Virus record (IMG/VR): IMGVR_UViG_2974723051_000001
Location: 1 to 64,000 of that record
DNA: 64,000 bases
From: a virus
Lineage: Duplodnaviria; Caudoviricetes
Direction: 5' to 3' (one strand)
The translations under genes and the position numbers were made by a program. Below are positions 1 to 64,000 of this stretch, piece by piece; positions within the stretch are counted from its first letter, which is position 1, and every line of letters begins with the position of its first letter. Below the pieces are notes generated by a model. The model worked only from the letters and a program-made list of their open reading frames with translations, was not told the DNA's origin and made no database searches.

Positions 1-9
1 TAAACTAGT

Positions 10-696
10 TTAATCATGTTCAGCATCCTCTATGTTTGAAGGAATGATATTTGAATGTGCGATACTCTTCGTATCTAGTTGTCCCTCTATTACTTTCTCA
101 CGTTGCTTGTTAGAAAGATTACTTACTGCTGCTGCTAGGTCAGCAATCACACCACTATCATTAGCAGTTAAATCAACAGTAAGCTTAGCTGACTCAGGTG
201 CTTTGAGATGGTTCATCAAAGAATCAGCAGCCTTCTGTACTACATATTCATTCTGGCTATTCAGTAGATTAGCCTGTGCTGCAATAGCCTTATGTCGAAC
301 ACTTGCATACATAATATGGTCAGGAATAAGTGTCTGTTCATAAATCAGAGTAACCAACTTATTCTTGTTATATGTACTAGCATACGCTGACATATCCTTA
401 GTGGATACATTCCTTGCAGCCATGGCCTGACATTTAGCCGGAAATACCTTCTGATATGCTCCCATGCTACTCATACCCATAGCTTTGTAGGATACAAACA
501 TCACAGCATTGAAGTAGTCATCTAATTTGAATCGCCCCTCTTGTAGAACTTTCGAATATGTAATTATATTATTCGTATAGACCTCAGCCATTTCAGGGTC
601 AGCAACCATTGCATTAACCTTGTCTACAAATTGCTGGTCAATCTTACTTCTATGCTGTTTAGGTATAGATTCTTTAAGTTCAACTACGGATAACAT
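10..696 (-). CDS. Conserved N4-like protein (N4 gp69-like, terminase-adjacent; possible small terminase subunit)
   Basis: 228 aa; recalled resemblance to the N4-like gp69 family (YSKVLQEGRFKLDDYFNAVMFVSYK, AADSLMNHLKAPE); late-strand orientation. Confidence 0.7.
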   Translation of the reverse strand: MLSVVELKESIPKQHRSKIDQQFVDKVNAMVADPEMAEVYTNNIITYSKVLQEGRFKLDDYFNAVMFVSYKAMGMSSMGAYQKVFPAKCQAMAARNVSTKDMSAYASTYNKNKLVTLIYEQTLIPDHIMYASVRHKAIAAQANLLNSQNEYVVQKAADSLMNHLKAPESAKLTVDLTANDSGVIADLAAAVSNLSNKQREKVIEGQLDTKSIAHSNIIPSNIEDAEHD

Positions 697-736
697 ATTT
701 AGCCTTTAGGGTTGTTATAGATATAAGGATATTACT

Positions 737-925
737 ATGGCTCAAATCAAAATCAAACCAAGCAAGGTAGGAACACTACGTGCAATAGCTCGCAGAGAGG
801 GTGCAATCAACGATGAAGGTAAAATCTCTGTATCTTGGATGAGAAAGAAAATGTCCTCTCCAAGGACTTCCGCAGCGGTTAAGAAAAAGCTTAACTTCGC
901 TCTAAATGCAAGGAAATGGAAATGA
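737..925 (+). CDS. Small basic protein, possibly nucleic-acid binding
   Basis: 62 aa, K/R-rich, AAGGA RBS; C-terminus KKKLNFALNARKWK. Confidence 0.7.
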   Translation: MAQIKIKPSKVGTLRAIARREGAINDEGKISVSWMRKKMSSPRTSAAVKKKLNFALNARKWK

Positions 926-3900
926 AACTAATACCACCATACTCTTTTCTACCCGCCCATACCGGGTACAACTTCAAAGGGAGGGTACGTTACTTTGCTA
1001 ATCACCCACACTTACGTTGATATTAAGGATTATCGCAGAGGTCAGACTGAAGTTTGGATAAATTACAAGGGAATGGAAGTTATGCTCCATTCCCCTAAAA
1101 ATGCACTATTCAACCTAGTGTCTTCCGAATGGGATAATGATATATCTAATGGAAAACTAACCAAATATAAGGATAGACCTGAAATTTAACAAGGAATCAC
1201 GCATGTTACTAATAAATGGGAGAATGACACTTAAAGACCCTAAGCGATTAATGGGGTATTACCTAAATTATAGAAATAACTACTACATTGTGCTCGAAGG
1301 TACTGAAATTCTGTATTGTGCTAAGCCAATCAGAGGCAAATATCCTGTACCTCCTAGAGCAACTTGGGAAATATTTGGACAACAAAGGATGGATAAGAAA
1401 TTGCTAACAAGGATGCTAACATTACTAGGATTACTCCTAATATCTTTCAAAGTTTGCTCAGCAGACTTAATTCTAGGTGGGTTCAGCTACCACATTGCAG
1501 ATAACAACTACTGTTATGCTGGTGAATGTAGACCCCTCAATGAAACCAACAATGCTATTGGTATCCAAGACAGGGATATCAGACTCACTCTCTACAAAAA
1601 TAGCTATTACAAAGATAGCTTTGCTTTGATGTGGGTTCCCTCAGTACCTATAAACCAAGATATGGAACTAGGTCTAAGACTAGGTGCTACTACCGGTTAC
1701 CAATACACACCTGTAGGTTTGAAATATACACCAATAGTTGGAATAGAAATGAAGTTTGACTTCCATTACTTCAAATTGGTTCCTGCTTTCCAAGCACCTA
1801 GTGTGCTATCCATACACATGGAGATACCTCTACCATGACACTTATTAAACCGTTTAGAAAACTTAATCCAAATAATAGTAAAACTAGAAGTCTACGTTAT
1901 GTGGAAATGACTAATGCTTACTTGATTATACAAGATAAGAAATCTATGGCCTTTCGTTATGAAACTAATCAAATCACAAACAGTATGTAGTAGTCCTGAA
2001 ACGGCTATATACACCTCTTTCCCCTTGGCAAAGCTTCACAAAGGTGTTTACTCAATGTGGACTCCCAACTTAGGAATAGATATACACTATGCACCTGATA
2101 CAAACTAAATACGTAAACGCCAATCAGGATATCTTATGGTTTGAATACCTCGATTATTCTTTCGATGGATGGATAGAGGAAAATGTTGACCTCGATAAGT
2201 ATAGAGGTAGCTATTCAATTGGTACACATGACAACTATACAAACATACCGGTAAGACGCCCATGAAACTAGTACCCAACTACAAATCATTTGGTGCTCTT
2301 ACCAATATCTGGTTTTCCTATTGGCCTGAAATCTATGAGTTCGATTCTGACGGTATAAATGAATCTGCATTCCGCAGTGATGACTGGAGTTGGGCTGAGG
2401 ATTTCTTTGAATTAACTCCAATAGAGAGGTCAGACAATGCACCTATTAACTAGCTATATACAAACCAGTGCAAACAGGAATAGTAGTTACCCTTACACAG
2501 CTATTATCTACCGTGAGCAAGTGTACTTTAACTATGACCGCATTAAGCGTGTAGGTAATAAGTGCGGTACAACTTGGGATAAATACTGGAAACCATATGA
2601 CCTTAATACAAACAGCAAAGGGAATACCATTTAGACCATTGAATGCGATTGGTTTGGTAGCTTGCCCTAGTCAATACTATTACATGCTGGGGACTACCAC
2701 AGCAGATTGGATATTTACTTATGACCTTAATACAAAACTACCAAGAGTCTGATACATCTTGGTACTTCCCATATAAAGACATAATCTATACAGAATATGG
2801 TGCAGGCTTAGAAGTAGCTGGATGTTCCAGTTTAGGCTTCTACAAGTTAAGAACTATGTACCGACTAACACCAATGGAGAAACCATGAAGATATATAGAA
2901 TGCGTGTTCATCATCAACATGATGTATATGTCTGTCAGATAAAACCAGATGCTGTATTCGACTATAAGGTTTCAATGAGGAAAGTAAACTATACACATAG
3001 ACCTCATGTAGCCGGTTGGATTGAACAATGCCTTAATAGACCAGAGATATACACGGATGCACTTAACCCAAACAAGAACCCACATAAACCAATCTAACTA
3101 CATTGCCTTTCAATACCTACCTAAACAATTTGCAGTACTAGAAATCTCTCTTGAGATACGTCAGATATATCGCCATGCAAATGCCAATTGGGGTGCACTC
3201 TACTATGATGCAGTCTACATTCCTACGAGGAGAACCAATGCGCCTAAGTAAAACATACTTCGACCCTGAAGCTTCAGATGGTTCCCTTATGTGGGAGTTT
3301 GCTGAAAGCGAATTCTACTTGCTAGAAGGAACAGTTAGAAAGAGATGTTCTATAGCTGAATGGTTCCATGAAGAAGTAGCTAGTGAGGAATTAATACCTT
3401 ATGCAACTAATAAGAACAGATACGTATACAGCTAAACCTAACCAAGAGTTTATACCAGTAAATCTAATTAGATGGGATAGTAGCTATGTTCGTTGGACAT
3501 TAACGGAAGGATTAGAGTTTATATATGAAGTTAGTTAAAACTGAAGTTGATTATGAGCTAGCACTCAACTCAGCAATGGAATTCAGTCATCGAGGCTTTA
3601 CATACACCTTAGATGATGAATGTACCCACTGTTTCTATACACCCTACAAATTATACCTAATTTACTATGAAGCTGATTGAAACAATTATGCGAAGGGCTA
3701 CGAACCCTTACACCGAACCATTGAATAGATTTATGATGAATCGTCCTGAGTTCTCCCTACGTATCAACCATAAGAGAGTATTATTCTACTATGGAATTAA
3801 GAAGAACAGTAATTAACTCTTACAATTCTACCCTACCATTACACTTCAAATGTATCACACCACATGTAATAGGTGGTTACTGTTTAGATGTTCGTGAAAC

Positions 3901-5134
3901 TCCCGGACTAGTACAAAGGGTGGTGATACGTGCGATTAATTAAACTTAATCTTAAAGGTGACTGTTATAGGTCTAACATCTTAAGACCCCATAAGTACTT
4001 TAACCATGAATATGCATTTATACATAACAATAAATGGAGCCAAATCTACTATGACCCTAATCACAATACATCTAGATTTAAAGGATAGATTTGAAGCACA
4101 TTCACCACTAAGACAGCACACAAGAATAACTACAGATTATGTCCTGTACTTAGGTAGACAAGGGAGGATTAGATTCAAATATGAACCTAATAGAAACCAT
4201 TAACTTTAAATCGGATTTCGATGTAACTGTACCTCTAAAACCAGTTGCAGATATGGTATTCAACTATACAGCTAGATATAACTGTAAGAGAGTTTATATA
4301 AGGTATGAAACTAATAAAGATATTCCAAGAAGTTCATAGACTTGTTGATGCCTATGACCCTTGTCCACTAGAGCAACACTTCAGAACTAGTCCTAACCAT
4401 GATGACTATCACATGTTCCAGTTATGGACACCTAACACTTACCTTGGATTCAACTATGAAACTACTTAACACTAAGCCTATGGGTATTGCGACTCCACGT
4501 AACAAGTTAAGACATCACACTAGTTACCGTAACAGGTTTGTACTTATCCATAACTCAAGAGCATTCCATATAGACTATGAAACTAATTAAAACAAACGTA
4601 CACACAGATACCGCCCGTGAATACAGACCAGTAAGACTATGTAAGTACAGTCTGTATACCAATACATATGTGACATGGACTAAACACACAAGAGTAGAAG
4701 TTATCTATGAAGCTAATTAAAACTACTATGATGCAGTACCAAGGGTTTACTGTGTATGAGGATGGTTTAGAGATGGCACGTACTGCTGCACAGTTAGATG
4801 TAGTTATCGAACCAAGTAAAAGTATAAACATAAGGGTAGCTTTTATATATGAGACTAATTAAGACATCTACCTATCCGGTAGTTGTGAGAGGACTGAACC
4901 AAGATAAAGGACTAACTCGCTTTGGGGAAGTAGGAAATACGTACACTATGCGGATAAATAGTATGAGAGTAGTAGTAGATTATGCAAGTAGTACCGGCAG
5001 TAACATCTAAGTATAAGAGTACAACTATTAAGTTTATCTATATGGATGTAATAGTATTTATGGACTTTGAAGAAGGGTATGCATCTATGAGTAACTTTAA
5101 CACTTACTACGTAAGAACCATTAAACTAAGATAG
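922..5134 (+). repeat. Micro-ORF array A: about 26 overlapping short ORFs, most starting M-x-L-[ILV]-x-T
   Basis: Starts read at 922, 995, 1203, 1835, 1959, 2089, 2262, 2437, 2597, 2721, 2885, 3057, 3238, 3401, 3525, 3667, 3791, 3930, 4051, 4181, 4305, 4456, 4577, 4707, 4849, 4982; nearly every start overlaps the previous ORF. Confidence 0.85.
1203..1838 (+). CDS. PagP-like outer-membrane beta-barrel protein (probable internal start at 1389 or 1413) in frame with an upstream micro-ORF
   Basis: Signal peptide MLTLLGLLLISFKVCSA, then GGFSYH...NETNNAIG...LYKNSYYKDS...LGLRLGATTGY, matching the H / (D,N)S layout of PagP-like barrels. Confidence 0.55.
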   Translation: MLLINGRMTLKDPKRLMGYYLNYRNNYYIVLEGTEILYCAKPIRGKYPVPPRATWEIFGQQRMDKKLLTRMLTLLGLLLISFKVCSADLILGGFSYHIADNNYCYAGECRPLNETNNAIGIQDRDIRLTLYKNSYYKDSFALMWVPSVPINQDMELGLRLGATTGYQYTPVGLKYTPIVGIEMKFDFHYFKLVPAFQAPSVLSIHMEIPLP

Positions 5135-5244
5135 TCGGCCCATTAGGGAAATATCTAATTTTAGTAGACATGCAGTACTTACAGGTTTTGAGCGAATAAA
5201 TAGAACATACCCCCCCATCTTTCTCTACTCAGCTATACGTACAG

Positions 5245-5265
5245 ATGCTCCGCATAACTCACGGA
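5245..5265 (+). promoter_or_regulatory. vRNAP (early) hairpin promoter
   Basis: ATGC-TCC-GCAT; template-strand C-GGA-G triloop hairpin as in N4 early promoters; GGA follows. Confidence 0.8.
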
Positions 5266-5301
5266 TATCCAACCACATCACTAATCAACGAGGATTCTCA
5301 C

Positions 5302-5523
5302 ATGAAAGAACTACTAGCAGCACTAACTCTAACTATGTCTACTCTATTCAACGTGTTCACTACTCTACTTGAATGCATCGGTCTACTATCAGCATCAGCT
5401 AAGAATGTATCTCACGTAGTGGAAGATGCATCTAATACATTCCGTATGGAAGAGAAGCTACTTAACGCTGATAAGATTAAGAAACTTAAAGAAGACCTAC
5501 GCAAAAAGGACATCGAACTATAA
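5302..5523 (+). CDS. Early hypothetical protein
   Basis: GAGGA RBS then ATG at 5302, directly after the promoter and followed by a terminator. Confidence 0.75.
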   Translation: MKELLAALTLTMSTLFNVFTTLLECIGLLSASAKNVSHVVEDASNTFRMEEKLLNADKIKKLKEDLRKKDIEL

Positions 5524-5550
5524 GTCACCTTCGGGTGGCTTTACTCTTTT
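5523..5550 (+). terminator. Rho-independent terminator
   Basis: AGTCACC-TTCG-GGTGGCT plus T-rich tail. Confidence 0.7.
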
Positions 5551-5873
5551 ACACATTACACAGACACAACACACTAGATAGTTACTCTTAGTTTAAGTTT
5601 AACTAATCACTATCCTTCGGATAGTTTAACGAACTAATAAACTTGGAGATGTAATGCAACTAATACATACACCTAGAATAGCTGAGGTTAAGTATGAGCT
5701 TAGTTATCTAAATGGGTACTATGTGCATAACTCTTACCGTAAGCAATTACTTTAACTCTATATAGGAGATAGATAGAACTAGAGGTAAAAGCAGGTTAAT
5801 TGTGAGTATAGTTTGTGGTTTCGATAAGCTAAGTCAATCTGTTGTAAAACTATAGATAACCTAAAGGTTATCC

Positions 5874-5890
5874 ATTACTCCGTAATAGGA
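5874..5890 (+). promoter_or_regulatory. Probable vRNAP hairpin promoter
   Basis: ATTAC-TCC-GTAAT upstream of the ORF at 5912. Confidence 0.55.
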
Positions 5891-5911
5891 ATAGATAACA
5901 GGAGATTACTT

Positions 5912-6130
5912 ATGACACACTTAACTGATGAAATATTTGATACAGCTAAAACTTACTCTAACTCTCATCCAGATGGTCAACCTATGCTCGAAGAACTTAA
6001 ACAGTGCATAGCTGATGGTTGGAGTATGTGCATGTACATTGACTATCTATCTCAATACTTTACTTACAACAGTATCCAACCAATCATTGAACCAATATGG
6101 GATATGGAACTAACAGGAGCAAACTCATGA
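5912..6130 (+). CDS. Early hypothetical protein
   Basis: 72 aa, AGGAG RBS. Confidence 0.7.
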   Translation: MTHLTDEIFDTAKTYSNSHPDGQPMLEELKQCIADGWSMCMYIDYLSQYFTYNSIQPIIEPIWDMELTGANS

Positions 6131-6372
6131 AACACATATTAATACTACTACTTCTATTATCACCACTAGCACAAGCTAAGACATATAAATATGGTGTTGC
6201 ATGTCATTGGGATACAGGAATCAAAGTGTACTTCACAAATGAAATAGCAGGACTAAGTACTACATCTACTGTGTACATCTTACGTGATGCAGTAGAGACA
6301 CATGATGACAGCAAGATAATCAAACAACTATATGTACCCGCATTTAAGTGCTACATAGAACAATTCAATTAA
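6127..6372 (+). CDS. Secreted/periplasmic hypothetical protein
   Basis: Signal peptide MKHILILLLLLSPLAQA; ATGA overlap. Confidence 0.7.
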   Translation: MKHILILLLLLSPLAQAKTYKYGVACHWDTGIKVYFTNEIAGLSTTSTVYILRDAVETHDDSKIIKQLYVPAFKCYIEQFN

Positions 6373-6400
6373 GACTACTTCGGTAGTCTTTTTTCTTTTC
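6371..6400 (+). terminator. Rho-independent terminator
   Basis: AAGACTAC-TTCG-GTAGTCTT plus T-tract. Confidence 0.85.
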
Positions 6401-6410
6401 AGGGGTACAC

Positions 6411-8277
6411 ATGAAATTATGCAAAGTAAAACTAATACCACATTTTGATGACATATATAGATTTCGTTATAACTCGAATGCTTACTGTCAATGTACAAGA
6501 CTAGGAATGTGGTAATGCTAATACTCAGAACACTTGATTCACATGGTACATGGTCATGGGAATATAACGATGAAGTCTACTGCTTTAACTATGTATATGG
6601 GGTGTGGTAATGACACTAATTAAACTCAGAAAGAATAGACGCAATAACTATGAGTTAGTCTCTGATATCTATTACTACGAGAATAATGGTTATGTCGGTT
6701 ATTACTTATACCATCCAGATAACGGGATATGGTGATGACACTATTTAAACTCAAACGTAATAAATACGATAACTACGAGATAATCTCAGATACTTATAAA
6801 TCTTCTGATAAGTTTTATGTAAGTTTTTATCTCTTTCATCCATTGAAAGGAATATGGTGATGCTACTCATTCAAACATATTACGAACTAAAACATACAGA
6901 TGCAGATGAGTATTGGTTCTCATATAAAACTTATGATTCTGTATTTATACAAAATAAGTGTATGTATCACTATCCAGAGTTAGCACCTGATGTAGCTACA
7001 TGGATATACAACAAAGAAATAATACCAACACCTAGGAGAACCAATGGAATTAATACATAACTATGATAGTGGTGCTAAGACTTATATATGGCTAAGCTAC
7101 CAAGATAGAAGTTACAACTTCCCAAATCCTAAGAATTACCCTCATTATTCTAAATACCAACTTAGTTATTATGAAAGCTGTAAGGTTACTTGGAATAATT
7201 GGGTAAATACTGGAATATTAACAGTCAAACAGAGGGAACCAAATGATATTACTTAATACATACGATAGTGCTTCATATGCACTTATATGGATTAAATATG
7301 GTGACATGGAATATTGTATGAAGAATACAGATTCTAATAGACGTGCTACTCCTTGTCCTTTAGCAGAGTCACGTGTAGGTGAACCTCTATGGTATAGCTG
7401 GTTACACACGGGTATTGAAGCTGGTGGAATAGTTATCAAACAGAGGCCAAATCAATGATAGTAGTTACAACATACCTAAGTAGTTACGACAAACTACATA
7501 AACCAAATGCTTGTGTACATTGGGATTACAAAGGTAAAGGTTATGGCTTATGTCATAACAGTAATACAAAATTATTCGTTAGTACTCCTACAATTAATAA
7601 ACTATTAAAGGATGATGAACATTATGCGCCTATTAAAGACATATTACATAATTCATAATCCAGCATCACTACGAGTACTAGTAGATGCTAATAACCTAGC
7701 TAATTTTTACTTTGGAGAAGATGCAGAAGGTTTTGTATATCACACAGGTGATAATCATGCTGTGTCTTATTTTCAATCATGCGTGCAGTGTGGTGAATAT
7801 AAAAGGAAACTAAGATGAAACTACTAGAAGTATATTTCACACCTGCTGGTACTGTGCGTGTTATTAAACTTGAACCTATGAATTACATGATAGGTAGATT
7901 AGGTTTACAACATTGGGGTAGTGCCAATTGGAAGAATTATAAGAGAGTAACTAAATGAAACTATATAGAATTAAATCTAATCATTGGGGATTCTTAGAAT
8001 TTATAACTGAGTCTAGTGTCTGGTGGAATAACTCAGATGGTAGCTTTGTGAAATACTCATAGGGGATAATATGTTACTTATGCCTATATTTGGTGCAGCG
8101 TATAAACCAGAGAACTATGTATTACACTTCCAGTATAAGTTTAAACAGTTCACTATTGATGTTGACTTTGCTGATAGGGAAATGACTAAGAAACATATAG
8201 AGATATATGCATCTAAACCAACTAGAAACTGGAACAGAGGTAAAGTAAGAATACCTAAAGGCTTTAAATATATTTAG
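6411..8277 (+). repeat. Micro-ORF array B (12 ORFs)
   Basis: Starts at 6411 MKLCKV, 6515 MLILRT, 6610 MTLIKL, 6735 MTLFKL, 6860 MLLIQTY, 7044 MELIHNY, 7243 MILLNTY, 7455 MIVVTTY, 7624 MRLLKTY, 7815 MKLLEVY, 7955 MKLYRI, 8071 MLLMPI. Confidence 0.85.
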
Positions 8278-8278
8278 T

Positions 8279-8302
8279 GTATTGCTCCGCAATACTCGTG
8301 GA
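8279..8302 (+). promoter_or_regulatory. vRNAP hairpin promoter
   Basis: GTATTGC-TCC-GCAATAC 7-bp stem; GGA at the same spacing as at 5245. Confidence 0.85.
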
Positions 8303-8325
8303 AATAAATTATTGGAGAAAATCTT

Positions 8326-8502
8326 ATGTTTACTGAAGCTATTCAACAAGCCAGAACAGCAGTACAGAAAGGCCTAACACATAAACAATATGTGGGAGAA
8401 GCCAAGCAATCTACACTAATTGAATATGTTGAAACCATCATACTTGATGAAGATGCATATAACCGCTTAACAACAATCATGAGTAAGGAGTATCTAAAAT
8501 GA
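8326..8502 (+). CDS. Early hypothetical protein
   Basis: GGAG RBS, MFTEAIQQ..., 58 aa after the promoter. Confidence 0.65.
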   Translation: MFTEAIQQARTAVQKGLTHKQYVGEAKQSTLIEYVETIILDEDAYNRLTTIMSKEYLK

Positions 8503-8795
8503 GAACTCTAGCATTACTTATCTTAAGCTTTCTAGCTGTAATTATCTGTCAAGAAGTACTACCTTACAACTACAGAAATATTGCCTCATTGCTTGCTGTA
8601 CTTGGGTTATTATGGGTATTTCACGATGTACTAGGTTATTGGGCTAAATTTGTATTTGCAGTAATAGTCCTGATACTTGGAGTACTGATATCAATAATCA
8701 CATTCCCATTCTACATGGCTGGCAGAGCATTCCAGAAAGGTCAAATAGCAGCAATCAAAGAAACACAACCAAAGGAAAATAAACATGATTTCTAA
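8499..8795 (+). CDS. Membrane protein
   Basis: Three hydrophobic segments; AAGGAG RBS. Confidence 0.75.
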   Translation: MRTLALLILSFLAVIICQEVLPYNYRNIASLLAVLGLLWVFHDVLGYWAKFVFAVIVLILGVLISIITFPFYMAGRAFQKGQIAAIKETQPKENKHDF

Positions 8796-8904
8796 GAAGG
8801 TAGAACGAGCACTACGACAAGCTAACGCATTAGGTGGACAGCGTGAACCAAAGAAAGAAATGAACCAATGTCCTTATAAGCGAAAGCATTCTAACTAATC
8901 AATT

Positions 8905-8934
8905 GAGCATCCATTTGGATGCTCTTTTTCTTTT
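8905..8934 (+). terminator. Rho-independent terminator
   Basis: GAGCATCC-ATTT-GGATGCTC plus T-tract. Confidence 0.85.
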
Positions 8935-8943
8935 GGAGGCTCT

Positions 8944-11180
8944 ATGAAGCTACTACAGGGCTACAAACCAGCTAATCTCACACATAGTCATCAACGTAGA
9001 TATGTGTTTGGTGACCGGACATATATACAAAGTACTAAACGTTCTAAGCGTTTAAAACCTTCTTTTTATAATGCTGCATCATTCTACGAAAGAATAATGG
9101 AGGGTAAGCACATTGCAGTTACTAGAGACGTATGAACGTGTTCAATTTACAAATGGTATAGCATTTGTAACCAACGTACAGGTATTCAAGTGCATTCCAG
9201 ATAAGGGTATTAAGGAATCCAAAGTACCTATCAATCACTTCTTACCATGGCTACGTACCGGTAAATACCGGAGGTTATCTAAATGCAATTAATATCAACA
9301 TTTGTATGGGAAGATGACATTCACGGAAGACCTAAACTTAACTATAGAAATGAGGGTGTTTACCTCAATAGTATAGTTGGTCTTAAGCGCAGAATGGGTG
9401 GTAGACCATACAAAATACATAGAACACGCAAATACCTTTCTAGAAGCTAACTCGAACCAAAACAGTAAAAAACTCTATATGTAGTCTAGTACCTAACTAG
9501 TATATTTGAGTGTATTTCTATGGTTTAAGTTAGTTTAATTTTTAATCAAATTGGATAAAATTTAATCATGAGACTAATAACTGGCTATAGATATAACGAA
9601 CGATTGACCATGTATAAGTACAAACCAACTGGCTACAAAGCTAGTGGATACATGCATGACATTGACCCACCATTTAACAGAGTATTTGGAAAGATACCTT
9701 TAAGCTACATGGATGGTGCTAAGAAGATGTGGAAGCGAGGTGTACGTGTATGCGACTAGTACGAATACAGTCATGGGATGAAGAGTACTACGATGAAGTA
9801 GAACAATACTCATATGGTATTGGCTCTTTGTGCTACCCAAATATACGTATGTTCACTATGAGACAAATAACGGCTAGAGGTATAACTACTGTTGTTCATA
9901 GTACCTGTGAAGAAGCATTGATTACCTTTATAGATGGTGAAGCATTACATCTAAGGAGTGCGATGTGAAAATAAGTTACACATATTGTAGTCCCTACTCA
10001 GGCTATAAAGGTGGAATGGTATTTGAGTATGGAATAGATGTTTATATACATACCTATTCTAATTGTACTACTAAGAAAGCTTATTGGACTGTAGATGAGT
10101 TTCGCAAACGGGTAGCCAAAGATACATGGATAAGGGTGGAGAGATATGCAGCTACTAGTAATGCGTAAGTTCCCTGAGTATCTATGTTTCCCTCAATCAC
10201 ATGTAACTGTATACAGGCATATGTTGGTAGGTGTTATACCTGAATTATTTGGGAGAAGTAATAACTACTGTTACCTACCAGTAATGAGTGAACTAATGGA
10301 ACATACGGGTAATAGTTATGGTTACAACGGTGGATACAATAAGTCTAAACCAGTTAATCCTAGGCATGATACATGGTTACTTAAACTTAAACGATGGTAT
10401 GCGGAGAGAGTGCAATGAGACTCATTAGAACATTTGGTTCCAAGCATACGTTACATAATGGTGGTTCATTATTTAGGTATCGATATAAATATTATTTATA
10501 TGGGGTTAGAAGTAATTTACGACATATTACTTGGTTAACATCAGAAGATACTGCTAACCGTTTCTCTAGGGGTGTATGGGTTTACTTCAGTAAGGAAACC
10601 AATGAAATTGTACAGCGTATTCAAGATTAAATATCAGTGGGGACATTACATATCTGCTGATATAGGTATATTTTACATCGGTATATATGGGATGCATCAT
10701 TCATCTATGTCCGATGAGACATTACATAACAAACAATTACGTGGTCATGTGAAGACCGTAAGGAGACTACAATATGAGAGTAATAAGCACATATGCCAAC
10801 CCAGAAGCGGTGAGGCTGTTTAACGCTGCATTCCGATATAAAGATACTGTGTATCGAGCTAGAACCAATGTACTACATGAATATGTAGATATAAGTGTAC
10901 CTAGATTCTTAGTAGCTGTTGAGTCAGGTAACTTAGTACCTTCAAAGGACAGAACCAAAAAACTGAGTATGTTCTTATGATGCTGCTGGCTACTTATAAC
11001 CATACGCTATATGAACGGCAGGGTAAGGTTTACCCTATATTTACCTATGATATGCCATACACCCTCGAAAAGATGTATGGGAGCTATGGGATTGCTAACT
11101 TGTCCCTTAGTCGTGATTTTATAGCCCGTGATATTAAGTATGGCAGGATGCTCCGCATCACACGTGGAACAACTATCTAA
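8944..11180 (+). repeat. Micro-ORF array C (11 ORFs)
   Basis: Starts at 8944 MKLLQGY, 9113 (TTG) MQLLETY, 9283 MQLISTF, 9568 MRLITGY, 9750 MRLVRI, 9965 MKISYTY, 10146 MQLLVM, 10415 MRLIRTF, 10602 MKLYSVF, 10774 MRVISTY, 10980 MLLATY. Confidence 0.85.
11147..11168 (+). promoter_or_regulatory. vRNAP hairpin promoter
   Basis: GATGC-TCC-GCATC then ACACGT-GGA; same architecture as 5245 and 8279. Confidence 0.85.
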
Positions 11181-11190
11181 GGAACCAATC

Positions 11191-11403
11191 ATGAGATACG
11201 TAATAACTACAATCCTAGCTCTATTACTTGCTGCTGCATCAGTAGTATTCGTTAAAGCGGTGAAAGCTGAGATGGCCGTAGTTCACGCTGAAGGGCAATG
11301 TATCGCCAGATACATTGAACAAGGCGTAGAACGGAAGGACATCAAAGTTACACGTGGAAGCTGTGAAGTAATTATATATGGTGAAGCAACTTTAAGGGAC
11401 TAG
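11191..11403 (+). CDS. Small membrane-anchored protein
   Basis: AAGGA RBS; N-terminal hydrophobic helix; C..R..GVERKDI..C motif. Confidence 0.7.
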   Translation: MRYVITTILALLLAAASVVFVKAVKAEMAVVHAEGQCIARYIEQGVERKDIKVTRGSCEVIIYGEATLRD

Positions 11404-11426
11404 CCTTCGGCTAGTTGGGTGAACCA

Positions 11427-11997
11427 ATGAGACTGTTAGTCACTTATTCAACTCGGGACTATCAAACTAAGTTAGGTGCAATCTGGTTTGAGCACAACTA
11501 TTGTGAAATGTTTAGGTCTAATCACAAGCCGTTAGCAATGGCACATAATCATACAGCTTACTTAGACCATGATATTACAGCCAGAAGTGTCTTACCTGTT
11601 AGGGAACTGAACTAATGCGATTAGTACTTACCAACTGTTATGGACCAGAATCTCTTCCGAATAATGAGGTATCTTTTGTGTTTACCTCTGTTGTGTACTG
11701 GACTTGGAAAGATGTTCCAATGTGTAAAGCACACATGGATGACATTACAGAACACATACGGGAAATTTTAGAAGACGAGTTAATACTCGTAAGGGAGTTA
11801 ACCCGATGCGATTAATACTTACTCGTTGTTATGACACCCATACCTTAGAAGATGGTGAAGTGTCATTTATATATCATTCAATTCTGCATTGGACTTGGTT
11901 AGATGCTCCAATACTAGCGAACCCTACTAGTCACTTTGTTACTGCTCACCTAAAATCAATAGTGGAAGGTGAATTACTACTTAGCAGAGAAATGTGA
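11427..11997 (+). repeat. Micro-ORF array D (3 ORFs)
   Basis: 11427 MRLLVTY, 11615 MRLVLT, 11806 MRLILT; the last two are clear paralogs. Confidence 0.85.
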
Positions 11998-12056
11998 CAT
12001 ATATCACAAAAAATTCTTCGGTCACTCAACCTCCGGAGCACTCTGATAGTTCATTT

Positions 12057-12079
12057 TGGACCTCCGGTCCATCCTTGGA
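12057..12079 (+). promoter_or_regulatory. vRNAP hairpin promoter upstream of the gp2-like/RNAP II cluster
   Basis: TGGACC-TCC-GGTCCA then TCCTT-GGA; same loop-to-GGA spacing. Confidence 0.75.
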
Positions 12080-12119
12080 ATAATCCAAACTTTAATTTAA
12101 TTTATTAGGAGACTCAATT

Positions 12120-12359
12120 ATGGGCATTCAAACTGAAACTCAAGCACCTGCAACTAACGCTAAAGAAACTAAGAAAGCTGAAGGTTGGCTAAACCTAGTC
12201 GTCAAAGCTAAAGACGGTAACTACCACTCAGTGAAGTGTTACATTCCTCTTGAATCAACTAACGATGTTCATCGTGCAATGTTGAACAAAGAAGATGGTA
12301 CTGAATTTGAAATCATCGGTACTGTGAAGCACAACGTCACAAAAGAAATCGAATTGTAA
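12120..12359 (+). CDS. ssDNA-binding RNAP II cofactor (N4 gp2/Drc-like)
   Basis: KKAEGWLNL...YIPLE resembles N4 gp2 (KAQYWLNI...GIPLD); lies upstream of RNAP1. Confidence 0.65.
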   Translation: MGIQTETQAPATNAKETKKAEGWLNLVVKAKDGNYHSVKCYIPLESTNDVHRAMLNKEDGTEFEIIGTVKHNVTKEIEL

Positions 12360-12364
12360 TACCA

Positions 12365-12396
12365 AGGCCAATCCGAAAGGGTTGGCCTCACTTTTT
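12365..12396 (+). terminator. Terminator
   Basis: AGGCCAATCC-GAAA-GGGTTGGCCT plus T-tract. Confidence 0.75.
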
Positions 12397-12408
12397 GGAG
12401 AGAGTGAA

Positions 12409-12675
12409 ATGGCAGTATCAAACGAATATCTACAACAGTTGCCTTATGCGACTGACTACGTGTTGAACCATCTGATTCCAGAGACAGGTTGCATCAAAAT
12501 GTCTACAGAATCTTTAATGGTGGCTCAGATAGCCTACAACACTATCGAAGATGAGGTTATGGATGACATAGCCAATAATGTTCCACCAATTCTGGTGGTA
12601 GCAAAAATCGCTAATGCTACTAAAAATGCGCAAGTAGTAGAAGCAACAGTAAAACAAATCATTGAAACAAAATAG
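12409..12675 (+). CDS. Hypothetical protein
   Basis: GGAG RBS, ATG at 12409. Confidence 0.65.
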   Translation: MAVSNEYLQQLPYATDYVLNHLIPETGCIKMSTESLMVAQIAYNTIEDEVMDDIANNVPPILVVAKIANATKNAQVVEATVKQIIETK

Positions 12676-12684
12676 GAAATCGAC

Positions 12685-12945
12685 ATGTCCGATACAAACG
12701 AAGCTACAAAAGTACTTATCCGTGTTAAACCAAAGAACAGTGCAGAAGAACTAGATGCAATGTTTACTGAGTTCGACGCAGCAGAAGAACTGAAAGACAA
12801 AACAATGCTGACAGTCCCATCTACTAACCGTCTGGTTACAGATGAAGGTCACCTATTGGTTGTGCTACCTAAGCGCTTGGACTTCGCAATTGCATACGAA
12901 CCAGATGAGTTCGTGGTACTTGCAGAGAACGCCGCTACTGCTTAA
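12685..12945 (+). CDS. Hypothetical protein
   Basis: 86 aa, AGGA RBS, followed by a terminator at 12956-12982. Confidence 0.7.
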   Translation: MSDTNEATKVLIRVKPKNSAEELDAMFTEFDAAEELKDKTMLTVPSTNRLVTDEGHLLVVLPKRLDFAIAYEPDEFVVLAENAATA

Positions 12946-12993
12946 TCAACTAAATGGGGAGCCTTGTGCTCCCCTATTTTTATTGAGGCGTGT

Positions 12994-13215
12994 ATGAAAC
13001 TTTGTAAAACATATCACGAACAAGACGAAATACCTACTGTCTGGTTCGAATGTGGAGGAGTTACCTCAGACTGTATGGATGCAGGTTTTTACGTAGAATT
13101 TCTACGAGATGGTACATCAGATTGGGTGACCGTATATGGTCCCACAATAAATGACCAAAGTAAGTTTGAACGTGTCACTAAAGACATAACCTTAACTACC
13201 TTAAGCAAAATATAG
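12994..13215 (+). CDS. Micro-ORF family member
   Basis: MKLCKTY...VWFECGG; GAGG RBS. Confidence 0.65.
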   Translation: MKLCKTYHEQDEIPTVWFECGGVTSDCMDAGFYVEFLRDGTSDWVTVYGPTINDQSKFERVTKDITLTTLSKI

Positions 13216-13224
13216 GACAAACCA

Positions 13225-14178
13225 ATGACCACTAGAATGTTACCACGTGATTACCAAATGATGATGGAAACCAAGTACTCCAAATCAAACATCCGTAAAT
13301 ATATCCTTGATGATATTCAAGAGTGTCAGGAACTTATGGATAAGCTCCATATATGTGCGCTACAAGTGGAGAAATGGTGTCAAGAAGACCACTATGAATC
13401 CAAGAAGGAATCACTAGCTGTATTGCTAGATGAAGAGTTCAGTATCAAAGACTTGTTGGTTGATATTATGAGTATGGTTCTGACTCAGAGCTATCGTATG
13501 GAAATCACAAGTGCAGTTGGTTTAGTAGCTGGCTTTATGCCATGGGAAGACTACCGAATCAAAATCAAACGTGCAGCAGAATTGCTATTCCATTTAGCTG
13601 CTTGTGACATCATCGATATGGCTCCAGCATTTATCAGTGAAACCAATACAGTACTAATTAGTAATAAGTACTCAATTGGTGGTGATACTGCTAAGTATAT
13701 TGAAATGAGTAAGTTCACACCACCAATGGTATGTGTACCTGAACCAGTAAAGTCTACTCGTGAATCCGGTTACTTAACTAAGCAACAGTTCGCAATACTG
13801 AAAGGTAAACACCAGCACAACTATCCAGTTAACCTTGCATCAATCAATAACTTTAACTCTATTCCATTATCACTAGACCATGAGTTCTTACGTATGGTTG
13901 AAGATGAGTTAGAGACTGATACAGAAACAGAAATGGAGATTGATAAACGACGTAAAGCTTTCGATAAGCTACGCCTAGAAACCTACGATGTATGTTTAGA
14001 TATCATTCGTGCTGGTAATGAGTTCTATGAGACTCACTTTTGGTGTGGACGAGGCAGAACATATACCCGTGGTTATCACATCAACTCTCAGGGTAACAGC
14101 TACCGTAAAGCTATGGTAAATTACGCAGAGGCGGCTGACATTAATGAGGATATTGAAGATTGGAAACAATACTTCTAA
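13225..14178 (+). CDS. RNA polymerase II subunit 1 (RNAP1, N4 gp15-like)
   Basis: PPMVCVP and RGRTYTRGYHINSQGNSYRKA (T7-family RGRxY...QG motif). Confidence 0.93.
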   Translation: MTTRMLPRDYQMMMETKYSKSNIRKYILDDIQECQELMDKLHICALQVEKWCQEDHYESKKESLAVLLDEEFSIKDLLVDIMSMVLTQSYRMEITSAVGLVAGFMPWEDYRIKIKRAAELLFHLAACDIIDMAPAFISETNTVLISNKYSIGGDTAKYIEMSKFTPPMVCVPEPVKSTRESGYLTKQQFAILKGKHQHNYPVNLASINNFNSIPLSLDHEFLRMVEDELETDTETEMEIDKRRKAFDKLRLETYDVCLDIIRAGNEFYETHFWCGRGRTYTRGYHINSQGNSYRKAMVNYAEAADINEDIEDWKQYF

Positions 14179-14783
14179 AGACCTGTTCTAAGTGTGGTGA
14201 GTATAAAGAACTCACCCACTATCATAAATATCCTAAAGGTGTTTATGGTGTGCGGGCAGAATGCAAGGGATGTATTACAGCTCGTAGGCATTCTAAAGAA
14301 GGCACAGTGAAACAAATGTATCTTAGGCAACGAGCTAGTTCTAAAAAGCGGGGCTATACACTACCTGATTATACAGAACAGGAACTTAAACAATGGTTAT
14401 ATGACCAACCTAAATTCCATGAAATGTATTCTATTTGGGTAGCATCAGGCTTTAAAAAAGAACTTAAACCTTCTGTAGACCGTCTAGATGATTATGCTCC
14501 TTATACCTTATCGGGAATCCAATTAGTGACTTTCCAAACCAATAGAGATAATTATGAGCAGCATCGTAAAGAAGGTAAGTCAACCAAAGGTCTAATGACA
14601 GCAGTAGATAAATTGACGTTAGATGGCGAAATGATTAAACGCTATCACTCTATATCAGCAGCTTCAAGAGACAATAATAATTTGCACATTGGTACAATTC
14701 AATCGGTGTGTGCAGGCAAAACTAAGACTTGTGGTGGATTTAAGTGGCGTTATTCACTTGAACCAAATAATAACAAACATTAA
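14160..14783 (+). CDS. Free-standing homing endonuclease (Zn finger, His-Me-like core, NUMOD1)
   Basis: CSKC/CKGC; KPSVDRLDDYAPYTLSGIQLVT; C-terminal YHSISAAS...IQSVC...GGFKWRY. Confidence 0.8.
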   Translation: METILLKTCSKCGEYKELTHYHKYPKGVYGVRAECKGCITARRHSKEGTVKQMYLRQRASSKKRGYTLPDYTEQELKQWLYDQPKFHEMYSIWVASGFKKELKPSVDRLDDYAPYTLSGIQLVTFQTNRDNYEQHRKEGKSTKGLMTAVDKLTLDGEMIKRYHSISAASRDNNNLHIGTIQSVCAGKTKTCGGFKWRYSLEPNNNKH

Positions 14784-14805
14784 CTAAAACTCAGCGAGAA
14801 ATACT

Positions 14806-15245
14806 ATGAAAACTTTTACACCAATCGAATACATCTGTATTCACATTGCTAACTCTTTCGGTAAAGACAAACTACTGTTCGAAGACAGAATAGAGTGGGT
14901 TAAGCAAAACGGTAAACAACTACGTAAACTAGCAGGTCAAGCAGATGACAAAGCACAGTATCTACGTGGTGTACTTGAACTTGAACGTATCCTTAATGGT
15001 CAGCGTACTACTAATATGCCAATTGGTTTAGATGCAACTGCATCTGGCCTACAGATTCTATCTGTACTATCTGGCTGTATGGTTACTGCTAGCCATGTAG
15101 GTCTAGTTGACCCTAATAAACGTTGTGATGCATATACAGCGTGTGGTGATACTATGAACTTCTACTTACCAGAAGATAAGCAGATTATCCTTACTGGTAC
15201 TCCAAAAGCAGGTCAATACACTCGTAAAGACCTAAAGCAACCCTT
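14806..15245 (+). CDS. RNA polymerase II subunit 2 (RNAP2), exon 1
   Basis: GKDKLLFEDRIEW; motif A GLDATASGLQ; start of motif B RKDLKQP. Confidence 0.92.
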
Positions 15246-16112
15246 AGAACATTGAGGCTTTATGCAGCGATGCATATCGAATAACTACGTGAATTCATGG
15301 GAACCCCTAACGTTAAGCCGAGGGCAATCATGAGCCAAGTTGACAAGAAGAATTGTAAAAGTAATACTTGCATAAAAATGTGCAAAGGAAACTTTTATGG
15401 AAACTTCACAGTGTAACAAATGTAATCAAATCAAGCCTGTATCTGAATTTCCTAAGATTACTCATAATCAATTTAGAAGTTCAAAAGGAAGTTCTGGAAT
15501 CTACTCATACTGTAAAGAATGCAGAAATGCTAAAGCAAGAGAGTGGCGAAAGAATAATCCTAATTACAAAGCATCAGGTAAATTAAGTAGTTACCCTAAA
15601 GAAGATAAACTATTGCTATCTGCAATACGCAGTAGAATATCTGATTGTAAGGGTAGAATACGTAGGGCTAATCCGGCCTGTGTAAACTTATTTGATTTGG
15701 ATACCGATTACATGTATCAACTCTTTAAACAACAAGAAGGTAAATGTGCATTATCAGGTGTTGATTTATCACTTACTAAGAACGATTTGAATGTCTTATC
15801 CATAGATAAAATCGAACCTAGCAAAGGGTACATCAAAGGTAATGTTCAATGGCTTTCATGGGCAACTAACCGAGCTAAAGGTGAAATGCCCCAACAAGAG
15901 TTTATTGAGTTATGTCAAAAGGTGCAGAGACTATCGAAAGCATAACCGAAAGGTGAAGAAGCGAGTAGAGTAGGTTCAAGTGAACCGAAGTGCGTAGCAT
16001 CTCTGACTAGAGATGATGATATAGTCCGACCTCATATGAAAGTATGAGCAGTTTGTAGGTAGAGAAACTATAAACGGGATTAGATGTAACGAATCTAATT
16101 TGAACATAAGTG
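15246..16112 (+). mobile_element. Group I intron in RNAP2
   Basis: P1 CCUU/GAGG with U.G at the 5' splice site; core CAGAGACTA (about 15925) and GATATAGTCC (about 16018); terminal G; splicing restores KQPFMTHFY. Confidence 0.88.
15397..15945 (+). CDS. Intron-encoded homing endonuclease (His-Me finger-like)
   Basis: CNKC/CKEC Zn finger; QEGKCALSG...SIDKIEPSKGYIKGNVQW...NRAKG. Confidence 0.85.
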   Translation: METSQCNKCNQIKPVSEFPKITHNQFRSSKGSSGIYSYCKECRNAKAREWRKNNPNYKASGKLSSYPKEDKLLLSAIRSRISDCKGRIRRANPACVNLFDLDTDYMYQLFKQQEGKCALSGVDLSLTKNDLNVLSIDKIEPSKGYIKGNVQWLSWATNRAKGEMPQQEFIELCQKVQRLSKA

Positions 16113-16902
16113 TATGACACATTTTTATTTCTCTAAAGCCGAACCAAAGAAAGTATTTGGGGATAATACAGTTGAGCTACTAGCGTTCTATAGCGCTGTA
16201 AATGATATGGCTCCGGGAGCTAATGCACTCATGGATGATATATTTGGTGCAATGAAACGTGATACAGCTACAGAGTACAAATGGACTCTACCTGATGGTC
16301 ATACTGCATTTACTCGTGTGATGGTTACTAAAGACCGTACTGTGGAACTAGAAGAACTGAAGAATGCTTCAGGTAAAGCTTCTACATTCACTCACCGTAT
16401 GGAAGTAAATGAACCAAACGATAAAGATGTATCACTTGTAGCTAACGTTACTCACTCATGTGATGGATTCGTTGTACGTGAAATGGGTGGCCGTATGAAC
16501 CATAACAAACATCGTCTACTTAAGACTCTTGATGTAACTCGTGGTTGTCGTGTAACCAATCGTGACAAGATGGTATCTATCTTTGAGGTTGATGCATTGC
16601 TGTCGGGTAAACAGGACTATGACGACAATACGCTAGGTCTATTGGCAGAAGTATGTGAGTCAGTATTAGAGAACCCATCTGCACCTATGAAGTCGGTACA
16701 TGATGAGTTCAAAACTATGGCTCCTTACTGTAACCAAATGCGTAGATACTATACTGATATACTTGCTCAAATGGCTGAATCCAACATGATTCAAGACATT
16801 CTACGTGAGTTGTACCATAACCCTAATCTGGTTTATCAGAAAGAAGGTGACGGTATGGCACTAGCAGAAGCAATCAGAGGTAGCAACTACGCTATCTGTT
16901 AA
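16113..16902 (+). CDS. RNAP2 exon 2
   Basis: MTHFYFSKAEPK (rest of motif B), WTLPDG, ANVTHSCDG, motif C SVHDEF. Confidence 0.92.
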
Positions 16903-16908
16903 CTAACT

Positions 16909-16938
16909 AAGGCACTCTTCGGAGTGTCTTTATTTTTT
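16909..16938 (+). terminator. Terminator
   Basis: AAGGCACTC-TTCG-GAGTGTCTT plus T-tract. Confidence 0.8.
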
Positions 16939-16949
16939 GGAGTATAAGT

Positions 16950-17780
16950 ATGAAATATGTATATGTGTTTGTAATATTTTTTATAATTTTTATAGGTATT
17001 ACACTAGGTTTTGGGGGTGATATGGGACTAGTAGTATTACTACTATTTTTTGGGTATTTCATAGGAAATATTACATTACATAAGGATATAGCAAAAAATA
17101 TTAATAAAATTGAGGAGTTGACCATAGGGATTAATGTATTAGAAAAGATAATACGTGAGCAAGAAAATAGGATTAATGAAAAAGATATTCTTATTGCCGG
17201 ATTAGAAAATAAAAGAAATCCTAGCAACCTTAATACACTAACTGCTTATGAATGGCTAGGCTTGGACCCTATCAATACCGATACAGCTAAGATAAAAACC
17301 CAATTTAAGCGCTTATCTACAATGTATCACCCAGATAAAGGGGGTAGTAACAAGATGCAAACTATCTTAGTGAATGCGCGCGATGAGTTACTAAATAATA
17401 TCCATAAAGGTACAGTGATGGTATCTGCAAAATGTTTTAATGATTATAGCGTAGTAATACCAAATAATTCTTTCTTCTATGTACGTTATACAAAAGAAAT
17501 GCTTGTATTTAATCCAATTACTAAGAATTATCAACCATTAACAGTTTTATGTTTTTATACCCGAGAAGGGCATAAGTATATGTGGTTAAACTGCTTAAGT
17601 ATGCTACTTGATGGTATACCTTCTGAAATAGTAATGGGGGATAAATTTGAAAAGGATATTCGTGTAATTCATTTTAATATTATTAATCAATATTTGAAAG
17701 GTATGCATAAAGAGACTAGTAATATTATTACAAAGTTGGATGAAGAACTAGATGAAAAGATAAGGACATTACGGCGATGA
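16950..17780 (+). CDS. Membrane-anchored J-domain (DnaJ-like) protein
   Basis: Two N-terminal TM helices, coiled coil, AYEWLGL...FKRLSTMYHPDKGGS with intact HPD. Confidence 0.85.
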   Translation: MKYVYVFVIFFIIFIGITLGFGGDMGLVVLLLFFGYFIGNITLHKDIAKNINKIEELTIGINVLEKIIREQENRINEKDILIAGLENKRNPSNLNTLTAYEWLGLDPINTDTAKIKTQFKRLSTMYHPDKGGSNKMQTILVNARDELLNNIHKGTVMVSAKCFNDYSVVIPNNSFFYVRYTKEMLVFNPITKNYQPLTVLCFYTREGHKYMWLNCLSMLLDGIPSEIVMGDKFEKDIRVIHFNIINQYLKGMHKETSNIITKLDEELDEKIRTLRR

Positions 17781-17843
17781 GAGTAGTAGCTACTTACCTC
17801 TCTGCACTTCAGTATCGAGATGTAAAGAGTGGTGTACTAACTC

Positions 17844-17858
17844 GCATCCTCCGGATGC
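17844..17858 (+). promoter_or_regulatory. Possible hairpin promoter
   Basis: GCATCC-TCC-GGATGC. Confidence 0.5.
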
Positions 17859-18467
17859 CGGAATGAATATTAATTAAAACTAACTATGTGGGAGATAGAT
17901 AGTCTAGGAGAACAAATGAAAATAACAATACACAACCTTCAAAAATTTATTGATAAAGTAGAGCACAATTATGCTCACGGGACAGTTACTTTTTATACCA
18001 AAATTTCTGGTTATCTAGTCCCATTCTCTATTGTGAACACTACAATGGAACCAACAAACATTATGCCTACAAGTCTACCGGAGCTAGATAGTCTCGGCAT
18101 TTCATCTACTGAGATACTGCGAGGTATTGAACGATGCAAACTTATCAGAGGCTATTAGTCAGAATTGACTTAGAAAAACTAAGTGATGCTAGACATACCT
18201 TCTTAGGTACATTCGGAGCTAAACCAAAAGTAAGTACTGGTTACCGAAACCAAGGTCATATAGCTATACCACTTAAATTCTTATTAAGAGATGGTTTCAG
18301 CTTTCTGTACGACGATGACAGTTGGTATGAAAAAGGCTCAGTGCTAATCAACAATGAGCCATGTTATTACTTTAGTAATAATGAGGTAGATATACTAACG
18401 GGAGATTGAATAAACATGAATAAATATGGTTTCTCTAGGTAAACGTAAATCCCATAAAGGATGGAGA

Positions 18468-18989
18468 CTACCTACTTAAACTATAGTTATGAATACCTTG
18501 AGCAATAGCTTTAGCTAACTCTTGCTGCTTATCAATCATAATCATCATATCCACATCATTGTCTATGAAACCCGGCTCTAAAATGATACAAGGCATAGCT
18601 GTCTTACGTAGGATGAGTTCACGTGTTGATTCTTTAATACCACGGTCACGAATATCAAGTGTTTCCACTACAGCATCTTGTACATATTGAGCTAGCTTAA
18701 TACCTTTACGACTCTTCGGATAATGGAGTGTCTCTGAACCAGAAACCAACTTATTGAATGCATTGCAATGAAGCTCTACTGCTACATCTGCCTTGGTTCG
18801 ATTAATCTGTGCCGGTAACTCAGCTAACGATTTACGGAATACTAGTTCGACTTCATGACCTAGTTTTTCCAACTCTTCCACTACTCCCTTTCCAAGGGAT
18901 GTGTTGTATGAAAACTCAGTAATACCGAATGTTTCGTTATAAGCTCCTTGCTCATCTGGCGAATGTCCTACTGAAATACATACTTTCAT
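18468..18989 (-). CDS. N-acetylmuramoyl-L-alanine amidase (Amidase_3), candidate endolysin
   Basis: ISVGHS, TEFSYN, VELHCNA, IILEPGFIDN; start at MKVCISVG. Confidence 0.92.
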   Translation of the reverse strand: MKVCISVGHSPDEQGAYNETFGITEFSYNTSLGKGVVEELEKLGHEVELVFRKSLAELPAQINRTKADVAVELHCNAFNKLVSGSETLHYPKSRKGIKLAQYVQDAVVETLDIRDRGIKESTRELILRKTAMPCIILEPGFIDNDVDMMIMIDKQQELAKAIAQGIHNYSLSR

Positions 18990-19039
18990 AATTTTACCTT
19001 TTTGTTTAGAACACCCTAATAATATCCAAGGAGTTTCAA

Positions 19040-19468
19040 ATGGCAATCAAAATTCAACTAGTACGTGAAGTAGAGAACTGCCCACCTTTCAAAGAATATA
19101 AGGAATCAGTTATTGGTTTCTCATGGACAACCTTCTTTTTCGGTCCACTACCTAGCGTACTACGTGGTGATTGGTTTAATGCAATCTTACTAATAGTGAT
19201 TTATATGCTTACTGAATTAGCTGTAGCACTATCAGTACTCGTATTTGTAGATACTAACTACCTGTACTACACAATGGTAACAGCTCTATTGTTCCGTGTG
19301 GCAGTATGGATAGCAGTGGCTGCAAATATCAACAGAGCCTACAACCGTAAGCTCGCTAAGACGTGGCATCTAGATTGGGATGAAACCAAGAAGATGAATA
19401 ACTACGACTACTATGATGAATCCCCATTACGTGGTCAGTTAACTCGTCTTGGTTTTTACTTTGTCTAA
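19040..19468 (+). CDS. Membrane protein (DUF2628-like)
   Basis: IGFSWTTFFFGPLPSVLRGDW and three TM segments. Confidence 0.65.
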   Translation: MAIKIQLVREVENCPPFKEYKESVIGFSWTTFFFGPLPSVLRGDWFNAILLIVIYMLTELAVALSVLVFVDTNYLYYTMVTALLFRVAVWIAVAANINRAYNRKLAKTWHLDWDETKKMNNYDYYDESPLRGQLTRLGFYFV

Positions 19469-19477
19469 GGAAATGAC

Positions 19478-19891
19478 ATGACATTTACACCTTTTAAAAT
19501 GCATGTGACATTGGATGTATTTATCCTTTGGCCACTACTTGCACTAGCTCTAGTGTTCCCTACAGTATTCTCTGTAGAAGTTCACGAACACTCTCAGAAA
19601 CTCCTATCCGCACTTGTATTTGGCTTGGGTATCATGGCTCTATTTGATATCCCTATGCGTCATATACATGTAGCTCGCTGGATTAAAGCCGGTAAGGAAC
19701 CAATGACAGATAATCACTACAACTATGCGCTGGTAACTAGTGTAATAGAAGCATTGGTTATGTGGCACTTTGGCTGGCAATGGTCAGCAGTTATTTGGAT
19801 AGGTATTGCGTATAGTTCTGCAATGTTACATGCATGTCATGTAGCTAAATTTGAAGTACTAAGGAAAACCAATGGAAATCCAAGTAAGTAA
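19478..19891 (+). CDS. Membrane protein
   Basis: Four hydrophobic segments. Confidence 0.7.
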   Translation: MTFTPFKMHVTLDVFILWPLLALALVFPTVFSVEVHEHSQKLLSALVFGLGIMALFDIPMRHIHVARWIKAGKEPMTDNHYNYALVTSVIEALVMWHFGWQWSAVIWIGIAYSSAMLHACHVAKFEVLRKTNGNPSK

Positions 19892-20177
19892 GAAAATGCA
19901 ACACGTTCACTTCACTATCTCTGGTCGCAGCGATGGTGGTACTGCTAAAACCACTCACTTAATGGATGCTCATGAAGCATTTGTTAAAGAGTTTGGTGCT
20001 AACCAGACAGTATCAATTGTGATTTATCTCGAAAGTGGTATTCACAAAGTGAACAAGGGTTCAGCTAAATCAGTGATTTTTGGTTACAAACGAGCTGCTA
20101 AGAAACTGGTTGAGTTTGTCCAATCACAGGGCAACCCTAACTTTGAAATCAATCTTCAATTCATTAAGGCATTCTAA
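19872..20177 (+). CDS. Hypothetical protein
   Basis: 101 aa; AAGGA RBS. Confidence 0.65.
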   Translation: MEIQVSKKMQHVHFTISGRSDGGTAKTTHLMDAHEAFVKEFGANQTVSIVIYLESGIHKVNKGSAKSVIFGYKRAAKKLVEFVQSQGNPNFEINLQFIKAF

Positions 20178-20546
20178 TGCTGTATCTGGATTGGAGACTT
20201 GAAAAAGATGCAGCCAGTGCTTGGCTGCAATTGTTAGTCTACGGGAGAATCCTGTGAACGATAACCAAGAATTACAGATGGCAATTGATGTACTAGTCAA
20301 TGACTTCATTGATTCGGATGCGCCTAACTACAAAGGCTACCGAGTAGAAGATGAAAAAAGCAATCAACAGTATACGATTGTGGTTCATAAGACTGGTTCG
20401 AAATTACCAGATGAAAAGCACTTTAAGTAACAACCTTCGGTTGTTGTATTGGAAAAGATAATGGCTCTGTTCTAGAGCCTTTTTTAATTGTAATTGGCAA
20501 CCTTCGGTTGCTGATGTGAAAATCAAACCATAAAGGAAAAAACAAA

Positions 20547-21155
20547 ATGTCTGAAGTACGTAAAGCTATCACAGCTACTGATAAGTCAACTAAAGCTCTT
20601 GGTACAGCGGTTCTATCTCTAAGTAAGATTGCTGCTGAAATCGAAAAGATGTCTGCTACAGTTCCAGCAATGATTGACGAAATCGGTCTGAAACAAGGTG
20701 AGCTTGACTCAATTGCTCAAGAAACTGAACTTGCAGCTCGTAACGCTAAAGTAGACCTTGACCTACGTGTGCGTGAAAACGAAGACAAAGTGCTAGCTGA
20801 CCTGATGAAGAAGCGTGGTTACGCTACTATCACTAATGAAGCTGTTGCAACTCTTGAACGTAACCTTGAGACAGCAAACGCTGACAATGCTGCTGAAGTA
20901 GCGAAAGCTGTACAAGCTGCGGTTGCTTCTAAAGTAGCTGAGCATAAAGTTGAAATTGCTGCACTAACTTCTCAGCATGATGTTGCGTCTGCTACTGCTA
21001 AAGCTGAAGTTGAAGCTGCGGGTGCTAAGATTAAGTTCTTGGAAGAGCAGGTTACAAACCTACGCGAAACAATCACTGCTGAACGTGATGCTCGTGTTCA
21101 AGAAGCAGAAGCTCGTGCTAAATCAAATGGCGTTACTGTTAACAACAGTAAGTAA
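20547..21155 (+). CDS. Coiled-coil protein, probably highly expressed
   Basis: Ala/Glu/Lys-rich heptads; strong RBS; biased codon usage. Confidence 0.8.
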   Translation: MSEVRKAITATDKSTKALGTAVLSLSKIAAEIEKMSATVPAMIDEIGLKQGELDSIAQETELAARNAKVDLDLRVRENEDKVLADLMKKRGYATITNEAVATLERNLETANADNAAEVAKAVQAAVASKVAEHKVEIAALTSQHDVASATAKAEVEAAGAKIKFLEEQVTNLRETITAERDARVQEAEARAKSNGVTVNNSK

Positions 21156-21358
21156 GCCAAAAGTAAAGGCCATAGTTTTATGGCCTTTATGAGTCTCTTT
21201 ATGAATACAAGTTATTCATAATAAGATTCCTTTCATAATGTCATGTACTGTTACTCTCCAATTGATGGTGACCTTCGGGTTATAAAGAATCGCTGCCAGT
21301 TCCACCATCACCTCTCATCATGTATGATTATGGAGTGTCAAACAGAGGAGTACACATT

Positions 21359-21559
21359 ATGGAAACTATTATGCATTGGTTAGAGATTGCACTTGTTGTA
21401 ATTGGTTCGTGTTCAGTAATTGTAGCTGCACTTAAACCAGTAGCTGCGCTAACTGAAACCAAGAAAGATGATGCAGTCTTAGCCAAGGTTGATTCTGTGC
21501 TGAATGTGTTTATTAAAGTACTTGATAAACTTTCAGTTAATACGAAACCAAAGAAATGA
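21359..21559 (+). CDS. Putative holin
   Basis: One TM helix, TETKKDD motif, basic C-terminus; precedes a spanin-like pair. Confidence 0.55.
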   Translation: METIMHWLEIALVVIGSCSVIVAALKPVAALTETKKDDAVLAKVDSVLNVFIKVLDKLSVNTKPKK

Positions 21560-21756
21560 AATGGCTAACTGTATTGGGCGAGATAGGCTCGTTCATTCTT
21601 AAACACCTAAAACTATCGGAGAAAGATAAGTATGAAAAGAACCGTCTTAAGGACTCTTCTTCTGCTGCTGACAGTTTTGAGTCTAAGTTCAACCCTAACG
21701 GGTTGCGCAGTGAATCAATGTCAGGTGACGACTCCGATACTCGTAAACGGAAGTGA
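21556..21756 (+). CDS. Putative i-spanin-like protein
   Basis: Amphipathic/hydrophobic N-terminus; overlaps a lipoprotein ORF in another frame. Confidence 0.45.
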   Translation: MKWLTVLGEIGSFILKHLKLSEKDKYEKNRLKDSSSAADSFESKFNPNGLRSESMSGDDSDTRKRK

Positions 21757-21850
21757 CTACCGTAGAGTAGGTGATGAAATATTCTTACTGCCTGTAGGTA
21801 CGCAAAGAATTATGGATTATATCCATGACTTGGAGCAATGTGCTTACTAG
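21632..21850 (+). CDS. Lipoprotein, putative o-spanin
   Basis: Lipobox LTGC after a hydrophobic signal; overlapped arrangement like Rz/Rz1. Confidence 0.6.
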   Translation: MKRTVLRTLLLLLTVLSLSSTLTGCAVNQCQVTTPILVNGSDYRRVGDEIFLLPVGTQRIMDYIHDLEQCAY

Positions 21851-21859
21851 AGGTGATGG

Positions 21860-22290
21860 ACATGGATTGTCCCTCTTTTGTAATGGCTACTTAATATTGT
21901 TTGTTTATTAATTATTAATTACCCCCAATAATTATGTATTGATAGATATCCACTAGGGTTTTATTTTGCCGCACAATATGAAACCGAGTAGCCATTACCG
22001 ATAGTATTCTCGCTGAGTATTATCGTACACTCATTGAACCAAGTAATATCAGGCTATCAACCTGACGCTGAGCACTACGCAAGGTGTTGGTTCATTGAGT
22101 ACAGACCCCGTCCGGAATTCCTAAGAAAGTTGGACGTTAAGCTACCGTTAGGATGACACTGGGAAAGACTAGCATGTATCTATTAATCAACTGGTGATTA
22201 AAGTTATATGTCATTGCCGTGCTAATTTTATTGTATGTGATTATACAATCTTACATTCGTCTATTAGGGATTACTTCGGTAATCCCATTT
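21860..22290 (+). ncRNA. Candidate structured non-coding RNA
   Basis: No long ORF; 12-bp long-range stem 21880-21891/21987-21998 and several nested hairpins; ends at a terminator (22267-22292). Confidence 0.45.
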
Positions 22291-22310
22291 TTTATATCTA
22301 AAGGACAGTT

Positions 22311-22637
22311 ATGACTGAACAAGCAGAACAAAAAGTAGTTACAGTAACTGAAACTACTGACCTTACGGATGAGCAACGTATCACTCTACTAGGTGCTACA
22401 GTAATCTTTAATAAGATTGCTCAAGACCATCAAGAAGGTGACCAAGTTCTAGTTAACCAAGCATTGTTTGCTTCTACTATTCTTGAGCGTATTGTTGGTG
22501 GCTCTATCCCACTAGGTGTGTTCGATGACCCTGAATTCATTCTAAATGACTTCAAACAATCATACGAAAACTTCATGGCTCAAAAGCAAATGGAACAAGC
22601 TGCTACTACTGAACAAACTTCAGAAGCAATTAACTAA
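22311..22637 (+). CDS. Hypothetical protein
   Basis: 108 aa, AAGGA RBS. Confidence 0.75.
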   Translation: MTEQAEQKVVTVTETTDLTDEQRITLLGATVIFNKIAQDHQEGDQVLVNQALFASTILERIVGGSIPLGVFDDPEFILNDFKQSYENFMAQKQMEQAATTEQTSEAIN

Positions 22638-22683
22638 TATGGCTGGGGCTAATCGCCCCTGCTTTGGAAAGGGAACCAATCTC

Positions 22684-23160
22684 ATGAAATATCTATTTAT
22701 CTTGTTGTTACTTATTGGTTTACCCGCGAAAGCGGAACTGAACTCTGCATGTGCAGACTTAATTGAATCAATGGCTTCGGAGGATGTAGTTGATGAAACT
22801 GGTTCGATTTCCCAAGCATATGATTGCGCACGTGGAAAAGTCACAATCATCGCCAATATTAATGAATCTATTTCTAAAGATACTCTTACACAGTATGCGC
22901 CAACATTCGGAGAACAATACTGTCTAAGTATTTCTAAGAATTATTTATTGGCAGACCCCACTACTGAAAACTGGATAGAGGTAGTATTCCGTGGTGGTGT
23001 GAAAACAATTATTAAACATCCTGAAATGGAACCAGTAATACATGAGTATGACTTGGATACTTGTCTTCAGTATGTTGAACAAATCCGGGCAGAGATGCCT
23101 AAAGATGGATATGAACAGGTCAAGTTTATCCATCAGTACAAATTAAAAGGTGAGCGCTAG
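22684..23160 (+). CDS. Secreted, Cys-containing hypothetical protein
   Basis: Signal peptide MKYLFILLLLIGLPAKA. Confidence 0.7.
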   Translation: MKYLFILLLLIGLPAKAELNSACADLIESMASEDVVDETGSISQAYDCARGKVTIIANINESISKDTLTQYAPTFGEQYCLSISKNYLLADPTTENWIEVVFRGGVKTIIKHPEMEPVIHEYDLDTCLQYVEQIRAEMPKDGYEQVKFIHQYKLKGER

Positions 23161-23505
23161 CTTGCTGTTCTGAAGGTCGCTAGTTAAGTTAAGTTTCCTC
23201 ATGGCTTACTCGACGTATGGCGACATAAAAGAGGGTGTCCCAGCTACAGAACCAGTAATGGTTGGCTGCTTATAGGTTTTCGATTATTCCCCTGTAAGTA
23301 GTTTGTGGTAATCCCCGCCTCGGCCAAAGGAAGTGTGAGATGAAGGGTTTGATTAATGGTCATTCATGGCTCCATTAATCAGCATAAACCTAGTCATTCG
23401 TTGGAGACACACAATAACAGTAGCTATCACAGCCGATTCCTCCTAATTGGTGATGTGGTCGCAGGGGTACAGGCGTCAGTGTAGAAATACACAGTACCCA
23501 AACTT
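23158..23505 (+). ncRNA. Candidate large structured non-coding RNA
   Basis: Closing stem 23158-23169/23416-23426 with internal stems; 3' hairpin GGGTAC...GTACCC; no plus-strand ORF of 60 aa or more. Confidence 0.45.
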
Positions 23506-23712
23506 TCTTCTCTTCTATATACTTTTTCCGAATTTAATAGGAGACAGTATATGAAAGAGTGGTATGAAAGTAATATTGCAAGGTGCTTTGAGAGTTGGGT
23601 GGAAACCATCCAAACCAATCCCAAAGAAGCATTAAAGTATATGGCAGATATCCAAGTGTATCGTCAGTTACTCAAGCAACGGACTGCCTAACTTTCACTG
23701 TAAACTATTAAT

Positions 23713-23738
23713 GGGCTACCTACGGGTAGCCCTTTTTT
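23713..23738 (+). terminator. Terminator
   Basis: GGGCTACC-TACG-GGTAGCCC plus T-tract. Confidence 0.85.
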
Positions 23739-23754
23739 ATTTTAAGGAACCAGA

Positions 23755-24234
23755 ATGATTAATGTCACATATATGCGTCGAGAAGATGTAGAAGCCATCG
23801 TAAAACTACGTGATGAATCCAAGTTAGGTTGGGCAGAGATATCCCATCAAATGGGTTATTGTAAAGCTTCATGTAGTAAACACTACTACATTCATAAGTC
23901 ACCGGAACCAAAATGTTACTTCAGTGATATTGTGGCTGCTATTAAGAAACTTGATATGAGTACTATGTCTACGACAGATGCATATAACATGGCTAAAGCT
24001 ATGGGTTATCAGGCTTCTCTATTTACTTTCCGTGAACGCAAAGAGATTAAACATCTACCTCTCAAACATAGTACTGCCCGTAAACAAATGATTGTTGATA
24101 AGGTTATGACAGAAGCTGCTAAAGACCCTAGCCAGTCACTCCGTGACTTGGTGTGGAAACACAGCGAGGGTTATGGTTATAATTTTAAACTTAACCTGTT
24201 ACGTCAACTTCCTGAGATTAAATATAATGAGTAG
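23755..24234 (+). CDS. HTH-containing protein
   Basis: LGWAEISHQMGYCKASC helix-turn-helix-like segment. Confidence 0.6.
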   Translation: MINVTYMRREDVEAIVKLRDESKLGWAEISHQMGYCKASCSKHYYIHKSPEPKCYFSDIVAAIKKLDMSTMSTTDAYNMAKAMGYQASLFTFRERKEIKHLPLKHSTARKQMIVDKVMTEAAKDPSQSLRDLVWKHSEGYGYNFKLNLLRQLPEIKYNE

Positions 24235-24556
24235 TTTAAATGAACAACATGGTGGAACTCACTACAACATAGGTATTCAACCTATCGAGTATATCCATGC
24301 TAACAACTTAAACTTTTTTGAAGGAAACGCTATCAAGTATATCACCAGACATCGTTCTAAGAATGGTGCTGAAGATTTAAAGAAAGCGATACATTATGCT
24401 CAGATGATTCTTGAAATGGACTACGGAATCAAAAGTAACATCAATTTTGAAAATCCATCGGAAAGCAATCATGCAGCAACTTCTACAAACCCAGTTCAAC
24501 CCAAACCAGAACTGTATGTGTTCAAGTACAATCCCGAACATGAATCAATTAGCTAA
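24227..24556 (+). CDS. DUF3310 protein
   Basis: GGTHY..IQPIEYI...FFEGNAIKYITR...KNGAEDLKKAIHY. Confidence 0.88.
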   Translation: MSSLNEQHGGTHYNIGIQPIEYIHANNLNFFEGNAIKYITRHRSKNGAEDLKKAIHYAQMILEMDYGIKSNINFENPSESNHAATSTNPVQPKPELYVFKYNPEHESIS

Positions 24557-24669
24557 ACGCTTTAATCAAGAAACCAAGAGACTAACAGCCGGTACTGGTA
24601 GAGTTACCTTGGTTCGAAAGCGAAAAGCTAAATCTTATTCCCCTATTTTAAATTAAAAGGAACCATCTA

Positions 24670-25482
24670 ATGGTAGCTAAAATTAACCCTTGGTCAGAAG
24701 CCCCTGCTGGAACTACACACCGTCATCGTCAAACTGGCATGTTCTACAGTGTAAACGAAGCTGGTCAAGTAAGCGTGTATAGCAAACACGGTCAATGGGT
24801 AGCATCTAAAGTACAAGCTACATCTGCAATGCTGGAACCAGCTCCAGCTAAAGAAGAACCAGTACAAGACAATGCTGCACTTCTTAGTTCAATCCTTCGT
24901 GCTAAAGGTCTTCCTGAAGAGTTGATTTCTAGTCTACTTGATGGTGCTGAAGTCGAACTAATTGACTTATCTGACGAAGAAGACGAACCAACAGAAGAAC
25001 CAGAGCAATCTGAAGAAGAGATTATTGAAAACATTGTTGTTGAAGCACTAATGCGTATGGGTGTTCCAAAAGCAGAAGCACTAAACGCTATTGCTTCGGT
25101 ACGTGATGAAGAACAAGACGAAGAAGAAGAAAAGTCTTGTGATTGTCCTTCATGTACTGGTGGCTCTGAAGCTGAACAGCTTAACTATGTTGGTCAGAAG
25201 CTTGAAGCAATGCTGACAGCTCTGAAAGCTAAGTTCGACCTACCTTTCAACGTAGCGTTGGTAATGCAAGACATTGGTTTTGTGAACAAAGCTAAACCAG
25301 TAATGATTGACCCAAGTAAGATTTCTGATAAAGAAATGACACACTTGACTCAGTTCATGAACGAAGGTCTAGCTAAGACATCGGCTTATGCACATCTAAA
25401 TGAGCAAAGTAAGAATATCATTCACGAAATCGTTGTTGGTATTCTTCACCACGGCTACTCAAAAGGCATTGTCCGTTTGTAA
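24670..25482 (+). CDS. Acidic hypothetical protein
   Basis: N-terminal WSEAPAGTTH module; acidic linkers; CDCPSC. Confidence 0.75.
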   Translation: MVAKINPWSEAPAGTTHRHRQTGMFYSVNEAGQVSVYSKHGQWVASKVQATSAMLEPAPAKEEPVQDNAALLSSILRAKGLPEELISSLLDGAEVELIDLSDEEDEPTEEPEQSEEEIIENIVVEALMRMGVPKAEALNAIASVRDEEQDEEEEKSCDCPSCTGGSEAEQLNYVGQKLEAMLTALKAKFDLPFNVALVMQDIGFVNKAKPVMIDPSKISDKEMTHLTQFMNEGLAKTSAYAHLNEQSKNIIHEIVVGILHHGYSKGIVRL

Positions 25483-25528
25483 TTAATAGGGACTCTTCGT
25501 GAGTCCCTTATTTTATTTAGGAGTTCTT

Positions 25529-25990
25529 ATGTTTGATAAACTTCGTAAACGTATGTGGAAAAACATCAGTCAACATATCATAGCTATCACACCTCGTAAG
25601 TGTATTGTCACAGTGAAAGACCGTGTAAATGATATACATCCTCCACTACATAACCATAAGTGTCATCAGAATACTGCATGGCATCTAGCACACAATCCAG
25701 AAGTAGTAGCAGTAGGTCGTGGATTCATCGTAGAGAAAGATGGATATGACAGTATTGTTTGTCACTTCATCTGCTTAGACCAGTGGGGTAACTGGTTCGA
25801 CCCAACGTTAGGTGTGCAGATTATTAAGGATGGTAAGTTCTACTTGCTTGAGACTTATACATCTGTAGAACAGTTCAACAGTAATAACTGTGATAAAGAA
25901 TTGATGGATACCAAACGTAGTATCTATAACAGTTTGACAGGTTGGCGTAAGTTCACAATGTGGTTGGACAAGGGTATTCACAGTATCTAA
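25529..25990 (+). CDS. Hypothetical protein, possible transglutaminase/papain-like Cys-His-Asp fold
   Basis: KCHQN ... VCHFI ... WFDPT. Confidence 0.5.
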   Translation: MFDKLRKRMWKNISQHIIAITPRKCIVTVKDRVNDIHPPLHNHKCHQNTAWHLAHNPEVVAVGRGFIVEKDGYDSIVCHFICLDQWGNWFDPTLGVQIIKDGKFYLLETYTSVEQFNSNNCDKELMDTKRSIYNSLTGWRKFTMWLDKGIHSI

Positions 25991-25997
25991 ACAAAGA

Positions 25998-26025
25998 AGG
26001 GGAACCAATGGTTCCCCTATTTTTA
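25998..26025. terminator. Terminator between convergent genes
   Basis: AGGGGAACC-AAT-GGTTCCCCT. Confidence 0.75.
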
Positions 26026-26136
26026 TTACAACACCATAGTAGTTGCTAGTGCCACCGTGGGACTAAGAACCAACATAAGGCTAGTTATCCATAACATGTT
26101 GAACATAGCACCTCTCCTTAGACGCTAAGCCTAACA

Positions 26137-27111
26137 TTAACGTTGAACAACAACCTTAACGTGACGGTCTACACCAGAATCTTGGAAGATTTCGATAGCA
26201 TCAGGAATAATTAGTCCTTCACCATCACGTTTTGGACGCCAGCGGAATGCATGAGTAGCGTGCGTATAGTTATCTTCTGCATCAAACATTTGAACACTTG
26301 ATGGGAAAGATGAACTTAGGTTATGAGCTACAGTTGTCCATAACTGGTTAGGAATTGTGATATTGGCTGGTGAAATAAATTTAGAACTTGCTTGCTCAGC
26401 CGCTAGACTCTCTAGCGTAGATTCAGCTACTTGAAGTACTTGAAGTACGTTAGAGCCATCAGGGAATAGAGTACCATTGAATACACCTAGATTATTTGCA
26501 TTTGTGCCAAACAATTGAGTGGTACGTTGGTAACTTGCTGCTGCATCAATTTGGTTCTGCATCATAGTATTACCAATATCCGTCATTACTGACTGTAAAT
26601 TAGCAGCATTAGAGAAGTATAGTTGAGAGCTATCTAGAGAGGTATTTAGAGCAGTTGCGGCAGGAATAGGCACAGTATTCCACAATTGAGCATCTACACC
26701 TACGGTAGCTACATCAGCTAGCAACTCATATTTACGACCAGCATGGTCACCTTCAAGAATAAATACAGAGGTATGTGCTTTTAGTTCACTAGCTTCATCT
26801 GCATCCGCTGTACGTGTCCAGTTACCATCAGCGTCTACAACATAGATACCATTCTCAGCAGCATCGGTTTGCGCCGATAGTAAGAAGCGGTCTTCAGCGA
26901 CGAGTGTGTAGCCGTCTTCTGTTAGGAAACCGCCAGTAGCCACCACTTGATTCTCATGGAAAGCTACTTTAACTGATTCTAGGCTTTTTAGTGAACCAGC
27001 AATCATTTCTTCAAGTTGGTGTAGAGGTACTAAATCATTTGCTGCAACAGCAGGTAAATCAGAATTAGCACCTGAACGAAAACGATAAGTTACATTGATT
27101 GGTTGCGTCAT
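26137..27111 (-). CDS. Fibre/decoration structural protein
   Basis: DGYTLVAEDRFLLSAQTDAAENGIYVV...WTRTADAD motif typical of phage fibre proteins. Confidence 0.7.
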   Translation of the reverse strand: MTQPINVTYRFRSGANSDLPAVAANDLVPLHQLEEMIAGSLKSLESVKVAFHENQVVATGGFLTEDGYTLVAEDRFLLSAQTDAAENGIYVVDADGNWTRTADADEASELKAHTSVFILEGDHAGRKYELLADVATVGVDAQLWNTVPIPAATALNTSLDSSQLYFSNAANLQSVMTDIGNTMMQNQIDAAASYQRTTQLFGTNANNLGVFNGTLFPDGSNVLQVLQVAESTLESLAAEQASSKFISPANITIPNQLWTTVAHNLSSSFPSSVQMFDAEDNYTHATHAFRWRPKRDGEGLIIPDAIEIFQDSGVDRHVKVVVQR

Positions 27112-27121
27112 AATATTTTCC

Positions 27122-27295
27122 TTAATATATAATTGCAAAACCATTTAAAGGTATGTCAGAAATGATGGTAACAGTACCTTCCATTTTGTCATATTGCTGT
27201 ATGACTCCATGAGTCATATCTATACCATCATTGTCTAGTATTCTAATGTTATCACCCACATTAGCAAATATCTTTTTACGTTTTATGTTCGTCAA
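27122..27295 (-). CDS. Small beta-rich protein of the fibre module (not in the ORF track)
   Basis: TTG start, 57 aa, fills the gap between flanking minus-strand genes. Confidence 0.5.
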   Translation of the reverse strand: MTNIKRKKIFANVGDNIRILDNDGIDMTHGVIQQYDKMEGTVTIISDIPLNGFAIIY

Positions 27296-27300
27296 CTCTA

Positions 27301-27609
27301 TTATTGGGAGCTTGTAGAATTGCTACTATTATGTTGTGTTACATAAACATTGATAGTACCTCCCTCACCATCCACAACAATTGGTTCATCACCTTCAATT
27401 TGGTACTCATATTCAAGCTCACCTACTATTGGGTCAATCCCAAAGTTCACATGAAGAGTACCATCTTTGAATTCCCAACTATCAATCTCTTTGGAGTTTC
27501 CATCACCTCCATAAGCAGCTAATGGTCGCCCTTTAGAAGCACCTTCCGGTAGTATGATTTTCCACACCACCTTTTCTTCTTCTTGTATATAAGTATTACG
27601 TTTAATCAC
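27301..27609 (-). CDS. Fibre-associated small protein
   Basis: WEFKDGTLHVNFG resembles the fibre C-terminus WDYNNEDHTLKVSFG. Confidence 0.6.
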   Translation of the reverse strand: MIKRNTYIQEEEKVVWKIILPEGASKGRPLAAYGGDGNSKEIDSWEFKDGTLHVNFGIDPIVGELEYEYQIEGDEPIVVDGEGGTINVYVTQHNSSNSTSSQ

Positions 27610-30600
27610 GATAAATCCCTAATGTTACTCGACCAATCAATACAGTTTCTCCGAAGGAAACCTTCAAGGTATGGTCTTCATTGTTATAGTCCCAATCCAG
27701 TGCCTTTACAGGACGGATTGAATTATTAGGCAACTGCTTAACAGCACCTAAAACTACTAAGTGGTCTGTGTCTTCGATTGTTATAGGGAAGGTCACAGAA
27801 CTTACATTACCAACATCTTTAGTTACAGTTAAGCTATTAGTATAAATATGGTCAAACTGGTGAAGGTCAATATTGGCAAACGGGTCATCCTCTGTGGGCT
27901 CCGTGAGTTCTTTAAAGTTGATTGAAACATCAACAAGGGGAACTTTATCAGCCACAGAAATTAAGTAAGCACCATCTGGCATATCAGACTTAGCTCTTAG
28001 AGCAATCCTATCACCTGCTTTAACAGCAAAAGTGAAAGGAGTCATTGAGTACATACCAGAGGAGCTTCCACTAATTGGGAAGCTTGTTCTAGAGTCTGGA
28101 ATCTCACTCATAGTACCATCAGAGGCCACAGTAACCCACCAAAACTCCGTAGGATGGTTTGAGGCTTGAGCTTGTTCAGAGGCGATGTTAAGTAACGTAT
28201 TGACCGTTGCTTGTCCATCTTTACCAAACTTTAATGCACCTTCACCACCACTAGCGGAAGAACCGGGAATCTGATTCACCATAGGGTCTAACGTAATATC
28301 GGCTTTACCTTTACGATGTGTTCCACAAGGAACTGGATTACCATCAGCGGCATCTCCAAGTGTGTAACGTAGTGAATATAGACCTGTAGCATCCTGAACG
28401 GACTCATAGAACTCATTATCATACTCCAAGTGTAACTCATTAAGCTTACGTGATTGGTGGATATGATAGAAGTAGAATGGGTCTTTTGCACCTACATTGA
28501 ACGTTTTAAGTTTCAATTCAGTAGGTTGCTGTACGGACTCAGGATAGATTACTACAGCATAGTTAACAGCAGTTTTAGGTACTGTGAACTCATGGGTAAC
28601 CTCGTGGTCTTCATTGGCAACATCTTTAGGGATGAATAGAGAATCCACTAGGGACCAACCAGATTGGAACGCAGGTGCTCCACCACTACGTGTAGTGAAG
28701 AGTTCCTGAGTGTACTCATCAGGTTTACCTGTCCATTGCAACAAGGCAACCCTAAAGGCGGCATCTTTGTTTGTTAGGGCAAGCTTCACACTCAATACCT
28801 TCTCACGCATAGCATAAGTTGGTACTGCATCCTCAATCTTACCGAAGACAAAGTCAACCATGTTGGAACCGTTATCTTTGAGCACCATTCGACCATCGAC
28901 GAAGCCTACCATGAGGTTCGAGATGTTATTCAAATGAAGACCATCAGGGAAGTCAGCCCCTTCACCACCTGTACCTTCCGAAAGAGGCATTACATAAGAA
29001 GATAGCCAATCAATGTTGGTCATCTCATTGCCCATGTAATAACGAGTGAACTCAATGTTCTGCTCGGTATCCACTTCATACTGTAGGGAGGCTAGACCAG
29101 ATTTAGAGGTAGGTAGAAGGGCTTGTACCATAACACCTGAAACACCTCTATCTCTTGGCATGATGGTAATATCATCCTTATCAAAGGAATCAACAACGTG
29201 CATTGTGAACTCTTTCAAGCCCTTAGCATTAACAACACCAACAGTTTCTAATGAGCCTAGTTTGTCACCTAAATGGTAGTATCGACGTACCACTAATGGG
29301 TGACCATTGGAATCCTCTAGGTACTTCACTGGTTGTCCAAACTCAGCTTTCTCAGCCAAATAGATTTGAACAAAACCATCAGCAGGTGCTTCACCTTCCA
29401 ATGCAATCCTGAAGGCTACTAAGTAGTCAGTACCACCAGTAACATTAGGGTCACCTTGGTCAGCCTCTTGCAAACCAATGGCCTTAGCTTTCATATCCTT
29501 GACAATATATGTACCATTATCAACAACAATATCGGTAGGGTAAATAGCTCCATCAGCGTGTGATGTAGCTGTGTGAGTTTTACCTATAATAACTATATCA
29601 GTATTAAGGTAAGCTAAGTATCCCGGAGCATGGATAGCCTCAAACGTACCTTCCTGTAATCTTAATCGAACCGCATCAGCATCATCAGGGTCAGCATAGG
29701 ATTGTAATGGAGGTTCTGCTAATACAATTGAACCTTTTGCATTACTTGACGCATCACCCAAGGTTCCCCAAGTGGTTGCAGCGGTTAATGTTACGGAATC
29801 AATAGAGTCACCATCAGGACGGGTAGCAGTTATACCTTTCAATTTAAGTAAGTCAATATCACCAAAGTTATTTACTCCATCATCCACTGTAATTCCTAAT
29901 GAAGCATTCGCGACATGGGACTTAATATCAGCAATAAAAGAATCATAAGATGTAGGAACAAAACCTGACATCAATACCACCCAATCAGTATTATTATGGA
30001 CAAGCCATAAGGTATTCTGGGGAGGTAGATTGATAGATGTCCCACCATTAATTGTAAGTCCCGTTGGGGCTATTAAGGTGACTGTATGAGTCTTATCTTC
30101 ATTCTTTAGGAAGAAGAGAGCTCCATCATAATGTCTACCTTGGTTAGGTAATGAAAGAACTTCATTTTTGGTTAGGTCGTGAAGGACACTGAAGTAACCT
30201 GACTGTGCTATATTAGGGAATACTGGTAAAGTCTTCCCACGGAACACGAAGAAACTCTGAAGCTCACCTACTCTTTGTGATAGTGCTGACATAGTAGTAT
30301 CTAAGTTATCTACCCTGCGGTCAGTATCCTCTACAATGGTTTCAATGGAGTTAACACCAGAATTGACATATTCTTCGGTAGCAATCTTTTTCTCAACCCA
30401 CTGCATAAGGTTTAATTTTAGGTAAGGGGTTGAACCAGTACCATCCATTTTAATAGGGTTATCAGCATGGTCCTTACCAGAGAAAGTCAACGTGACTACC
30501 TCACCAGAAAGTACATCAGGAGGTGTAGCGAGAGTGAGGGTATTACTACCAGCTTCGAGGTTGAAGAAGGTCTCAGCCCAGATGTTCTCATTATCAGCAT

Positions 30601-32329
30601 TTCGGAAATTGATAAGTAGTTCTTTGATAACCTCAGAGGAACGGATGTCCATTGATACAATCGTAGCATCTTTATCAGAACTAAAGGAAACCGTAGGGTT
30701 CTCAACTTGAGAACTATAATCAGAATGAATTACTTTCTCTTGAGGATTACCATAAGCTCTAATAAATGCCTCATCTTTATTGGCTGAAATGGCCTGCGTA
30801 AGTACCTTATACGTTTTAGGGTCATCTAGAGGACTTATTAATATTCCGTGACCATCAGAAGAAATATTTACATCCCCTAAATAAAAACCTGAAGGCTCCG
30901 CAATAGTTTGCTCAGCAATCTTACGTATACCAGATGCTTTTAAAGCATTGTCAGTACTATCCCAATAAGGTATATCACCTTGGTTTAGGTTTGATATATC
31001 TAAATCATTAGAGTTACTTAAAGGAAGATTATGAAAACCAACAGAACCAGTATTATCTGTACCATAGTATTTGGAATTGCCAGCTTGGTCTGCACCTGTT
31101 AATTTATCCGCTAAATCTACTGCACCATCATCATTAGAATCAAGTCTTTCGATATCTTTAGTAGTAGTTACTGTAAGGTCTGACCAGTCAGTGAAGTATG
31201 TAGTAAAAGCAGGGATAAGCTGATTACCAAAACCAGTCCCACCTTTAAGTACTACATCTGAACCATCAGTACTATGTATCTTAACCCTATACGTATTACC
31301 CGCCCTAAAGTCAGCAGGGTTATAAAAATCTATATGATGTTTACCAGCAGTTAAATCACCTAAAGCAATAGACCAAATATCTTCATCGGTTACTACATCA
31401 GTAACATGTATTTCAATATTTGTAGCATCTTGTGCTAATTCAATATCACAACCAAAGTTAGTGATATTATCTACAACAGGTATAGTAAAGGAAGGATTAG
31501 TTAAATCTTGGTCATTAACTGTTTGAATAGGGTTAGTCTTAGCTGTCCCGTACTTACGTATATAACCTGTATCTTTGTTATATCCTACTTCTTGCCATAA
31601 GGGTGCATATATCTGTTTGCTAACTTTATTAGTTACCATAAGATTTTCAGCACTACTAGATAAGGTATGTGAACCTAAATCAAGTGAACTAGGTTCTAAA
31701 CTTAATGAACCATCATCGTTAGACTTAACACCGGAATTAACAAACTTTTGCGCTGAAGCGTCCCATTTGATTAATGCATTGTCGGTTAGTGTAGATACAT
31801 CAATATTACCCCCACCTGCACCAACAGGTGTATGCCAACCTAATACTCCGTTAGAGTTTTTACCATAGTACTCACCAGCATTAGCTGAATCCGCACCTGC
31901 AACTTTTTCAGCAGAATCTACAATACCATTATCATCAGTATCATAGACTGATTTATTCATATCTCCATATTGGAGAGGAACCTTAGAAGGGTCTATTTCA
32001 GTTGTTCTTGGTTCGATAAATAACTCACCTTGTCTATCAGTATAAATTTTACCATTAGGGGCAGTCAGTTTAATATCGTAAAAATAAGGTTTGGAATGGC
32101 CCTTACCCAGTGTAGATGCACTAGGAAATACCACATTGTATTCTCCGGCAGTTCCATTAGTAATTACTCCCTGCACATCCAATATGGAATACCGAGATGC
32201 CATACTAATCCTTGCCTGAAGTGTGACAGTATATCCGGTAATGTTACCCATACCTGCCTTAAAAGGTATAGTTATATCATCACCTTCGTATACCTCAATA
32301 GTATCCTTGATAGGTATATATCCAGTCAT
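27602..32329 (-). CDS. Large tail fibre / receptor-binding protein
   Basis: 1575 aa; BppU-like N-terminus; internal duplication of about 265 aa; beta-rich. Confidence 0.75.
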   Translation of the reverse strand: MTGYIPIKDTIEVYEGDDITIPFKAGMGNITGYTVTLQARISMASRYSILDVQGVITNGTAGEYNVVFPSASTLGKGHSKPYFYDIKLTAPNGKIYTDRQGELFIEPRTTEIDPSKVPLQYGDMNKSVYDTDDNGIVDSAEKVAGADSANAGEYYGKNSNGVLGWHTPVGAGGGNIDVSTLTDNALIKWDASAQKFVNSGVKSNDDGSLSLEPSSLDLGSHTLSSSAENLMVTNKVSKQIYAPLWQEVGYNKDTGYIRKYGTAKTNPIQTVNDQDLTNPSFTIPVVDNITNFGCDIELAQDATNIEIHVTDVVTDEDIWSIALGDLTAGKHHIDFYNPADFRAGNTYRVKIHSTDGSDVVLKGGTGFGNQLIPAFTTYFTDWSDLTVTTTKDIERLDSNDDGAVDLADKLTGADQAGNSKYYGTDNTGSVGFHNLPLSNSNDLDISNLNQGDIPYWDSTDNALKASGIRKIAEQTIAEPSGFYLGDVNISSDGHGILISPLDDPKTYKVLTQAISANKDEAFIRAYGNPQEKVIHSDYSSQVENPTVSFSSDKDATIVSMDIRSSEVIKELLINFRNADNENIWAETFFNLEAGSNTLTLATPPDVLSGEVVTLTFSGKDHADNPIKMDGTGSTPYLKLNLMQWVEKKIATEEYVNSGVNSIETIVEDTDRRVDNLDTTMSALSQRVGELQSFFVFRGKTLPVFPNIAQSGYFSVLHDLTKNEVLSLPNQGRHYDGALFFLKNEDKTHTVTLIAPTGLTINGGTSINLPPQNTLWLVHNNTDWVVLMSGFVPTSYDSFIADIKSHVANASLGITVDDGVNNFGDIDLLKLKGITATRPDGDSIDSVTLTAATTWGTLGDASSNAKGSIVLAEPPLQSYADPDDADAVRLRLQEGTFEAIHAPGYLAYLNTDIVIIGKTHTATSHADGAIYPTDIVVDNGTYIVKDMKAKAIGLQEADQGDPNVTGGTDYLVAFRIALEGEAPADGFVQIYLAEKAEFGQPVKYLEDSNGHPLVVRRYYHLGDKLGSLETVGVVNAKGLKEFTMHVVDSFDKDDITIMPRDRGVSGVMVQALLPTSKSGLASLQYEVDTEQNIEFTRYYMGNEMTNIDWLSSYVMPLSEGTGGEGADFPDGLHLNNISNLMVGFVDGRMVLKDNGSNMVDFVFGKIEDAVPTYAMREKVLSVKLALTNKDAAFRVALLQWTGKPDEYTQELFTTRSGGAPAFQSGWSLVDSLFIPKDVANEDHEVTHEFTVPKTAVNYAVVIYPESVQQPTELKLKTFNVGAKDPFYFYHIHQSRKLNELHLEYDNEFYESVQDATGLYSLRYTLGDAADGNPVPCGTHRKGKADITLDPMVNQIPGSSASGGEGALKFGKDGQATVNTLLNIASEQAQASNHPTEFWWVTVASDGTMSEIPDSRTSFPISGSSSGMYSMTPFTFAVKAGDRIALRAKSDMPDGAYLISVADKVPLVDVSINFKELTEPTEDDPFANIDLHQFDHIYTNSLTVTKDVGNVSSVTFPITIEDTDHLVVLGAVKQLPNNSIRPVKALDWDYNNEDHTLKVSFGETVLIGRVTLGIYRD

Positions 32330-32520
32330 ACATTAGTCCTTTAATAGTGCTGGAATAGCTTTTATTACGGCTGTCCCAGCCGTGGGATGGTTTTGCTATT
32401 AACGTATTCCTTACGTAACAGCTCCGAGAATTATGCACCATTAATTTTAACTTTGAAAGTCAACTCCGTTGACTGCTTTGAAAACTTTTATTTACTTTAT
32501 TTCTAATTGGAGAAAACAAA

Positions 32521-32910
32521 ATGTCATTACAACGTGTAAACCTAAAAACTGCTGAAAAATACGCTAAAGCTGCAATCCAAGCTAAACGTGTACCATATGT
32601 TGCCGGTTCTCCGGGCTGTGGTAAATCAGCAATGTTTGCCGCTATCGCTAAACAAGCGAACCTCAAGATGATTGATATTCGTCTTGCACAAGAAGACCCA
32701 ACTACTATCAATGGTTTCCCATCACTTGATGCAGGCCGTTCTAAGTACTTGCCACCAGCTCTATTTCCACTTGAAGGTGATGAGCTACCGGTTGACCCTG
32801 CTGTATTCGATGCAGATGGTAACCTTGTTAAACCTGAGCACAAGTACCGTGGTTGGTTGGTATTCTTCGATGAGCTACCATCAGCTCCACGTTCTGTTCA
32901 AGCTGCTGCT
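32521..32910 (+). CDS. AAA+ ATPase (N4 gp24-like, MoxR-type), exon 1
   Basis: Walker A GSPGCGKS; Walker B LVFFDE. Confidence 0.9.
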
Positions 32911-33817
32911 TAATTATAGGCATTCATACTGGTGACAGTATGTCTAAAATTACCTAAAACGGGAAACTCTATAAATCATTTTATATTTGCTTGTACTGTA
33001 CAAGCAACTACAATATGATAATAGACAATCCGTTACTAAATAGGTTAATTATGATTGAAACTTGGAAACCAATACCAAACTATGAAGATAAATATGAGAT
33101 ATCTGATTTAGGGAATATTAGGAGTATTACCCGACAAGCAAGAACCAAAGGAAATAGTACTAGAACTATTCAAGGTAAATTACTTAAACAGCAGATAAAT
33201 CATAGAGGGTATTCCATTATCGGATTATCTACAGGAAAGTCAGTTAAAACTTTCACTGTACATCAATTAGTAGGTTTGGCCTTTATTCCAAATTTCATTA
33301 AAGGAACACAATTAAATCATATAGATGGTAACAAGCAAAATAATGCTTTAACTAATCTAGAATCGTCTGATAGTTCTCATAACCAGCTTCACGCTGTAAG
33401 AACAGGTTTAAAAACCAAATCGGGTAAGTCACGATTTAATAATGTAACTTTCGTTAAGAATCCTAGAGCCAAGAAGAAATGGGCAGCATCTATAAGACAT
33501 GCTGGTAAATCTTCGTATGGTTGGAAAACATTTGATACAGAAGAACAAGCTGCAAAACATGTAGATAAGCTTCTAGATTCAATTGGGGATACTGAACGTA
33601 ATCGTAATTTTCCTTAAATGTCCAACGACTATCCCTCGGTCACACAGCTTTAAAAAGTGACAATAGGAGTACGGCCCAAGTATATGGGGCGGGTGAGAAT
33701 CCCTTAAATGGAAATGGTAATCATCTCTATGAGATGTTGATATAGTCTGCTCTATACGGTGACGTATAGCTGTGAGAAATCACGGGGAGAGTGTTACGAA
33801 CTCTCTCGAACACAAGG
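32911..33817 (+). mobile_element. Group I intron in the AAA ATPase gene
   Basis: P1 UGCU/GGCA with U.G; P10 UUAUA/UAUAA; core CAACGACTA (about 33623) and GATATAGTCT (about 33739); terminal G; splicing gives VQAAAYKIILDR. Confidence 0.9.
33051..33617 (+). CDS. Intron-encoded NUMOD4-HNH-AP2 homing endonuclease
   Basis: ETWKPIPNYEDKYEISDLGNIRS (NUMOD4); VHQLV...NHIDGNKQNN (HNH); KWAASI...FDTEEQAA (AP2). Confidence 0.9.
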   Translation: MIETWKPIPNYEDKYEISDLGNIRSITRQARTKGNSTRTIQGKLLKQQINHRGYSIIGLSTGKSVKTFTVHQLVGLAFIPNFIKGTQLNHIDGNKQNNALTNLESSDSSHNQLHAVRTGLKTKSGKSRFNNVTFVKNPRAKKKWAASIRHAGKSSYGWKTFDTEEQAAKHVDKLLDSIGDTERNRNFP

Positions 33818-34525
33818 TATAAAATCATTCTTGACCGTCTGATTGGTAACACTCCACTGCATGAAAACTGTTTCCTTGCAGCAGCGGGTAACCTTCTAAC
33901 AGATGGTGCTATCGTAAATGAAATTGGTACTGCTCTACGTTCTCGTATGATTCACATTCATGTTGAGTCTACGCCTGACCAGTACATCGAACTAGCGGCT
34001 ACTAAGCTTAAGCTAGACCGTCGTATCATCTCGTACTTAGCGTACCAGAAGAAGAACGTTAACAACTTTGCACAGTTCCAGAACGGTTCATCTGACGAAA
34101 CATTTGCGTGTGAGCGTACTTGGGAATTCGTATCAGATATCCTTGCGCAAGTTGCGCCAAACCAAGAATCACCTGTTCCTGCTGAATGGACTAACCTACT
34201 TGCTGGTACTGTTGGTTCAACTGCGGCTGAATTCGTAACGTTTACTGAAGCGTTCAAAGACCTACCAACATTTGCAGATATCATCAAAGACCCTAAAGGT
34301 GCGATGATTCCAAACAAAGCACCAGTAATGTGGCTGCTTACAGGTATGCTAGTTGGTAATGCAGACCTAACCAACCTAGACGAAATCATGGACTACGTTA
34401 ACCGCCTACCTCGCGAATTCCAGTTTGTAACTGTGAAAATGCTGTGGGGTAAAGATGACGAGTTCCTAACAAACAGTAAAGTTGAAAAGACGTTCGACCA
34501 AATTGGCGACCTTCTAATCGGCTAA
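33818..34525 (+). CDS. AAA+ ATPase exon 2
   Basis: YKIILDR, AAAGN (sensor 1), ALRSRM (Arg finger), ERTWE. Confidence 0.9.
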   Translation, partial: YKIILDRLIGNTPLHENCFLAAAGNLLTDGAIVNEIGTALRSRMIHIHVESTPDQYIELAATKLKLDRRIISYLAYQKKNVNNFAQFQNGSSDETFACERTWEFVSDILAQVAPNQESPVPAEWTNLLAGTVGSTAAEFVTFTEAFKDLPTFADIIKDPKGAMIPNKAPVMWLLTGMLVGNADLTNLDEIMDYVNRLPREFQFVTVKMLWGKDDEFLTNSKVEKTFDQIGDLLIG

Positions 34526-34571
34526 TTCAAATAGGCTCACAAACGTGAGCCTTATTTTTATATTGGAGAAA

Positions 34572-35804
34572 ATGGTAATGGACCAAGAAAAACTTTCTAG
34601 TGCGGCAGATAAAATCTCTCGCAACTTAATGCAGCTAATGCGTACCTCTCACAATACATTTGTAGTTAATGTACTTCTAAATCTAACTCGCGAACCTTCA
34701 GAAAACATCGAAAACGGGATGACTCTGGAAGGTACAACATTGAAGTACGACCCAGCGTTTATTCTCGACAAATCGGATAAAGAAGTGCAGTTCGCTTTAA
34801 TGCATATTACTTGGCACATTCCTTTCTTCGATATGCTTCGTGCTCAAGCCAAAGACGATAAAGAGATTTGGAACCAAGCAGCAGACAACTACAACAACCT
34901 GATGATTAAGAATGAATCATCTAATGGTGTTGATGTTCCTGATTGGGCTGAATGTCAGAAGCGTTTCAACGGTAAAGAGAAAGATGAAATCTATGACATC
35001 TTACTCAAAGAGAAGGAAGAACAAGAGCAACAAGACCCTAACGGCGGTGGTGGAGGTCAAAGCAATGACCCACTAGCCGGTGACTTAGGTGGCCAAGGAC
35101 AACCAGATAATGACGGTGACGGGGATGGTGAAGGTCAACAGCCTCAAATGTCTCAGCAACAAATGGAAGAACTACAACAGCAAATGGAATCCATCGTGCA
35201 ACAAGCTGCGATGCAAACCAAAATGGCTGGTGGTGATGTTCCTAACAATGTTGAGAACTGGCTTGAAGAACTGTACAACCCTAAACTTCCTTGGGACCGT
35301 ATACTAGCTAAGTATATGGATGACTACTCAACGGATGACTACTCTTACCAAAAGGTAAATAAGAAGTTCTTCCCTCACGGTATTCTACTTCCTACTACTT
35401 TCTCTGAAGGTCTAGGTGAAATCGTTATTGCTAATGATGAATCTGGTTCTGTATCCGATGATGAGTATAAAACTTATCTAGGTGCAATCCATGATATTCA
35501 TGACCGCTTGAACCCAGCGGGTATGCACATTCTTAACTTCACTACAAAGATTGTAAGTGAACATAAGATTGAGCGTGATGATGATATCAACAAGATTAAC
35601 TTCCGTGGATGCGGTGGTACGCATATACCTTGTGTCTTTGACCATATTGAAAAGACAGGTATGAAACCACAAGTTCTAATTCTATTTTCCGATATGGAAT
35701 CCCCTATGCCAACCAAAGCACCTAACTACGATACTATTTGGATAAGCGTTAACAATCCTAGATTTAAGCAACCGTTCGGACGTTGTATTCATATCGAGGT
35801 ATAG
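34572..35804 (+). CDS. Metallopeptidase-like / vWA protein (N4 gp25-like)
   Basis: Peptidase-like N-terminus, Q/G/D linker, MIDAS DESGS, GCGGT, LFSD. Confidence 0.85.
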   Translation: MVMDQEKLSSAADKISRNLMQLMRTSHNTFVVNVLLNLTREPSENIENGMTLEGTTLKYDPAFILDKSDKEVQFALMHITWHIPFFDMLRAQAKDDKEIWNQAADNYNNLMIKNESSNGVDVPDWAECQKRFNGKEKDEIYDILLKEKEEQEQQDPNGGGGGQSNDPLAGDLGGQGQPDNDGDGDGEGQQPQMSQQQMEELQQQMESIVQQAAMQTKMAGGDVPNNVENWLEELYNPKLPWDRILAKYMDDYSTDDYSYQKVNKKFFPHGILLPTTFSEGLGEIVIANDESGSVSDDEYKTYLGAIHDIHDRLNPAGMHILNFTTKIVSEHKIERDDDINKINFRGCGGTHIPCVFDHIEKTGMKPQVLILFSDMESPMPTKAPNYDTIWISVNNPRFKQPFGRCIHIEV

Positions 35805-36033
35805 CATGGAATACTGCCTTAAACAGAAAGGGAAAGATGCAATACCTTACTCAAAGAGAGGGTTACTCTGTGTGTTTGAGAGTGTTGATGCAGCCGTAGA
35901 ATTTCGTAAGGGCTTACCTATGCACTTACAACAAGAATACACTGTGGAACCCTGCGAAGTAACAGTACTATTCTTAAACAACAAATAACTAATTGGGTTC
36001 CTACGGGAACCCATTTTTTATAGTGAGCTTAGT

Positions 36034-36392
36034 ATGGAATTACTTAAAACATATTCCCGTAAAAATACTACATTACACATCTATTTCGACTGGAAAGATA
36101 AAGGATATGTACTCGATAAATTACAGAATAATTTATACTCTTTTGAATTATCATCTGGTACACCACCTGTAGAAGAAGAAAGACACATGTATAGGGTTAA
36201 ACAATGAATTTACTCCCTACCTATGAACATAAAGCTGGTAGTACCTATGGAGATGTAATGTTTGATTATCGTGATGAAGCTTTGAACTTCCAAATTAAAA
36301 TACATGCATGGCTTGTGTTCAATATATTCGATGATGAAATCACCCCCGCCGATGAAGATGCCAACTTTAAGAGAATAACCAATAATGCTTAA
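36034..36392 (+). repeat. Two outlying micro-ORF family members
   Basis: 36034 MELLKTY...IYFDWKDKGY and 36204 MNLLPTY...VMFDYRD, directly after the terminator at 35995-36019. Confidence 0.7.
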
Positions 36393-37539
36393 TGACCAAC
36401 AAGAGATAGTCTTGAAACGACTATCTATATTCTTAGCACGTCCTAGTGCTAAGGATATTATTATTGATGCTCCTGCTGGATGTGGTAAAGGATATCTACT
36501 AAACCATATCCATAACAATGAAGCAGCAATCACTGAAAAAGTGAGGTTACTGGATGACCATTTTACCGGTGTATTTGTTTACACCGCAACAACTAACGAA
36601 GCTCTTGGAGTTCTTCCCACAAGTGCAAGCACCATATATTCATATGCCGGGCTTAGACCGAAGTACCCCACAGGGTTTAATACCCGTGGTAGACCTGTCA
36701 AAGATGCACCTATCATCTTCGTAGATGAAGCATCCTATATTGGTAAAGAAGCACACGATGCTATTCGCTATCAACTACCTAATGCCAAGATAGTCTGGGT
36801 AATGGATGAGTTCCAGTTAGCTGATGTGAAAGAAGGTAAAGCTTACGTAGCTCAACTTGGTTTCGAAAAGTTAACTATGAATAAGGTTATGCGTAGTACT
36901 GGGCGAATCCAAGAGATATCTCATGTACTTCGTGAAGCTGTACGTGCTGAGCAAGAAGTTGATTTACGTCAGTTTGATGACGGGAACCAGATAGTCTTAC
37001 TTAGCCCTTCTGACTTCGATAAGAAGATAATTGAAGAGTACAAGAAAAGTAGAATGGATTGTCGTTACCTAGCATTCAATCGTGAGATAGTTAAGCAATA
37101 CAATAATGCTATCCATAAGCATGTATTTGGCCATCCTGATTTCCCACATGCACACGCTTCAGCAATCATTAACAAGTATAATGAGAATGTTGGTTTGCGT
37201 TGTGGAACTCATGTAGGTATTCGAAAGGTTACCACTAAACAAGTACTGCTTGATAAAGGTCATGTGATTACAGAGACACATCTCGAAACCAATAAAGATA
37301 CTCTCATCTTATGTGACGACAAAGTACCTAAAGGTATCTACAATCCTAATCGATTCCTATATTCAGATATTGCACTACCATATGGATGTACCGTGCATAA
37401 GTCTCAAGGACAATCTATTCCTAATATCTTTCTGGATTTACCTAATATTGAAAGCTGTTTCAGTGCTGAAATGCGTAGACGTTTGCGTTACGTAGGTTGG
37501 TCCAGAGCTAGTAATAAAATCTATATGAAGGACTATTAA
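36385..37539 (+). CDS. SF1 (Dda/RecD-like) DNA helicase
   Basis: APAGCGKG, FVDEAS, TVHKSQGQS, YVGWSRA. Confidence 0.88.
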   Translation: MLNDQQEIVLKRLSIFLARPSAKDIIIDAPAGCGKGYLLNHIHNNEAAITEKVRLLDDHFTGVFVYTATTNEALGVLPTSASTIYSYAGLRPKYPTGFNTRGRPVKDAPIIFVDEASYIGKEAHDAIRYQLPNAKIVWVMDEFQLADVKEGKAYVAQLGFEKLTMNKVMRSTGRIQEISHVLREAVRAEQEVDLRQFDDGNQIVLLSPSDFDKKIIEEYKKSRMDCRYLAFNREIVKQYNNAIHKHVFGHPDFPHAHASAIINKYNENVGLRCGTHVGIRKVTTKQVLLDKGHVITETHLETNKDTLILCDDKVPKGIYNPNRFLYSDIALPYGCTVHKSQGQSIPNIFLDLPNIESCFSAEMRRRLRYVGWSRASNKIYMKDY

Positions 37540-37986
37540 ATGAATTGTGCTATCGACAAAGCATCCATGAAGGAGCGAATGATACAACGGTTATTCTTAG
37601 GCCGAATCAAGAAGGCTAAGAAAGAATACCGTGAAGCTGTAAAAGGAACTCCTTACGAAACTCAATGTGTACACTACCGTAACAACACATTCAATCCATT
37701 GGATATCAAACCAAGAGATATCACTGGTGTTTATCAGATTGATGAAGGTAGTGAACATGGTAAAGCCTTAAATCGTTTGATTCGAGTTATGGACTCTATC
37801 AAAGAAACTGAAGGTCACTTGGTTTATATTCTCAACTTCGTTGAGCGTGCCGGTGAATTTGAATACATCCTAGGTGAATCTACAAAGGAACCTACTCGTA
37901 AAGAGGAATGTGATGAATTCAAAGTAACCGCTGAAGACAAACTTAAAGTAATTAGAAGGCTTAAGCTACTAGCCGAAGTTGCTTAG
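37540..37986 (+). CDS. Hypothetical protein between helicase and polymerase
   Basis: 148 aa; position as in N4-like phages. Confidence 0.7.
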   Translation: MNCAIDKASMKERMIQRLFLGRIKKAKKEYREAVKGTPYETQCVHYRNNTFNPLDIKPRDITGVYQIDEGSEHGKALNRLIRVMDSIKETEGHLVYILNFVERAGEFEYILGESTKEPTRKEECDEFKVTAEDKLKVIRRLKLLAEVA

Positions 37987-38003
37987 TAGATTAGTCTGAG
38001 GAG

Positions 38004-40622
38004 GTGTGTATATACCATGTAATTTTAGAGCAAAATGAAACATACGATGTTGCCATACTTACGAAGACTAATGCGCTAAGCAAAGATAAACTTCTACAGT
38101 ACTACGCAAATCCAATGACGGAGCAAGGAGTACCGTCAGATAGTTTCATTGGGTTCAGCCTTGAATATGACAATCCAAAGAAAGTAACAGTTAAAGGTGC
38201 TAAAGAGTATTTAGCTACTCTAATGCCAGTCCTAAAAGACTTAGGTGTTAAGTATCTGTACTGTACTGATGGTAACTACTTCAAGGTATTAACCAAGGCA
38301 AGAAAAGCAGAACCAAACTACGGTTATGTTTTACCTTGTACTATGGAAGGTTACGAACACATGCATGTTGTGTTGAGTGCTAACTATCAAGGTCTGTTTA
38401 TCAACGATACTCTTCAAGAGAAGATAGACTTGGCAAATAAAACCTTGGTTGAGCATCGCAAAGGTACTTATCAAGAGATAGGAACCAACATAATCAAACA
38501 TGCTGAATACATACCAGCTAACCCTACACGTGTTAAAGAAGCATTAGATAGGCTACACCAGTATGATTCTATTACCATTGACACCGAAACATTCTCTCTA
38601 CTCCACACTAGAGCTGGACTTGGGACGATTGGATTCGCTTGGAGTGAGCATGAAGGTATATGCATCGATGTCGAGCATTACGCTAAGACCGAGGGTATTG
38701 GCCTTCTACGCTATCGACGAGAAATCAAAGAGTTACTCCGTAAATTTCTTACAGAATACCGAGGTAATATCAAGTTTCATAACGCATCTTACGACATAAA
38801 GATTCTCATCTACTATTTGTGGATGGATGATATGTTGGATACTGAAGGGTTACTAACTGGCTTAGATATCCTCACCCGTGACTTTGATGACACTCGGATT
38901 ATTGCATACCTTGCACTCAATTCTTGTGGTCAACAGTCTGGTTATTTAAGTCTTAAAAACTTAGCTCATGAGTTTGCCGGTAACTATGCACAGGATGATA
39001 TAGATGACATTACGTTAATTAAGAATGCTCCATTAATGGAATATAACTTAGTTGACTGTTTATCTACTTGGTTCGTTTTCAAGAAGTATTATCCGGTCAT
39101 GGTTCAAGATGAACAATTGGAAGTGTATCAGTTCTTTAAGAAGATACTGAAAAACATAATCCAAATGGAACTAACCGGTATGCCTCTGAATATGACTCGT
39201 GTTCTGGAGGTACAAGCTGAGCTACAGGGTATAGTAGATAAGTATCGTGAGGTACTTAAGAAATCTAAGCTAATGGCTAAATTCTCGCTAACTGCTCGTA
39301 AAGAGTTAATGGCCAAGAAGCAAGCCAAGCTTAAGAAGAAAGTGTTAACCCTAGACGATATAGACTATGAGTTTAATACTAACAGTAATCTTCAACTAAT
39401 ATCTCTACTCCATGAGTTCCTTGGTTTTGAAGTGCATTCAACTACTGATTCTGGTCAACCAGCAGTAGGTGGTGATGAACTTAAAGGACACATGAAACGT
39501 ACTGATGACCCTGAAATTCAAGAAGTCTTAGAGGCTATCATTAAGATTCAGGAAGGTGACAAGATACTTGGAACCTTTATCAATAAGTTCGTTGAAGCAG
39601 AGAAAGGTCCGGACGGCTGGCATTATCTATTTGGTTCATTCAATTTGGGTGGAACCAAGTCAGGTAGGCTATCCTCTAGCAAACCAAACTTACAGAATCT
39701 TCCTTCTGGTTCTACGTATGGCAAGCTAGTTAAATCGTGTTTCCAAGCAGCTCCCGGGTGGTTATTTGTAGGATTAGATTATGCGTCTCTTGAGGACAGG
39801 ATTAACACACTACTTACAAAAGACCCTAACAAAATCAAAGTCTACACCAGTGGGTTTGACGGGCATTCACTCCGTGCATATTCCTACTTCGGGGAATCAA
39901 TGCCAGATATTGAAGATACTGTGGAGAGCATCAACTCCATCTCAGACAAATATCCTCAATATCGTCAGGATTCAAAAGCTCCAACTTTCGCCCTTACTTA
40001 TCAAGGGACATGGGCCACGCTTGTGGCGAATTGTGGATTTACCAAGACTGTTGCGAAGCAGATTGAAGCTCGCTATCACGAACTTTATAAAGTCAGTGAC
40101 TCGTGGGTTCAACAAAAGCTAGCTCAAGCATCCGAAGATGGATATGTAACCTTAGCTTTTGGTTTACGACTACGTACACCTATCTTAGCTAAAACCATAC
40201 TAGGTAATTCGTATACTCCTAAACAAGCAGCAGCAGAATCTAGAACAGCAGGTAATGCTGTGTCTGGTCAATCCTACGGATTGCTGAATAGTCGTGCTGG
40301 AGTTGAGTTCCAAGAACGAACCATGAATTCAAAGCATCGTCTAGATATTAAGCCTTCGGCTCATATCCATGATGCTCAGTACATGATGATTCGTAACAGG
40401 GTAGATGTAGTTGAATGGGTAAATGATAACTTAGTGGAATGTGTTGAATGGCAAGAGTTGCCTGAAATCCAACATGATGAAGTTAAGTTAACTGGTAACC
40501 TAGGTATCTTCTATCCTGCTTGGCACAATGAGATTGAACTCAAACATCAACTCAGTGCTAAGGAAATTGTCGAAACCTGTAAAGCAGGTATAGCTAAGTA
40601 TGAAGCTAAAAAGAATGGCTGA
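38004..40622 (+). CDS. Family A DNA polymerase
   Basis: Exonuclease DTET and HNASYD; TKSGRLSS; motif A DYASLE; motif B RQDSKAPTFALTY; motif C IHDA. Confidence 0.97.
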   Translation: MCIYHVILEQNETYDVAILTKTNALSKDKLLQYYANPMTEQGVPSDSFIGFSLEYDNPKKVTVKGAKEYLATLMPVLKDLGVKYLYCTDGNYFKVLTKARKAEPNYGYVLPCTMEGYEHMHVVLSANYQGLFINDTLQEKIDLANKTLVEHRKGTYQEIGTNIIKHAEYIPANPTRVKEALDRLHQYDSITIDTETFSLLHTRAGLGTIGFAWSEHEGICIDVEHYAKTEGIGLLRYRREIKELLRKFLTEYRGNIKFHNASYDIKILIYYLWMDDMLDTEGLLTGLDILTRDFDDTRIIAYLALNSCGQQSGYLSLKNLAHEFAGNYAQDDIDDITLIKNAPLMEYNLVDCLSTWFVFKKYYPVMVQDEQLEVYQFFKKILKNIIQMELTGMPLNMTRVLEVQAELQGIVDKYREVLKKSKLMAKFSLTARKELMAKKQAKLKKKVLTLDDIDYEFNTNSNLQLISLLHEFLGFEVHSTTDSGQPAVGGDELKGHMKRTDDPEIQEVLEAIIKIQEGDKILGTFINKFVEAEKGPDGWHYLFGSFNLGGTKSGRLSSSKPNLQNLPSGSTYGKLVKSCFQAAPGWLFVGLDYASLEDRINTLLTKDPNKIKVYTSGFDGHSLRAYSYFGESMPDIEDTVESINSISDKYPQYRQDSKAPTFALTYQGTWATLVANCGFTKTVAKQIEARYHELYKVSDSWVQQKLAQASEDGYVTLAFGLRLRTPILAKTILGNSYTPKQAAAESRTAGNAVSGQSYGLLNSRAGVEFQERTMNSKHRLDIKPSAHIHDAQYMMIRNRVDVVEWVNDNLVECVEWQELPEIQHDEVKLTGNLGIFYPAWHNEIELKHQLSAKEIVETCKAGIAKYEAKKNG

Positions 40623-40803
40623 TGTTTCAGATGCTGAATATAGGTTTAGACACTTCAGAGGTATTTACTCTTTCCGTTCTAAACTAGTACTACATAAGTG
40701 GATATTTGGTACTAACAACTTAGCCTAGTTAAAAAGAATCCCCTACCAACACGGTAGGGGATGTAACACCAATTACAAATTAGTGTAATCTTAAGGAGTT
40801 TAC

Positions 40804-41430
40804 ATGAAGTCAATCAGGCTTAACACTGAAATTCGAGAAGCAATCATTAAAAACATCTCTGATGCTTATGATAAAAACAATCCAAAACCAGAACTAACTA
40901 TCGATACCGGTGACATTCTGGAAAAAGCTGTTCGTCAGCATTACATGAAGCAGTCACTAGAAATGCGTAAGCTTATTGAAGCTAACCCAATTCTTAAAGA
41001 CCAAGTTAGTACAACTGGTTACATCCAGTATATATCTCCTACTGGTTCATGGGGTTCTGTCTATTTATATGACAAGAACAATTCAGAAGCAGAGAAAGTA
41101 CGCGCATTAAGCAAGTATTCCGGTACACGTGACTTCTCTAACCCTGACTACCTAGCGAAGCATCCTTCGCTTAAGAAAGCTGCTGAAGAGTTTACATCTC
41201 TACAAAAAGCAGCTCGTAAAGAACGTGAAGCGTTATCCGATTGGAACAAAGCACGTACATCATACCTAGATGAAATCCAACAGGTGCTTAAAGGTGTTAA
41301 CACTACTAAGCAGTTGATGGAACAATGGGAAGAAGTTAAAGAGTTTATTCCTCAAGCCTACTTCAACCCATCTAAGATTGCTCTACCGGCAATCAACACT
41401 AAAGCTCTAAACGAGAAACTAGGTAAGTAA
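40804..41430 (+). CDS. Nmad5-like protein
   Basis: IRLNTEIREAII...VNTTKQLMEQWEEVKEFIP pattern. Confidence 0.6.
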   Translation: MKSIRLNTEIREAIIKNISDAYDKNNPKPELTIDTGDILEKAVRQHYMKQSLEMRKLIEANPILKDQVSTTGYIQYISPTGSWGSVYLYDKNNSEAEKVRALSKYSGTRDFSNPDYLAKHPSLKKAAEEFTSLQKAARKEREALSDWNKARTSYLDEIQQVLKGVNTTKQLMEQWEEVKEFIPQAYFNPSKIALPAINTKALNEKLGK

Positions 41431-41432
41431 TA

Positions 41433-41900
41433 ATGACAGATAAAAGTATCGACCTTAATGCAATGTTCGCTGAGTTTAATGACACCTATGGTTACGAACC
41501 AATAACATTCAACTCACCGAACTTGAAGAAGGCAGTTAAGCTAATTAGCGATGAAGTGGTAGAAATCTTGTTGGAATCTGAAGCCGAAGAATTAGACCAA
41601 CTTGCAGCAGCTAAAGAGCTAACCGATAACCTATATATCACTATGCAGCAAATGTCTGCTATGGGATTGGATATTGGTATGTGTCTTCGTGAAGTACATC
41701 GCTCTAATCTATCTAAGACTGTGCCTCTAGCAGAAGCACCTAAGTATGTCGAAGAAGTGAAAGACCGATATCCAAATGTTGCTATCACCAATAAAGGTGA
41801 CCGTGCAGTACTTCGTTGTGTTGATACTGGAAAAGTTATTAAACCTTCCTGCTACTCGCCAGCAGAAATAACAACAGCAATGATTAGTCCAGTGAAGTAA
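41433..41900 (+). CDS. MazG-like NTP pyrophosphohydrolase
   Basis: DEVVE...KELTDNLY...EVHRSNLSK...GKVIKP. Confidence 0.8.
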   Translation: MTDKSIDLNAMFAEFNDTYGYEPITFNSPNLKKAVKLISDEVVEILLESEAEELDQLAAAKELTDNLYITMQQMSAMGLDIGMCLREVHRSNLSKTVPLAEAPKYVEEVKDRYPNVAITNKGDRAVLRCVDTGKVIKPSCYSPAEITTAMISPVK

Positions 41901-41909
41901 GGAGTCCGA

Positions 41910-42917
41910 ATGAACTCTTTAAAAAATGATTCTAATATACCGCTATCCGTAGCGGTGTACTTGGCCTCATCTTCTTATGACTTCAAACCAAATCCAAAAG
42001 CATTGAGTGCTACTGACTTTAACCGTTCCGTTAGACAGATTATTTTACGTAATCGAGTTAATGGTGGTGAGTTGGCCAATGAACCAAAAGACATAGCTAA
42101 TCTAGTTAAGTCTAAAAATGGTACAGCTATACATGATGCTATTGAAAAGACTTGGCTTGATACAGCGGTACGTAGTGCTGCTCTTAAGGCACTGGGCTAT
42201 CCTGCTAAGGTAATCGAGAGGATTGTAGTAAATCCTGAACCGGGCTTCCTAGAAATGAATCCTGATGCCATTCCAATTTACATGGAGATTCGTAACTCTA
42301 TGGAGTTGGATGGTTATACCATTTCTGGTAAGTTCGACTTCGTTGGTGAAGGTGGCCTCACTGACTTCAAATCTACCGGTACGTGGAAGTACAAAGATTT
42401 GGAGAAAGCTGACAAAGACTATCGTACACAAGGTTCTATCTATAAAGTACTGAATCCAGATATCATTGAGAAAGACCACATGACTATTGTGTTCTGGTTC
42501 ACTGACTGGATGGAGTCACGTGCTAAGGCAGACCCTAAGTATCCTCAAACTGCGGTAATACCTCATAAGGTTAAACTAATGGATGAGGCGGATACTATTC
42601 GTTTCATGCGTAGCTTTATCGCAGAGATTGAGAAGTACAAAGATGTACCGGAGTCTGAGTTACCAGAGTGTTCTGCCGAACACCTTTGGCAAGGCGAACC
42701 AACCTATAAATACTACAAGAATCCACAAAAGCGTTCTCGCGCAACAGCTAACTTCACTGACTTTGCAGAAGCGCAGACTCGTTTCATAAAAGATGGTGCA
42801 ATAGGTGTAGTTGTAACTGTCCCTGCTAAAGCCAAAGCTTGTAAGTATTGTAATGCTTATGATGCTTGCTCTCAGAAGGACAGGCTAATCCAAGCGGGAT
42901 TGCTCGATACCGACTAA
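41910..42917 (+). CDS. PD-(D/E)XK exonuclease (N4 gp42-like)
   Basis: GTAIH, SGKFD, DFKST, QGSIY, CKYC. Confidence 0.85.
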   Translation: MNSLKNDSNIPLSVAVYLASSSYDFKPNPKALSATDFNRSVRQIILRNRVNGGELANEPKDIANLVKSKNGTAIHDAIEKTWLDTAVRSAALKALGYPAKVIERIVVNPEPGFLEMNPDAIPIYMEIRNSMELDGYTISGKFDFVGEGGLTDFKSTGTWKYKDLEKADKDYRTQGSIYKVLNPDIIEKDHMTIVFWFTDWMESRAKADPKYPQTAVIPHKVKLMDEADTIRFMRSFIAEIEKYKDVPESELPECSAEHLWQGEPTYKYYKNPQKRSRATANFTDFAEAQTRFIKDGAIGVVVTVPAKAKACKYCNAYDACSQKDRLIQAGLLDTD

Positions 42918-42927
42918 GAGGAACTTA

Positions 42928-45093
42928 ATGAAACCGTTTGAGCAACTACAACATCATCCGAAGGTTAAGCTTTTGGTTGATGTTCTTTCAGCCCGTACAC
43001 AAAACCCTGATAAATCATTCTTCACTATTCTGGCTTGTTATCACTTAACTAAGCTAGCATCTATGATGCGTGCTGAAGTTGATGCACAGGGATTCGGTAA
43101 ACTGCAATGTAACTTCTATGGAATCAATACTGCACCTTCGGGTTACGGTAAAGGTCATTCGACTAAAATCATTGAAGAACAAGTAGTTCACCTATTTAAA
43201 CAAGAGTTCATGGAATATACGTTACCTCGTGTTGCGGAAAATAACCTAACTGATTTAGCTAATGCTCGCGCTTTACGCAAGGGTACAGATGAAGCAGAAG
43301 AACTCGAAAAGGTTAAGGGCGAATATCGAAAGATTGGAGCTTACCTTACCTCGTTTGACTCTGGTACTACACCAGCTCTCAAACAATTCAGACATGGTTT
43401 ACTTATGTCTGGTATTGGTTCGATTAACTTCGAATGTGATGAGATGGCTAACAACCTATTAAGCAATGAAGAAGTTCTGGACACTTATCTTGAATTGTAT
43501 GATGGCGTTGTGAAACCAAAGCTAACTAAGAACACCAGTGATAGTGTACGTAACGAAGAGATTGATGGTAAAACACCAACCAACATGATGTTGTATGGTA
43601 CTGCCTCTATACTCTTTGATGGTGCGCAGGTTGAGAAGACTCTACTTGACCGGCTAACCAGTGGCTATGCTCGACGTTCATTCTTTGGTTACTCGGCCAT
43701 AGAACACCAAACCAAGAAACTAACTGTAGCAGAAAGACTTAAAGCTTTGACTGATACATCTACTGATGTGCAGTTACAAAAGCTAGCAGTTGATTTGCAG
43801 AAGTTAGCGGACCCGGTTAATCATAACTTTAAGGTACAAGTACCTGATGATGTTATGGAGTGTATCTTGGAGTATCAAATCTACTGTGAAGAAGTAATGG
43901 AAACTTATCGTCAATCCGATGAGATTCGCAGAGCTGAAGCACGTGGTCGTTATTTCAAGACTATTCGTTTGGCTGGTACATTTGCATTCTTGGATAGTAA
44001 TCCTGTAATGACTAAAGACCACTGGGAAGCAGCAGTTAAAGTTGCAGAAATCTCAGCATCTTGTTTTGCAGAAATGCTATCTCGTCCACCTGCATTTGCA
44101 CGATTGGCTCTATTCTTATCTGAAGCACGTGAACCATTAACTATTGCTGACATGATGGAAGAACTTCCATATATGCCTAAAGCTAGTGGTGCTCAGAAGG
44201 ATATCCTTAAGAATGCTACTGCATGGGGACATAAGCATAATGTAATCATTAAGCGTAACTTTGTTGATGATATTGAGTTCTTTAAGGGCGAATCCCTAGA
44301 AGAAACCAATCTAGATGAATTGCGTTTAAGTCACTCGAAAGACATTGCACATGGCTATCGCCCTGAAACCAAGGTTCCTTTCGATAAACTATCAGTCATC
44401 ACTATGATGGAAGATGCTCACTGGTGTTCACATCATTTCGTTAAAGGTCATCGTCACACTCGTAATGTAATCCAAGGATTCAATATGATTGTTCTGGATA
44501 TTGATGGTACGTGTCCTCTAGACCAAGCCAAGTCAGTACTAGAAGATTATACCTATTACATTTATACGACTAAGCGACATCAACTTGCTTATGACGATAA
44601 ACCAGCGGCTGATAGATATCGAATCATTCTCCCTACTAGTCATCTACTCAAACTGAGTGTGGATGAGTATAAGGAGTTTATGAGTAATGTACTTGAAACA
44701 CTTCCATTTGAGACGGATGAGCAGACTACTCAACCTACTCGTAAGTGGCTATCGAATCCGAAAGGACAAGAATTCACTAATGATGGTAAGTTATTCGACG
44801 TGTTGCCTTTCATACCTAAAACCAAGAAGAATGAAGAGAGACGTTCCTTCATTGATACTACTGGTTCCATGGATAAGTTAGAGCGTTACTTCTTCTCGAA
44901 AATAGAAGAAGGCAATCGAAACAACACATTATTCAAATATGGTGCTGCGCTAGTAGATGCTGGTCGTGGACTAGATGACTTAATCCTTAAAGTGAAAGCT
45001 TTCAATGATAAGTTACCTAAACCAATTCCAGCGGAAGAGTTAAATAACACCGTAATCCAGTCCGTTACACAACGGTTCTTTAAGAAAGGTTAA
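42928..45093 (+). CDS. DNA primase (N4 gp43-like)
   Basis: APSGYGKG; VLDIDG; YTTKRH; EGNRNNTLF (PriCT). Confidence 0.88.
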   Translation: MKPFEQLQHHPKVKLLVDVLSARTQNPDKSFFTILACYHLTKLASMMRAEVDAQGFGKLQCNFYGINTAPSGYGKGHSTKIIEEQVVHLFKQEFMEYTLPRVAENNLTDLANARALRKGTDEAEELEKVKGEYRKIGAYLTSFDSGTTPALKQFRHGLLMSGIGSINFECDEMANNLLSNEEVLDTYLELYDGVVKPKLTKNTSDSVRNEEIDGKTPTNMMLYGTASILFDGAQVEKTLLDRLTSGYARRSFFGYSAIEHQTKKLTVAERLKALTDTSTDVQLQKLAVDLQKLADPVNHNFKVQVPDDVMECILEYQIYCEEVMETYRQSDEIRRAEARGRYFKTIRLAGTFAFLDSNPVMTKDHWEAAVKVAEISASCFAEMLSRPPAFARLALFLSEAREPLTIADMMEELPYMPKASGAQKDILKNATAWGHKHNVIIKRNFVDDIEFFKGESLEETNLDELRLSHSKDIAHGYRPETKVPFDKLSVITMMEDAHWCSHHFVKGHRHTRNVIQGFNMIVLDIDGTCPLDQAKSVLEDYTYYIYTTKRHQLAYDDKPAADRYRIILPTSHLLKLSVDEYKEFMSNVLETLPFETDEQTTQPTRKWLSNPKGQEFTNDGKLFDVLPFIPKTKKNEERRSFIDTTGSMDKLERYFFSKIEEGNRNNTLFKYGAALVDAGRGLDDLILKVKAFNDKLPKPIPAEELNNTVIQSVTQRFFKKG

Positions 45094-45096
45094 ATT

Positions 45097-45381
45097 ATGA
45101 CTTCCCATCAACAGGAAAAGCTAACTAAGGCAACTAAAGCAATTGTAAGTGCCGCAGCTACTGAACTAGGTAAACTATTTATTATTGGTTTTATCATGAT
45201 TCAGTTATTCACAATCGTTGCTAATTTCTTTGGAGTTGGTTTCGATGAGACGGATGGTAACGTTCGTTCAAACATGGCTTTACGTATTGATGCTGGTACA
45301 GGTTGTCACTATTTAGAATCCTCTGATGGGTATCTGATTAAGCGTTTCAATCCTGATGGCACTCAATATTGTGAGAAGTAA
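45097..45381 (+). CDS. Membrane-anchored hypothetical protein
   Basis: TM helix; DAGTGCHYL motif. Confidence 0.7.
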   Translation: MTSHQQEKLTKATKAIVSAAATELGKLFIIGFIMIQLFTIVANFFGVGFDETDGNVRSNMALRIDAGTGCHYLESSDGYLIKRFNPDGTQYCEK

Positions 45382-45384
45382 TTA

Positions 45385-46119
45385 ATGTCAGAAAACACTC
45401 AGTTAGTACTAATTTGTGGTAAAGCAGCTACCGGTAAGTCTGCTTCATTCATGAACTTACGTAACCCAGAACGAGTTGCGTACATGAACTGTGAAAACAA
45501 CAAACGTTTACCATTCCCTGCTAAATTCAAGCAGGCGAATATCACAGACCCTCATCAAGTACTACAGTCAATTCAGGGTATTTCAGGCCATGCTGATTAC
45601 GACATTGGTATCGTAGACTCCCTAACGTTTATGATGGATATGTTCGAAACTCAGTATGTTCTAACTGCAACTGACAAACGTGGTGCGTGGAGTGCGCATT
45701 ACAAAGAGCCATTTAAAAAGCTCATGCAGGAGGGTGTGGCTAAGTCTGACAAAGCTATTATCTTTACTGCGCATACTTCGGATGTATATAACGAAAATGA
45801 GATGGTTACTGAAACTCTAGTTAAAGTGAGTGGTTCACTTATGACTAAGGGTATTGAGTCATTCTTCTCTACTGTAATTGCATCCAAGAAGATGCCAATC
45901 AAAAAGCTAGAACCATATGAGAAAGACAATGCATTACTAAACATCACTGATGAAGAACGTGCACTTGGTTTCAAATATGTGTTCCAGACTAAGTTGACTA
46001 AAGACACTGTAAACGAGAGAATTCGCTCCCCTATGGGAATGTGGACTACTCAAGAGACATTCATTGATAATGATGCTCAACTTATCTTAGACCGTCTAAA
46101 TGAGTACTACAATGGTTAA
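45385..46119 (+). CDS. AAA family ATPase (N4 gp44 / Sak4-like)
   Basis: GKAATGKS, IVDSLT, IFTAH. Confidence 0.85.
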   Translation: MSENTQLVLICGKAATGKSASFMNLRNPERVAYMNCENNKRLPFPAKFKQANITDPHQVLQSIQGISGHADYDIGIVDSLTFMMDMFETQYVLTATDKRGAWSAHYKEPFKKLMQEGVAKSDKAIIFTAHTSDVYNENEMVTETLVKVSGSLMTKGIESFFSTVIASKKMPIKKLEPYEKDNALLNITDEERALGFKYVFQTKLTKDTVNERIRSPMGMWTTQETFIDNDAQLILDRLNEYYNG

Positions 46120-46188
46120 TCCCAACTTCGTTGGGTCCATGTGACTCTCGTTTAGGGAGTCACTTAAATTTTTGAAAAGGTAATATAA

Positions 46189-46947
46189 ATGAGTTTATTC
46201 GCTAAAGCGCAGTCGCAAGCTACACAAGTTAAAGTCGAGAACAAAGATTCACTAGGTGGTGGTTTCACCTTTGAAGGTGGTATCCATCCGGCAGGTGTCA
46301 AGATGATGTATCTTGATGCTTGGGGAAGTGGTGCACTGTTCGTGGCTATTGAACTTGGTGTACTAGTCGACGGTCAAGAAAAAACTTACAAAGAGAACAT
46401 CACTATCTCTAACGGTGCTGGTGAGTTCACTTACAAAGACAAGCAATCTGGTGAAGACAAACCAATGCCGGGTTATGCTACTGTCGATAACCTTCTAAAA
46501 ATACTTACAGGTAAAGGCTTCTCTGAGCAAGCACCTGAAGTTAAATCAGTTAAGGTTTACAACGCTGAAGCTCAAGCTGAAGTTAACGAAGACCGTGAAG
46601 TGTTCGTTGAAGCACTACGTCAGAAGTTCCACGGTGGCTTCATTCTAGCTAACGTCGATAAGACTAAGAAGAATGATAACTGGCAACCGGGTATGGATAA
46701 GAAACTTCGTTACCTACCGACTGGTGAAACCAAGTTGGTTAATGAACTAGCTTACCTATTCGACGAAGATATGAAAACTATCGTTGAGATTGAAGCAGGT
46801 AAAGAAGCTAAGTTCCACGAAGGTTGGGCTGAGAAATTTACGGGTAAAACAATCGAGAAAGCTAAAGGTGTTGGTAAAGGTGCTCCTACTGCTGGTGCTC
46901 CTGCACAAGCTCAAGCGGCTGCAACTGACTCTCCATTGTTCCCGTAA
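46189..46947 (+). CDS. Single-stranded DNA-binding protein (N4 gp45-like)
   Basis: DSLGGG, MPGY, C-terminal SPLFP; synteny. Confidence 0.8.
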   Translation: MSLFAKAQSQATQVKVENKDSLGGGFTFEGGIHPAGVKMMYLDAWGSGALFVAIELGVLVDGQEKTYKENITISNGAGEFTYKDKQSGEDKPMPGYATVDNLLKILTGKGFSEQAPEVKSVKVYNAEAQAEVNEDREVFVEALRQKFHGGFILANVDKTKKNDNWQPGMDKKLRYLPTGETKLVNELAYLFDEDMKTIVEIEAGKEAKFHEGWAEKFTGKTIEKAKGVGKGAPTAGAPAQAQAAATDSPLFP

Positions 46948-46980
46948 TAGTATATAGTACCTCTACGGAGGTACTTTACT

Positions 46981-47379
46981 TTGACTGATTTAAATACCAA
47001 ATCGATATCTGCACCCTTGGTGGTTCCTGTTAGTTCGAAAAAGAATTTCACACTTAATTTGAACCAATACAGGAATGCTCATTTCCAAGTACTGAATAAG
47101 GCGAAGGTGGTCTATAAGGATATGGTCAAGTTACCTATTCTTAATCTCCCATCTTTCACTAAGGTACGAATTGAGTATGTCTTATATCCCAAAACCAAAA
47201 GAAAGACTGATGTTGCTAATGTCTGTTCTATCCACGATAAGTTCTTCAGTGATGCCTTAGTTGAACTAGGGAAGTTACCGGAAGATAACTATGAACACCT
47301 AGTAGAAGTAACTTATCGGTTTGGCCACGTGGATAAAGATAACCCAAGGGTGGATATCACCATAACGGAAGTTGATTAA
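46981..47379 (+). CDS. RusA-like Holliday junction resolvase
   Basis: KTDVANV...KFFSDALV...LPEDN. Confidence 0.8.
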   Translation: MTDLNTKSISAPLVVPVSSKKNFTLNLNQYRNAHFQVLNKAKVVYKDMVKLPILNLPSFTKVRIEYVLYPKTKRKTDVANVCSIHDKFFSDALVELGKLPEDNYEHLVEVTYRFGHVDKDNPRVDITITEVD

Positions 47380-47870
47380 TGAAAATTACCTTAACGTATG
47401 AAGAAGCAGTAGCTTACGTACTAGCAAGTGATGACTTCAGTCATTTCGGTGATGGTACTGAGGTTGTTATTGAAGGCTTCGAATCTACCACTCCAGTTGT
47501 AGAAGAGAAACCAGAAGAAAAACCTCAACGTCGTAAGCGTCGTACTCGTAAGCAAATTGAAGCTGAAAAAGCTGCGCAGGAACCAGTAAATTCTCAGGAA
47601 GAACTGGATGCAATTGCTCAGGAAGTGGATGCTGAACTTGAAGCTGATTCATCTAATACCTCGACTGACAGCGAAGGGGAATCTTCAAGTACTGAAGAAC
47701 ATGCCCCATCTGTACAGCGCACCGAAGCAGAACAACAGCAACTAGATATGGTTGATGAAGTTATTGCTGAAGCTGATGCAGCAGAAGCTGAAGAAGCTCT
47801 TACACAACCAGCTCTAGTAGAGCAGGAAGTGAATGAAGTTATCGATGCTGATGCCCCGCTATTCCCGTAA
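47379..47870 (+). CDS. Acidic protein with basic RRKRRTRK patch
   Basis: C-terminal APLFP like the SSB tail. Confidence 0.75.
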   Translation: MKITLTYEEAVAYVLASDDFSHFGDGTEVVIEGFESTTPVVEEKPEEKPQRRKRRTRKQIEAEKAAQEPVNSQEELDAIAQEVDAELEADSSNTSTDSEGESSSTEEHAPSVQRTEAEQQQLDMVDEVIAEADAAEAEEALTQPALVEQEVNEVIDADAPLFP

Positions 47871-48078
47871 TAGCTTATGGTAACCTATATTAAATGTGTA
47901 GGTTTCCTTTTGGCCTGCCTACTTCTTGGATTGATATCACTAGCACTAACCCCATTCTTAATTGCAATCGGGGTTGGTATGTTAGTTATGTTTGCTGGTT
48001 TCATCTTGTATGAGGCCCGTAAAATAGATATTGATGCAGAAGTAGGTAAGCTCAAAGAAGAACGGAAAGGAAACAAAA

Positions 48079-48228
48079 ATGAAAGTAAAATGTGATTGTA
48101 AACATGAAGGCCAAGATGAACTGCATGGCAAAGGTATGCGTGTAGCTAACAAGATTTCATCTAAAGATGGCAACATGGTTCGTTGTACCGTGTGTAAAAA
48201 AGAATCTCGTGTAAGCGAGAAGAAGTAA
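48079..48228 (+). CDS. Small Zn-binding protein
   Basis: CDCKH...QDELHGKGMRV...RCTVC. Confidence 0.65.
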   Translation: MKVKCDCKHEGQDELHGKGMRVANKISSKDGNMVRCTVCKKESRVSEKK

Positions 48229-48706
48229 TTCGATAGGGAGCTTAGGCTCCCTTATTTTTGAGGAACCAATATGAAAGCATTCTATTGGCTCAGAACATTC
48301 TTACGTTTTGCAGCTTTCTTAGCAGGTGCTTTAATTAGCCTACCTTTCTTTATTCTATTTCGCTTCGCTCCTGACCCAAGAGCATTAGAAGATTTCTTCT
48401 GTAGAGAAATAGATTATCTATACTCGAAGGGTTGTTTAACTAAAGCAGAAGCAGATGAACTTAAGAAATTTAAATAGGAGTATCTTATGGAATTAGATAT
48501 GGAAAAGTTACACTGGGCTATTGGTATGGTTAGTGGCCAAGGTATATTAGTGCTATTTGCACTATTTGTTTGGTTACCGGGGCGTTGTAAAGAAGTACTC
48601 GCAGTTGAAACAGAGTACTGGGTAAGTAAACATATATGTACTGATGCACCTTACGATGAAAAATATACAGACGTAACCATACATATAAAAAACTACACAA
48701 GATAAA

Positions 48707-48735
48707 AGGGAGCCAGTTGGCTCCCTATTTTTATT
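48707..48735. terminator. Terminator between middle and late transcription units
   Basis: AGGGAGCC-AGTT-GGCTCCCT flanked by A and T tracts. Confidence 0.8.
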
Positions 48736-51700
48736 AACTAAATGGTTTCATTGTCACAATATCAGGTGCAGCTCCTAGGAAGCTTTCCACTGGGTTAGCA
48801 ATTCTAGTTAGAGGGTTAGTCTCAACTATCATTGTTGAATCCATGATATCTGGAATGTCACCAAAGAAGTTTTGCAATAGCATAATGATAGTAGCTCTTG
48901 CTGGATTCTCTGCAAATGTCTTAGCAATGATACGTTGTACACGAATCAGATACTTACTAAACATTAACAAACCAAGGTCATTCAAGTACTGAACACCTTT
49001 ATGAGTTGGTAAGTCATAGTCAATGAAGATATCCATTACATAGCCAGCAGCTACATCTGGTTCCATACCCTCTGCTAACTTCTTCTTGTACAGTACATAA
49101 CGTGCACCAAAGTCAGAGAACTGTGCAGCTTCACTCAAGAAGTCATACAAGTTAGAACCTTGCATTACTAATGCTTCTTTAGCTACATCACGTACACCTT
49201 GTGGAATACGGTTAGTAGCATCTTCGATTCTATCTTGCCAACCAATGTCAGATAACTTGCGGTTAACCTTCTGACGTAGCTTATACTCTTCAACCTCAGT
49301 ATCCACATCCTCTACGATAGTAGATAGCAAACCTTGGTCAATCATATCAACTACAGGGTTAGCAGCCATCTCATCTTCCAATTCAATTAGTCGAGATTCA
49401 TACACAGTACGCTGATTAGCACTCAACGTAGGCGAACCAAGTTTAATACGAACCTGTTCAAGTTCTTGGTTCAGGTCTTTGTACTGTCTCATTGCTTTGA
49501 ATGAATCTTTATGACCTTTCAAGATATCCACTAGTGGAACACCCATCATCTTAAGTAGTACTACGTTAGATAGCATGTTACCCAAAGTAACTACACCAGA
49601 CTTGATAACGATAATGTCTTTTACAGCTTTGGCCAATGCAGTCATAAGTTCTTCACCCTGACGTACACGTAGTGCAGCTTTCTTACCAAAAATCATCTCT
49701 ACAAAATTAGTAAACAATTTCTGATAAACATTACGTTCCTCTTTATCCAGTTGCCAAATATTAGCAGCAGTATACTTATGGTAACCAAACAACAAATCAA
49801 CTACATCTCTACGAACATATAGACGTTCTTTACCACCCCAAGAAGCAGCAATAGCTTCCTTCATATCTTCCGGTAGTAGTCGATAAATCTCACGATGTTC
49901 TTCACTAGCAGAGCGAGGACTAATAGATACATAGTCATCACGGTTATCCTTATCTTCGTCATACATTTTACGTAGAACTTTAGTAAGGTCTTCATTCTGC
50001 TTACGCATATCATCTTTAACTGCAAGGTTAGACATCATAATACCCATCAAATCATCAAATGATGAATCACGGTGTAGAATGTCATCTTTCACTTTGTCAC
50101 TCATAACATAACGATAGTTAACAATGTCACCATTCTGGTTAACCAATGGAGCAGAGTAAGTACGTGAAGTTAGGTTGTTACTAGTCCAACTATCCACAGT
50201 AGCTAATCTAGCTTTAGAAGCCATAGCATCAAAGTCAGATGTATTCACAACATTGTGACTAGAAGTAGTTGATTGAACTACATCAGTACCACGGTGAGTA
50301 TCTGTCATCAGGTAACTAACACCACCAATGTTCGCAGGAATACCACCATAGTTATTTACATATAAATACTTAGTAGTCTTGTCTGGGTCATTAGGGTCTT
50401 TAGGCACTGCTTCACCTAATGAGTAACCTTGGTCTTCCATATCTGCTTGTTCATCCAATGTGCCTACTTTAATAGCTACATTTGGGTCAACCTTATCAGT
50501 CATGAAACCTTTAACCATATGACGAGAGTTATCTTTAAACTCTTCTTTAGAACGCTTATGCAATTCTTTAGTCAGATTAAGTGAGAAGATTACACCATCT
50601 AAGTCATCTTGAACCAAAGCATTAAAACGTTGCTTATCCTTCGTAGGCATTGCTTGAATAGCATACAAAGTAGCTAGTGCATCAATTACTGGTTCAGCAT
50701 TACGAGCATGTTTAGGCATACTTCTGTGAGTACCAATAGCATCAGCAATGTTCTGTGCATTCAACATAGCATTAGGGATATAGCTCTTACCTGTCATCAT
50801 GAACTGGCCAAGGTTCTTAGCCTGTCTAATGTAGTAGTTACCATAACCTTGGAATGTCATAGCTTTAGCTTCTAACTCTTTAATCTTAGTAGTTAGGTCA
50901 GACCTATTAGCAACTAGTGCCAATGCTTCCGCATCGGTTAAACCAAGAGAGCTCAAGTCAGTCTTCAATAGGCCATATGACAATGCTTGACGTTGTTCTA
51001 CTGTTAGCTTCTCTTTGAATGCTTCATTGATAGCTGTACGGTAGTCAGTTCTAACTTGCATACGGAAACGGTCAATATTCTTATTAGCTAATCGCTTCAT
51101 ATCATGGAGGATACCTACATAGTTGTATCGACCTCTTGCCTCTGTAGCTAAACTTAGGAACAACTCAGCAGCAGACTTATCAGACTTACGTAACTTGTTG
51201 TAACCAGTTTCAATGATACTAGTTAGTGTTTGTACATTACCTGACTTAACCGCCTCTTTAACCTTAGCTGAAGCTTTATCACTAAACTTCTTAAAGGTAT
51301 CAGCAAATACAGTATCCACTGCTCTCTCTACCTGAGTTTCAATAAAGTTCTGTGCAGGTTTAACTACTCGTAGTGTCTTAGCTTTCAATGCATTCTTAGC
51401 ACTAGTATCAACACCGGCAAATGCTTTAAACAGTTCTTCTAACTGTTTATCAGCAGTCTTGCCATAAGTACTTAACATACGTGACTGTAATGCACTTAGC
51501 ATTCGACGGAAGAAGTTATAAACTCTTTGTGCCAACTTACCAACCGAACCAGTAGCAGTATTTAACTCATCTGCTTTATTTGCATACTCAATTTTAGATA
51601 GTGCTTTAATGAAGTTCTCATTAGTCACACCTAGAGCTACAAACTCATGTAAGTGGTTAGAACGTCTACGCCCTTTCTCTTTACCTACTACAGTTGGTTT

Positions 51701-54700
51701 GAATACATGGTTCCATCTCTGTTGAGCAGCTTCATACTCATCTTTGAATGTAGGGTCAGATTCACTCATCTGAGGGTCATTCATAAAGTCACGAGGAGTA
51801 ACTACTTTCTTAGCTTGGTTCCATAAAGCTACTAGCTCATTACGTTCTTGCATCTGTTGCTCTACACCTACCATAGAGACGTTATGCACTAATTCGTGTG
51901 CAAACACTTCAGATGAAGACATACGAATACCATTGGCCAGTGAACCAGATTTAGGTAATGCACCGTCTACCTGATTAACGATGTACATATCTGTACCATC
52001 GGTAGAACCAATAGTCTCTGTCTCAGTAGACGAACCAATATGAAGATTGAATGGAGTAATCGCTTGGTTTACTACGTCATTGATTACATTACGTAGATGT
52101 TCAAAGTGATTAGTACTATCTTTTACTACAGATACTTTCTGTAACTCTTCAAATACTCGTTCAGTAGTCATACTGTCAATTGAACGAGTGTCATCAAATG
52201 TAAAGTTATCTTCGATAACTCTCTGTGGACTTGAACCAAACTTATGTTTAGGTACGAATGCTGAATCTTCACCATTAGAGTATTGCTCTGAACGAACGAT
52301 AGCTTTCATTACCTTTTGCTTGTTCTGCATATGGTCTGTTGCCAGTCCATTGATAGCAGAAGTAAGTTGCTCAAGAGTACCAGTATCAGTACCAAGAATA
52401 GACTTAGAAGCAGCTTTCAGTGCTTCAGGCGGAACTTCCAAACCAGAAGCTACATACCCATCAACTACACGACTAAGCATCTGTGCAATCTCTTGAGGAA
52501 TAGAGTATTGGTAGTTAATAGAGAGGAAGCCTTGATTGTACTTCTCTTTATCTGAACCAAAGTTATTACCAGAGATATATGATGCATCGTGTACGTTTAG
52601 GATAGTTGCATTCTTCAACATCTGAACCTGAGTAGCAGCATCGATACTCTGAGTCATAGTTGGGATTGGTGCAGCACCCGGTGCTTTAAAACTACGTAAC
52701 TGACCACCAGAAGTAGAAGATTTCTTACCTTTAAGTTTAGTAGACTTAATAGATACTTTAACTTCCTTCGGTGCAGGAACCATTTCAAAACCAGATAACA
52801 TCAAGCCAGTATTCAACTGTGTATCTAGATTCTTACTTGATAACTTACTGTTAGCAGTATTCACAATTGGGGTAACTGGTTTAAGTTGCTCAAGTACTTG
52901 TTGCTGTACTTCATTGGTTAGTGTTTCATATTTACCAATTTCATTCTCATACATACCCATGAATAGTTCATGTGCAAGGTTAGCAGCAGCATTCAGTTGA
53001 GTACGTGCATTAAATGACACTTCATACTCAGATTCCATAGCATCTTTAAGTGGTGCTTGATAAACGTTAGCAGTTGCTTGTTTAAGATTACGGATATCTT
53101 TCTTAGTTAGTTTAAACTCTAAGATTTGTGAACCTTTAGTAATCTTATAGTTATTGCCTGTAAGGGCATTAACAGTAGCAAGTGTTTCACGAACCAATTG
53201 AGTATTCTGAGTATCATATGCTTTCTGTAAGTTAGCATATATTTTATCAATAGCTTGTGAACCTAGGTGGTCAGCGATAGTTGCAATACCAGCACCATAA
53301 ATAGAAGTCATTAATGGTCCTTTAGCAATCTTACGACCATCACTAGTTACTTCCATTTCACCTTCTTCGTTAAGCTTACCGAATGAACCAAATAACTTAC
53401 TTAATTCTACATATTGTTTCTGTAGTGCAGGTTGGTTTTGTACTTCAGCTTCAATAGCACGTTGCCAGTTCTCAGCTAGAGATTTATATGAATCTTTATT
53501 AGCTGGATTAGCTTGCCACTCATTATACGTCAGGTCTGTATCGTACATACCCATACGTTGCAACTGAGTAAACATTTGCTCTAAGTTATCGCTAGAAAAT
53601 TGAAGTGTAGTAATAGCAACACCGTTAGTAATACCATCTACTTCACGAGCCAAGTTATGACTAAAACTAGTTTCACCAGAAGCTTTAGCATTCTCATACT
53701 TAGCCATCTCAACAATAGATAAGTAAGACTTCATCTTACCTTCACCAGCTTTAACACCTTTAGCTACTGCTTCTTGGTTCTCACGTGTATTGTTACCGGC
53801 CATGATAGATTTCATAGCATCAATAGCATTACGGATATCTTCTTTAGCTAACACATCATTGAGCTTTTCCAAAGCTTTCTGTGAAGCTGTACCATTACTA
53901 TCACTAGCAAACTTAGGTACTTCGATATCAAAACCTTCACCTACAGCTAGTAGGAAGTAATTCTCACCTTCAGTATTGAAATCAAAGGTAGTATTCCACT
54001 CACCACGATTAGTCATGTATCGATGAATCTTAGATGACTGTGGATTGAATCGTGTACCAATACCCATACGACCTTGCTTCCACACTGTATGTGGTAGGTA
54101 GAATGGAGTATCAATTCCTTCAGTTTGGTTCTGTACTTCTTGATACCATTCTTGAGCAATCTCTAACTCACGTTCAATAGCACGGTTAGCACCATCAACA
54201 CCTGCTTTAGTTACATCCATAATCTTAGATGTATCACTCACATAACCAAGCATCTCTTTACGTAGGTCATCTTCAAATTCAAAGAATGAACCAACAGTAT
54301 CCTGACGTAAGTAGTATGGTTTCTTTTGGTCTTCTTCCAGAATCTTACGCTGAGACTCAGGTACTTTCTGAGTAGATTTACTTACAGTAGTTGTACCTTT
54401 AGGAGCTTTAAATGAAGGCATAGGTCTTTCAGATACCGAACCAAAGACATCACTCATAAATGAGGATTTCTCTCTATTGGTTTCGATTACTCTTTCAATC
54501 CCCGGTGTTAGATTAAGCTGAGTCATTACATATGATTCAGAACCCTCTAAATCTTGAATAGCTCTTGGAGCACCAACACCATATACATTCTTAATAGCAG
54601 AACCTTTTACTGGTTTGGCTTCTTGAAGTACATCTGCTTTACGTAAAGCTTCATAAGCCCATAGTCCCATAGCAGTCTCTAAACGAGTCTGTGCATCTAC

Positions 54701-57700
54701 TGGAGCAGTAGGAGCCATCTTCAAGTTAAGGGTCTTAAATGCAGCAGTACCAAGTGAGTTAATGATACTAGTACGACGAGTACCAGTAGGAATTACATTA
54801 ACTAGTTCTGGTTCCACATAGTCCTCATCGGACAAACCAAGTAGATTACGAATACTGTCGTAAGTTTGAATAGTAGACTCTTTACCGCTAGCAATTACCC
54901 ACTCATAAGCACCTACAGCCATAGCAGTTTTAACGTTAGCTGGTAACTGGCCAGACTCATCTACTAAGTATTGTACGTAGTCATCACTTAGGTAATCTTC
55001 TTTAACTTCAAATACTGAATCCAAAGCACCAGTAAATGATTGGTTAAAATTAGCAAAGCTTCTAGCTACTACTTCCGCTTCAGTAGGTACAGCACCTTCA
55101 TAGACTTGTTCAAGAGTATTAGTAGTGTCATTCTTTAGACGAGTACCAAAGTCATTCACCTTATTAAGTGCTGACTTCTTATTACCTGCATTGAAATACT
55201 CACTAACCAAGTTAGTTGTATCTTCTTTACTGGTTAACTCTTTAGCTAATGAATAATCTTTTATCTGGTCTGGGACAGGTTGAGCAGGAACCGCAGGAGA
55301 AGAAAGTTCTGTAGCCAAACCTACGTCAGTAGGTTCTGGTGATACAGAAGTTTGTTCGACTAAGGATTCCGGAGCAACTTGTTCCTGAGCAGTACTTAAC
55401 CTTTGAAGTTCTGAGTTAGGGTATCTGTCATATACTTCTTTAATTGCTTCTTGTTGTAGACGTAAACCTTCAACAGTAGCCGCAGATGTATCTAATGCAG
55501 GGTTAGCTTGTCTAGCTCTATTTGCCCACTCACTAAGTGGAACTTCATTAACCTTAGTTAATGCTTCATTACGAGATTGTACAAATGCAGCTACTTCTTT
55601 ATTACGCTCACTTAATGTCTTAGTTGGGATAATACCTTCATCAGGTACAACTACAGTATCTGGTGCAGTAGCTCGTTGTTTCTCTGCCAATACAGCAATC
55701 TGCTGTCTAGCTCTAGGAGCAGCAACTTCTTCACCGGTAGTAGTATCAATAATTGAATCACCGGTAACATTGTAAACACGAGCACCTACTTTAACTGAAG
55801 TTGTCCCTTCTGTAGGAGCTTGTTCAGTAGGTTGTTCTTGTACTGCTTCTGGCTCTGCTACAGGCTCAGGAGTAGGAGTTACTTCTTCTGCTTGTGTTTG
55901 TACCGGTTCAGTAGGTTGAGCTACTGGAGTGACTACAGGAGACATAGCAGCATATGCATCATTAAGAGCATTAGCTTCCTGACGTACAGTACCTACAAGA
56001 TTACGTGAACGAGCATCAATAGTTAGTTGCTTACCTGAACCAATATCAACCTTCTGAGGTTCCTTAGTTTGCTGATAAGTAGCATATGCTTGTTCAATGT
56101 TATCTGCTTTAGCTGTATGTCTATCTGCAAATGCTTTAAGACCTTGTAAGCCTTTATTAGCAGTATCCTGATTACCTGAGAAAACCATATCCTGATAATC
56201 ACGAATACCTAGCATTTCTCTACCAGTATCACGAGATACACCACCATCTACGATGTGGGAACCAACAGTACTCAATGTCTCAAGTGAGCGTTGAACTGTA
56301 GCATATGCACGTAACTCAGTATTCTCTGATTCAGTTAGGCCATTATCAGCATTAGCAATTGCATCTGCTTGGTCAGCAGTTAGAGATTCAGGGTCAACAC
56401 GGAATGAACCAAATGAACGTTTAGCAGCTTCTACATCACCAGTAGTTGCAGCTTGAACATCTTGTTCTACAGTTGCAGCATCAGGAGTAGCTTCTACACG
56501 CATAGCACGTACAGTATCGGCAGCTTTAGCAACTTCAGGTTCTAGAGTACTAAGTTCAGATTCAATCTCTTGTACACGTGTAGCATCAGCTTCAGTAGGA
56601 GATTCTTTAGAACCTAATTCGATTAACTCTTCTTTAAGACTAATTACTTCAGCATTCTTAGCTAATGTTTGTTCACGTGCAGTTTGATAAAACTCTTCAC
56701 GTTTCTCGGGATTCTTAGCAGCAGCTTTAGATAATACTTCTACGGACTCACCGAGTGAAAAGCTATCACTAGTAGTGTCAGTAAAAGCGCTAACGTCCCC
56801 AGACTCAATAGCAGATTTTTTAGCATCACGTTTCTCCACAAAAGCTTTATTTCTCTCTTGGAGAGAAGTCTTTGCTTTAGTAGTCGTTTCCTTGACTGCT
56901 TTAGCTGTAACTGCACCGCCTTCAATTGTTGTACCAGCGGCAGCACCAATAACACCAGCTTCTAATAACTTACCGTAGTCCTGTACTTCACGAAGCTTAG
57001 ATACATCTTCTTCAATTGCTGTTTGAGCTGCTTCAGTAGCACCTTCAGTTACAGCAGATTTACCAAGACCTTTAAGTGTTTCTTTTAAAGTTTGAGCACC
57101 TGTTTGACTAGCTTTCTTAGCAGATTTAACCAGTGAAGCATCACCAATTCTATCTAATGCACCAGCACCAACAGACCATGCAGCCATTTCCTGCATATCA
57201 GCAGCAGAAGGTAACTTACCGTCATTCTTCTCTTGGTAATCAGCGATAGCATCTGCAAACACAGTACCGGAATAACCAGCAGAACCAATAATACCAAATG
57301 GAGCTTGGCCTAATGATTCAACAGAGTATTCAGCAATAGCAGCAGGATTTTCTATAGCAGCCCGAATAGTATCTAATGTAGCGCCTAGTACTTGACCTGC
57401 CTTAGCAATAGCACTTAAGTCATCACTCTTCCATGCTTCATCAAATTGCTGCATAGCCGGAGCCATATCAGCAGCCATCTTATTACGATTGCCCGGATTA
57501 ATATCTACTAAACTTGTAGCTGCATCTACGATATCTTTGGCTTGTTTCTGAGCCGCTAGTGCAGCATCAATACGCTCTGCATATGTTTCAGTACGCGCTA
57601 ATGCTTGAACAGCACCAAACTGACCGAAAGATGAACCTCTACGTTCTTCTTGTTTATCGGCCGGTTCAGCTAACTTATCTAATGCCTTAGCTCTTTCTTC

Positions 57701-58021
57701 TTCAGTAGCATTTGGATTACGTACAGTATTGTAAGCTTGGATAACTTCATCAGGTAATTGAAGTAACTTAGCACCTTCTGCTTGAGCACCAGTTGTAACA
57801 GATTCACTAAGTCCTCTAGTTACACCTTCAATAAAAGATTTACCGATGTTAACTGCACTCTCACCAAAGCTCATGTCTTCGATTGCTGCTTGTCTATTAG
57901 CGCGATTAATATCCTCCACATAAGACGAAGAAAGCAATGAGGCTTGCGCGTCATTGCTTATCTGTCCCATGCGAGAATTCACGTCATTAGATAGAGCATC
58001 CATGAATTCAGTATTTGGCAT
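48734..58021 (-). CDS. Virion-encapsidated RNA polymerase (vRNAP, N4 gp50-like)
   Basis: 3095 aa; no cysteines seen; QGRMG, motif A EVDGITNG, motif B RKIAKGPLMTSIYG, motif C VHDA. Confidence 0.97.
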   Translation of the reverse strand: MPNTEFMDALSNDVNSRMGQISNDAQASLLSSSYVEDINRANRQAAIEDMSFGESAVNIGKSFIEGVTRGLSESVTTGAQAEGAKLLQLPDEVIQAYNTVRNPNATEEERAKALDKLAEPADKQEERRGSSFGQFGAVQALARTETYAERIDAALAAQKQAKDIVDAATSLVDINPGNRNKMAADMAPAMQQFDEAWKSDDLSAIAKAGQVLGATLDTIRAAIENPAAIAEYSVESLGQAPFGIIGSAGYSGTVFADAIADYQEKNDGKLPSAADMQEMAAWSVGAGALDRIGDASLVKSAKKASQTGAQTLKETLKGLGKSAVTEGATEAAQTAIEEDVSKLREVQDYGKLLEAGVIGAAAGTTIEGGAVTAKAVKETTTKAKTSLQERNKAFVEKRDAKKSAIESGDVSAFTDTTSDSFSLGESVEVLSKAAAKNPEKREEFYQTAREQTLAKNAEVISLKEELIELGSKESPTEADATRVQEIESELSTLEPEVAKAADTVRAMRVEATPDAATVEQDVQAATTGDVEAAKRSFGSFRVDPESLTADQADAIANADNGLTESENTELRAYATVQRSLETLSTVGSHIVDGGVSRDTGREMLGIRDYQDMVFSGNQDTANKGLQGLKAFADRHTAKADNIEQAYATYQQTKEPQKVDIGSGKQLTIDARSRNLVGTVRQEANALNDAYAAMSPVVTPVAQPTEPVQTQAEEVTPTPEPVAEPEAVQEQPTEQAPTEGTTSVKVGARVYNVTGDSIIDTTTGEEVAAPRARQQIAVLAEKQRATAPDTVVVPDEGIIPTKTLSERNKEVAAFVQSRNEALTKVNEVPLSEWANRARQANPALDTSAATVEGLRLQQEAIKEVYDRYPNSELQRLSTAQEQVAPESLVEQTSVSPEPTDVGLATELSSPAVPAQPVPDQIKDYSLAKELTSKEDTTNLVSEYFNAGNKKSALNKVNDFGTRLKNDTTNTLEQVYEGAVPTEAEVVARSFANFNQSFTGALDSVFEVKEDYLSDDYVQYLVDESGQLPANVKTAMAVGAYEWVIASGKESTIQTYDSIRNLLGLSDEDYVEPELVNVIPTGTRRTSIINSLGTAAFKTLNLKMAPTAPVDAQTRLETAMGLWAYEALRKADVLQEAKPVKGSAIKNVYGVGAPRAIQDLEGSESYVMTQLNLTPGIERVIETNREKSSFMSDVFGSVSERPMPSFKAPKGTTTVSKSTQKVPESQRKILEEDQKKPYYLRQDTVGSFFEFEDDLRKEMLGYVSDTSKIMDVTKAGVDGANRAIERELEIAQEWYQEVQNQTEGIDTPFYLPHTVWKQGRMGIGTRFNPQSSKIHRYMTNRGEWNTTFDFNTEGENYFLLAVGEGFDIEVPKFASDSNGTASQKALEKLNDVLAKEDIRNAIDAMKSIMAGNNTRENQEAVAKGVKAGEGKMKSYLSIVEMAKYENAKASGETSFSHNLAREVDGITNGVAITTLQFSSDNLEQMFTQLQRMGMYDTDLTYNEWQANPANKDSYKSLAENWQRAIEAEVQNQPALQKQYVELSKLFGSFGKLNEEGEMEVTSDGRKIAKGPLMTSIYGAGIATIADHLGSQAIDKIYANLQKAYDTQNTQLVRETLATVNALTGNNYKITKGSQILEFKLTKKDIRNLKQATANVYQAPLKDAMESEYEVSFNARTQLNAAANLAHELFMGMYENEIGKYETLTNEVQQQVLEQLKPVTPIVNTANSKLSSKNLDTQLNTGLMLSGFEMVPAPKEVKVSIKSTKLKGKKSSTSGGQLRSFKAPGAAPIPTMTQSIDAATQVQMLKNATILNVHDASYISGNNFGSDKEKYNQGFLSINYQYSIPQEIAQMLSRVVDGYVASGLEVPPEALKAASKSILGTDTGTLEQLTSAINGLATDHMQNKQKVMKAIVRSEQYSNGEDSAFVPKHKFGSSPQRVIEDNFTFDDTRSIDSMTTERVFEELQKVSVVKDSTNHFEHLRNVINDVVNQAITPFNLHIGSSTETETIGSTDGTDMYIVNQVDGALPKSGSLANGIRMSSSEVFAHELVHNVSMVGVEQQMQERNELVALWNQAKKVVTPRDFMNDPQMSESDPTFKDEYEAAQQRWNHVFKPTVVGKEKGRRRSNHLHEFVALGVTNENFIKALSKIEYANKADELNTATGSVGKLAQRVYNFFRRMLSALQSRMLSTYGKTADKQLEELFKAFAGVDTSAKNALKAKTLRVVKPAQNFIETQVERAVDTVFADTFKKFSDKASAKVKEAVKSGNVQTLTSIIETGYNKLRKSDKSAAELFLSLATEARGRYNYVGILHDMKRLANKNIDRFRMQVRTDYRTAINEAFKEKLTVEQRQALSYGLLKTDLSSLGLTDAEALALVANRSDLTTKIKELEAKAMTFQGYGNYYIRQAKNLGQFMMTGKSYIPNAMLNAQNIADAIGTHRSMPKHARNAEPVIDALATLYAIQAMPTKDKQRFNALVQDDLDGVIFSLNLTKELHKRSKEEFKDNSRHMVKGFMTDKVDPNVAIKVGTLDEQADMEDQGYSLGEAVPKDPNDPDKTTKYLYVNNYGGIPANIGGVSYLMTDTHRGTDVVQSTTSSHNVVNTSDFDAMASKARLATVDSWTSNNLTSRTYSAPLVNQNGDIVNYRYVMSDKVKDDILHRDSSFDDLMGIMMSNLAVKDDMRKQNEDLTKVLRKMYDEDKDNRDDYVSISPRSASEEHREIYRLLPEDMKEAIAASWGGKERLYVRRDVVDLLFGYHKYTAANIWQLDKEERNVYQKLFTNFVEMIFGKKAALRVRQGEELMTALAKAVKDIIVIKSGVVTLGNMLSNVVLLKMMGVPLVDILKGHKDSFKAMRQYKDLNQELEQVRIKLGSPTLSANQRTVYESRLIELEDEMAANPVVDMIDQGLLSTIVEDVDTEVEEYKLRQKVNRKLSDIGWQDRIEDATNRIPQGVRDVAKEALVMQGSNLYDFLSEAAQFSDFGARYVLYKKKLAEGMEPDVAAGYVMDIFIDYDLPTHKGVQYLNDLGLLMFSKYLIRVQRIIAKTFAENPARATIIMLLQNFFGDIPDIMDSTMIVETNPLTRIANPVESFLGAAPDIVTMKPFS

Positions 58022-58024
58022 GTA

Positions 58025-59161
58025 TTATTTTCCTATGATATTGGATTTACTTACTTTGTAGTTCTTCACCCTATCTCTAGCTTTAAGTAATTCTTTACTC
58101 TTCTGCTCTCCGAGACGGATTTGAGTATCCCGCAAACTTCTAATGTTCTTTTTAGCTACTTGAGCGTCTTGACCATAAGCATAATATTTTGCGGCAATGT
58201 CTACAACTCTATCCTCGAAATCACCTAAACGAAGTTCATTATCTGCGGTACGAGGAGCAGTCATAATTACATGAGCAAATACATCTTCAGGAATTGTATA
58301 ACCAGCCATCTGTTTCTTAGACAAACCAAGTCTATTACGTACAGCTTCGATGACATCATCATCTTTAGCAGCATCACGAACTACTTCCTGAATATCTTCA
58401 CCGGTGTAATCACCATAACTAAAGAATTCAAACTTATCCGGTGCATACTTATTAGCATACTCAGTCCAAGACATTTCACTACGTAAGTCATTACTAGCTT
58501 TGAGAGGGTCAGTATCAACAATTGCTTGTTGTTCTGCCAGCTTATCCATTAGGTTCTGTTCCTGAACTTGGTATGCTGTATCAATAGCTGTAATAGCTTG
58601 GTTATACATCATATTACCTTCAGGGGTTAACTCATTAGCATATTCAAGTTGACCTAAGAATTGGTTACGTGCAGCAGCCTTAACTTCAGGAGACTTATCA
58701 CGAATCAATGCTTCTAAACCAGCTTTCAATTGCTCTTGAGACTTACCACCTAATAGACCTTCAGATACATAGTTATCTACCATACCAGAGGTACTACGCA
58801 TATCAGCTTGTAGTGCTCTCTCAGCTTGTTTAGCTTGGTCAGCATAGATTGCCTCATCACGAGTATCAAACGCCTTAAACAAGTCTTCACGGTCTACTTC
58901 CTGACCATATTTAGAAACCAAATCTTCAAATGAAGTATTCTGGTACTGTTCAATGGTCTTAATATTTTGAATGGCTTCACGAGCTTCTTGAGTATTCAAC
59001 GCTGAGCGTTGTTCCTCTTGAGCAATATTAGCTTGTCGTTGTCCTTGAGCTAGACCAACGATATTACTAATAGCAGCATCAAATGATTGACCTGCGGCAC
59101 TCAAAGCACGTGATGCACCAGACATATCCGGTGCAGCCACATTTCTCCAAGTAATCGCCAT
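58025..59161 (-). CDS. Internal virion/ejection protein (gp51-like)
   Basis: MAITWRNV start; adjacent to vRNAP. Confidence 0.75.
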   Translation of the reverse strand: MAITWRNVAAPDMSGASRALSAAGQSFDAAISNIVGLAQGQRQANIAQEEQRSALNTQEAREAIQNIKTIEQYQNTSFEDLVSKYGQEVDREDLFKAFDTRDEAIYADQAKQAERALQADMRSTSGMVDNYVSEGLLGGKSQEQLKAGLEALIRDKSPEVKAAARNQFLGQLEYANELTPEGNMMYNQAITAIDTAYQVQEQNLMDKLAEQQAIVDTDPLKASNDLRSEMSWTEYANKYAPDKFEFFSYGDYTGEDIQEVVRDAAKDDDVIEAVRNRLGLSKKQMAGYTIPEDVFAHVIMTAPRTADNELRLGDFEDRVVDIAAKYYAYGQDAQVAKKNIRSLRDTQIRLGEQKSKELLKARDRVKNYKVSKSNIIGK

Positions 59162-59162
59162 A

Positions 59163-59579
59163 TTAGTTTACTCCATATTGAGTCGTAAACTCTTCTTGGG
59201 ACATACCTAAACCTCGACCAGTTTCACCTACTGACCGTGCACGAGCACGGTCATATAGAGCTTGGTTAGTCAAAGTGCGTTGGTTAGCAAAGTTCTTATT
59301 GAATGCTTCCTTTTGGAAATCCAATTGGTTCTTCATTAAGTCAATTTGTTGGAAACCAGTCCAAGCATTAGCTAGTGCACCTACAGCTTGTGCAGATGGA
59401 GCAACCCAACCGGTATTCTGCGCATCACCAAACATTGCACCACGGTTAAATGTATCTTGTCCCCAACTAGCCAATGAAGATAATGCAGACTGGTCAGGAG
59501 AAATAGGTTGTGTAACCGGCATTGCATTAGGTTGGTTTGGAGCAATACTTTGATTAGGGTTTAAATTAAAATTCCACAT
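59163..59579 (-). CDS. Virion protein (gp52-like)
   Basis: QLDFQKEAFNKNFANQ motif; synteny. Confidence 0.75.
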   Translation of the reverse strand: MWNFNLNPNQSIAPNQPNAMPVTQPISPDQSALSSLASWGQDTFNRGAMFGDAQNTGWVAPSAQAVGALANAWTGFQQIDLMKNQLDFQKEAFNKNFANQRTLTNQALYDRARARSVGETGRGLGMSQEEFTTQYGVN

Positions 59580-59586
59580 ATTTACC

Positions 59587-61761
59587 TCACATGCGTTGTG
59601 GGAGCATTAAACTATTCTCTACAAAATTAGATACAGCACTAATAGAGTATATACCCGGATTAGGCATTATTGAACGTTGTATAAACGAATCAGGTGTATC
59701 CAATGGTGACATACCAACTTGAGTAAATAAACCAAGTGGGTCTAGTTGGCTAGTCATTTGCAGGTCTTCATTAATTTTAGCAAGTTCTGCTTGCTGTTGT
59801 TCTTGTTCAGCAGCTACTTCTTCCATCTGTGCTTGGATATCAGCAATCTGAGTACCCATATATGCTTGGCCAGCTTGTTGTAAACCAGAACCAATAAACA
59901 ACATATCATCAGCAAATGGCAGATTGAATAAACCTTTCTGACCAGTCATACCGTAGATAATCATTGCAGCAGTGATTGCTAGCGCACCTTCCAAACCAAG
60001 TTCTTCAGCAGCAAATGTAAATAGAGCTTCAGCAAGAATACTTGTGATTACCATTTTACCAATGAATACAGCTAGTGACACTACACCTGCCGCAGCAGCA
60101 GCTTGCAGAGATGATATCAATGAAGCCATACCACCAGACATTGCACTGAATGCAATTAGTACTACTTGAGTAACAAACTGGAAGAATGATGTTTCATACC
60201 ACTTAAGTTTAACTACTTGGAAAGCATTAAATACAATCTTAATAGATTCATAGTAAAGAGTATTAGCATCCCTTGTAGATATATTCTCGTAAGCAATACC
60301 TACGTTCAATGGAATAACTAACGGTGCATTAGCTTGGTCACCACCATTTAAATTTACTGCGCCCCATAGATTAGTCCACCAACTTTGACCAGAACCATGA
60401 ATATTATTAGCCATACATAAACCATGAACTGCTATGGTTCGATACGTAGTAGGTGATGTTTGCTTACGTAGGTATAAAACATTCCTATGGTCTTCATACT
60501 GAACATTCTTAGCACCGGGTACAAAACTAGTATGGGGTTGGCTAGTGAAAATACTCTTACGTATTGTGGTATCCCCTACATTACCAATTACACCATTAGT
60601 ATCTGTAATAGTAATATAACTAAATACTACAGTTACTTTATAAGTAGCATCTGAGATATTCACAGCATTATAAGGTGGATGGCTATACCTAGCTCCATTG
60701 TACCAAGCCATATATGCCTGTTCACGGGTGCTAGCCCTAGCATACTCATCTTGAAAATATTCAAATAGGTAATCAATACCAGCATTAGACTTAGTATTAA
60801 TATCTATACCAAAGATTACATAAGCATGGTTCACATCACCAATACTTGGGTTTCTATTAACACCCTCATGTAATTCTTCAATGTCCACATCCATATAACT
60901 CAGTAGTTTCTTACTGGTTTGATACAACGAAGTATTACGTCTACTAGGGTCTGTATAACTAACTTTATTTACACGTAATGGAACTACTGGAAAGAAGTAA
61001 GTACCATCTGGAACTTTACCCGAATCACTTTCTAAGTTTAGTTCAGGGAATCTTTTACGTCCCGGATAGTAAGTCCAATATCTACGACCTGTAGGCCAGT
61101 TCCTATCTGTATACTTAGTACCATTAGAATTAATAATTTCATACTCTACGTTGTAATAAGTACCCGTAGGTATAATTGGTTCTTTAAAGTTGTAGTACTT
61201 AAGATATCTATAACCACCATTTGTAGTTCTATACCTATATGCGGTTACATAAATAGGAACACCACGGAAATTAAGTTTAGTAGTATCATACGTCATAGGA
61301 GAGGGTTTACCCCTATAAGGGTATGTAAATATCTCAGGCCACGGATAATAACGTTGGTCCCAACCAGTAAAGTAAGGGTCTTGAACCAGACACTGCAAAC
61401 CAATGAAGTGAGCATTAGGTGGACCAAGTGCTGAGAACATAATCTTAATACGTCTACCACCTTGAACCATCCAAGGATTCTCTGCTGCTATAGCTCTTGC
61501 AATTGCATCATCAGGGGCTGGATACCAACCCTTAGAACCTTCTGGCAAACCATTTGTATACTTATACTTTGCATACTCATACATTGGTTTAATATCTTTA
61601 ACTGCGAAACAGTTAAGCGTGGAATCCAATATATCAGGAACTATATCCCTACCCGCAATAATAGAATTGAGTAGAGACTGTTTAATGTAATCAGGAGTAT
61701 CTTCAATTAGTGTTTGGGTACTACTAGCAATAAAGGTACGTCTTTCGTCAAATACACCCAT
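59587..61761 (-). CDS. Structural protein (gp53-like)
   Basis: 724 aa; VKLKWYETSFF and hydrophobic C-terminal region; synteny. Confidence 0.75.
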   Translation of the reverse strand: MGVFDERRTFIASSTQTLIEDTPDYIKQSLLNSIIAGRDIVPDILDSTLNCFAVKDIKPMYEYAKYKYTNGLPEGSKGWYPAPDDAIARAIAAENPWMVQGGRRIKIMFSALGPPNAHFIGLQCLVQDPYFTGWDQRYYPWPEIFTYPYRGKPSPMTYDTTKLNFRGVPIYVTAYRYRTTNGGYRYLKYYNFKEPIIPTGTYYNVEYEIINSNGTKYTDRNWPTGRRYWTYYPGRKRFPELNLESDSGKVPDGTYFFPVVPLRVNKVSYTDPSRRNTSLYQTSKKLLSYMDVDIEELHEGVNRNPSIGDVNHAYVIFGIDINTKSNAGIDYLFEYFQDEYARASTREQAYMAWYNGARYSHPPYNAVNISDATYKVTVVFSYITITDTNGVIGNVGDTTIRKSIFTSQPHTSFVPGAKNVQYEDHRNVLYLRKQTSPTTYRTIAVHGLCMANNIHGSGQSWWTNLWGAVNLNGGDQANAPLVIPLNVGIAYENISTRDANTLYYESIKIVFNAFQVVKLKWYETSFFQFVTQVVLIAFSAMSGGMASLISSLQAAAAAGVVSLAVFIGKMVITSILAEALFTFAAEELGLEGALAITAAMIIYGMTGQKGLFNLPFADDMLFIGSGLQQAGQAYMGTQIADIQAQMEEVAAEQEQQQAELAKINEDLQMTSQLDPLGLFTQVGMSPLDTPDSFIQRSIMPNPGIYSISAVSNFVENSLMLPQRM

Positions 61762-61819
61762 ATAATCTTCCTATAAAAAAGGACAGCATATAGCTGTCCT
61801 TATACCATATTTATTTAAC

Positions 61820-62632
61820 TTATGGGTTCTGCTGAACTTGAGTAGTCATAGTAGCTACCATCTTATCAATCTCAGGGTTAGTGAGTTTAGAAGGTGGAGC
61901 AAATCCATCATCAGTACTACGTTGAACAGAGAATACATCAATCATCATCTTAGTAGCTTTAGTGATTGCATCATCTTTAAAGCCTTTAATCTGAGCTGAG
62001 TATACATCTTTCTGTTTACCAACAGTACCGGCTACAACAGCACCGTCAACACTATCAAGAATCTGAGCTTGTTCAGTCTTCTTACGTTGAGTAGTTAATT
62101 CAATGTTTGCATCATTAACAGCAATAGCAGAAGTAGCTTGGTCAACTTGCTTATCTATTAAGTTACCTTGCTTACCTACATTAACAGTTTCAGCTTGAAC
62201 CTGTGCATCTTGAGAACCAGTCAACTTAGCTTGAGCATCTAATAGAATACCTTGTTTAGGTACGTTCAATGTTTCAGCTTTTACTTGAGCTTCTTGTGCA
62301 TCAGCCAGTTCAACTTGTTTATCCAGTAATTGTCCCTGCTTAGGAATATTAAGGATTTCTGCTTGAAGTTGCTTAATCTGTTCACTAGTCAACTCAAGTT
62401 GTTTATTGGTTTGAATTGCACTTAGTGAGAACTGAGTAGCAGTAGTTAATACAGCTTGCATAGTAGCCATATAAACTTCCGCATACTTATCACCAGAGAT
62501 ACGTTGGTTCTTTAACTCATCAATTAGGTGAAGCTTGGCAACTGCCATCAACTTATCAAACGAACCATCACCATCAATTACACCAGTAGTAATGTCATTG
62601 ATATCTACAGTAGTTTTAGTAGTAGTTGCCAT
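61820..62632 (-). CDS. Structural protein (gp54-like)
   Basis: GDGSFDKLM; NIPKQGQLLD-type repeats; GTVGKQK. Confidence 0.8.
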   Translation of the reverse strand: MATTTKTTVDINDITTGVIDGDGSFDKLMAVAKLHLIDELKNQRISGDKYAEVYMATMQAVLTTATQFSLSAIQTNKQLELTSEQIKQLQAEILNIPKQGQLLDKQVELADAQEAQVKAETLNVPKQGILLDAQAKLTGSQDAQVQAETVNVGKQGNLIDKQVDQATSAIAVNDANIELTTQRKKTEQAQILDSVDGAVVAGTVGKQKDVYSAQIKGFKDDAITKATKMMIDVFSVQRSTDDGFAPPSKLTNPEIDKMVATMTTQVQQNP

Positions 62633-62637
62633 ATTTA

Positions 62638-63234
62638 TTAACCTGCATAAGCGTTAGGACTTTGTAGCGTGTAACCCATTGAACGTTGAGTCTCAGCTAG
62701 TTCTTTTAGTTCTTCTCCTGTCAAAGGAGGAAGTTCAGTAATAGAGAATGCTTTACCTATACGTACATCATCTAGAGTTGTATTTTGATGATTCTTACTG
62801 GTTTCCTTAATCTGCTTGATACAAGTCTTACGTTTAAGTACATCAAGAGCCATACGTGGAATATGCCACTCAACATCACTATCACCATTGTAAGGTACGA
62901 ATACACGGAATGTACCAATTACCGAATTACCTACAGTAATGAATTCACCTTCTCGTGATTTACGTTGAGGGTCATGACATACAACAGTACAACGAACAAG
63001 CTCCATAGCTTCCTGTCGAATCTGGTGTGCAGTCTTAGTATTACTAGTCGGTTTACTGGTTTCTTCTGCAACATTTGCTGCCAACAACTCTCGTAGAGTT
63101 TCCAAACTAGAGTTGTGATGGAACTTAACGTTCATCATCTTCAATTGGTTTTTAAGCGTTTCTTTTTCTTGTTGTTCCAACTCTTTATCTAGGTCAGGAA
63201 CTTTATTTTCTGTTTCAGTAGCTTTATCAGACAT
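62638..63234 (-). CDS. Conserved protein (gp55-like)
   Basis: TVGNSVIG...VPY, LPPLTGEELKELA; downstream of the capsid gene. Confidence 0.8.
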   Translation of the reverse strand: MSDKATETENKVPDLDKELEQQEKETLKNQLKMMNVKFHHNSSLETLRELLAANVAEETSKPTSNTKTAHQIRQEAMELVRCTVVCHDPQRKSREGEFITVGNSVIGTFRVFVPYNGDSDVEWHIPRMALDVLKRKTCIKQIKETSKNHQNTTLDDVRIGKAFSITELPPLTGEELKELAETQRSMGYTLQSPNAYAG

Positions 63235-63296
63235 GGTGTTAAATCTCATATGAGTAAAAGGAAATTGAGAGTCCCGAAGGACTCTCATAATTTATA

Positions 63297-64000
63297 TTAA
63301 ACTTCAGCTAGAGTCCACTGAACGGCAATCCACTCAGGACGTTCAATGAGCATACCATGTACCCATTGTAGTGAGTGGAAACCAGATTGACCATAAGGGT
63401 CAGTACGGTCAGCAGTTTCCATACCCGGTAGTTTAGTAATCATCTTGAAGTTACCTTTACCACCGAATGCACCTTCTGGAGCGAAACCAAGGTGAGAGAA
63501 TGCTTCTGTAGCTACTGCAAGCATTGGGTATGCATTGTAGTACTGTTTAGAAGTGTCTGTGTTAGAACTGTTATTCTCGTTACTTGCACGGCCAGCAGAA
63601 GTCTTATAAGTAGAGTCAGAACCAGCATCTTCTACACCTACCGCAGTGTATTCAGGCATCTCTGGTACAACGATGATACGGAAACCAGCAATAGAACCAA
63701 TCTCACCACGTAGTGTATTAGTACCAGCAGCAGCATACTTCTCTACCGGAATAAACACTGGATTGCTAGATGCATCTTTCATATTACGCATCTGCATCTC
63801 TAGTGGGTAACCGATGTATAGAGCATAACCAGTACCGATGATTTGAGAATCAACTTTACCAGTACCACGTGAAGCAGCTAGACGGTTAGGAGCACGGTTC
63901 TCTTTAAGGGTTAGTGCTAGACGCTGTAAGTCTTTATAAGTAACTACTGAGACAGTACCGCCACTTTCGCCAGTCATCTTATCTAGACCTGTAGCAGCAC
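63297..64000 (-). CDS. Major capsid protein (gp56-like), 3' part; extends beyond the window
   Basis: FIPVEKYAAAG...GEIGSI.GFRIIVVPEM; DPYGQSGFHS; RPEWIA. Confidence 0.92.
   Translation of the reverse strand, partial: AATGLDKMTGESGGTVSVVTYKDLQRLALTLKENRAPNRLAASRGTGKVDSQIIGTGYALYIGYPLEMQMRNMKDASSNPVFIPVEKYAAAGTNTLRGEIGSIAGFRIIVVPEMPEYTAVGVEDAGSDSTYKTSAGRASNENNSSNTDTSKQYYNAYPMLAVATEAFSHLGFAPEGAFGGKGNFKMITKLPGMETADRTDPYGQSGFHSLQWVHGMLIERPEWIAVQWTLAEV

Follow-up and report, generated by a model that had tools for sequence, protein, structure and literature searches.

Between positions 922 and 11997 of the window, the 64,000-nt stretch of viral DNA analyzed here, the plus strand is tiled by very small ORFs, many of which begin alike. 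Are these ORFs genes, and what would hold their first residues constant while the rest diverges? The explanation that we favor, and regard as reasonably probable, is that an N4-like Vibrio phage here carries, in its early-gene region, ~50 genuine microprotein genes of a fast-evolving family found in one clade.

Layout of the array

We catalogued 50 plus-strand ORFs in 922-11997, ranging from 31 to 90 aa plus a single 211-aa ORF, which is counted although it is not a microprotein (median 55 aa; 27 of 50 below 60 aa). They cover 76% of the strand, and an ORF overlaps its predecessor at 39 of the 49 junctions, by 1 or 4 nt at 13 of them and by 10-50 nt at 26 (mode 14 nt). Compared with the genome's ORFs of at least 150 aa, their products are rich in Tyr (8.4% versus 3.7%) and Trp (1.9% versus 0.9%); pI runs from 4.1 to 11.0, with a bimodal charge. 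The initial annotation had proposed about 50 coupled micro-ORFs in five tiled stretches, many below 60 aa, Tyr/Trp-rich and overlapping the previous stop, and the catalogue bears this out for all five stretches. It also gave 922-11997 as their range; the array does lie there, but the family is not confined to it, having members at 12994-13215, 36034-36207 and 36204-36392.

A 62-aa gene that is not a family member (737-925, phrog_25798) precedes the array, its stop overlapped by the first motif ORF (MKLIPPY, 32 aa, 922-1020). The 211-aa ORF (1203-1838) starts MLLING and matches the PagP-like PHROG phrog_3600 over residues 25-188, with no Pfam match; an internal Met at residue 63 is followed by a signal-peptide-like stretch. 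Block 1 (1835-5134) comprises 22 overlapping micro-ORFs, starting at 1835, 1959, 2089, 2262, 2437, 2597, 2721, 2885, 3057, 3238, 3401, 3525, 3667, 3791, 4051, 4181, 4305, 4456, 4577, 4707, 4849 and 4982. An isolated motif ORF (MQLIHTP, 33 aa) follows at 5654-5755. The 12 micro-ORFs of block 3 (6411-8277) start at 6411, 6515, 6610, 6735, 6860, 7044, 7243, 7455, 7624, 7815, 7955 and 8071; four of them are short (31-41 aa), have G-[IVM]-W as their last residues and show the stop-start overlaps TGGTAATG/TGGTGATG. Block 4 (8944-11180) has ten longer, mostly basic ORFs (50-90 aa) with more frequent gaps, starting at 8944, 9283, 9568, 9750, 10016, 10146, 10415, 10602, 10774 and 10977, and block 5 (11427-11997) has three, at 11427, 11615 and 11806. 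All of these lie on the plus strand, as do the outlying members: one (MKLCKTY, 73 aa, 12994-13215) stands after a terminator and immediately upstream of the N4-like RNAP1 gene (13225-14178), and two (MELLKTY, 57 aa, 36034-36207; MNLLPTY, 62 aa, 36204-36392) come after a terminator-like hairpin, overlapping a Dda-like helicase gene (36385-37539) at its start.

Three copies of a hairpin repeat (5246-5265, 8283-8302 and 11149-11168, plus strand) are candidate early promoters for a virion RNAP. Each has a 5-bp stem, a TCC loop and then AC.C.YGGA, which matches the anatomy of hairpin promoters as given in the accessible parts of PMC4496689 and PMC9163698. Downstream of them lie a membrane-protein gene outside the family (phrog_22423; copy 1), three genes without the motif (8326-8502, 8499-8795 and 8785-8898; copy 2) and a signal/TM protein gene (~11191-11403; copy 3). 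Terminator-like hairpins with T-runs stand on the plus strand at 6371-6390 and 8905-8924, 20 nt ahead of blocks 3 and 4, respectively, and sigma-70-like sites are depleted (21 versus 55.7 ± 7.5 expected).

Coding status of the micro-ORFs

The sequence evidence supports the micro-ORFs as genuine coding genes, with Shine-Dalgarno sites, purifying selection and preserved frames. A Shine-Dalgarno duplex of -4 kcal/mol or lower was predicted at 36 of 50 starts, versus 37 of the region's 273 other ATGs (Mann-Whitney p 1.4e-17). Among the sequencing runs listed as holding this stretch, none was an RNA run. Across 26 gene pairs from the related phages PhiImVa-1 and BUCT194, some of which are not true members, lengths were kept and pooled dN/dS was 0.31. 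In sixteen curated pairs the ratio was 0.19 across codons 2-7 and 0.38 across the other codons; dN was 0.054 in the head versus 0.195 in the rest, and dS 0.29 versus 0.52. Between orthologues, residues 2-7 were identical at 86 of 96 positions, and residues elsewhere at 660 of 928. The related contigs used for comparison are pieces at low depth (3-6) from a single study. Against these, the ORF at 10977 carries 19 SNPs, 11 of them at codon position 3, and eight are synonymous in frame, versus two or three in the other frames; the small indels listed, for the part of the region covered, fall outside family ORFs (5274-5597 and 12013). A dN/dS near 1 with frame-breaking indels had been named as the pattern that would count against coding, and what relatives display is a ratio of ~0.3 with frames and lengths kept.

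Could the units nevertheless be random ORFs of AT-rich DNA rather than genes? Most members lack a library homologue: just 7 of 53 gave a cross-phage BLAST match, the Pfam scan matched 0 of 52, and a word-indexed search with the ORF at 7044 returned that ORF itself only. Yet nine PHROG families were matched among the 52 members scanned (at most four members, phrog_11073), and both the ORF at 7044 (E 2.7e-36) and that at 7243 (E 5.7e-34) match phrog_21645 over the full length. The array as a whole belongs to no single library family; phrog_21645, phrog_11073, phrog_25853 and phrog_10915 are unannotated and each cover only a few of its members. Chance ORFs would also have to account for the Shine-Dalgarno sites, the selection and the kept frames, for 147 ATG-ORFs of at least 25 aa on the plus strand of 900-12000 versus 34 on the minus strand, and for the motif excess and confident predicted fold described below. 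We find this reading scarcely credible, and it is already contradicted by the present evidence.

The N-terminal heptad and its predicted fold

The only universal element of the family is an N-terminal heptad, M-[KRQTH]-L-[ILV]-x-T-[YF]. Leu is residue 3 in 44 of 50 ORFs, I/L/V residue 4 in 40 and Thr residue 6 in 26, with Tyr (16) or Phe (6) at residue 7; exact M-x-L-[ILV] is found in 36 of 50 and M-x-L-[ILV]-x-[TN] in 23, so the common start pattern reported initially is real. Its frequency was compared with 200 dinucleotide-preserving shuffles, the comparison that the initial annotation had called for. On the plus strand of 900-12000, 38 of 147 ATG-ORFs of at least 25 aa begin M-x-L-[ILV], versus 1.04 ± 1.03 in shuffled sequence (maximum 4), and 23 begin M-x-L-[ILV]-x-[TN], versus 0.14 ± 0.36. 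The motif was absent from the 34 minus-strand ATG-ORFs of the same region; elsewhere in the genome (13301-74325) it headed 15 of 392 plus-strand and 7 of 429 minus-strand ATG-ORFs.

The constraint on the heptad acts mainly at the protein level. All six Leu codons are used at residue 3 (CTA 24, TTA 11, CTG 4, CTT 2, CTC 2, TTG 1), and the motif is also present at starts that overlap no upstream ORF (8944, 9283, 9568, 11427, 12994 and 36034). Codon preferences are evident as well: codon 2 is AAA, AAG or AGA, 14 ORFs have ATA and 8 have ATT as codon 4, and 17 have ACA as codon 6. A-ending codons are favored at Thr6 (17 of 26, versus a fraction of 0.33 in the bodies; p 0.001) and likewise at Leu3 (p 0.04). 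To judge from this preference and the lower dS in codons 2-7, these codons are also under some RNA-level or overlap constraint.

Full-length paralogy, motif included, defines one subfamily in block 1, type A (~45-54 aa), whose members end in R-V-x-F-x-Y-E-x-N (alignment A2). An AlphaFold2 model of its 47-aa representative (4577-4720, plus strand), built with 15 paralogues, reached pLDDT 91.6 and has four strands: the motif forms the first (residues 3-10) and the conserved C-terminal motif the last (38-44), with 19-23 and 30-34 between them. In this model the strands make up a small antiparallel sheet, with the type A heptad (pLDDT ~93) as strand beta-1 and R-V-x-F-x-Y-E as the last strand. Searched against BFVD, the model matched a small protein of Vibrio phage phi 1 (TM 0.77, 40% identity) and one of JA-1. 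The fold is confident in this subfamily only; the model for type B (several members in block 1, at 2089, 2262, 2437, 2721, 3057 and 3238) reached pLDDT 61.6. Aligned by hhalign, types A and B shared only columns 1-9 (probability 19%), and homology beyond the motif was not demonstrated. When the first eight residues were removed from 135 motif ORFs of six genomes, the remaining bodies fell into 98 BLAST clusters, of which 71 had a single member.

The conserved C-termini are dual-coded: their bases also supply the next gene's Shine-Dalgarno element, ATG and first codons. Thus, TAT GAA ACT AAT TAA (Y-E-T-N-stop) overlaps ATG AAA CTA ATT AAA (M-K-L-I-K), and the codons of the type B C-termini R-R-T-N and Q-R-E-P-N contain AGGAG/GAGGG.

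Unit turnover, competing explanations and relatives

The array changes by whole units, through tandem duplicates and through gains and losses whose breakpoints fall at start codons. In each of the three strongest paralogue pairs the two genes are neighbors, which argues for tandem duplication; block 3 contains the adjacent pairs 6610/6735 and 7044/7243, and the tandem paralogues 11615/11806 are 39% identical (E 3e-15). In the phage's own lineage, four of six related-contig joints remove whole units (7956->8051, 9965->10416, 11579->11806 and 5667->5759). One copy of the 11615/11806 pair is missing in a related contig, the joint ending exactly at the 11806 ATG; another loss, of 9966-10415 (units 10016 and 10146), runs from a unit's stop to the next unit's start; and most of the 5654-5755 ORF is missing at the last joint. 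Between PhiImVa-1 and BUCT194, 8 of 12 synteny-block boundaries lie, by our reading, no more than 20 nt from the start of a gene. Several crossovers fall within the motif-coding 13-21 nt: three of those boundaries do so, one of them producing chimeric first five codons. Direct-repeat families in 1-13500 are mostly junctions 19-29 nt long. The initial proposal of expansion by duplication or recombination at a conserved junction thus gains support from both the adjacent paralogues and the start-codon breakpoints. These breakpoints could merely reflect the survival of intact genes rather than motif-driven crossover, since genes without the motif, too, are cleanly gained or lost as units (two cases in the PhiImVa-1/BUCT194 comparison).

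In the explanation that we favor, the heptad would be kept as the nucleus of a beta-fold in tiny proteins, and its DNA, being common to the units, may double as microhomology through which units are cleanly duplicated, deleted or exchanged. The proteins would be individually dispensable early binders of host or defense components; their bimodal charge and unrelated bodies would fit diverse targets. A different role for the same strand is unlikely: as a docking or assembly tag, which the initial annotation proposed for a putative library of anti-defense, host-takeover or decoy effectors, it would attach through beta-strand addition to a single common partner (a host hub, chaperone, protease, phage protein or other family members), with the body giving specificity. 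The heptad is indeed all that bodies without other detectable likeness have in common, and it is better conserved between orthologues than the remainder; hydrophobic L3 and I4 imply burial on both strand faces, compatible with an interface, and the predicted 47-aa four-stranded sheet offers exposed edge strands. However, the sole confident model places the heptad inside the monomer's sheet, where a partner is not needed, no partner is known, and pI spans the full range given above. Strand beta-1 of the predicted fold is the more economical reason for heptad conservation.

Two further readings were weighed. The heptad might belong to a coupling or recombination junction (Shine-Dalgarno element, ATG and first five or six codons) that is copied or homogenized while independent bodies are inserted behind it, in which case the family would not be monophyletic. 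The crossovers within motif DNA, the chimeric codons, the start-codon joints in the phage's own lineage, the reduced dS, the 98 body clusters and the junction repeats are all as this reading expects, but we judge it distinctly unlikely: junction DNA identity is modest (eight genome sites match the 17-mer consensus with at most two mismatches), many codons serve at Leu3 and residue 4, the motif persists after terminators and gaps and in far-off members (12994, 36034 and 36204), type A paralogy runs through motif and body alike, and a search for frame-switched or DNA-level reuse of bodies found none. Less likely again, to the point of being improbable, is selection on the first codons that acts chiefly through the mRNA or the nascent peptide, to secure efficient (re)initiation on packed genes. 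It would suit the 39 overlapping junctions, the A-rich and A-ending codons (AAA at codon 2; ACA at Thr6), the low dS of the head and the fact that CTA-AT yields TAA in the +1 frame, terminating upstream ORFs. Against it, six Leu codons at residue 3 and I/L/V at residue 4 indicate amino-acid selection; residue 3 could be Lys, Asn, Ile or Tyr if A/T-richness alone were at work, yet Leu predominates there, and the motif is missing from other Vibrio N4-like phages and from this phage's own larger genes.

The genome matches the published Vibrio phage pVco-5 (125 ORFs, 116 hypothetical), so the array ORFs probably already carry annotations as hypothetical proteins; the type A representative is 100% identical to a 47-aa pVco-5 protein (UniProt A0A1W6JUS7, in BFVD). 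ORFs with both motif and Shine-Dalgarno site number 35 in this genome, 24+6 in BUCT194, 23 in PhiImVa-1 and 13 each in JA-1 and phi 1, versus one to three each in N4, LUZ7, SBP1, D517 and 1.238.B; the strict motif was not found in N4, LUZ7, SBP1 or D517. The comparison across relatives that had been suggested thus reveals a fast-evolving family that occurs only in a single clade of N4-like vibriophages and whose unit numbers differ (13-35 members per genome). Three other Vibrio N4-like phages (SBP1, D517 and 1.238.B) lack it, and its distribution therefore follows lineage, not host.

We found no published description of the motif family, in line with the initial statement that no such expansion with a shared N-terminus was described, but a cluster of small genes as such was already on record. 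In the portions available to us, PMC3715699 reports 29 small tandem genes of unknown function and without database matches (gp87-gp115) in the Pseudomonas N4-like phage LUZ7, and PMC9163698 describes Watson-strand transcription of this cluster at mid-infection. Like the window array, which starts after a minus-strand gene at 10-696, the LUZ7 cluster adjoins an N4 gp69-like gene at the equivalent genome position and consists of tandem, co-oriented ORFs (40-75 aa) with mostly 4-nt overlaps; these are also visibly paralogous. Its units differ in carrying an internal Y.F..IL..KY.KE and a C-terminal W...V without the N-terminal heptad (strict motif in 0 of 344 ATG-ORFs of LUZ7 55000-74901), and no sequence relationship to the window family was seen. 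The LUZ7 cluster occupies one end only, whereas the window members span the whole region to the RNAPII genes and beyond.

The N4 early region (gp1-gp14) has the same position, upstream of the RNAPII genes, with small plus-strand genes of mostly unknown function and three virion-RNAP hairpin promoters (PMC4496689, in the part accessible), as many as the hairpin repeats here. Its 14 genes (52-161 aa) have unrelated N-termini, unlike those of the window, and the strict motif occurred in 0 of 708 ATG-ORFs of N4 1-45000. The available text on T4-type hyperplastic regions (Arbiol et al. 2010, PMC2839356) describes many small non-essential ORFan genes that, as in the window, are inserted, deleted or replaced between close relatives, there through recombination between short repeats on either side of each gene. 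Those repeats, the PeSLs, are described in that text as intergenic cassettes of a sigma-70 promoter and a stem-loop; the window genes mostly overlap, and their repeated element, unlike PeSLs as so described, lies within coding sequence (Shine-Dalgarno element, ATG and first codons).

A tiled array of micro-ORFs with a shared start

We catalogued 50 plus-strand ORFs in 922-11997, with lengths of 31-90 aa, apart from one PagP-like ORF of 211 aa, and a median of 55 aa. The initial annotation had described this stretch as tiled by micro-ORFs with a common start, many of them under 60 aa, and with bodies rich in tyrosine and tryptophan. All of this was borne out: 36 of the 50 begin with M-x-L-[ILV], the core of a seven-residue start (the heptad, M-[KRQTH]-L-[ILV]-x-T-[YF]); 27 are shorter than 60 aa; and Tyr and Trp each occur at roughly double their frequency in the large proteins of the phage. 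Leucine occupies residue 3 in 44/50 ORFs, I, L or V residue 4 in 40/50, threonine residue 6 in 26/50, and tyrosine or phenylalanine residue 7 in 22/50. Neighboring ORFs overlap at 39 of the 49 junctions. Comparison with shuffled ORFs, a check that the annotation had called for, showed strong enrichment: the motif opened 38 of the 147 ATG-initiated ORFs of the region versus 1.04 ± 1.03 (maximum 4) in 200 dinucleotide-preserving shuffles, and none of the 34 on the opposite strand. The observation is real and strongly non-random. The range first assigned to it held for the array, but not for the family, as three more members begin at 12994, 36034 and 36204.

Several features of the sequence argue that the array ORFs are genuine genes. 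A Shine-Dalgarno duplex of -4 kcal/mol or better precedes 36/50 starts, compared with 37/273 other ATGs of the region (p 1.4e-17). The same kind of ORF occurs in the Vibrio phages JA-1, phi 1, PhiImVa-1 and BUCT194, and in a VCO139-like IMG/VR record. Orthologous units of PhiImVa-1 and BUCT194 keep their lengths, with a pooled dN/dS of 0.31 from 26 pairs, including a few that do not truly belong to the family. A relative of the window phage was present in contigs from two DNA runs of one study, which gave partial coverage (24/30 bins per run); among RNA runs none was listed with the stretch, a result that bears neither way on expression. Against these contigs, o10977 (ORFs are named by start coordinate) had 19 listed differences, 11 of them at third codon positions, and kept its heptad; 8 were synonymous in frame, versus 2-3 in the other frames. 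The list of small indels, under this partial coverage, is limited to 5274-5597 and 12013, both outside the family ORFs. A dN/dS near 1 with frequent frame-breaking indels, which the initial annotation had considered as grounds against the genes, is contradicted by these values.

The 211-aa ORF (1203-1838, plus strand), inside the array, matches the PagP-like family phrog_3600 (lipid A acylation) over residues 25-188 (E 1.8e-49); a Pfam scan of the same ORF gave no match. It opens with a 62-residue, micro-ORF-like stretch (MLLING...) that runs in frame into an internal methionine and a signal-peptide-like segment. Either the ORF is a possible fusion, or translation may truly begin at an internal start.

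Constraint on the heptad and predicted folds

Codon use and orthologue divergence show that the heptad is selected as protein. All six codons are used for Leu3, and nine for residue 4. Between orthologues, residues 2-7 are 90% identical compared with 71% for the rest, and dN is 0.054 in the head versus 0.195 in the rest. A weaker, nucleotide-level constraint also acts on the head, where dS is 0.29 versus 0.52 and A-ending codons are favoured at Thr6 and Leu3; such constraint is expected wherever the head lies over the end of the preceding gene and within the initiation region. At the other end of the proteins, the conserved C-termini are by-products of dual coding. In type A, a subfamily of ~50 aa, the ending Y-E-T-N-stop (TAT GAA ACT AAT TAA) is the same DNA as the M-K-L-I-K of the next gene, and the R-V just upstream of it is AGAGT, an SD-like element; in type B, the second subfamily, the R-R-T-N and Q-R-E-P-N endings carry AGGAG/GAGGG. 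For annotators of small proteins, this is a caution: where genes overlap, a C-terminus that doubles as the ribosome site and start of the following gene can pass for a "conserved C-terminal motif" and yet be spurious.

Profile alignment and structure prediction, also proposed at the outset, succeeded in part: type A gave a confident fold, but the two subfamilies did not align beyond their starts and the type B model was unusable. The 15 type A paralogues can be aligned over their full length (alignment A2), and the AlphaFold2 model of o4577 made from them has a pLDDT of 91.6. It has four strands (residues 3-10, 19-23, 30-34 and 38-44), of which the heptad forms beta-1 and the conserved C-terminal R-V-E-V-I-Y forms beta-4. 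In BFVD, the model matched A0A0B5HE27 of phi 1 (TM 0.77, prob 1.00) and A0A240EWK1 (TM 0.79), with a weak match to R9R4T2 of JA-1, which points to a predicted type A fold shared with small proteins of related vibriophages. We also considered a beta-propeller blade or NHL-like repeat and rejected it: A2 matched the designed protein "Pizza6" only as six summed matches of 1-3 bits, and Foldseek of the o4577 model against the PDB gave no match at E<1. For type B, the model of o7044 from 18 paralogues (alignment A3) reached a pLDDT of 61.6, too poor for use, and a PDB profile search with A3 returned nothing. Searching the ESM Atlas by features gave no usable match for o4577 or o7044, and structure matches from the same source for o7044 rest on a model of pLDDT 0.46.

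The A2 and A3 profiles aligned over columns 1-9 only, although proteins this short give such comparisons low power. When the type A profile was run against 1.84 billion representatives, 16 matches were obtained, nearly all of them window paralogues or near-identical variants from a close relative, to whose existence proteins P0002 and P0011 attest, plus one PhiImVa-1 ORF. Among the bodies, 7 BLAST pairs fell below E 0.01 versus 0-2 in shuffles, and the three best pairs are adjacent, which indicates tandem duplication. Clustering of 135 motif ORFs from six genomes, after trimming of their first eight residues, gave 98 clusters, 71 of them singletons; 7 of the 53 window members had a BLAST homologue in other phages. 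An origin of the bodies from frame-switched paralogues was rejected: after physically overlapping neighbours were removed, one marginal match was left (E 0.005), and no pair of body DNAs reached E<0.01 in this test.

Unit turnover within one vibriophage clade

To compare genomes, we counted members on the early strand of the stretch examined in each, requiring throughout a length of 28-125 aa, an SD site and M-x-L-[ILV]. There were 35 in the window genome, 24 + 6 in BUCT194, 23 in PhiImVa-1, and 13 each in JA-1 and phi 1, compared with 1-3 each in N4, LUZ7, SBP1, D517 and 1.238.B. This comparison with related Schitoviridae, which the initial annotation had recommended, places 13-35 members in each clade genome compared; the window phage has the largest set seen, and its relatives have sets of the same order. 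The strict seven-residue pattern was absent from N4, LUZ7, SBP1 and D517, and occurred once in 1.238.B, on the non-coding strand. SBP1, D517 and 1.238.B are likewise N4-like phages of Vibrio hosts; the near-absence of the heptad from them shows that it was inherited in one phage clade and not imposed by the host translation apparatus.

Wider searches added little. No match was obtained by megablast of the array DNA against the phage collection, or by tblastn with o11615, o7044 and protein P0002; IMG/VR gave no relative of o7044 or P0002, metagenome contigs none of P0002, and a word-indexed protein search with o7044 only the self-match. A scan of IMG/VR with junction 18-mers yielded 35 loci, about the chance level, with the family only at the VCO139-like record.

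The early regions of PhiImVa-1 and BUCT194 align in 13 collinear blocks, and 8 of the 12 block boundaries lie within 20 nt of a gene start, as read against the annotations. Most differences between the two are whole units that the other phage lacks. Three cases have flanks that are homologous on both sides of the ATG, the upstream one as far as the ATG and the downstream one starting from it, which places the exchange inside the 13-21 nt of heptad-coding DNA. In one of these cases the first five codons are chimeric: those of BUCT194 15002 look recombinant between two neighbouring PhiImVa-1 units; this gene begins with ATG, and the same gene in PhiImVa-1 (3171) with TTG. Joints in the contigs of the window phage's relative were similar: 7956->8051 removes o7955; 9965->10416, which spans the interval between a stop and the following start, removes units 10016 and 10146; at the 11615/11806 pair one copy is removed, ending exactly at the ATG; and a further joint removes most of o5654. 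Expansion by duplication or recombination at the conserved junction, as initially suggested, is supported by the adjacent paralogues and by unit indels with breakpoints at starts. Two further clean unit indels affect genes without the heptad, and selection for intact genes may explain part of the breakpoint pattern.

We conclude that the array is a clade-specific, rapidly turning-over microprotein family that belongs with the ORFan arrays of phage early regions, and that it is marked by a protein-level N-terminal beta-strand, dual-coded junctions, and the gain and loss of whole units at start codons. Taken most simply, the shared strand has a structural role. The initial annotation had gone further and proposed a library of effectors with a common docking strand, which is a plausible putative function. 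The isoelectric points are bimodal (30/53 members basic, 15/53 acidic), which speaks for a range of targets rather than one common activity, for example nucleic-acid binding. A more elaborate proposal is that the array is a self-shuffling combinatorial library. Each unit would be one small beta-module and would use its conserved outer strands, the first and the last, for assembly, with members pairing mutually or docking on one common host hub by strand addition, and the DNA of the first strand would be a built-in crossover site that duplicates, deletes and swaps units. Such an array would be an analogue of integron or PeSL cassettes, but embedded in coding sequence and without a dedicated recombinase. 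We consider this proposal unlikely. Were the shared strand indeed to serve docking or assembly, or to act as a crossover site, this would represent a new principle of cassette organisation.

The nearest described system is the cluster of 29 small genes in LUZ7, which likewise lies beside a gp69-like gene with the same packing, according to the accessible portions of two reports (PMC3715699, PMC9163698). In LUZ7 (NC_013691.1) these ORFans, gp87-gp115 at 13699-19346 of the locus examined, are visibly paralogous: they share Y.F..IL..KY.KE around residues 10-25 and a closing W...W...V, and MKPE opens four 65-aa units in a row; the accessible part of the 2010 description records them as without database similarity (PMC3715699). 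Unlike the window array, the LUZ7 units have a different, internal motif and no M-x-L-[ILV] start (the strict motif opens 0/344 LUZ7 ATG-ORFs), and no homology to gp87-gp115 was seen. T4-type hyperplastic regions exchange small ORFans through recombination at intergenic promoter-stem-loop (PeSL) cassettes, as outlined in the available sections of PMC2839356. In the window-phage clade, unit indels have breakpoints at starts; three have crossovers in motif DNA, but two clean ones affect motif-less genes. The array differs from those regions in that its genes leave no room between them and in that what they share is the first part of the coding sequence. Phage HH109, with 49 genes, does not carry an array of this type (PMC9040624). 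We found no description of the heptad family or its shared N-terminus in the literature searched, where paralogues might be listed in supplementary files; it is described neither in the pVco-5 announcement (PMC5764924) nor in the accessible parts of the papers on JA-1/VCO139 (PMC3670811) and N4-like diversity (PMC7650795).

Proteins for host takeover and anti-defence come mainly from the early regions of phages, and most of them are ORFans that resist grouping. In this vibriophage clade, 13-35 or more such genes per genome can be recognised by a seven-residue signature, many of them unannotated in some records, such as JA-1. The signature offers a library, already diversified by nature, that could be screened in Vibrio for toxicity, anti-defence and interactions, and a clean case for microprotein gene birth, duplication and loss. 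Related phages are used or proposed for Vibrio control in aquaculture; that a third of their gene count is without known function gives the family practical interest.

In JA-1 (NC_021540.1), heptad ORFs of 33-70 aa without a CDS in the annotation table lie at 289-501, 498-599, 603-776, 2491-2628, 2615-2767, 7371-7550, 7551-7763, 8103-8300, 8305-8445, 8578-8769 and 10078-10284, and the early-region gene count of this record is probably too low. Members also lie just before the Dda-like helicase gene, and overlap it, both in the window (36034-36392) and in phi 1 (22344-22535), so at least some hold a conserved position outside the early array.

Genome setting and transcription context

The window covers bases 1-64000 of a 74,325-bp virus record. 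Its replication genes have weak DNA-level matches to N4-like Vibrio phages (72-79% over short stretches), and PHROG scans placed N4-like RNAP1 at 13225-14178, RNAP2 at 16114-16902, a Dda-like helicase at 36385-37539 and the DNA polymerase at 38004-40622. By this placement, the array takes up the classical early region, ahead of the RNAPII genes; it lies between these and a gp69-like gene, on the early/middle strand, as do the small-gene arrays of Schitoviridae early regions. The minus-strand gene at 10-696 matches phrog_2109, and its BUCT194 counterpart at the same place is annotated as similar to pVco5_001. In a structure search, one 47-aa array ORF was 100% identical to a protein of Vibrio phage pVco-5, whose genome has 74,325 bp, 38% G+C and 125 ORFs, 116 of them hypothetical; the announcement makes no mention of any gene family (PMC5764924). 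The array micro-ORFs are very probably already annotated there as hypothetical proteins.

Sigma-70-like sites are depleted in 1-13500 (21 versus 55.7 ± 7.5 in shuffles), which fits transcription by phage polymerases. Only five terminator-like hairpins occur on the plus strand of this interval, including those 20 nt before blocks 3 and 4. These two counts, together with the 39/49 overlaps, led us to reject a PeSL-type sigma-70 promoter and terminator between genes. Three plus-strand copies of a hairpin repeat with a 5-bp stem and 3-nt loop (GATGC-TCC-GCATC-type, then AC.C.YGGA) lie at 5246-5265, 8283-8302 and 11149-11168, compared with 0.01 copies expected by chance. Their anatomy fits that of N4 and LUZ7 promoters, as given in the accessible parts of PMC4496689 and PMC9163698, and makes them candidate N4-type virion-RNAP early promoters. 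The gene after each lacks the heptad and usually encodes a membrane protein. The exact hairpin pattern was not found in JA-1, PhiImVa-1, BUCT194 or the VCO139-like record.

Rfam and tandem-repeat scans of the array region were blank or trivial, and the JA-1 terminal motif GATAGGGGATAG was not enriched in the window (5 matches versus 3.7 expected by chance). No tRNA genes were found in 1-64000, compared with one to four in JA-1, PhiImVa-1 and BUCT194. Two endonuclease VII/HNH-like genes (phrog_1035; 14160-14783 and 15397-15945, plus strand) lie between RNAP1 and the RNAP2 match, which is limited to positions 138-401 of the 401 in the profile; possibly the RNAP2 gene is split or has homing endonucleases inserted in it. 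A 79-aa protein is encoded at 12120-12359 (plus strand), in the interval from the array to RNAP1, and a strong terminator comes after it. This protein has a match to phrog_18082 (E 5e-41) and a weak one to the "toxin" family phrog_6271 (E 6e-4), and occupies the position of the annotated ssDNA-binding RNAP cofactor of PhiImVa-1.

Follow-up and report, generated by a model that had tools for sequence, protein, structure and literature searches.

What kind of locus produces thirteen short reading frames that overlap head to tail, each opening in the same register relative to the one before it? The question was raised by positions 3401-5134 of the 64,000-nucleotide stretch of viral DNA analyzed here (the window). 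A preliminary description had seen a cassette-like array there and had speculated that its units, recalling single YVTN-type beta-propeller blades, might co-assemble or be joined by +1 frameshifting. The explanation that we favor, and hold to be likely, is a chain of separately translated tandem paralogs whose phase was inherited together with the joint between them, the joint being a site of recombination and, as its anatomy suggests, of translational coupling. Judged by its genes, the source phage is an N4-like (Schitoviridae) vibriophage, and the array lies in its early region: the virion RNA polymerase (3095 aa) shared about 61% identity with its counterparts in V. cholerae phages phi 1, JA-1 and VCO139, an N4 gp69-like gene was found upstream of the array, and an N4-like RNA polymerase downstream of it, at 13225. 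No description of such an array was found in the literature searched, although gene tables in supplements may hold one. The genome announcement of pVco-5 (PMC5764924) does not mention the array, and paralogs, duplication and overlap were not mentioned in the portions of PMC7650795 and PMC3670811 reached by a term search.

Analysis of the reading frames showed that 13 consecutive plus-strand ORFs of 44-54 codons each filled the region, with 100% plus-strand coverage by ORFs of at least 44 codons. In 500 dinucleotide-preserving shuffles the mean number of such ORFs was 0.75 and the maximum was 4, and the observed number was never reached (0/500). The 13 starts, listed below, and the spacings between them (124, 142, 124, 139, 121, 130, 124, 151, 121, 130, 142 and 133, all equal to 1 mod 3) were exactly as first described, and the quoted C-terminal ends (YETN, YEAN, YEVS, YEAD, YEPN) and preceding strands (RVAFIY, RVEVIY, RVYIRY, RIRFKY, RVLFYY, RVVVDY) could all be read as given there. 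The 12 overlaps among the 13 units measured 14, 14, 26, 14, 38, 23, 35, 14, 14, 14, 14 and 29 nt; all 12 were equal to 2 mod 3, and seven were exactly 14 nt. The starts at 4051 and 4456 were internal ATGs within longer ORFs starting at 4006 and 4399. The earlier claim of the same phase outside the main chain was borne out at 1835, 1959 and 2089 (spacings 124 and 130) and at 2597 and 2721 (spacing 124). Paralogous units numbered 13 in the array and at least 16 across the window. The features, with leave-one-out profile scores in bits, were as follows.

1835-1990 and 1959-2108, plus strand: two more family units in the same phase (phrog_11073 E 0.0013 for 1959)
2597..2752, plus strand: possible unit, weak (0.3 bits); 2721-2888 follows in phase
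3238..3435, plus strand: gene at the head of the overlapping chain, 65 aa, MRLSKTYF..., outside the family profile; it overlaps unit 1 by 35 nt and has an upstream gap of 140 nt
3401..3538, plus strand: unit 1, 45 aa, MQLIRT...LEFIYEVS; phrog_11073 E 0.0016; 17.8 bits, shuffle maximum 3.8
3525..3680, plus strand: unit 2, weak member, 51 aa, MKLVKT...LIYYEAD; 7.3 bits, shuffle maximum 10.4, with N- and C-terminal pieces still scoring
3667..3816, plus strand: unit 3, 49 aa, MKLIET...RVLFYYGIKKNSN; 27.1 bits
3791..3943, plus strand: unit 4, divergent, 50 aa, MELRRT...RVVIRAIN; -0.5 bits
3930..4088, plus strand: unit 5, GTG start, 52 aa, MRLIKL...QIYYDPN...; 21.7 bits
4051..4203, plus strand: unit 6, 50 aa, MTLITI...RIRFKYEPNRNH; 14.4 bits
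4181..4339, plus strand: unit 7, 52 aa, MNLIET...RVYIRYETNKDIPRSS
4305..4469, plus strand: unit 8, 54 aa, MKLIKI...LGFNYETT; phrog_11073 E 1.6e-4
4456..4590, plus strand: unit 9, 44 aa, MKLLNT...AFHIDYETN; 15.4 bits
4576..4593, plus strand: consensus joint copy, T-ATG-AAA-CTA-ATT-AAA-AC
4577..4720, plus strand: unit 10, best family representative, 47 aa, MKLIKT...RVEVIYEAN; phrog_11073 E 6.4e-7; 39.2 bits
4707..4862, plus strand: unit 11, 51 aa, MKLIKT...RVAFIYETN
4849..5010, plus strand: unit 12, 53 aa, MRLIKT...RVVVDYASSTGSNI; 14.4 bits
4982..5134, plus strand: unit 13, doubtful member that ends the chain, 50 aa, MQVVPA...; 0.8 bits

The joint at 4576..4593 was read as Y-E-T-N-stop in the upstream frame and as M-K-L-I-K-T in the downstream frame. 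Allowing up to three mismatches, the 18-nt joint gave 12 matches in the window against 0.25 expected, a number reached by none of 100 shuffles, and ten of these fell within 1958-4865, on the plus strand and inside the arrays. Its conservation was codon-periodic, with T at -6, the second position of a hydrophobic codon, in 13/13 junctions and T at -1 (the Tyr) in 12/13 junctions of the chain. At eight loci holding 38 units, the downstream start overlapped the preceding gene in 34; the overlap was equal to 2 mod 3 in 33 of these 34 junctions and was 14 nt long in 23, and T was present at -1 in 32. By this count, the dual-coding joint is a trait of the family. The junctions are not independent trials of the phase, because all were copied from one ancestral junction. 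Start-to-start distances are always 3n+1 because the codon T-AT of the family's last conserved residue, Tyr, shares two bases with the next ATG. The upstream frame then continues for 11-35 bases to its first stop, with TAA after 11 bases as the putative ancestral form, giving the 14-nt overlap. Only in-frame indels within units would be tolerated, and the phase lock would thus be inherited with the joint and not made at each junction. Unit 4, which its negative score leaves without support from the profile alone, is in phase and overlaps unit 5 by 14 nt. A further motif, GCTCCGCANNACNCNNGGA, was absent from the 11 loci searched in other genomes.

The only canonical Shine-Dalgarno sequence of the chain, CGAGGAGA, was found 4 nt from the ATG of the head gene, and the best Shine-Dalgarno-like run stood 10-14 nt away in 10/13 units versus 2/26 long genes having such an element. 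The start regions of the units contained 50% A at +3..+20 and were less folded than the unit middles (-4.1 versus -6.4 kcal/mol, p 0.024). No promoter-like or terminator-like site recurring at the joints was found, and no RNA run was listed among those containing the stretch. From this anatomy alone we infer that the joint probably links the translation of successive genes: ribosomes would enter at the single canonical site, that of the head gene, and would begin again at every A-rich, weakly folded AUG, which lies 11-35 nt ahead of the stop just reached. Translationally coupled overlapping genes are typically of the ATGA or TAATG type, working by termination and reinitiation with an overlap of 1 or 4 nt. 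The array resembles them in that its starts lie just before the upstream stop and a well-placed Shine-Dalgarno sequence is mostly absent; unlike them, its overlaps are 14-38 nt long and equal to 2 mod 3, the arrangement is a family trait over 13 junctions and eight loci, and the coupling is a deduction. The 14-gene chain would offer a natural system for studying long-range translational restart.

The downstream frame was +1 to the upstream frame at all 13 junctions, so a +1 shift in any overlap would fuse the units, and the preliminary description had suggested such joining. Programmed +1 frameshifting at every joint, yielding a polyprotein that folds as a multi-blade propeller, is nevertheless very improbable. 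An ATG or GTG, needless for a shift site, was retained at 13/13 junctions; the upstream stops were found at variable distances, 14-38 nt past the ATG, without a common slippery site; and the A-rich, weakly folded start regions were like initiation sites. Blanket four-base reading of TATG ran into many stops, with just 3/10 such steps located at junctions. Single or paired units occurred in other phages, and a search for longer fused homologues (96-2000 aa) found none, which is weak evidence. In the chain of separately translated paralogs, each gene would yield its own protein of about 45-54 aa with four predicted beta strands.

Profile analysis showed that the units formed one narrow family, including phrog_11073 (a PHROG profile of 45 positions whose search output gave no description, function or arrangement note). 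Four of the eight units tested matched it over the full length (4577, 4305, 1959 and 3401, E 6.4e-7 to 0.0016), and units 3525, 3667, 4707 and 4849 fell short of E 0.1. Conservation was seen in the N-terminal strand (MKLIKT) and the C-terminal strand (h-x-h-x-Y-E), and the middle changed fast. In the leave-one-out test, 17/22 aligned units scored above all 50 shuffles; the five failures were 3525, 3791, 4982 and 2597 of the window and 2030-2173 of locus L003. The signal came mostly from the ends: against 100 shuffles it was seen in the middle of 8/22, the N-terminus of 12/22 and the C-terminus of 16/22, and pN/pS over eight ortholog pairs was 0.15 at the N-terminus, 0.59 in the middle and 0.52 at the C-terminus. 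The profile also found units outside its training set, four in L006, seven in L007, two each in JA-1 and PhiImVa-1, and one in BUCT194. Among 1.84 billion representatives, 18 matches were obtained at E <= 0.001, all of 44-54 aa. Variants of two units were found, P0009 of unit 7 on other contigs (about 90% identical) and P0015 of unit 11 (96% identical); the sources of both were contigs of only 469-1089 nt, and a close relative encoding P0015 was not found among the viral and metagenome contigs searched. BLAST of the array and of unit 10, as DNA and protein, against 50,697 phage records gave no match; profile searches were needed, the members of the family being too short and too divergent for BLAST. 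The ESM Atlas gave no usable match to the family, and Pfam only stray rows at E >= 0.027. Some window units clustered with units of other phages, apart from their own neighbors, and the paralogs are therefore old.

These results also bear on whether the frames are genes at all. A period of about 130 bp and an 18-nt conserved motif confined to one strand would suit an array of non-coding repeats (iterons, promoters or an origin) with ORFs arising by accident. There is hardly any room for this reading, however, since it conflicts with the ORF number never reached by shuffling, the codon-periodic conservation, pN/pS below 1 and a confident predicted fold (pLDDT 92.6, below). Rfam gave no match, and sigma-70-like sites between 600 and 13300 numbered 19 versus 51.8 expected and did not recur at the joints.

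Comparison of relatives showed how the units turn over. Between L006 and L007, loci of two close relatives, an indel of 257 nt corresponded to exactly two units and lay between identical 17-nt copies of the joint; this is the one clean, exact case. A second indel, of 203 nt, was flanked by an imperfect direct repeat containing a gene start. In contigs of a 90-97% identical relative, 2966-3789 was replaced by about 170 nt with one novel unit, the window sequence picking up again 1 nt ahead of the ATG at 3791; the same relative diverged 5 nt after the ATG at 4982, with unlike sequence over 4988-5149. Its contigs had a depth of 2-5 in one sample, and the comparison with run contigs covered parts of 1800-5300 in runs X1 and X2. 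In three comparisons the breakpoints coincided with gene starts or lay next to them, and the syntenic site in five Pacinivirus genomes contained 2, 3, 3, 5 and 5 units. These alignments identify the joint as a site of whole-unit gain, loss and replacement by recombination between its copies. The cassette-like array suggested at first is supported, its joint being conserved and its bodies variable, and the expectation that gains and losses in relatives would break at the junction held in the clean case. The joint as a family trait and the exact two-unit indel together indicate that the phase lock was inherited with the dual-coding joint, and that recombination between copies of this joint adds, removes or swaps whole units.

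A repeated motif between many small non-essential early ORFs is also found in the hyperplastic region of T4-type phages, where PeSL (promoter-early stem-loop) cassettes bound insertions, deletions and replacements between close relatives and consist of an intergenic sigma-70 promoter and a terminator hairpin (Arbiol et al. 2010, PMC2839356). In the array, too, small early ORFs stand between copies of a short conserved motif, and the indels that distinguish close relatives are delimited by it. In contrast to PeSL, the motif here is a coding stop/start overlap in two frames, without promoter or terminator, the phage belongs to the N4-like group, and most of the intervening ORFs are paralogs. The boundary of turnover would thus be a two-frame overlap that keeps the units in register, not an intergenic regulatory cassette.

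The phase and the joint could also be a passive outcome of tandem duplication and purifying selection on overlapping terminal strands, with neither recombination nor coupling being selected for at the joint and the indels falling where short homology exists. This reading is unlikely. The conservation of the joint was codon-periodic and mostly at the protein level, the N-terminus had the lowest pN/pS, and the clustering of some units with those of other phages marks old paralogs. Synonymous codons also varied: Leu at the joint was CTA in 9/15 cases versus 28% genome-wide (p 0.009), and Lys was AAA in four and AAG in three. They are homogenized only mildly, and for this reason recombination there may simply follow from conservation of the proteins and have no selected role. 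Descent and protein constraint, however, do not readily account for breakpoints falling repeatedly on gene starts or next to them (three comparisons) or for a canonical Shine-Dalgarno sequence at the head gene only. Nor do they readily account for the M-x-L-[ILV] start that also opens genes of other families: the family profile (A4) and that of a neighboring group (A5; 7044, 7243, 2089, 2262 and relatives) aligned over no more than their first 9 residues with an hhalign probability of 15%. Since the alignment is so short and its probability so low, a single superfamily of all early genes is not claimed.

The AlphaFold2 model of unit 10 contained four beta strands (pLDDT 92.6), and that of unit 11 contained four strands in the same order with moderate confidence (pLDDT 69.6), in line with a shared predicted fold. 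YVTN repeats and the closure ("velcro") blade are blades of beta-propellers, and the units are like such blades in length (about 45 aa) and may also be like them in their four predicted antiparallel strands. The best 50 rows of VIA-align were mostly beta-propellers, judged by the entry titles; all had Z <= 4.7, a common arrangement by the rating of the tool, and the matched chain ranges spanned whole propellers. Foldseek on the PDB found nothing at E < 1, and a profile search of PDB sequences gave one row at E 1.1, not a significant match. None of the 32 members matched any propeller-repeat model in Pfam or NCBIfam at E <= 10, and each unit is a separate gene with its own start and stop. As to the suggested likeness to a single blade, four strands are predicted and propellers dominate the structural list, but only at low Z, and the predicted fold resembles a propeller blade only weakly. 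Membership in the YVTN repeats was not borne out, and several repeats closing a propeller in one polypeptide were rejected on account of the separate starts and stops.

A single four-stranded sheet of 47 aa would have no core of its own, and a partner is therefore likely. Separate units could use their terminal strands to assemble as homo- or hetero-oligomers, in the shape of a ring or an extended sheet, with combinatorial surfaces; co-assembly of this kind had been speculated on. The conserved parts are indeed the two terminal strands, propellers lead the best 50 VIA-align rows, and ranges spanning whole propellers fit a closure blade built of one N-terminal and three C-terminal strands. Such co-assembly is rather improbable, however, given the common-arrangement rating, the empty Foldseek result and, more weakly, the failure to find a fused homologue. 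Nor is a large hetero-oligomer required, since other phages have just one or two units. A bolder scheme is likewise improbable: the joint would be a dedicated cassette boundary across the whole early region of these N4-like vibriophages, combining protein end, start, restart and recombination, with any small early gene, unrelated M-x-L-[ILV] families included, added, removed or exchanged in register and the units pairing into combinatorial anti-defense surfaces.

Under the favored chain of separate paralogs, the conserved terminal strands and variable middle would fit a repertoire of small early binders, and the position, size and variability of the units suggest a function in host takeover or anti-defense. 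Uncharacterized genes of these kinds are found mainly in the early regions of lytic phages. With its conserved ends and free middle, the predicted compact beta scaffold (about 47 aa) would suit structural and binding studies. In poxviruses, "gene accordions" are tandem paralog expansions in loci of host interaction. The array is similar as a small early gene family of changing copy number (from the 2-5 of the Pacinivirus genomes to at least 16 in the window), but it consists of old, strongly diverged units instead of recent identical copies. The early region measured about 4.7 kb in JA-1 versus about 13 kb in the window, and turnover at the joint would provide a testable model for such growth in N4-like phages. 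Many small genes of this type are overlooked or given wrong starts by gene callers and annotators; several of the JA-1 units carry no annotation.

The thirteen unit starts, the twelve spacings between them, and the peptide ends quoted in the preliminary description of the array were all recovered. Successive units overlapped by 14, 14, 26, 14, 38, 23, 35, 14, 14, 14, 14, and 29 nt, every value being 2 mod 3. The head gene at 3238-3435 overlapped the next unit by 35 nt, so the chain comprised 14 genes arranged head to tail with overlaps from 3238 to 5134. The plus strand of the array was 100% covered by ORFs of at least 44 codons, and 500 dinucleotide-preserving shuffles of the array yielded a mean of 0.75 and a maximum of 4 such ORFs. 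The joint, an 18-nt stop/start overlap read as Y-E-T-N-stop upstream and M-K-L-I-K-T downstream, was present in 12 copies in the window (3 mismatches or fewer) versus 0.25 expected, and 10 of these copies were located within 1958-4865.

Alignments A1 and A4 of the unit family gave the consensus MKLIKT, 8-11 aa, [FY]xPxxL, 6-9 aa, YxxW, 4 aa, and hxFxYExN. In a leave-one-out profile test, 17 of 22 units scored above all 50 of their own shuffles; the five that failed were the window units 3525, 3791, 4982, and 2597 and the unit at 2030-2173 of L003, a locus from another genome. The family signal was mainly terminal: of the 22 units, 12 beat all 100 shuffles with the six N-terminal residues, 16 with the C-terminal strand, and 8 with the middle alone. 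Four of the eight units tested matched phrog_11073, a family of 45 positions whose function is unknown. Among 1.84 billion representatives, a profile search returned just 18 proteins with E <= 0.001, each of 44-54 aa, and no relatives of the family were found in Pfam, NCBIfam, or the PDB. At the 13 junctions, the upstream frame showed codon-periodic conservation around the joint: T at -6 (13/13) and T at -12 (9/13) corresponded to second positions of hydrophobic codons, and T at -1 (12/13) belonged to the tyrosine. Conservation in the downstream frame was strong from +3 to +17. The upstream tail beyond Tyr-Glu varied in length and composition, and the variants YEAN, YEAD, and YEVS resulted from synonymous or conservative changes in the downstream M-K-L-I; selection therefore acts on the upstream strand as far as the tyrosine and on the downstream N-terminus. 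For orthologous Pacinivirus units, uncorrected pN/pS values from 8 non-independent ortholog pairs were lowest at the N-terminus (0.15) and higher in the middle (0.59) and at the C-terminus (0.52). A non-coding repeat was excluded by the codon-periodic conservation, the predicted fold, the pN/pS values, and the ORF shuffle test.

Outside its training set, the profile found four units in L006 (a contig of 66,708 bases with an array matching that of phage phi 1), seven in L007 (array 100% identical to that of VCO139), two each in JA-1 and PhiImVa-1, and one in BUCT194. Across 8 loci, 34 of 38 units had a downstream start of the form M-x-[LIVFM]-[LIVFM] overlapping them; this overlap was exactly 14 nt in 23 of the 34 and 2 mod 3 in 33, and T preceded the downstream ATG in 32. 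The joint is thus a trait of the family. By BLAST, the window units 1835, 3930, and 4456 clustered with L006 and L007 units instead of with their neighbours, which indicates that the paralogs predate these phages and that the joint was nonetheless retained. In the JA-1 record, several small ORFs of the MKL type at 289-776 and 2491-2767, including two family units, were unannotated.

The array had been proposed to be a cassette array, and comparison with relatives supported this reading. A 257-nt indel distinguished L006 from L007, with 88-92% identity across the 100 flanking columns on each side; it ran from ATGAAACTAATTAAAAC to just before the next-but-one identical ATGAAACTAATTAAAAC, and these bounds correspond to exactly two units. 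Gain or loss of units breaking at the junction, as anticipated, was thereby observed. At this site, which by synteny lies immediately downstream of a 62-aa gene with homology to window 737-925, VCO139 and JA-1 carried five units each, phi 1 and JSF3 three each, and 12VC501 two. This 62-aa gene contained an in-frame stop in L007 (...SVRCM*RKL...) and was intact in L006 and in two further loci, L011 and L012. Comparison of L006 with L007 over their entire early regions gave further indels: one of 203 nt flanked by an imperfect direct repeat in which a gene start (ATGAAAyT) lies, one of 167 nt beginning 2 nt ahead of the ATG of a unit, and one of 300 nt with no clear repeat. In contigs of runs X1 and X2, which show a relative of the window phage, 2966-3789 was replaced by ~170 nt containing a joint and one novel 148-nt unit, the match to the window resumed 1 nt ahead of the 3791 ATG, and unit 4982-5134 was also replaced from 5 nt past its ATG. 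These contigs came from one sample at a depth of 2-5, with 84-100% identity per piece (mostly 90-97%), and on their own are weak evidence. Among described systems, the closest analogue is the PeSL cassette known from T4-type phages, whose small early ORFs are shuffled by recombination between promoter-terminator motifs that recur among them (PMC2839356). In the present array the recurring motif is not such a regulatory cassette but a coding overlap.

The prediction for unit 4577, based on 22 aligned sequences, reached a pLDDT of 92.6 and contained four strands (3-12, 19-23, 30-34, and 38-46). Unit 4707, the middle of which could not be aligned to the family, was predicted with a pLDDT of 69.6 and four strands in the same order; its model matched BFVD models of other units with TM scores of 0.64-0.68 and non-significant E-values. 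The units had been likened to single YVTN-type β-propeller blades. None of the 32 members matched the YVTN type in Pfam or NCBIfam, and Foldseek gave no match in the PDB at E < 1. An exhaustive VIA-align search reached Z <= 4.7, within the range of a common arrangement; most of its top 50 rows were presumably β-propellers, judging by their titles, and the aligned ranges extended across whole propellers. Such ranges would fit a closure blade, with one N-terminal strand beside three C-terminal strands, in which case the two terminal strands (1 and 4), both long and conserved, might pair with each other, with the short variable hairpin 2-3 lying alongside. Beyond a weak resemblance in fold, the propeller idea was not supported.

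A canonical Shine-Dalgarno sequence was found only at the head gene 3238 (CGAGGAGA, 4 nt from the ATG). Among the units, 10 of 13 had their best SD-like run at a distance of 10-14 nt from the ATG, compared with 2 of 26 long genes with an element; in the units these runs (AGAGU, AGGGU, or GGGAGGA) coincide with the codons for Arg/Gly-Val in the last strand. Start regions folded more weakly than unit middles (-4.1 vs -6.4 kcal/mol, Mann-Whitney p 0.024), were 50% A over +3 to +20, and used CTA for the leucine at codon 3 in 9 of 15 cases versus 28% genome-wide. We infer that translation is probably coupled along the chain by termination and restart. The alternative suggestion, that the units are joined by +1 frameshifting into a polyprotein, was not supported: each junction had its own ATG or GTG, the upstream stops lay at varying distances, units were single or paired in other phages, and blanket reading of TATG as four bases failed. 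No fused homologue of the units was found, a point of little weight.

The window covers bases 1-64000 of the 74,325-base record, and its landmark ORFs are listed below.

Selected open reading frames of the window
10-696, minus strand, ORF of phrog_2109, annotated 'N4 gp69-like' in JSF3
1203-1838, plus strand, PagP-like lipid A acyltransferase homologue (phrog_3600, E 1.8e-49), amid small early genes
6610-6860, plus strand, tandem pair of small paralogs 6610/6735, same region as the array
7044-7458, plus strand, tandem pair of small paralogs 7044/7243, phrog_21645
11615-11997, plus strand, tandem pair of small paralogs 11615/11806, same region as the array
12120-12359, plus strand, 79-aa ORF with a strong match to phrog_18082 and a weak match to a 'toxin' PHROG (E 6e-4)
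13225-14178, plus strand, N4-like RNA polymerase gene (phrog_2166, E 1.6e-106)
14160-14783, plus strand, HNH/endonuclease VII-like ORF between RNA polymerase pieces
14806-15255, plus strand, RNA polymerase piece (phrog_20599)
15397-15945, plus strand, further ORF after the RNA polymerase pieces (ORF call only)
48734-58021, minus strand, 3095-aa ORF, virion RNA polymerase homologue, ~61% identical to those of V. cholerae phages phi 1, JA-1, VCO139, and JSF3

The ORFs at 10-696, 13225-14178, and 48734-58021 place the array on the left-hand side, in the rightward-read stretch from the late-gene end to the phage RNA polymerase genes; the corresponding region of N4 is the early region. A BFVD entry named for Vibrio phage pVco-5 was 100% identical to unit 4577; of the 125 ORFs of that genome 116 are hypothetical, and its genome announcement does not mention the array (PMC5764924). 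The RNA polymerase genes were in pieces over 13225-15945 (plus strand), which may reflect insertion of a homing endonuclease. Sigma-70-like promoter matches were depleted in 600-13300 (19 vs 51.8 +/- 7.2 in shuffles), as would fit transcription by the phage's own polymerase. The motif TGCTCCGCAnnACnCryGGA, containing an imperfect inverted repeat, occurred three times on the plus strand about 3 kb apart (5246-5265, 8283-8302, and 11149-11168), a number reached in 0 of 100 shuffles; it was absent from the 11 related loci searched, and the copies may represent hairpins of early promoters or some other signal.

Nearly all small plus-strand ORFs between 1835 and about 12000 began with M-x-L-[ILV], often followed by x-T-Y; some 38-43 of them (40-90 aa) did so in a row, and these included families with no further likeness to the units (hhalign aligned 9 residues only). 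The start may be common because it belongs to a shared strand of the scaffold, because initiation requires it, or because it forms a joint for recombination. The region ahead of the RNA polymerase measured ~4.7 kb in JA-1 vs ~13 kb in the window, so much of the added length consisted of small genes of this kind. Judged by position and variability alone, the unit proteins would most likely serve in early host takeover or anti-defence binding. In PhiImVa-1, the region matching the surroundings of 12120-12359 carried a 'plasmid maintenance system killer' gene.
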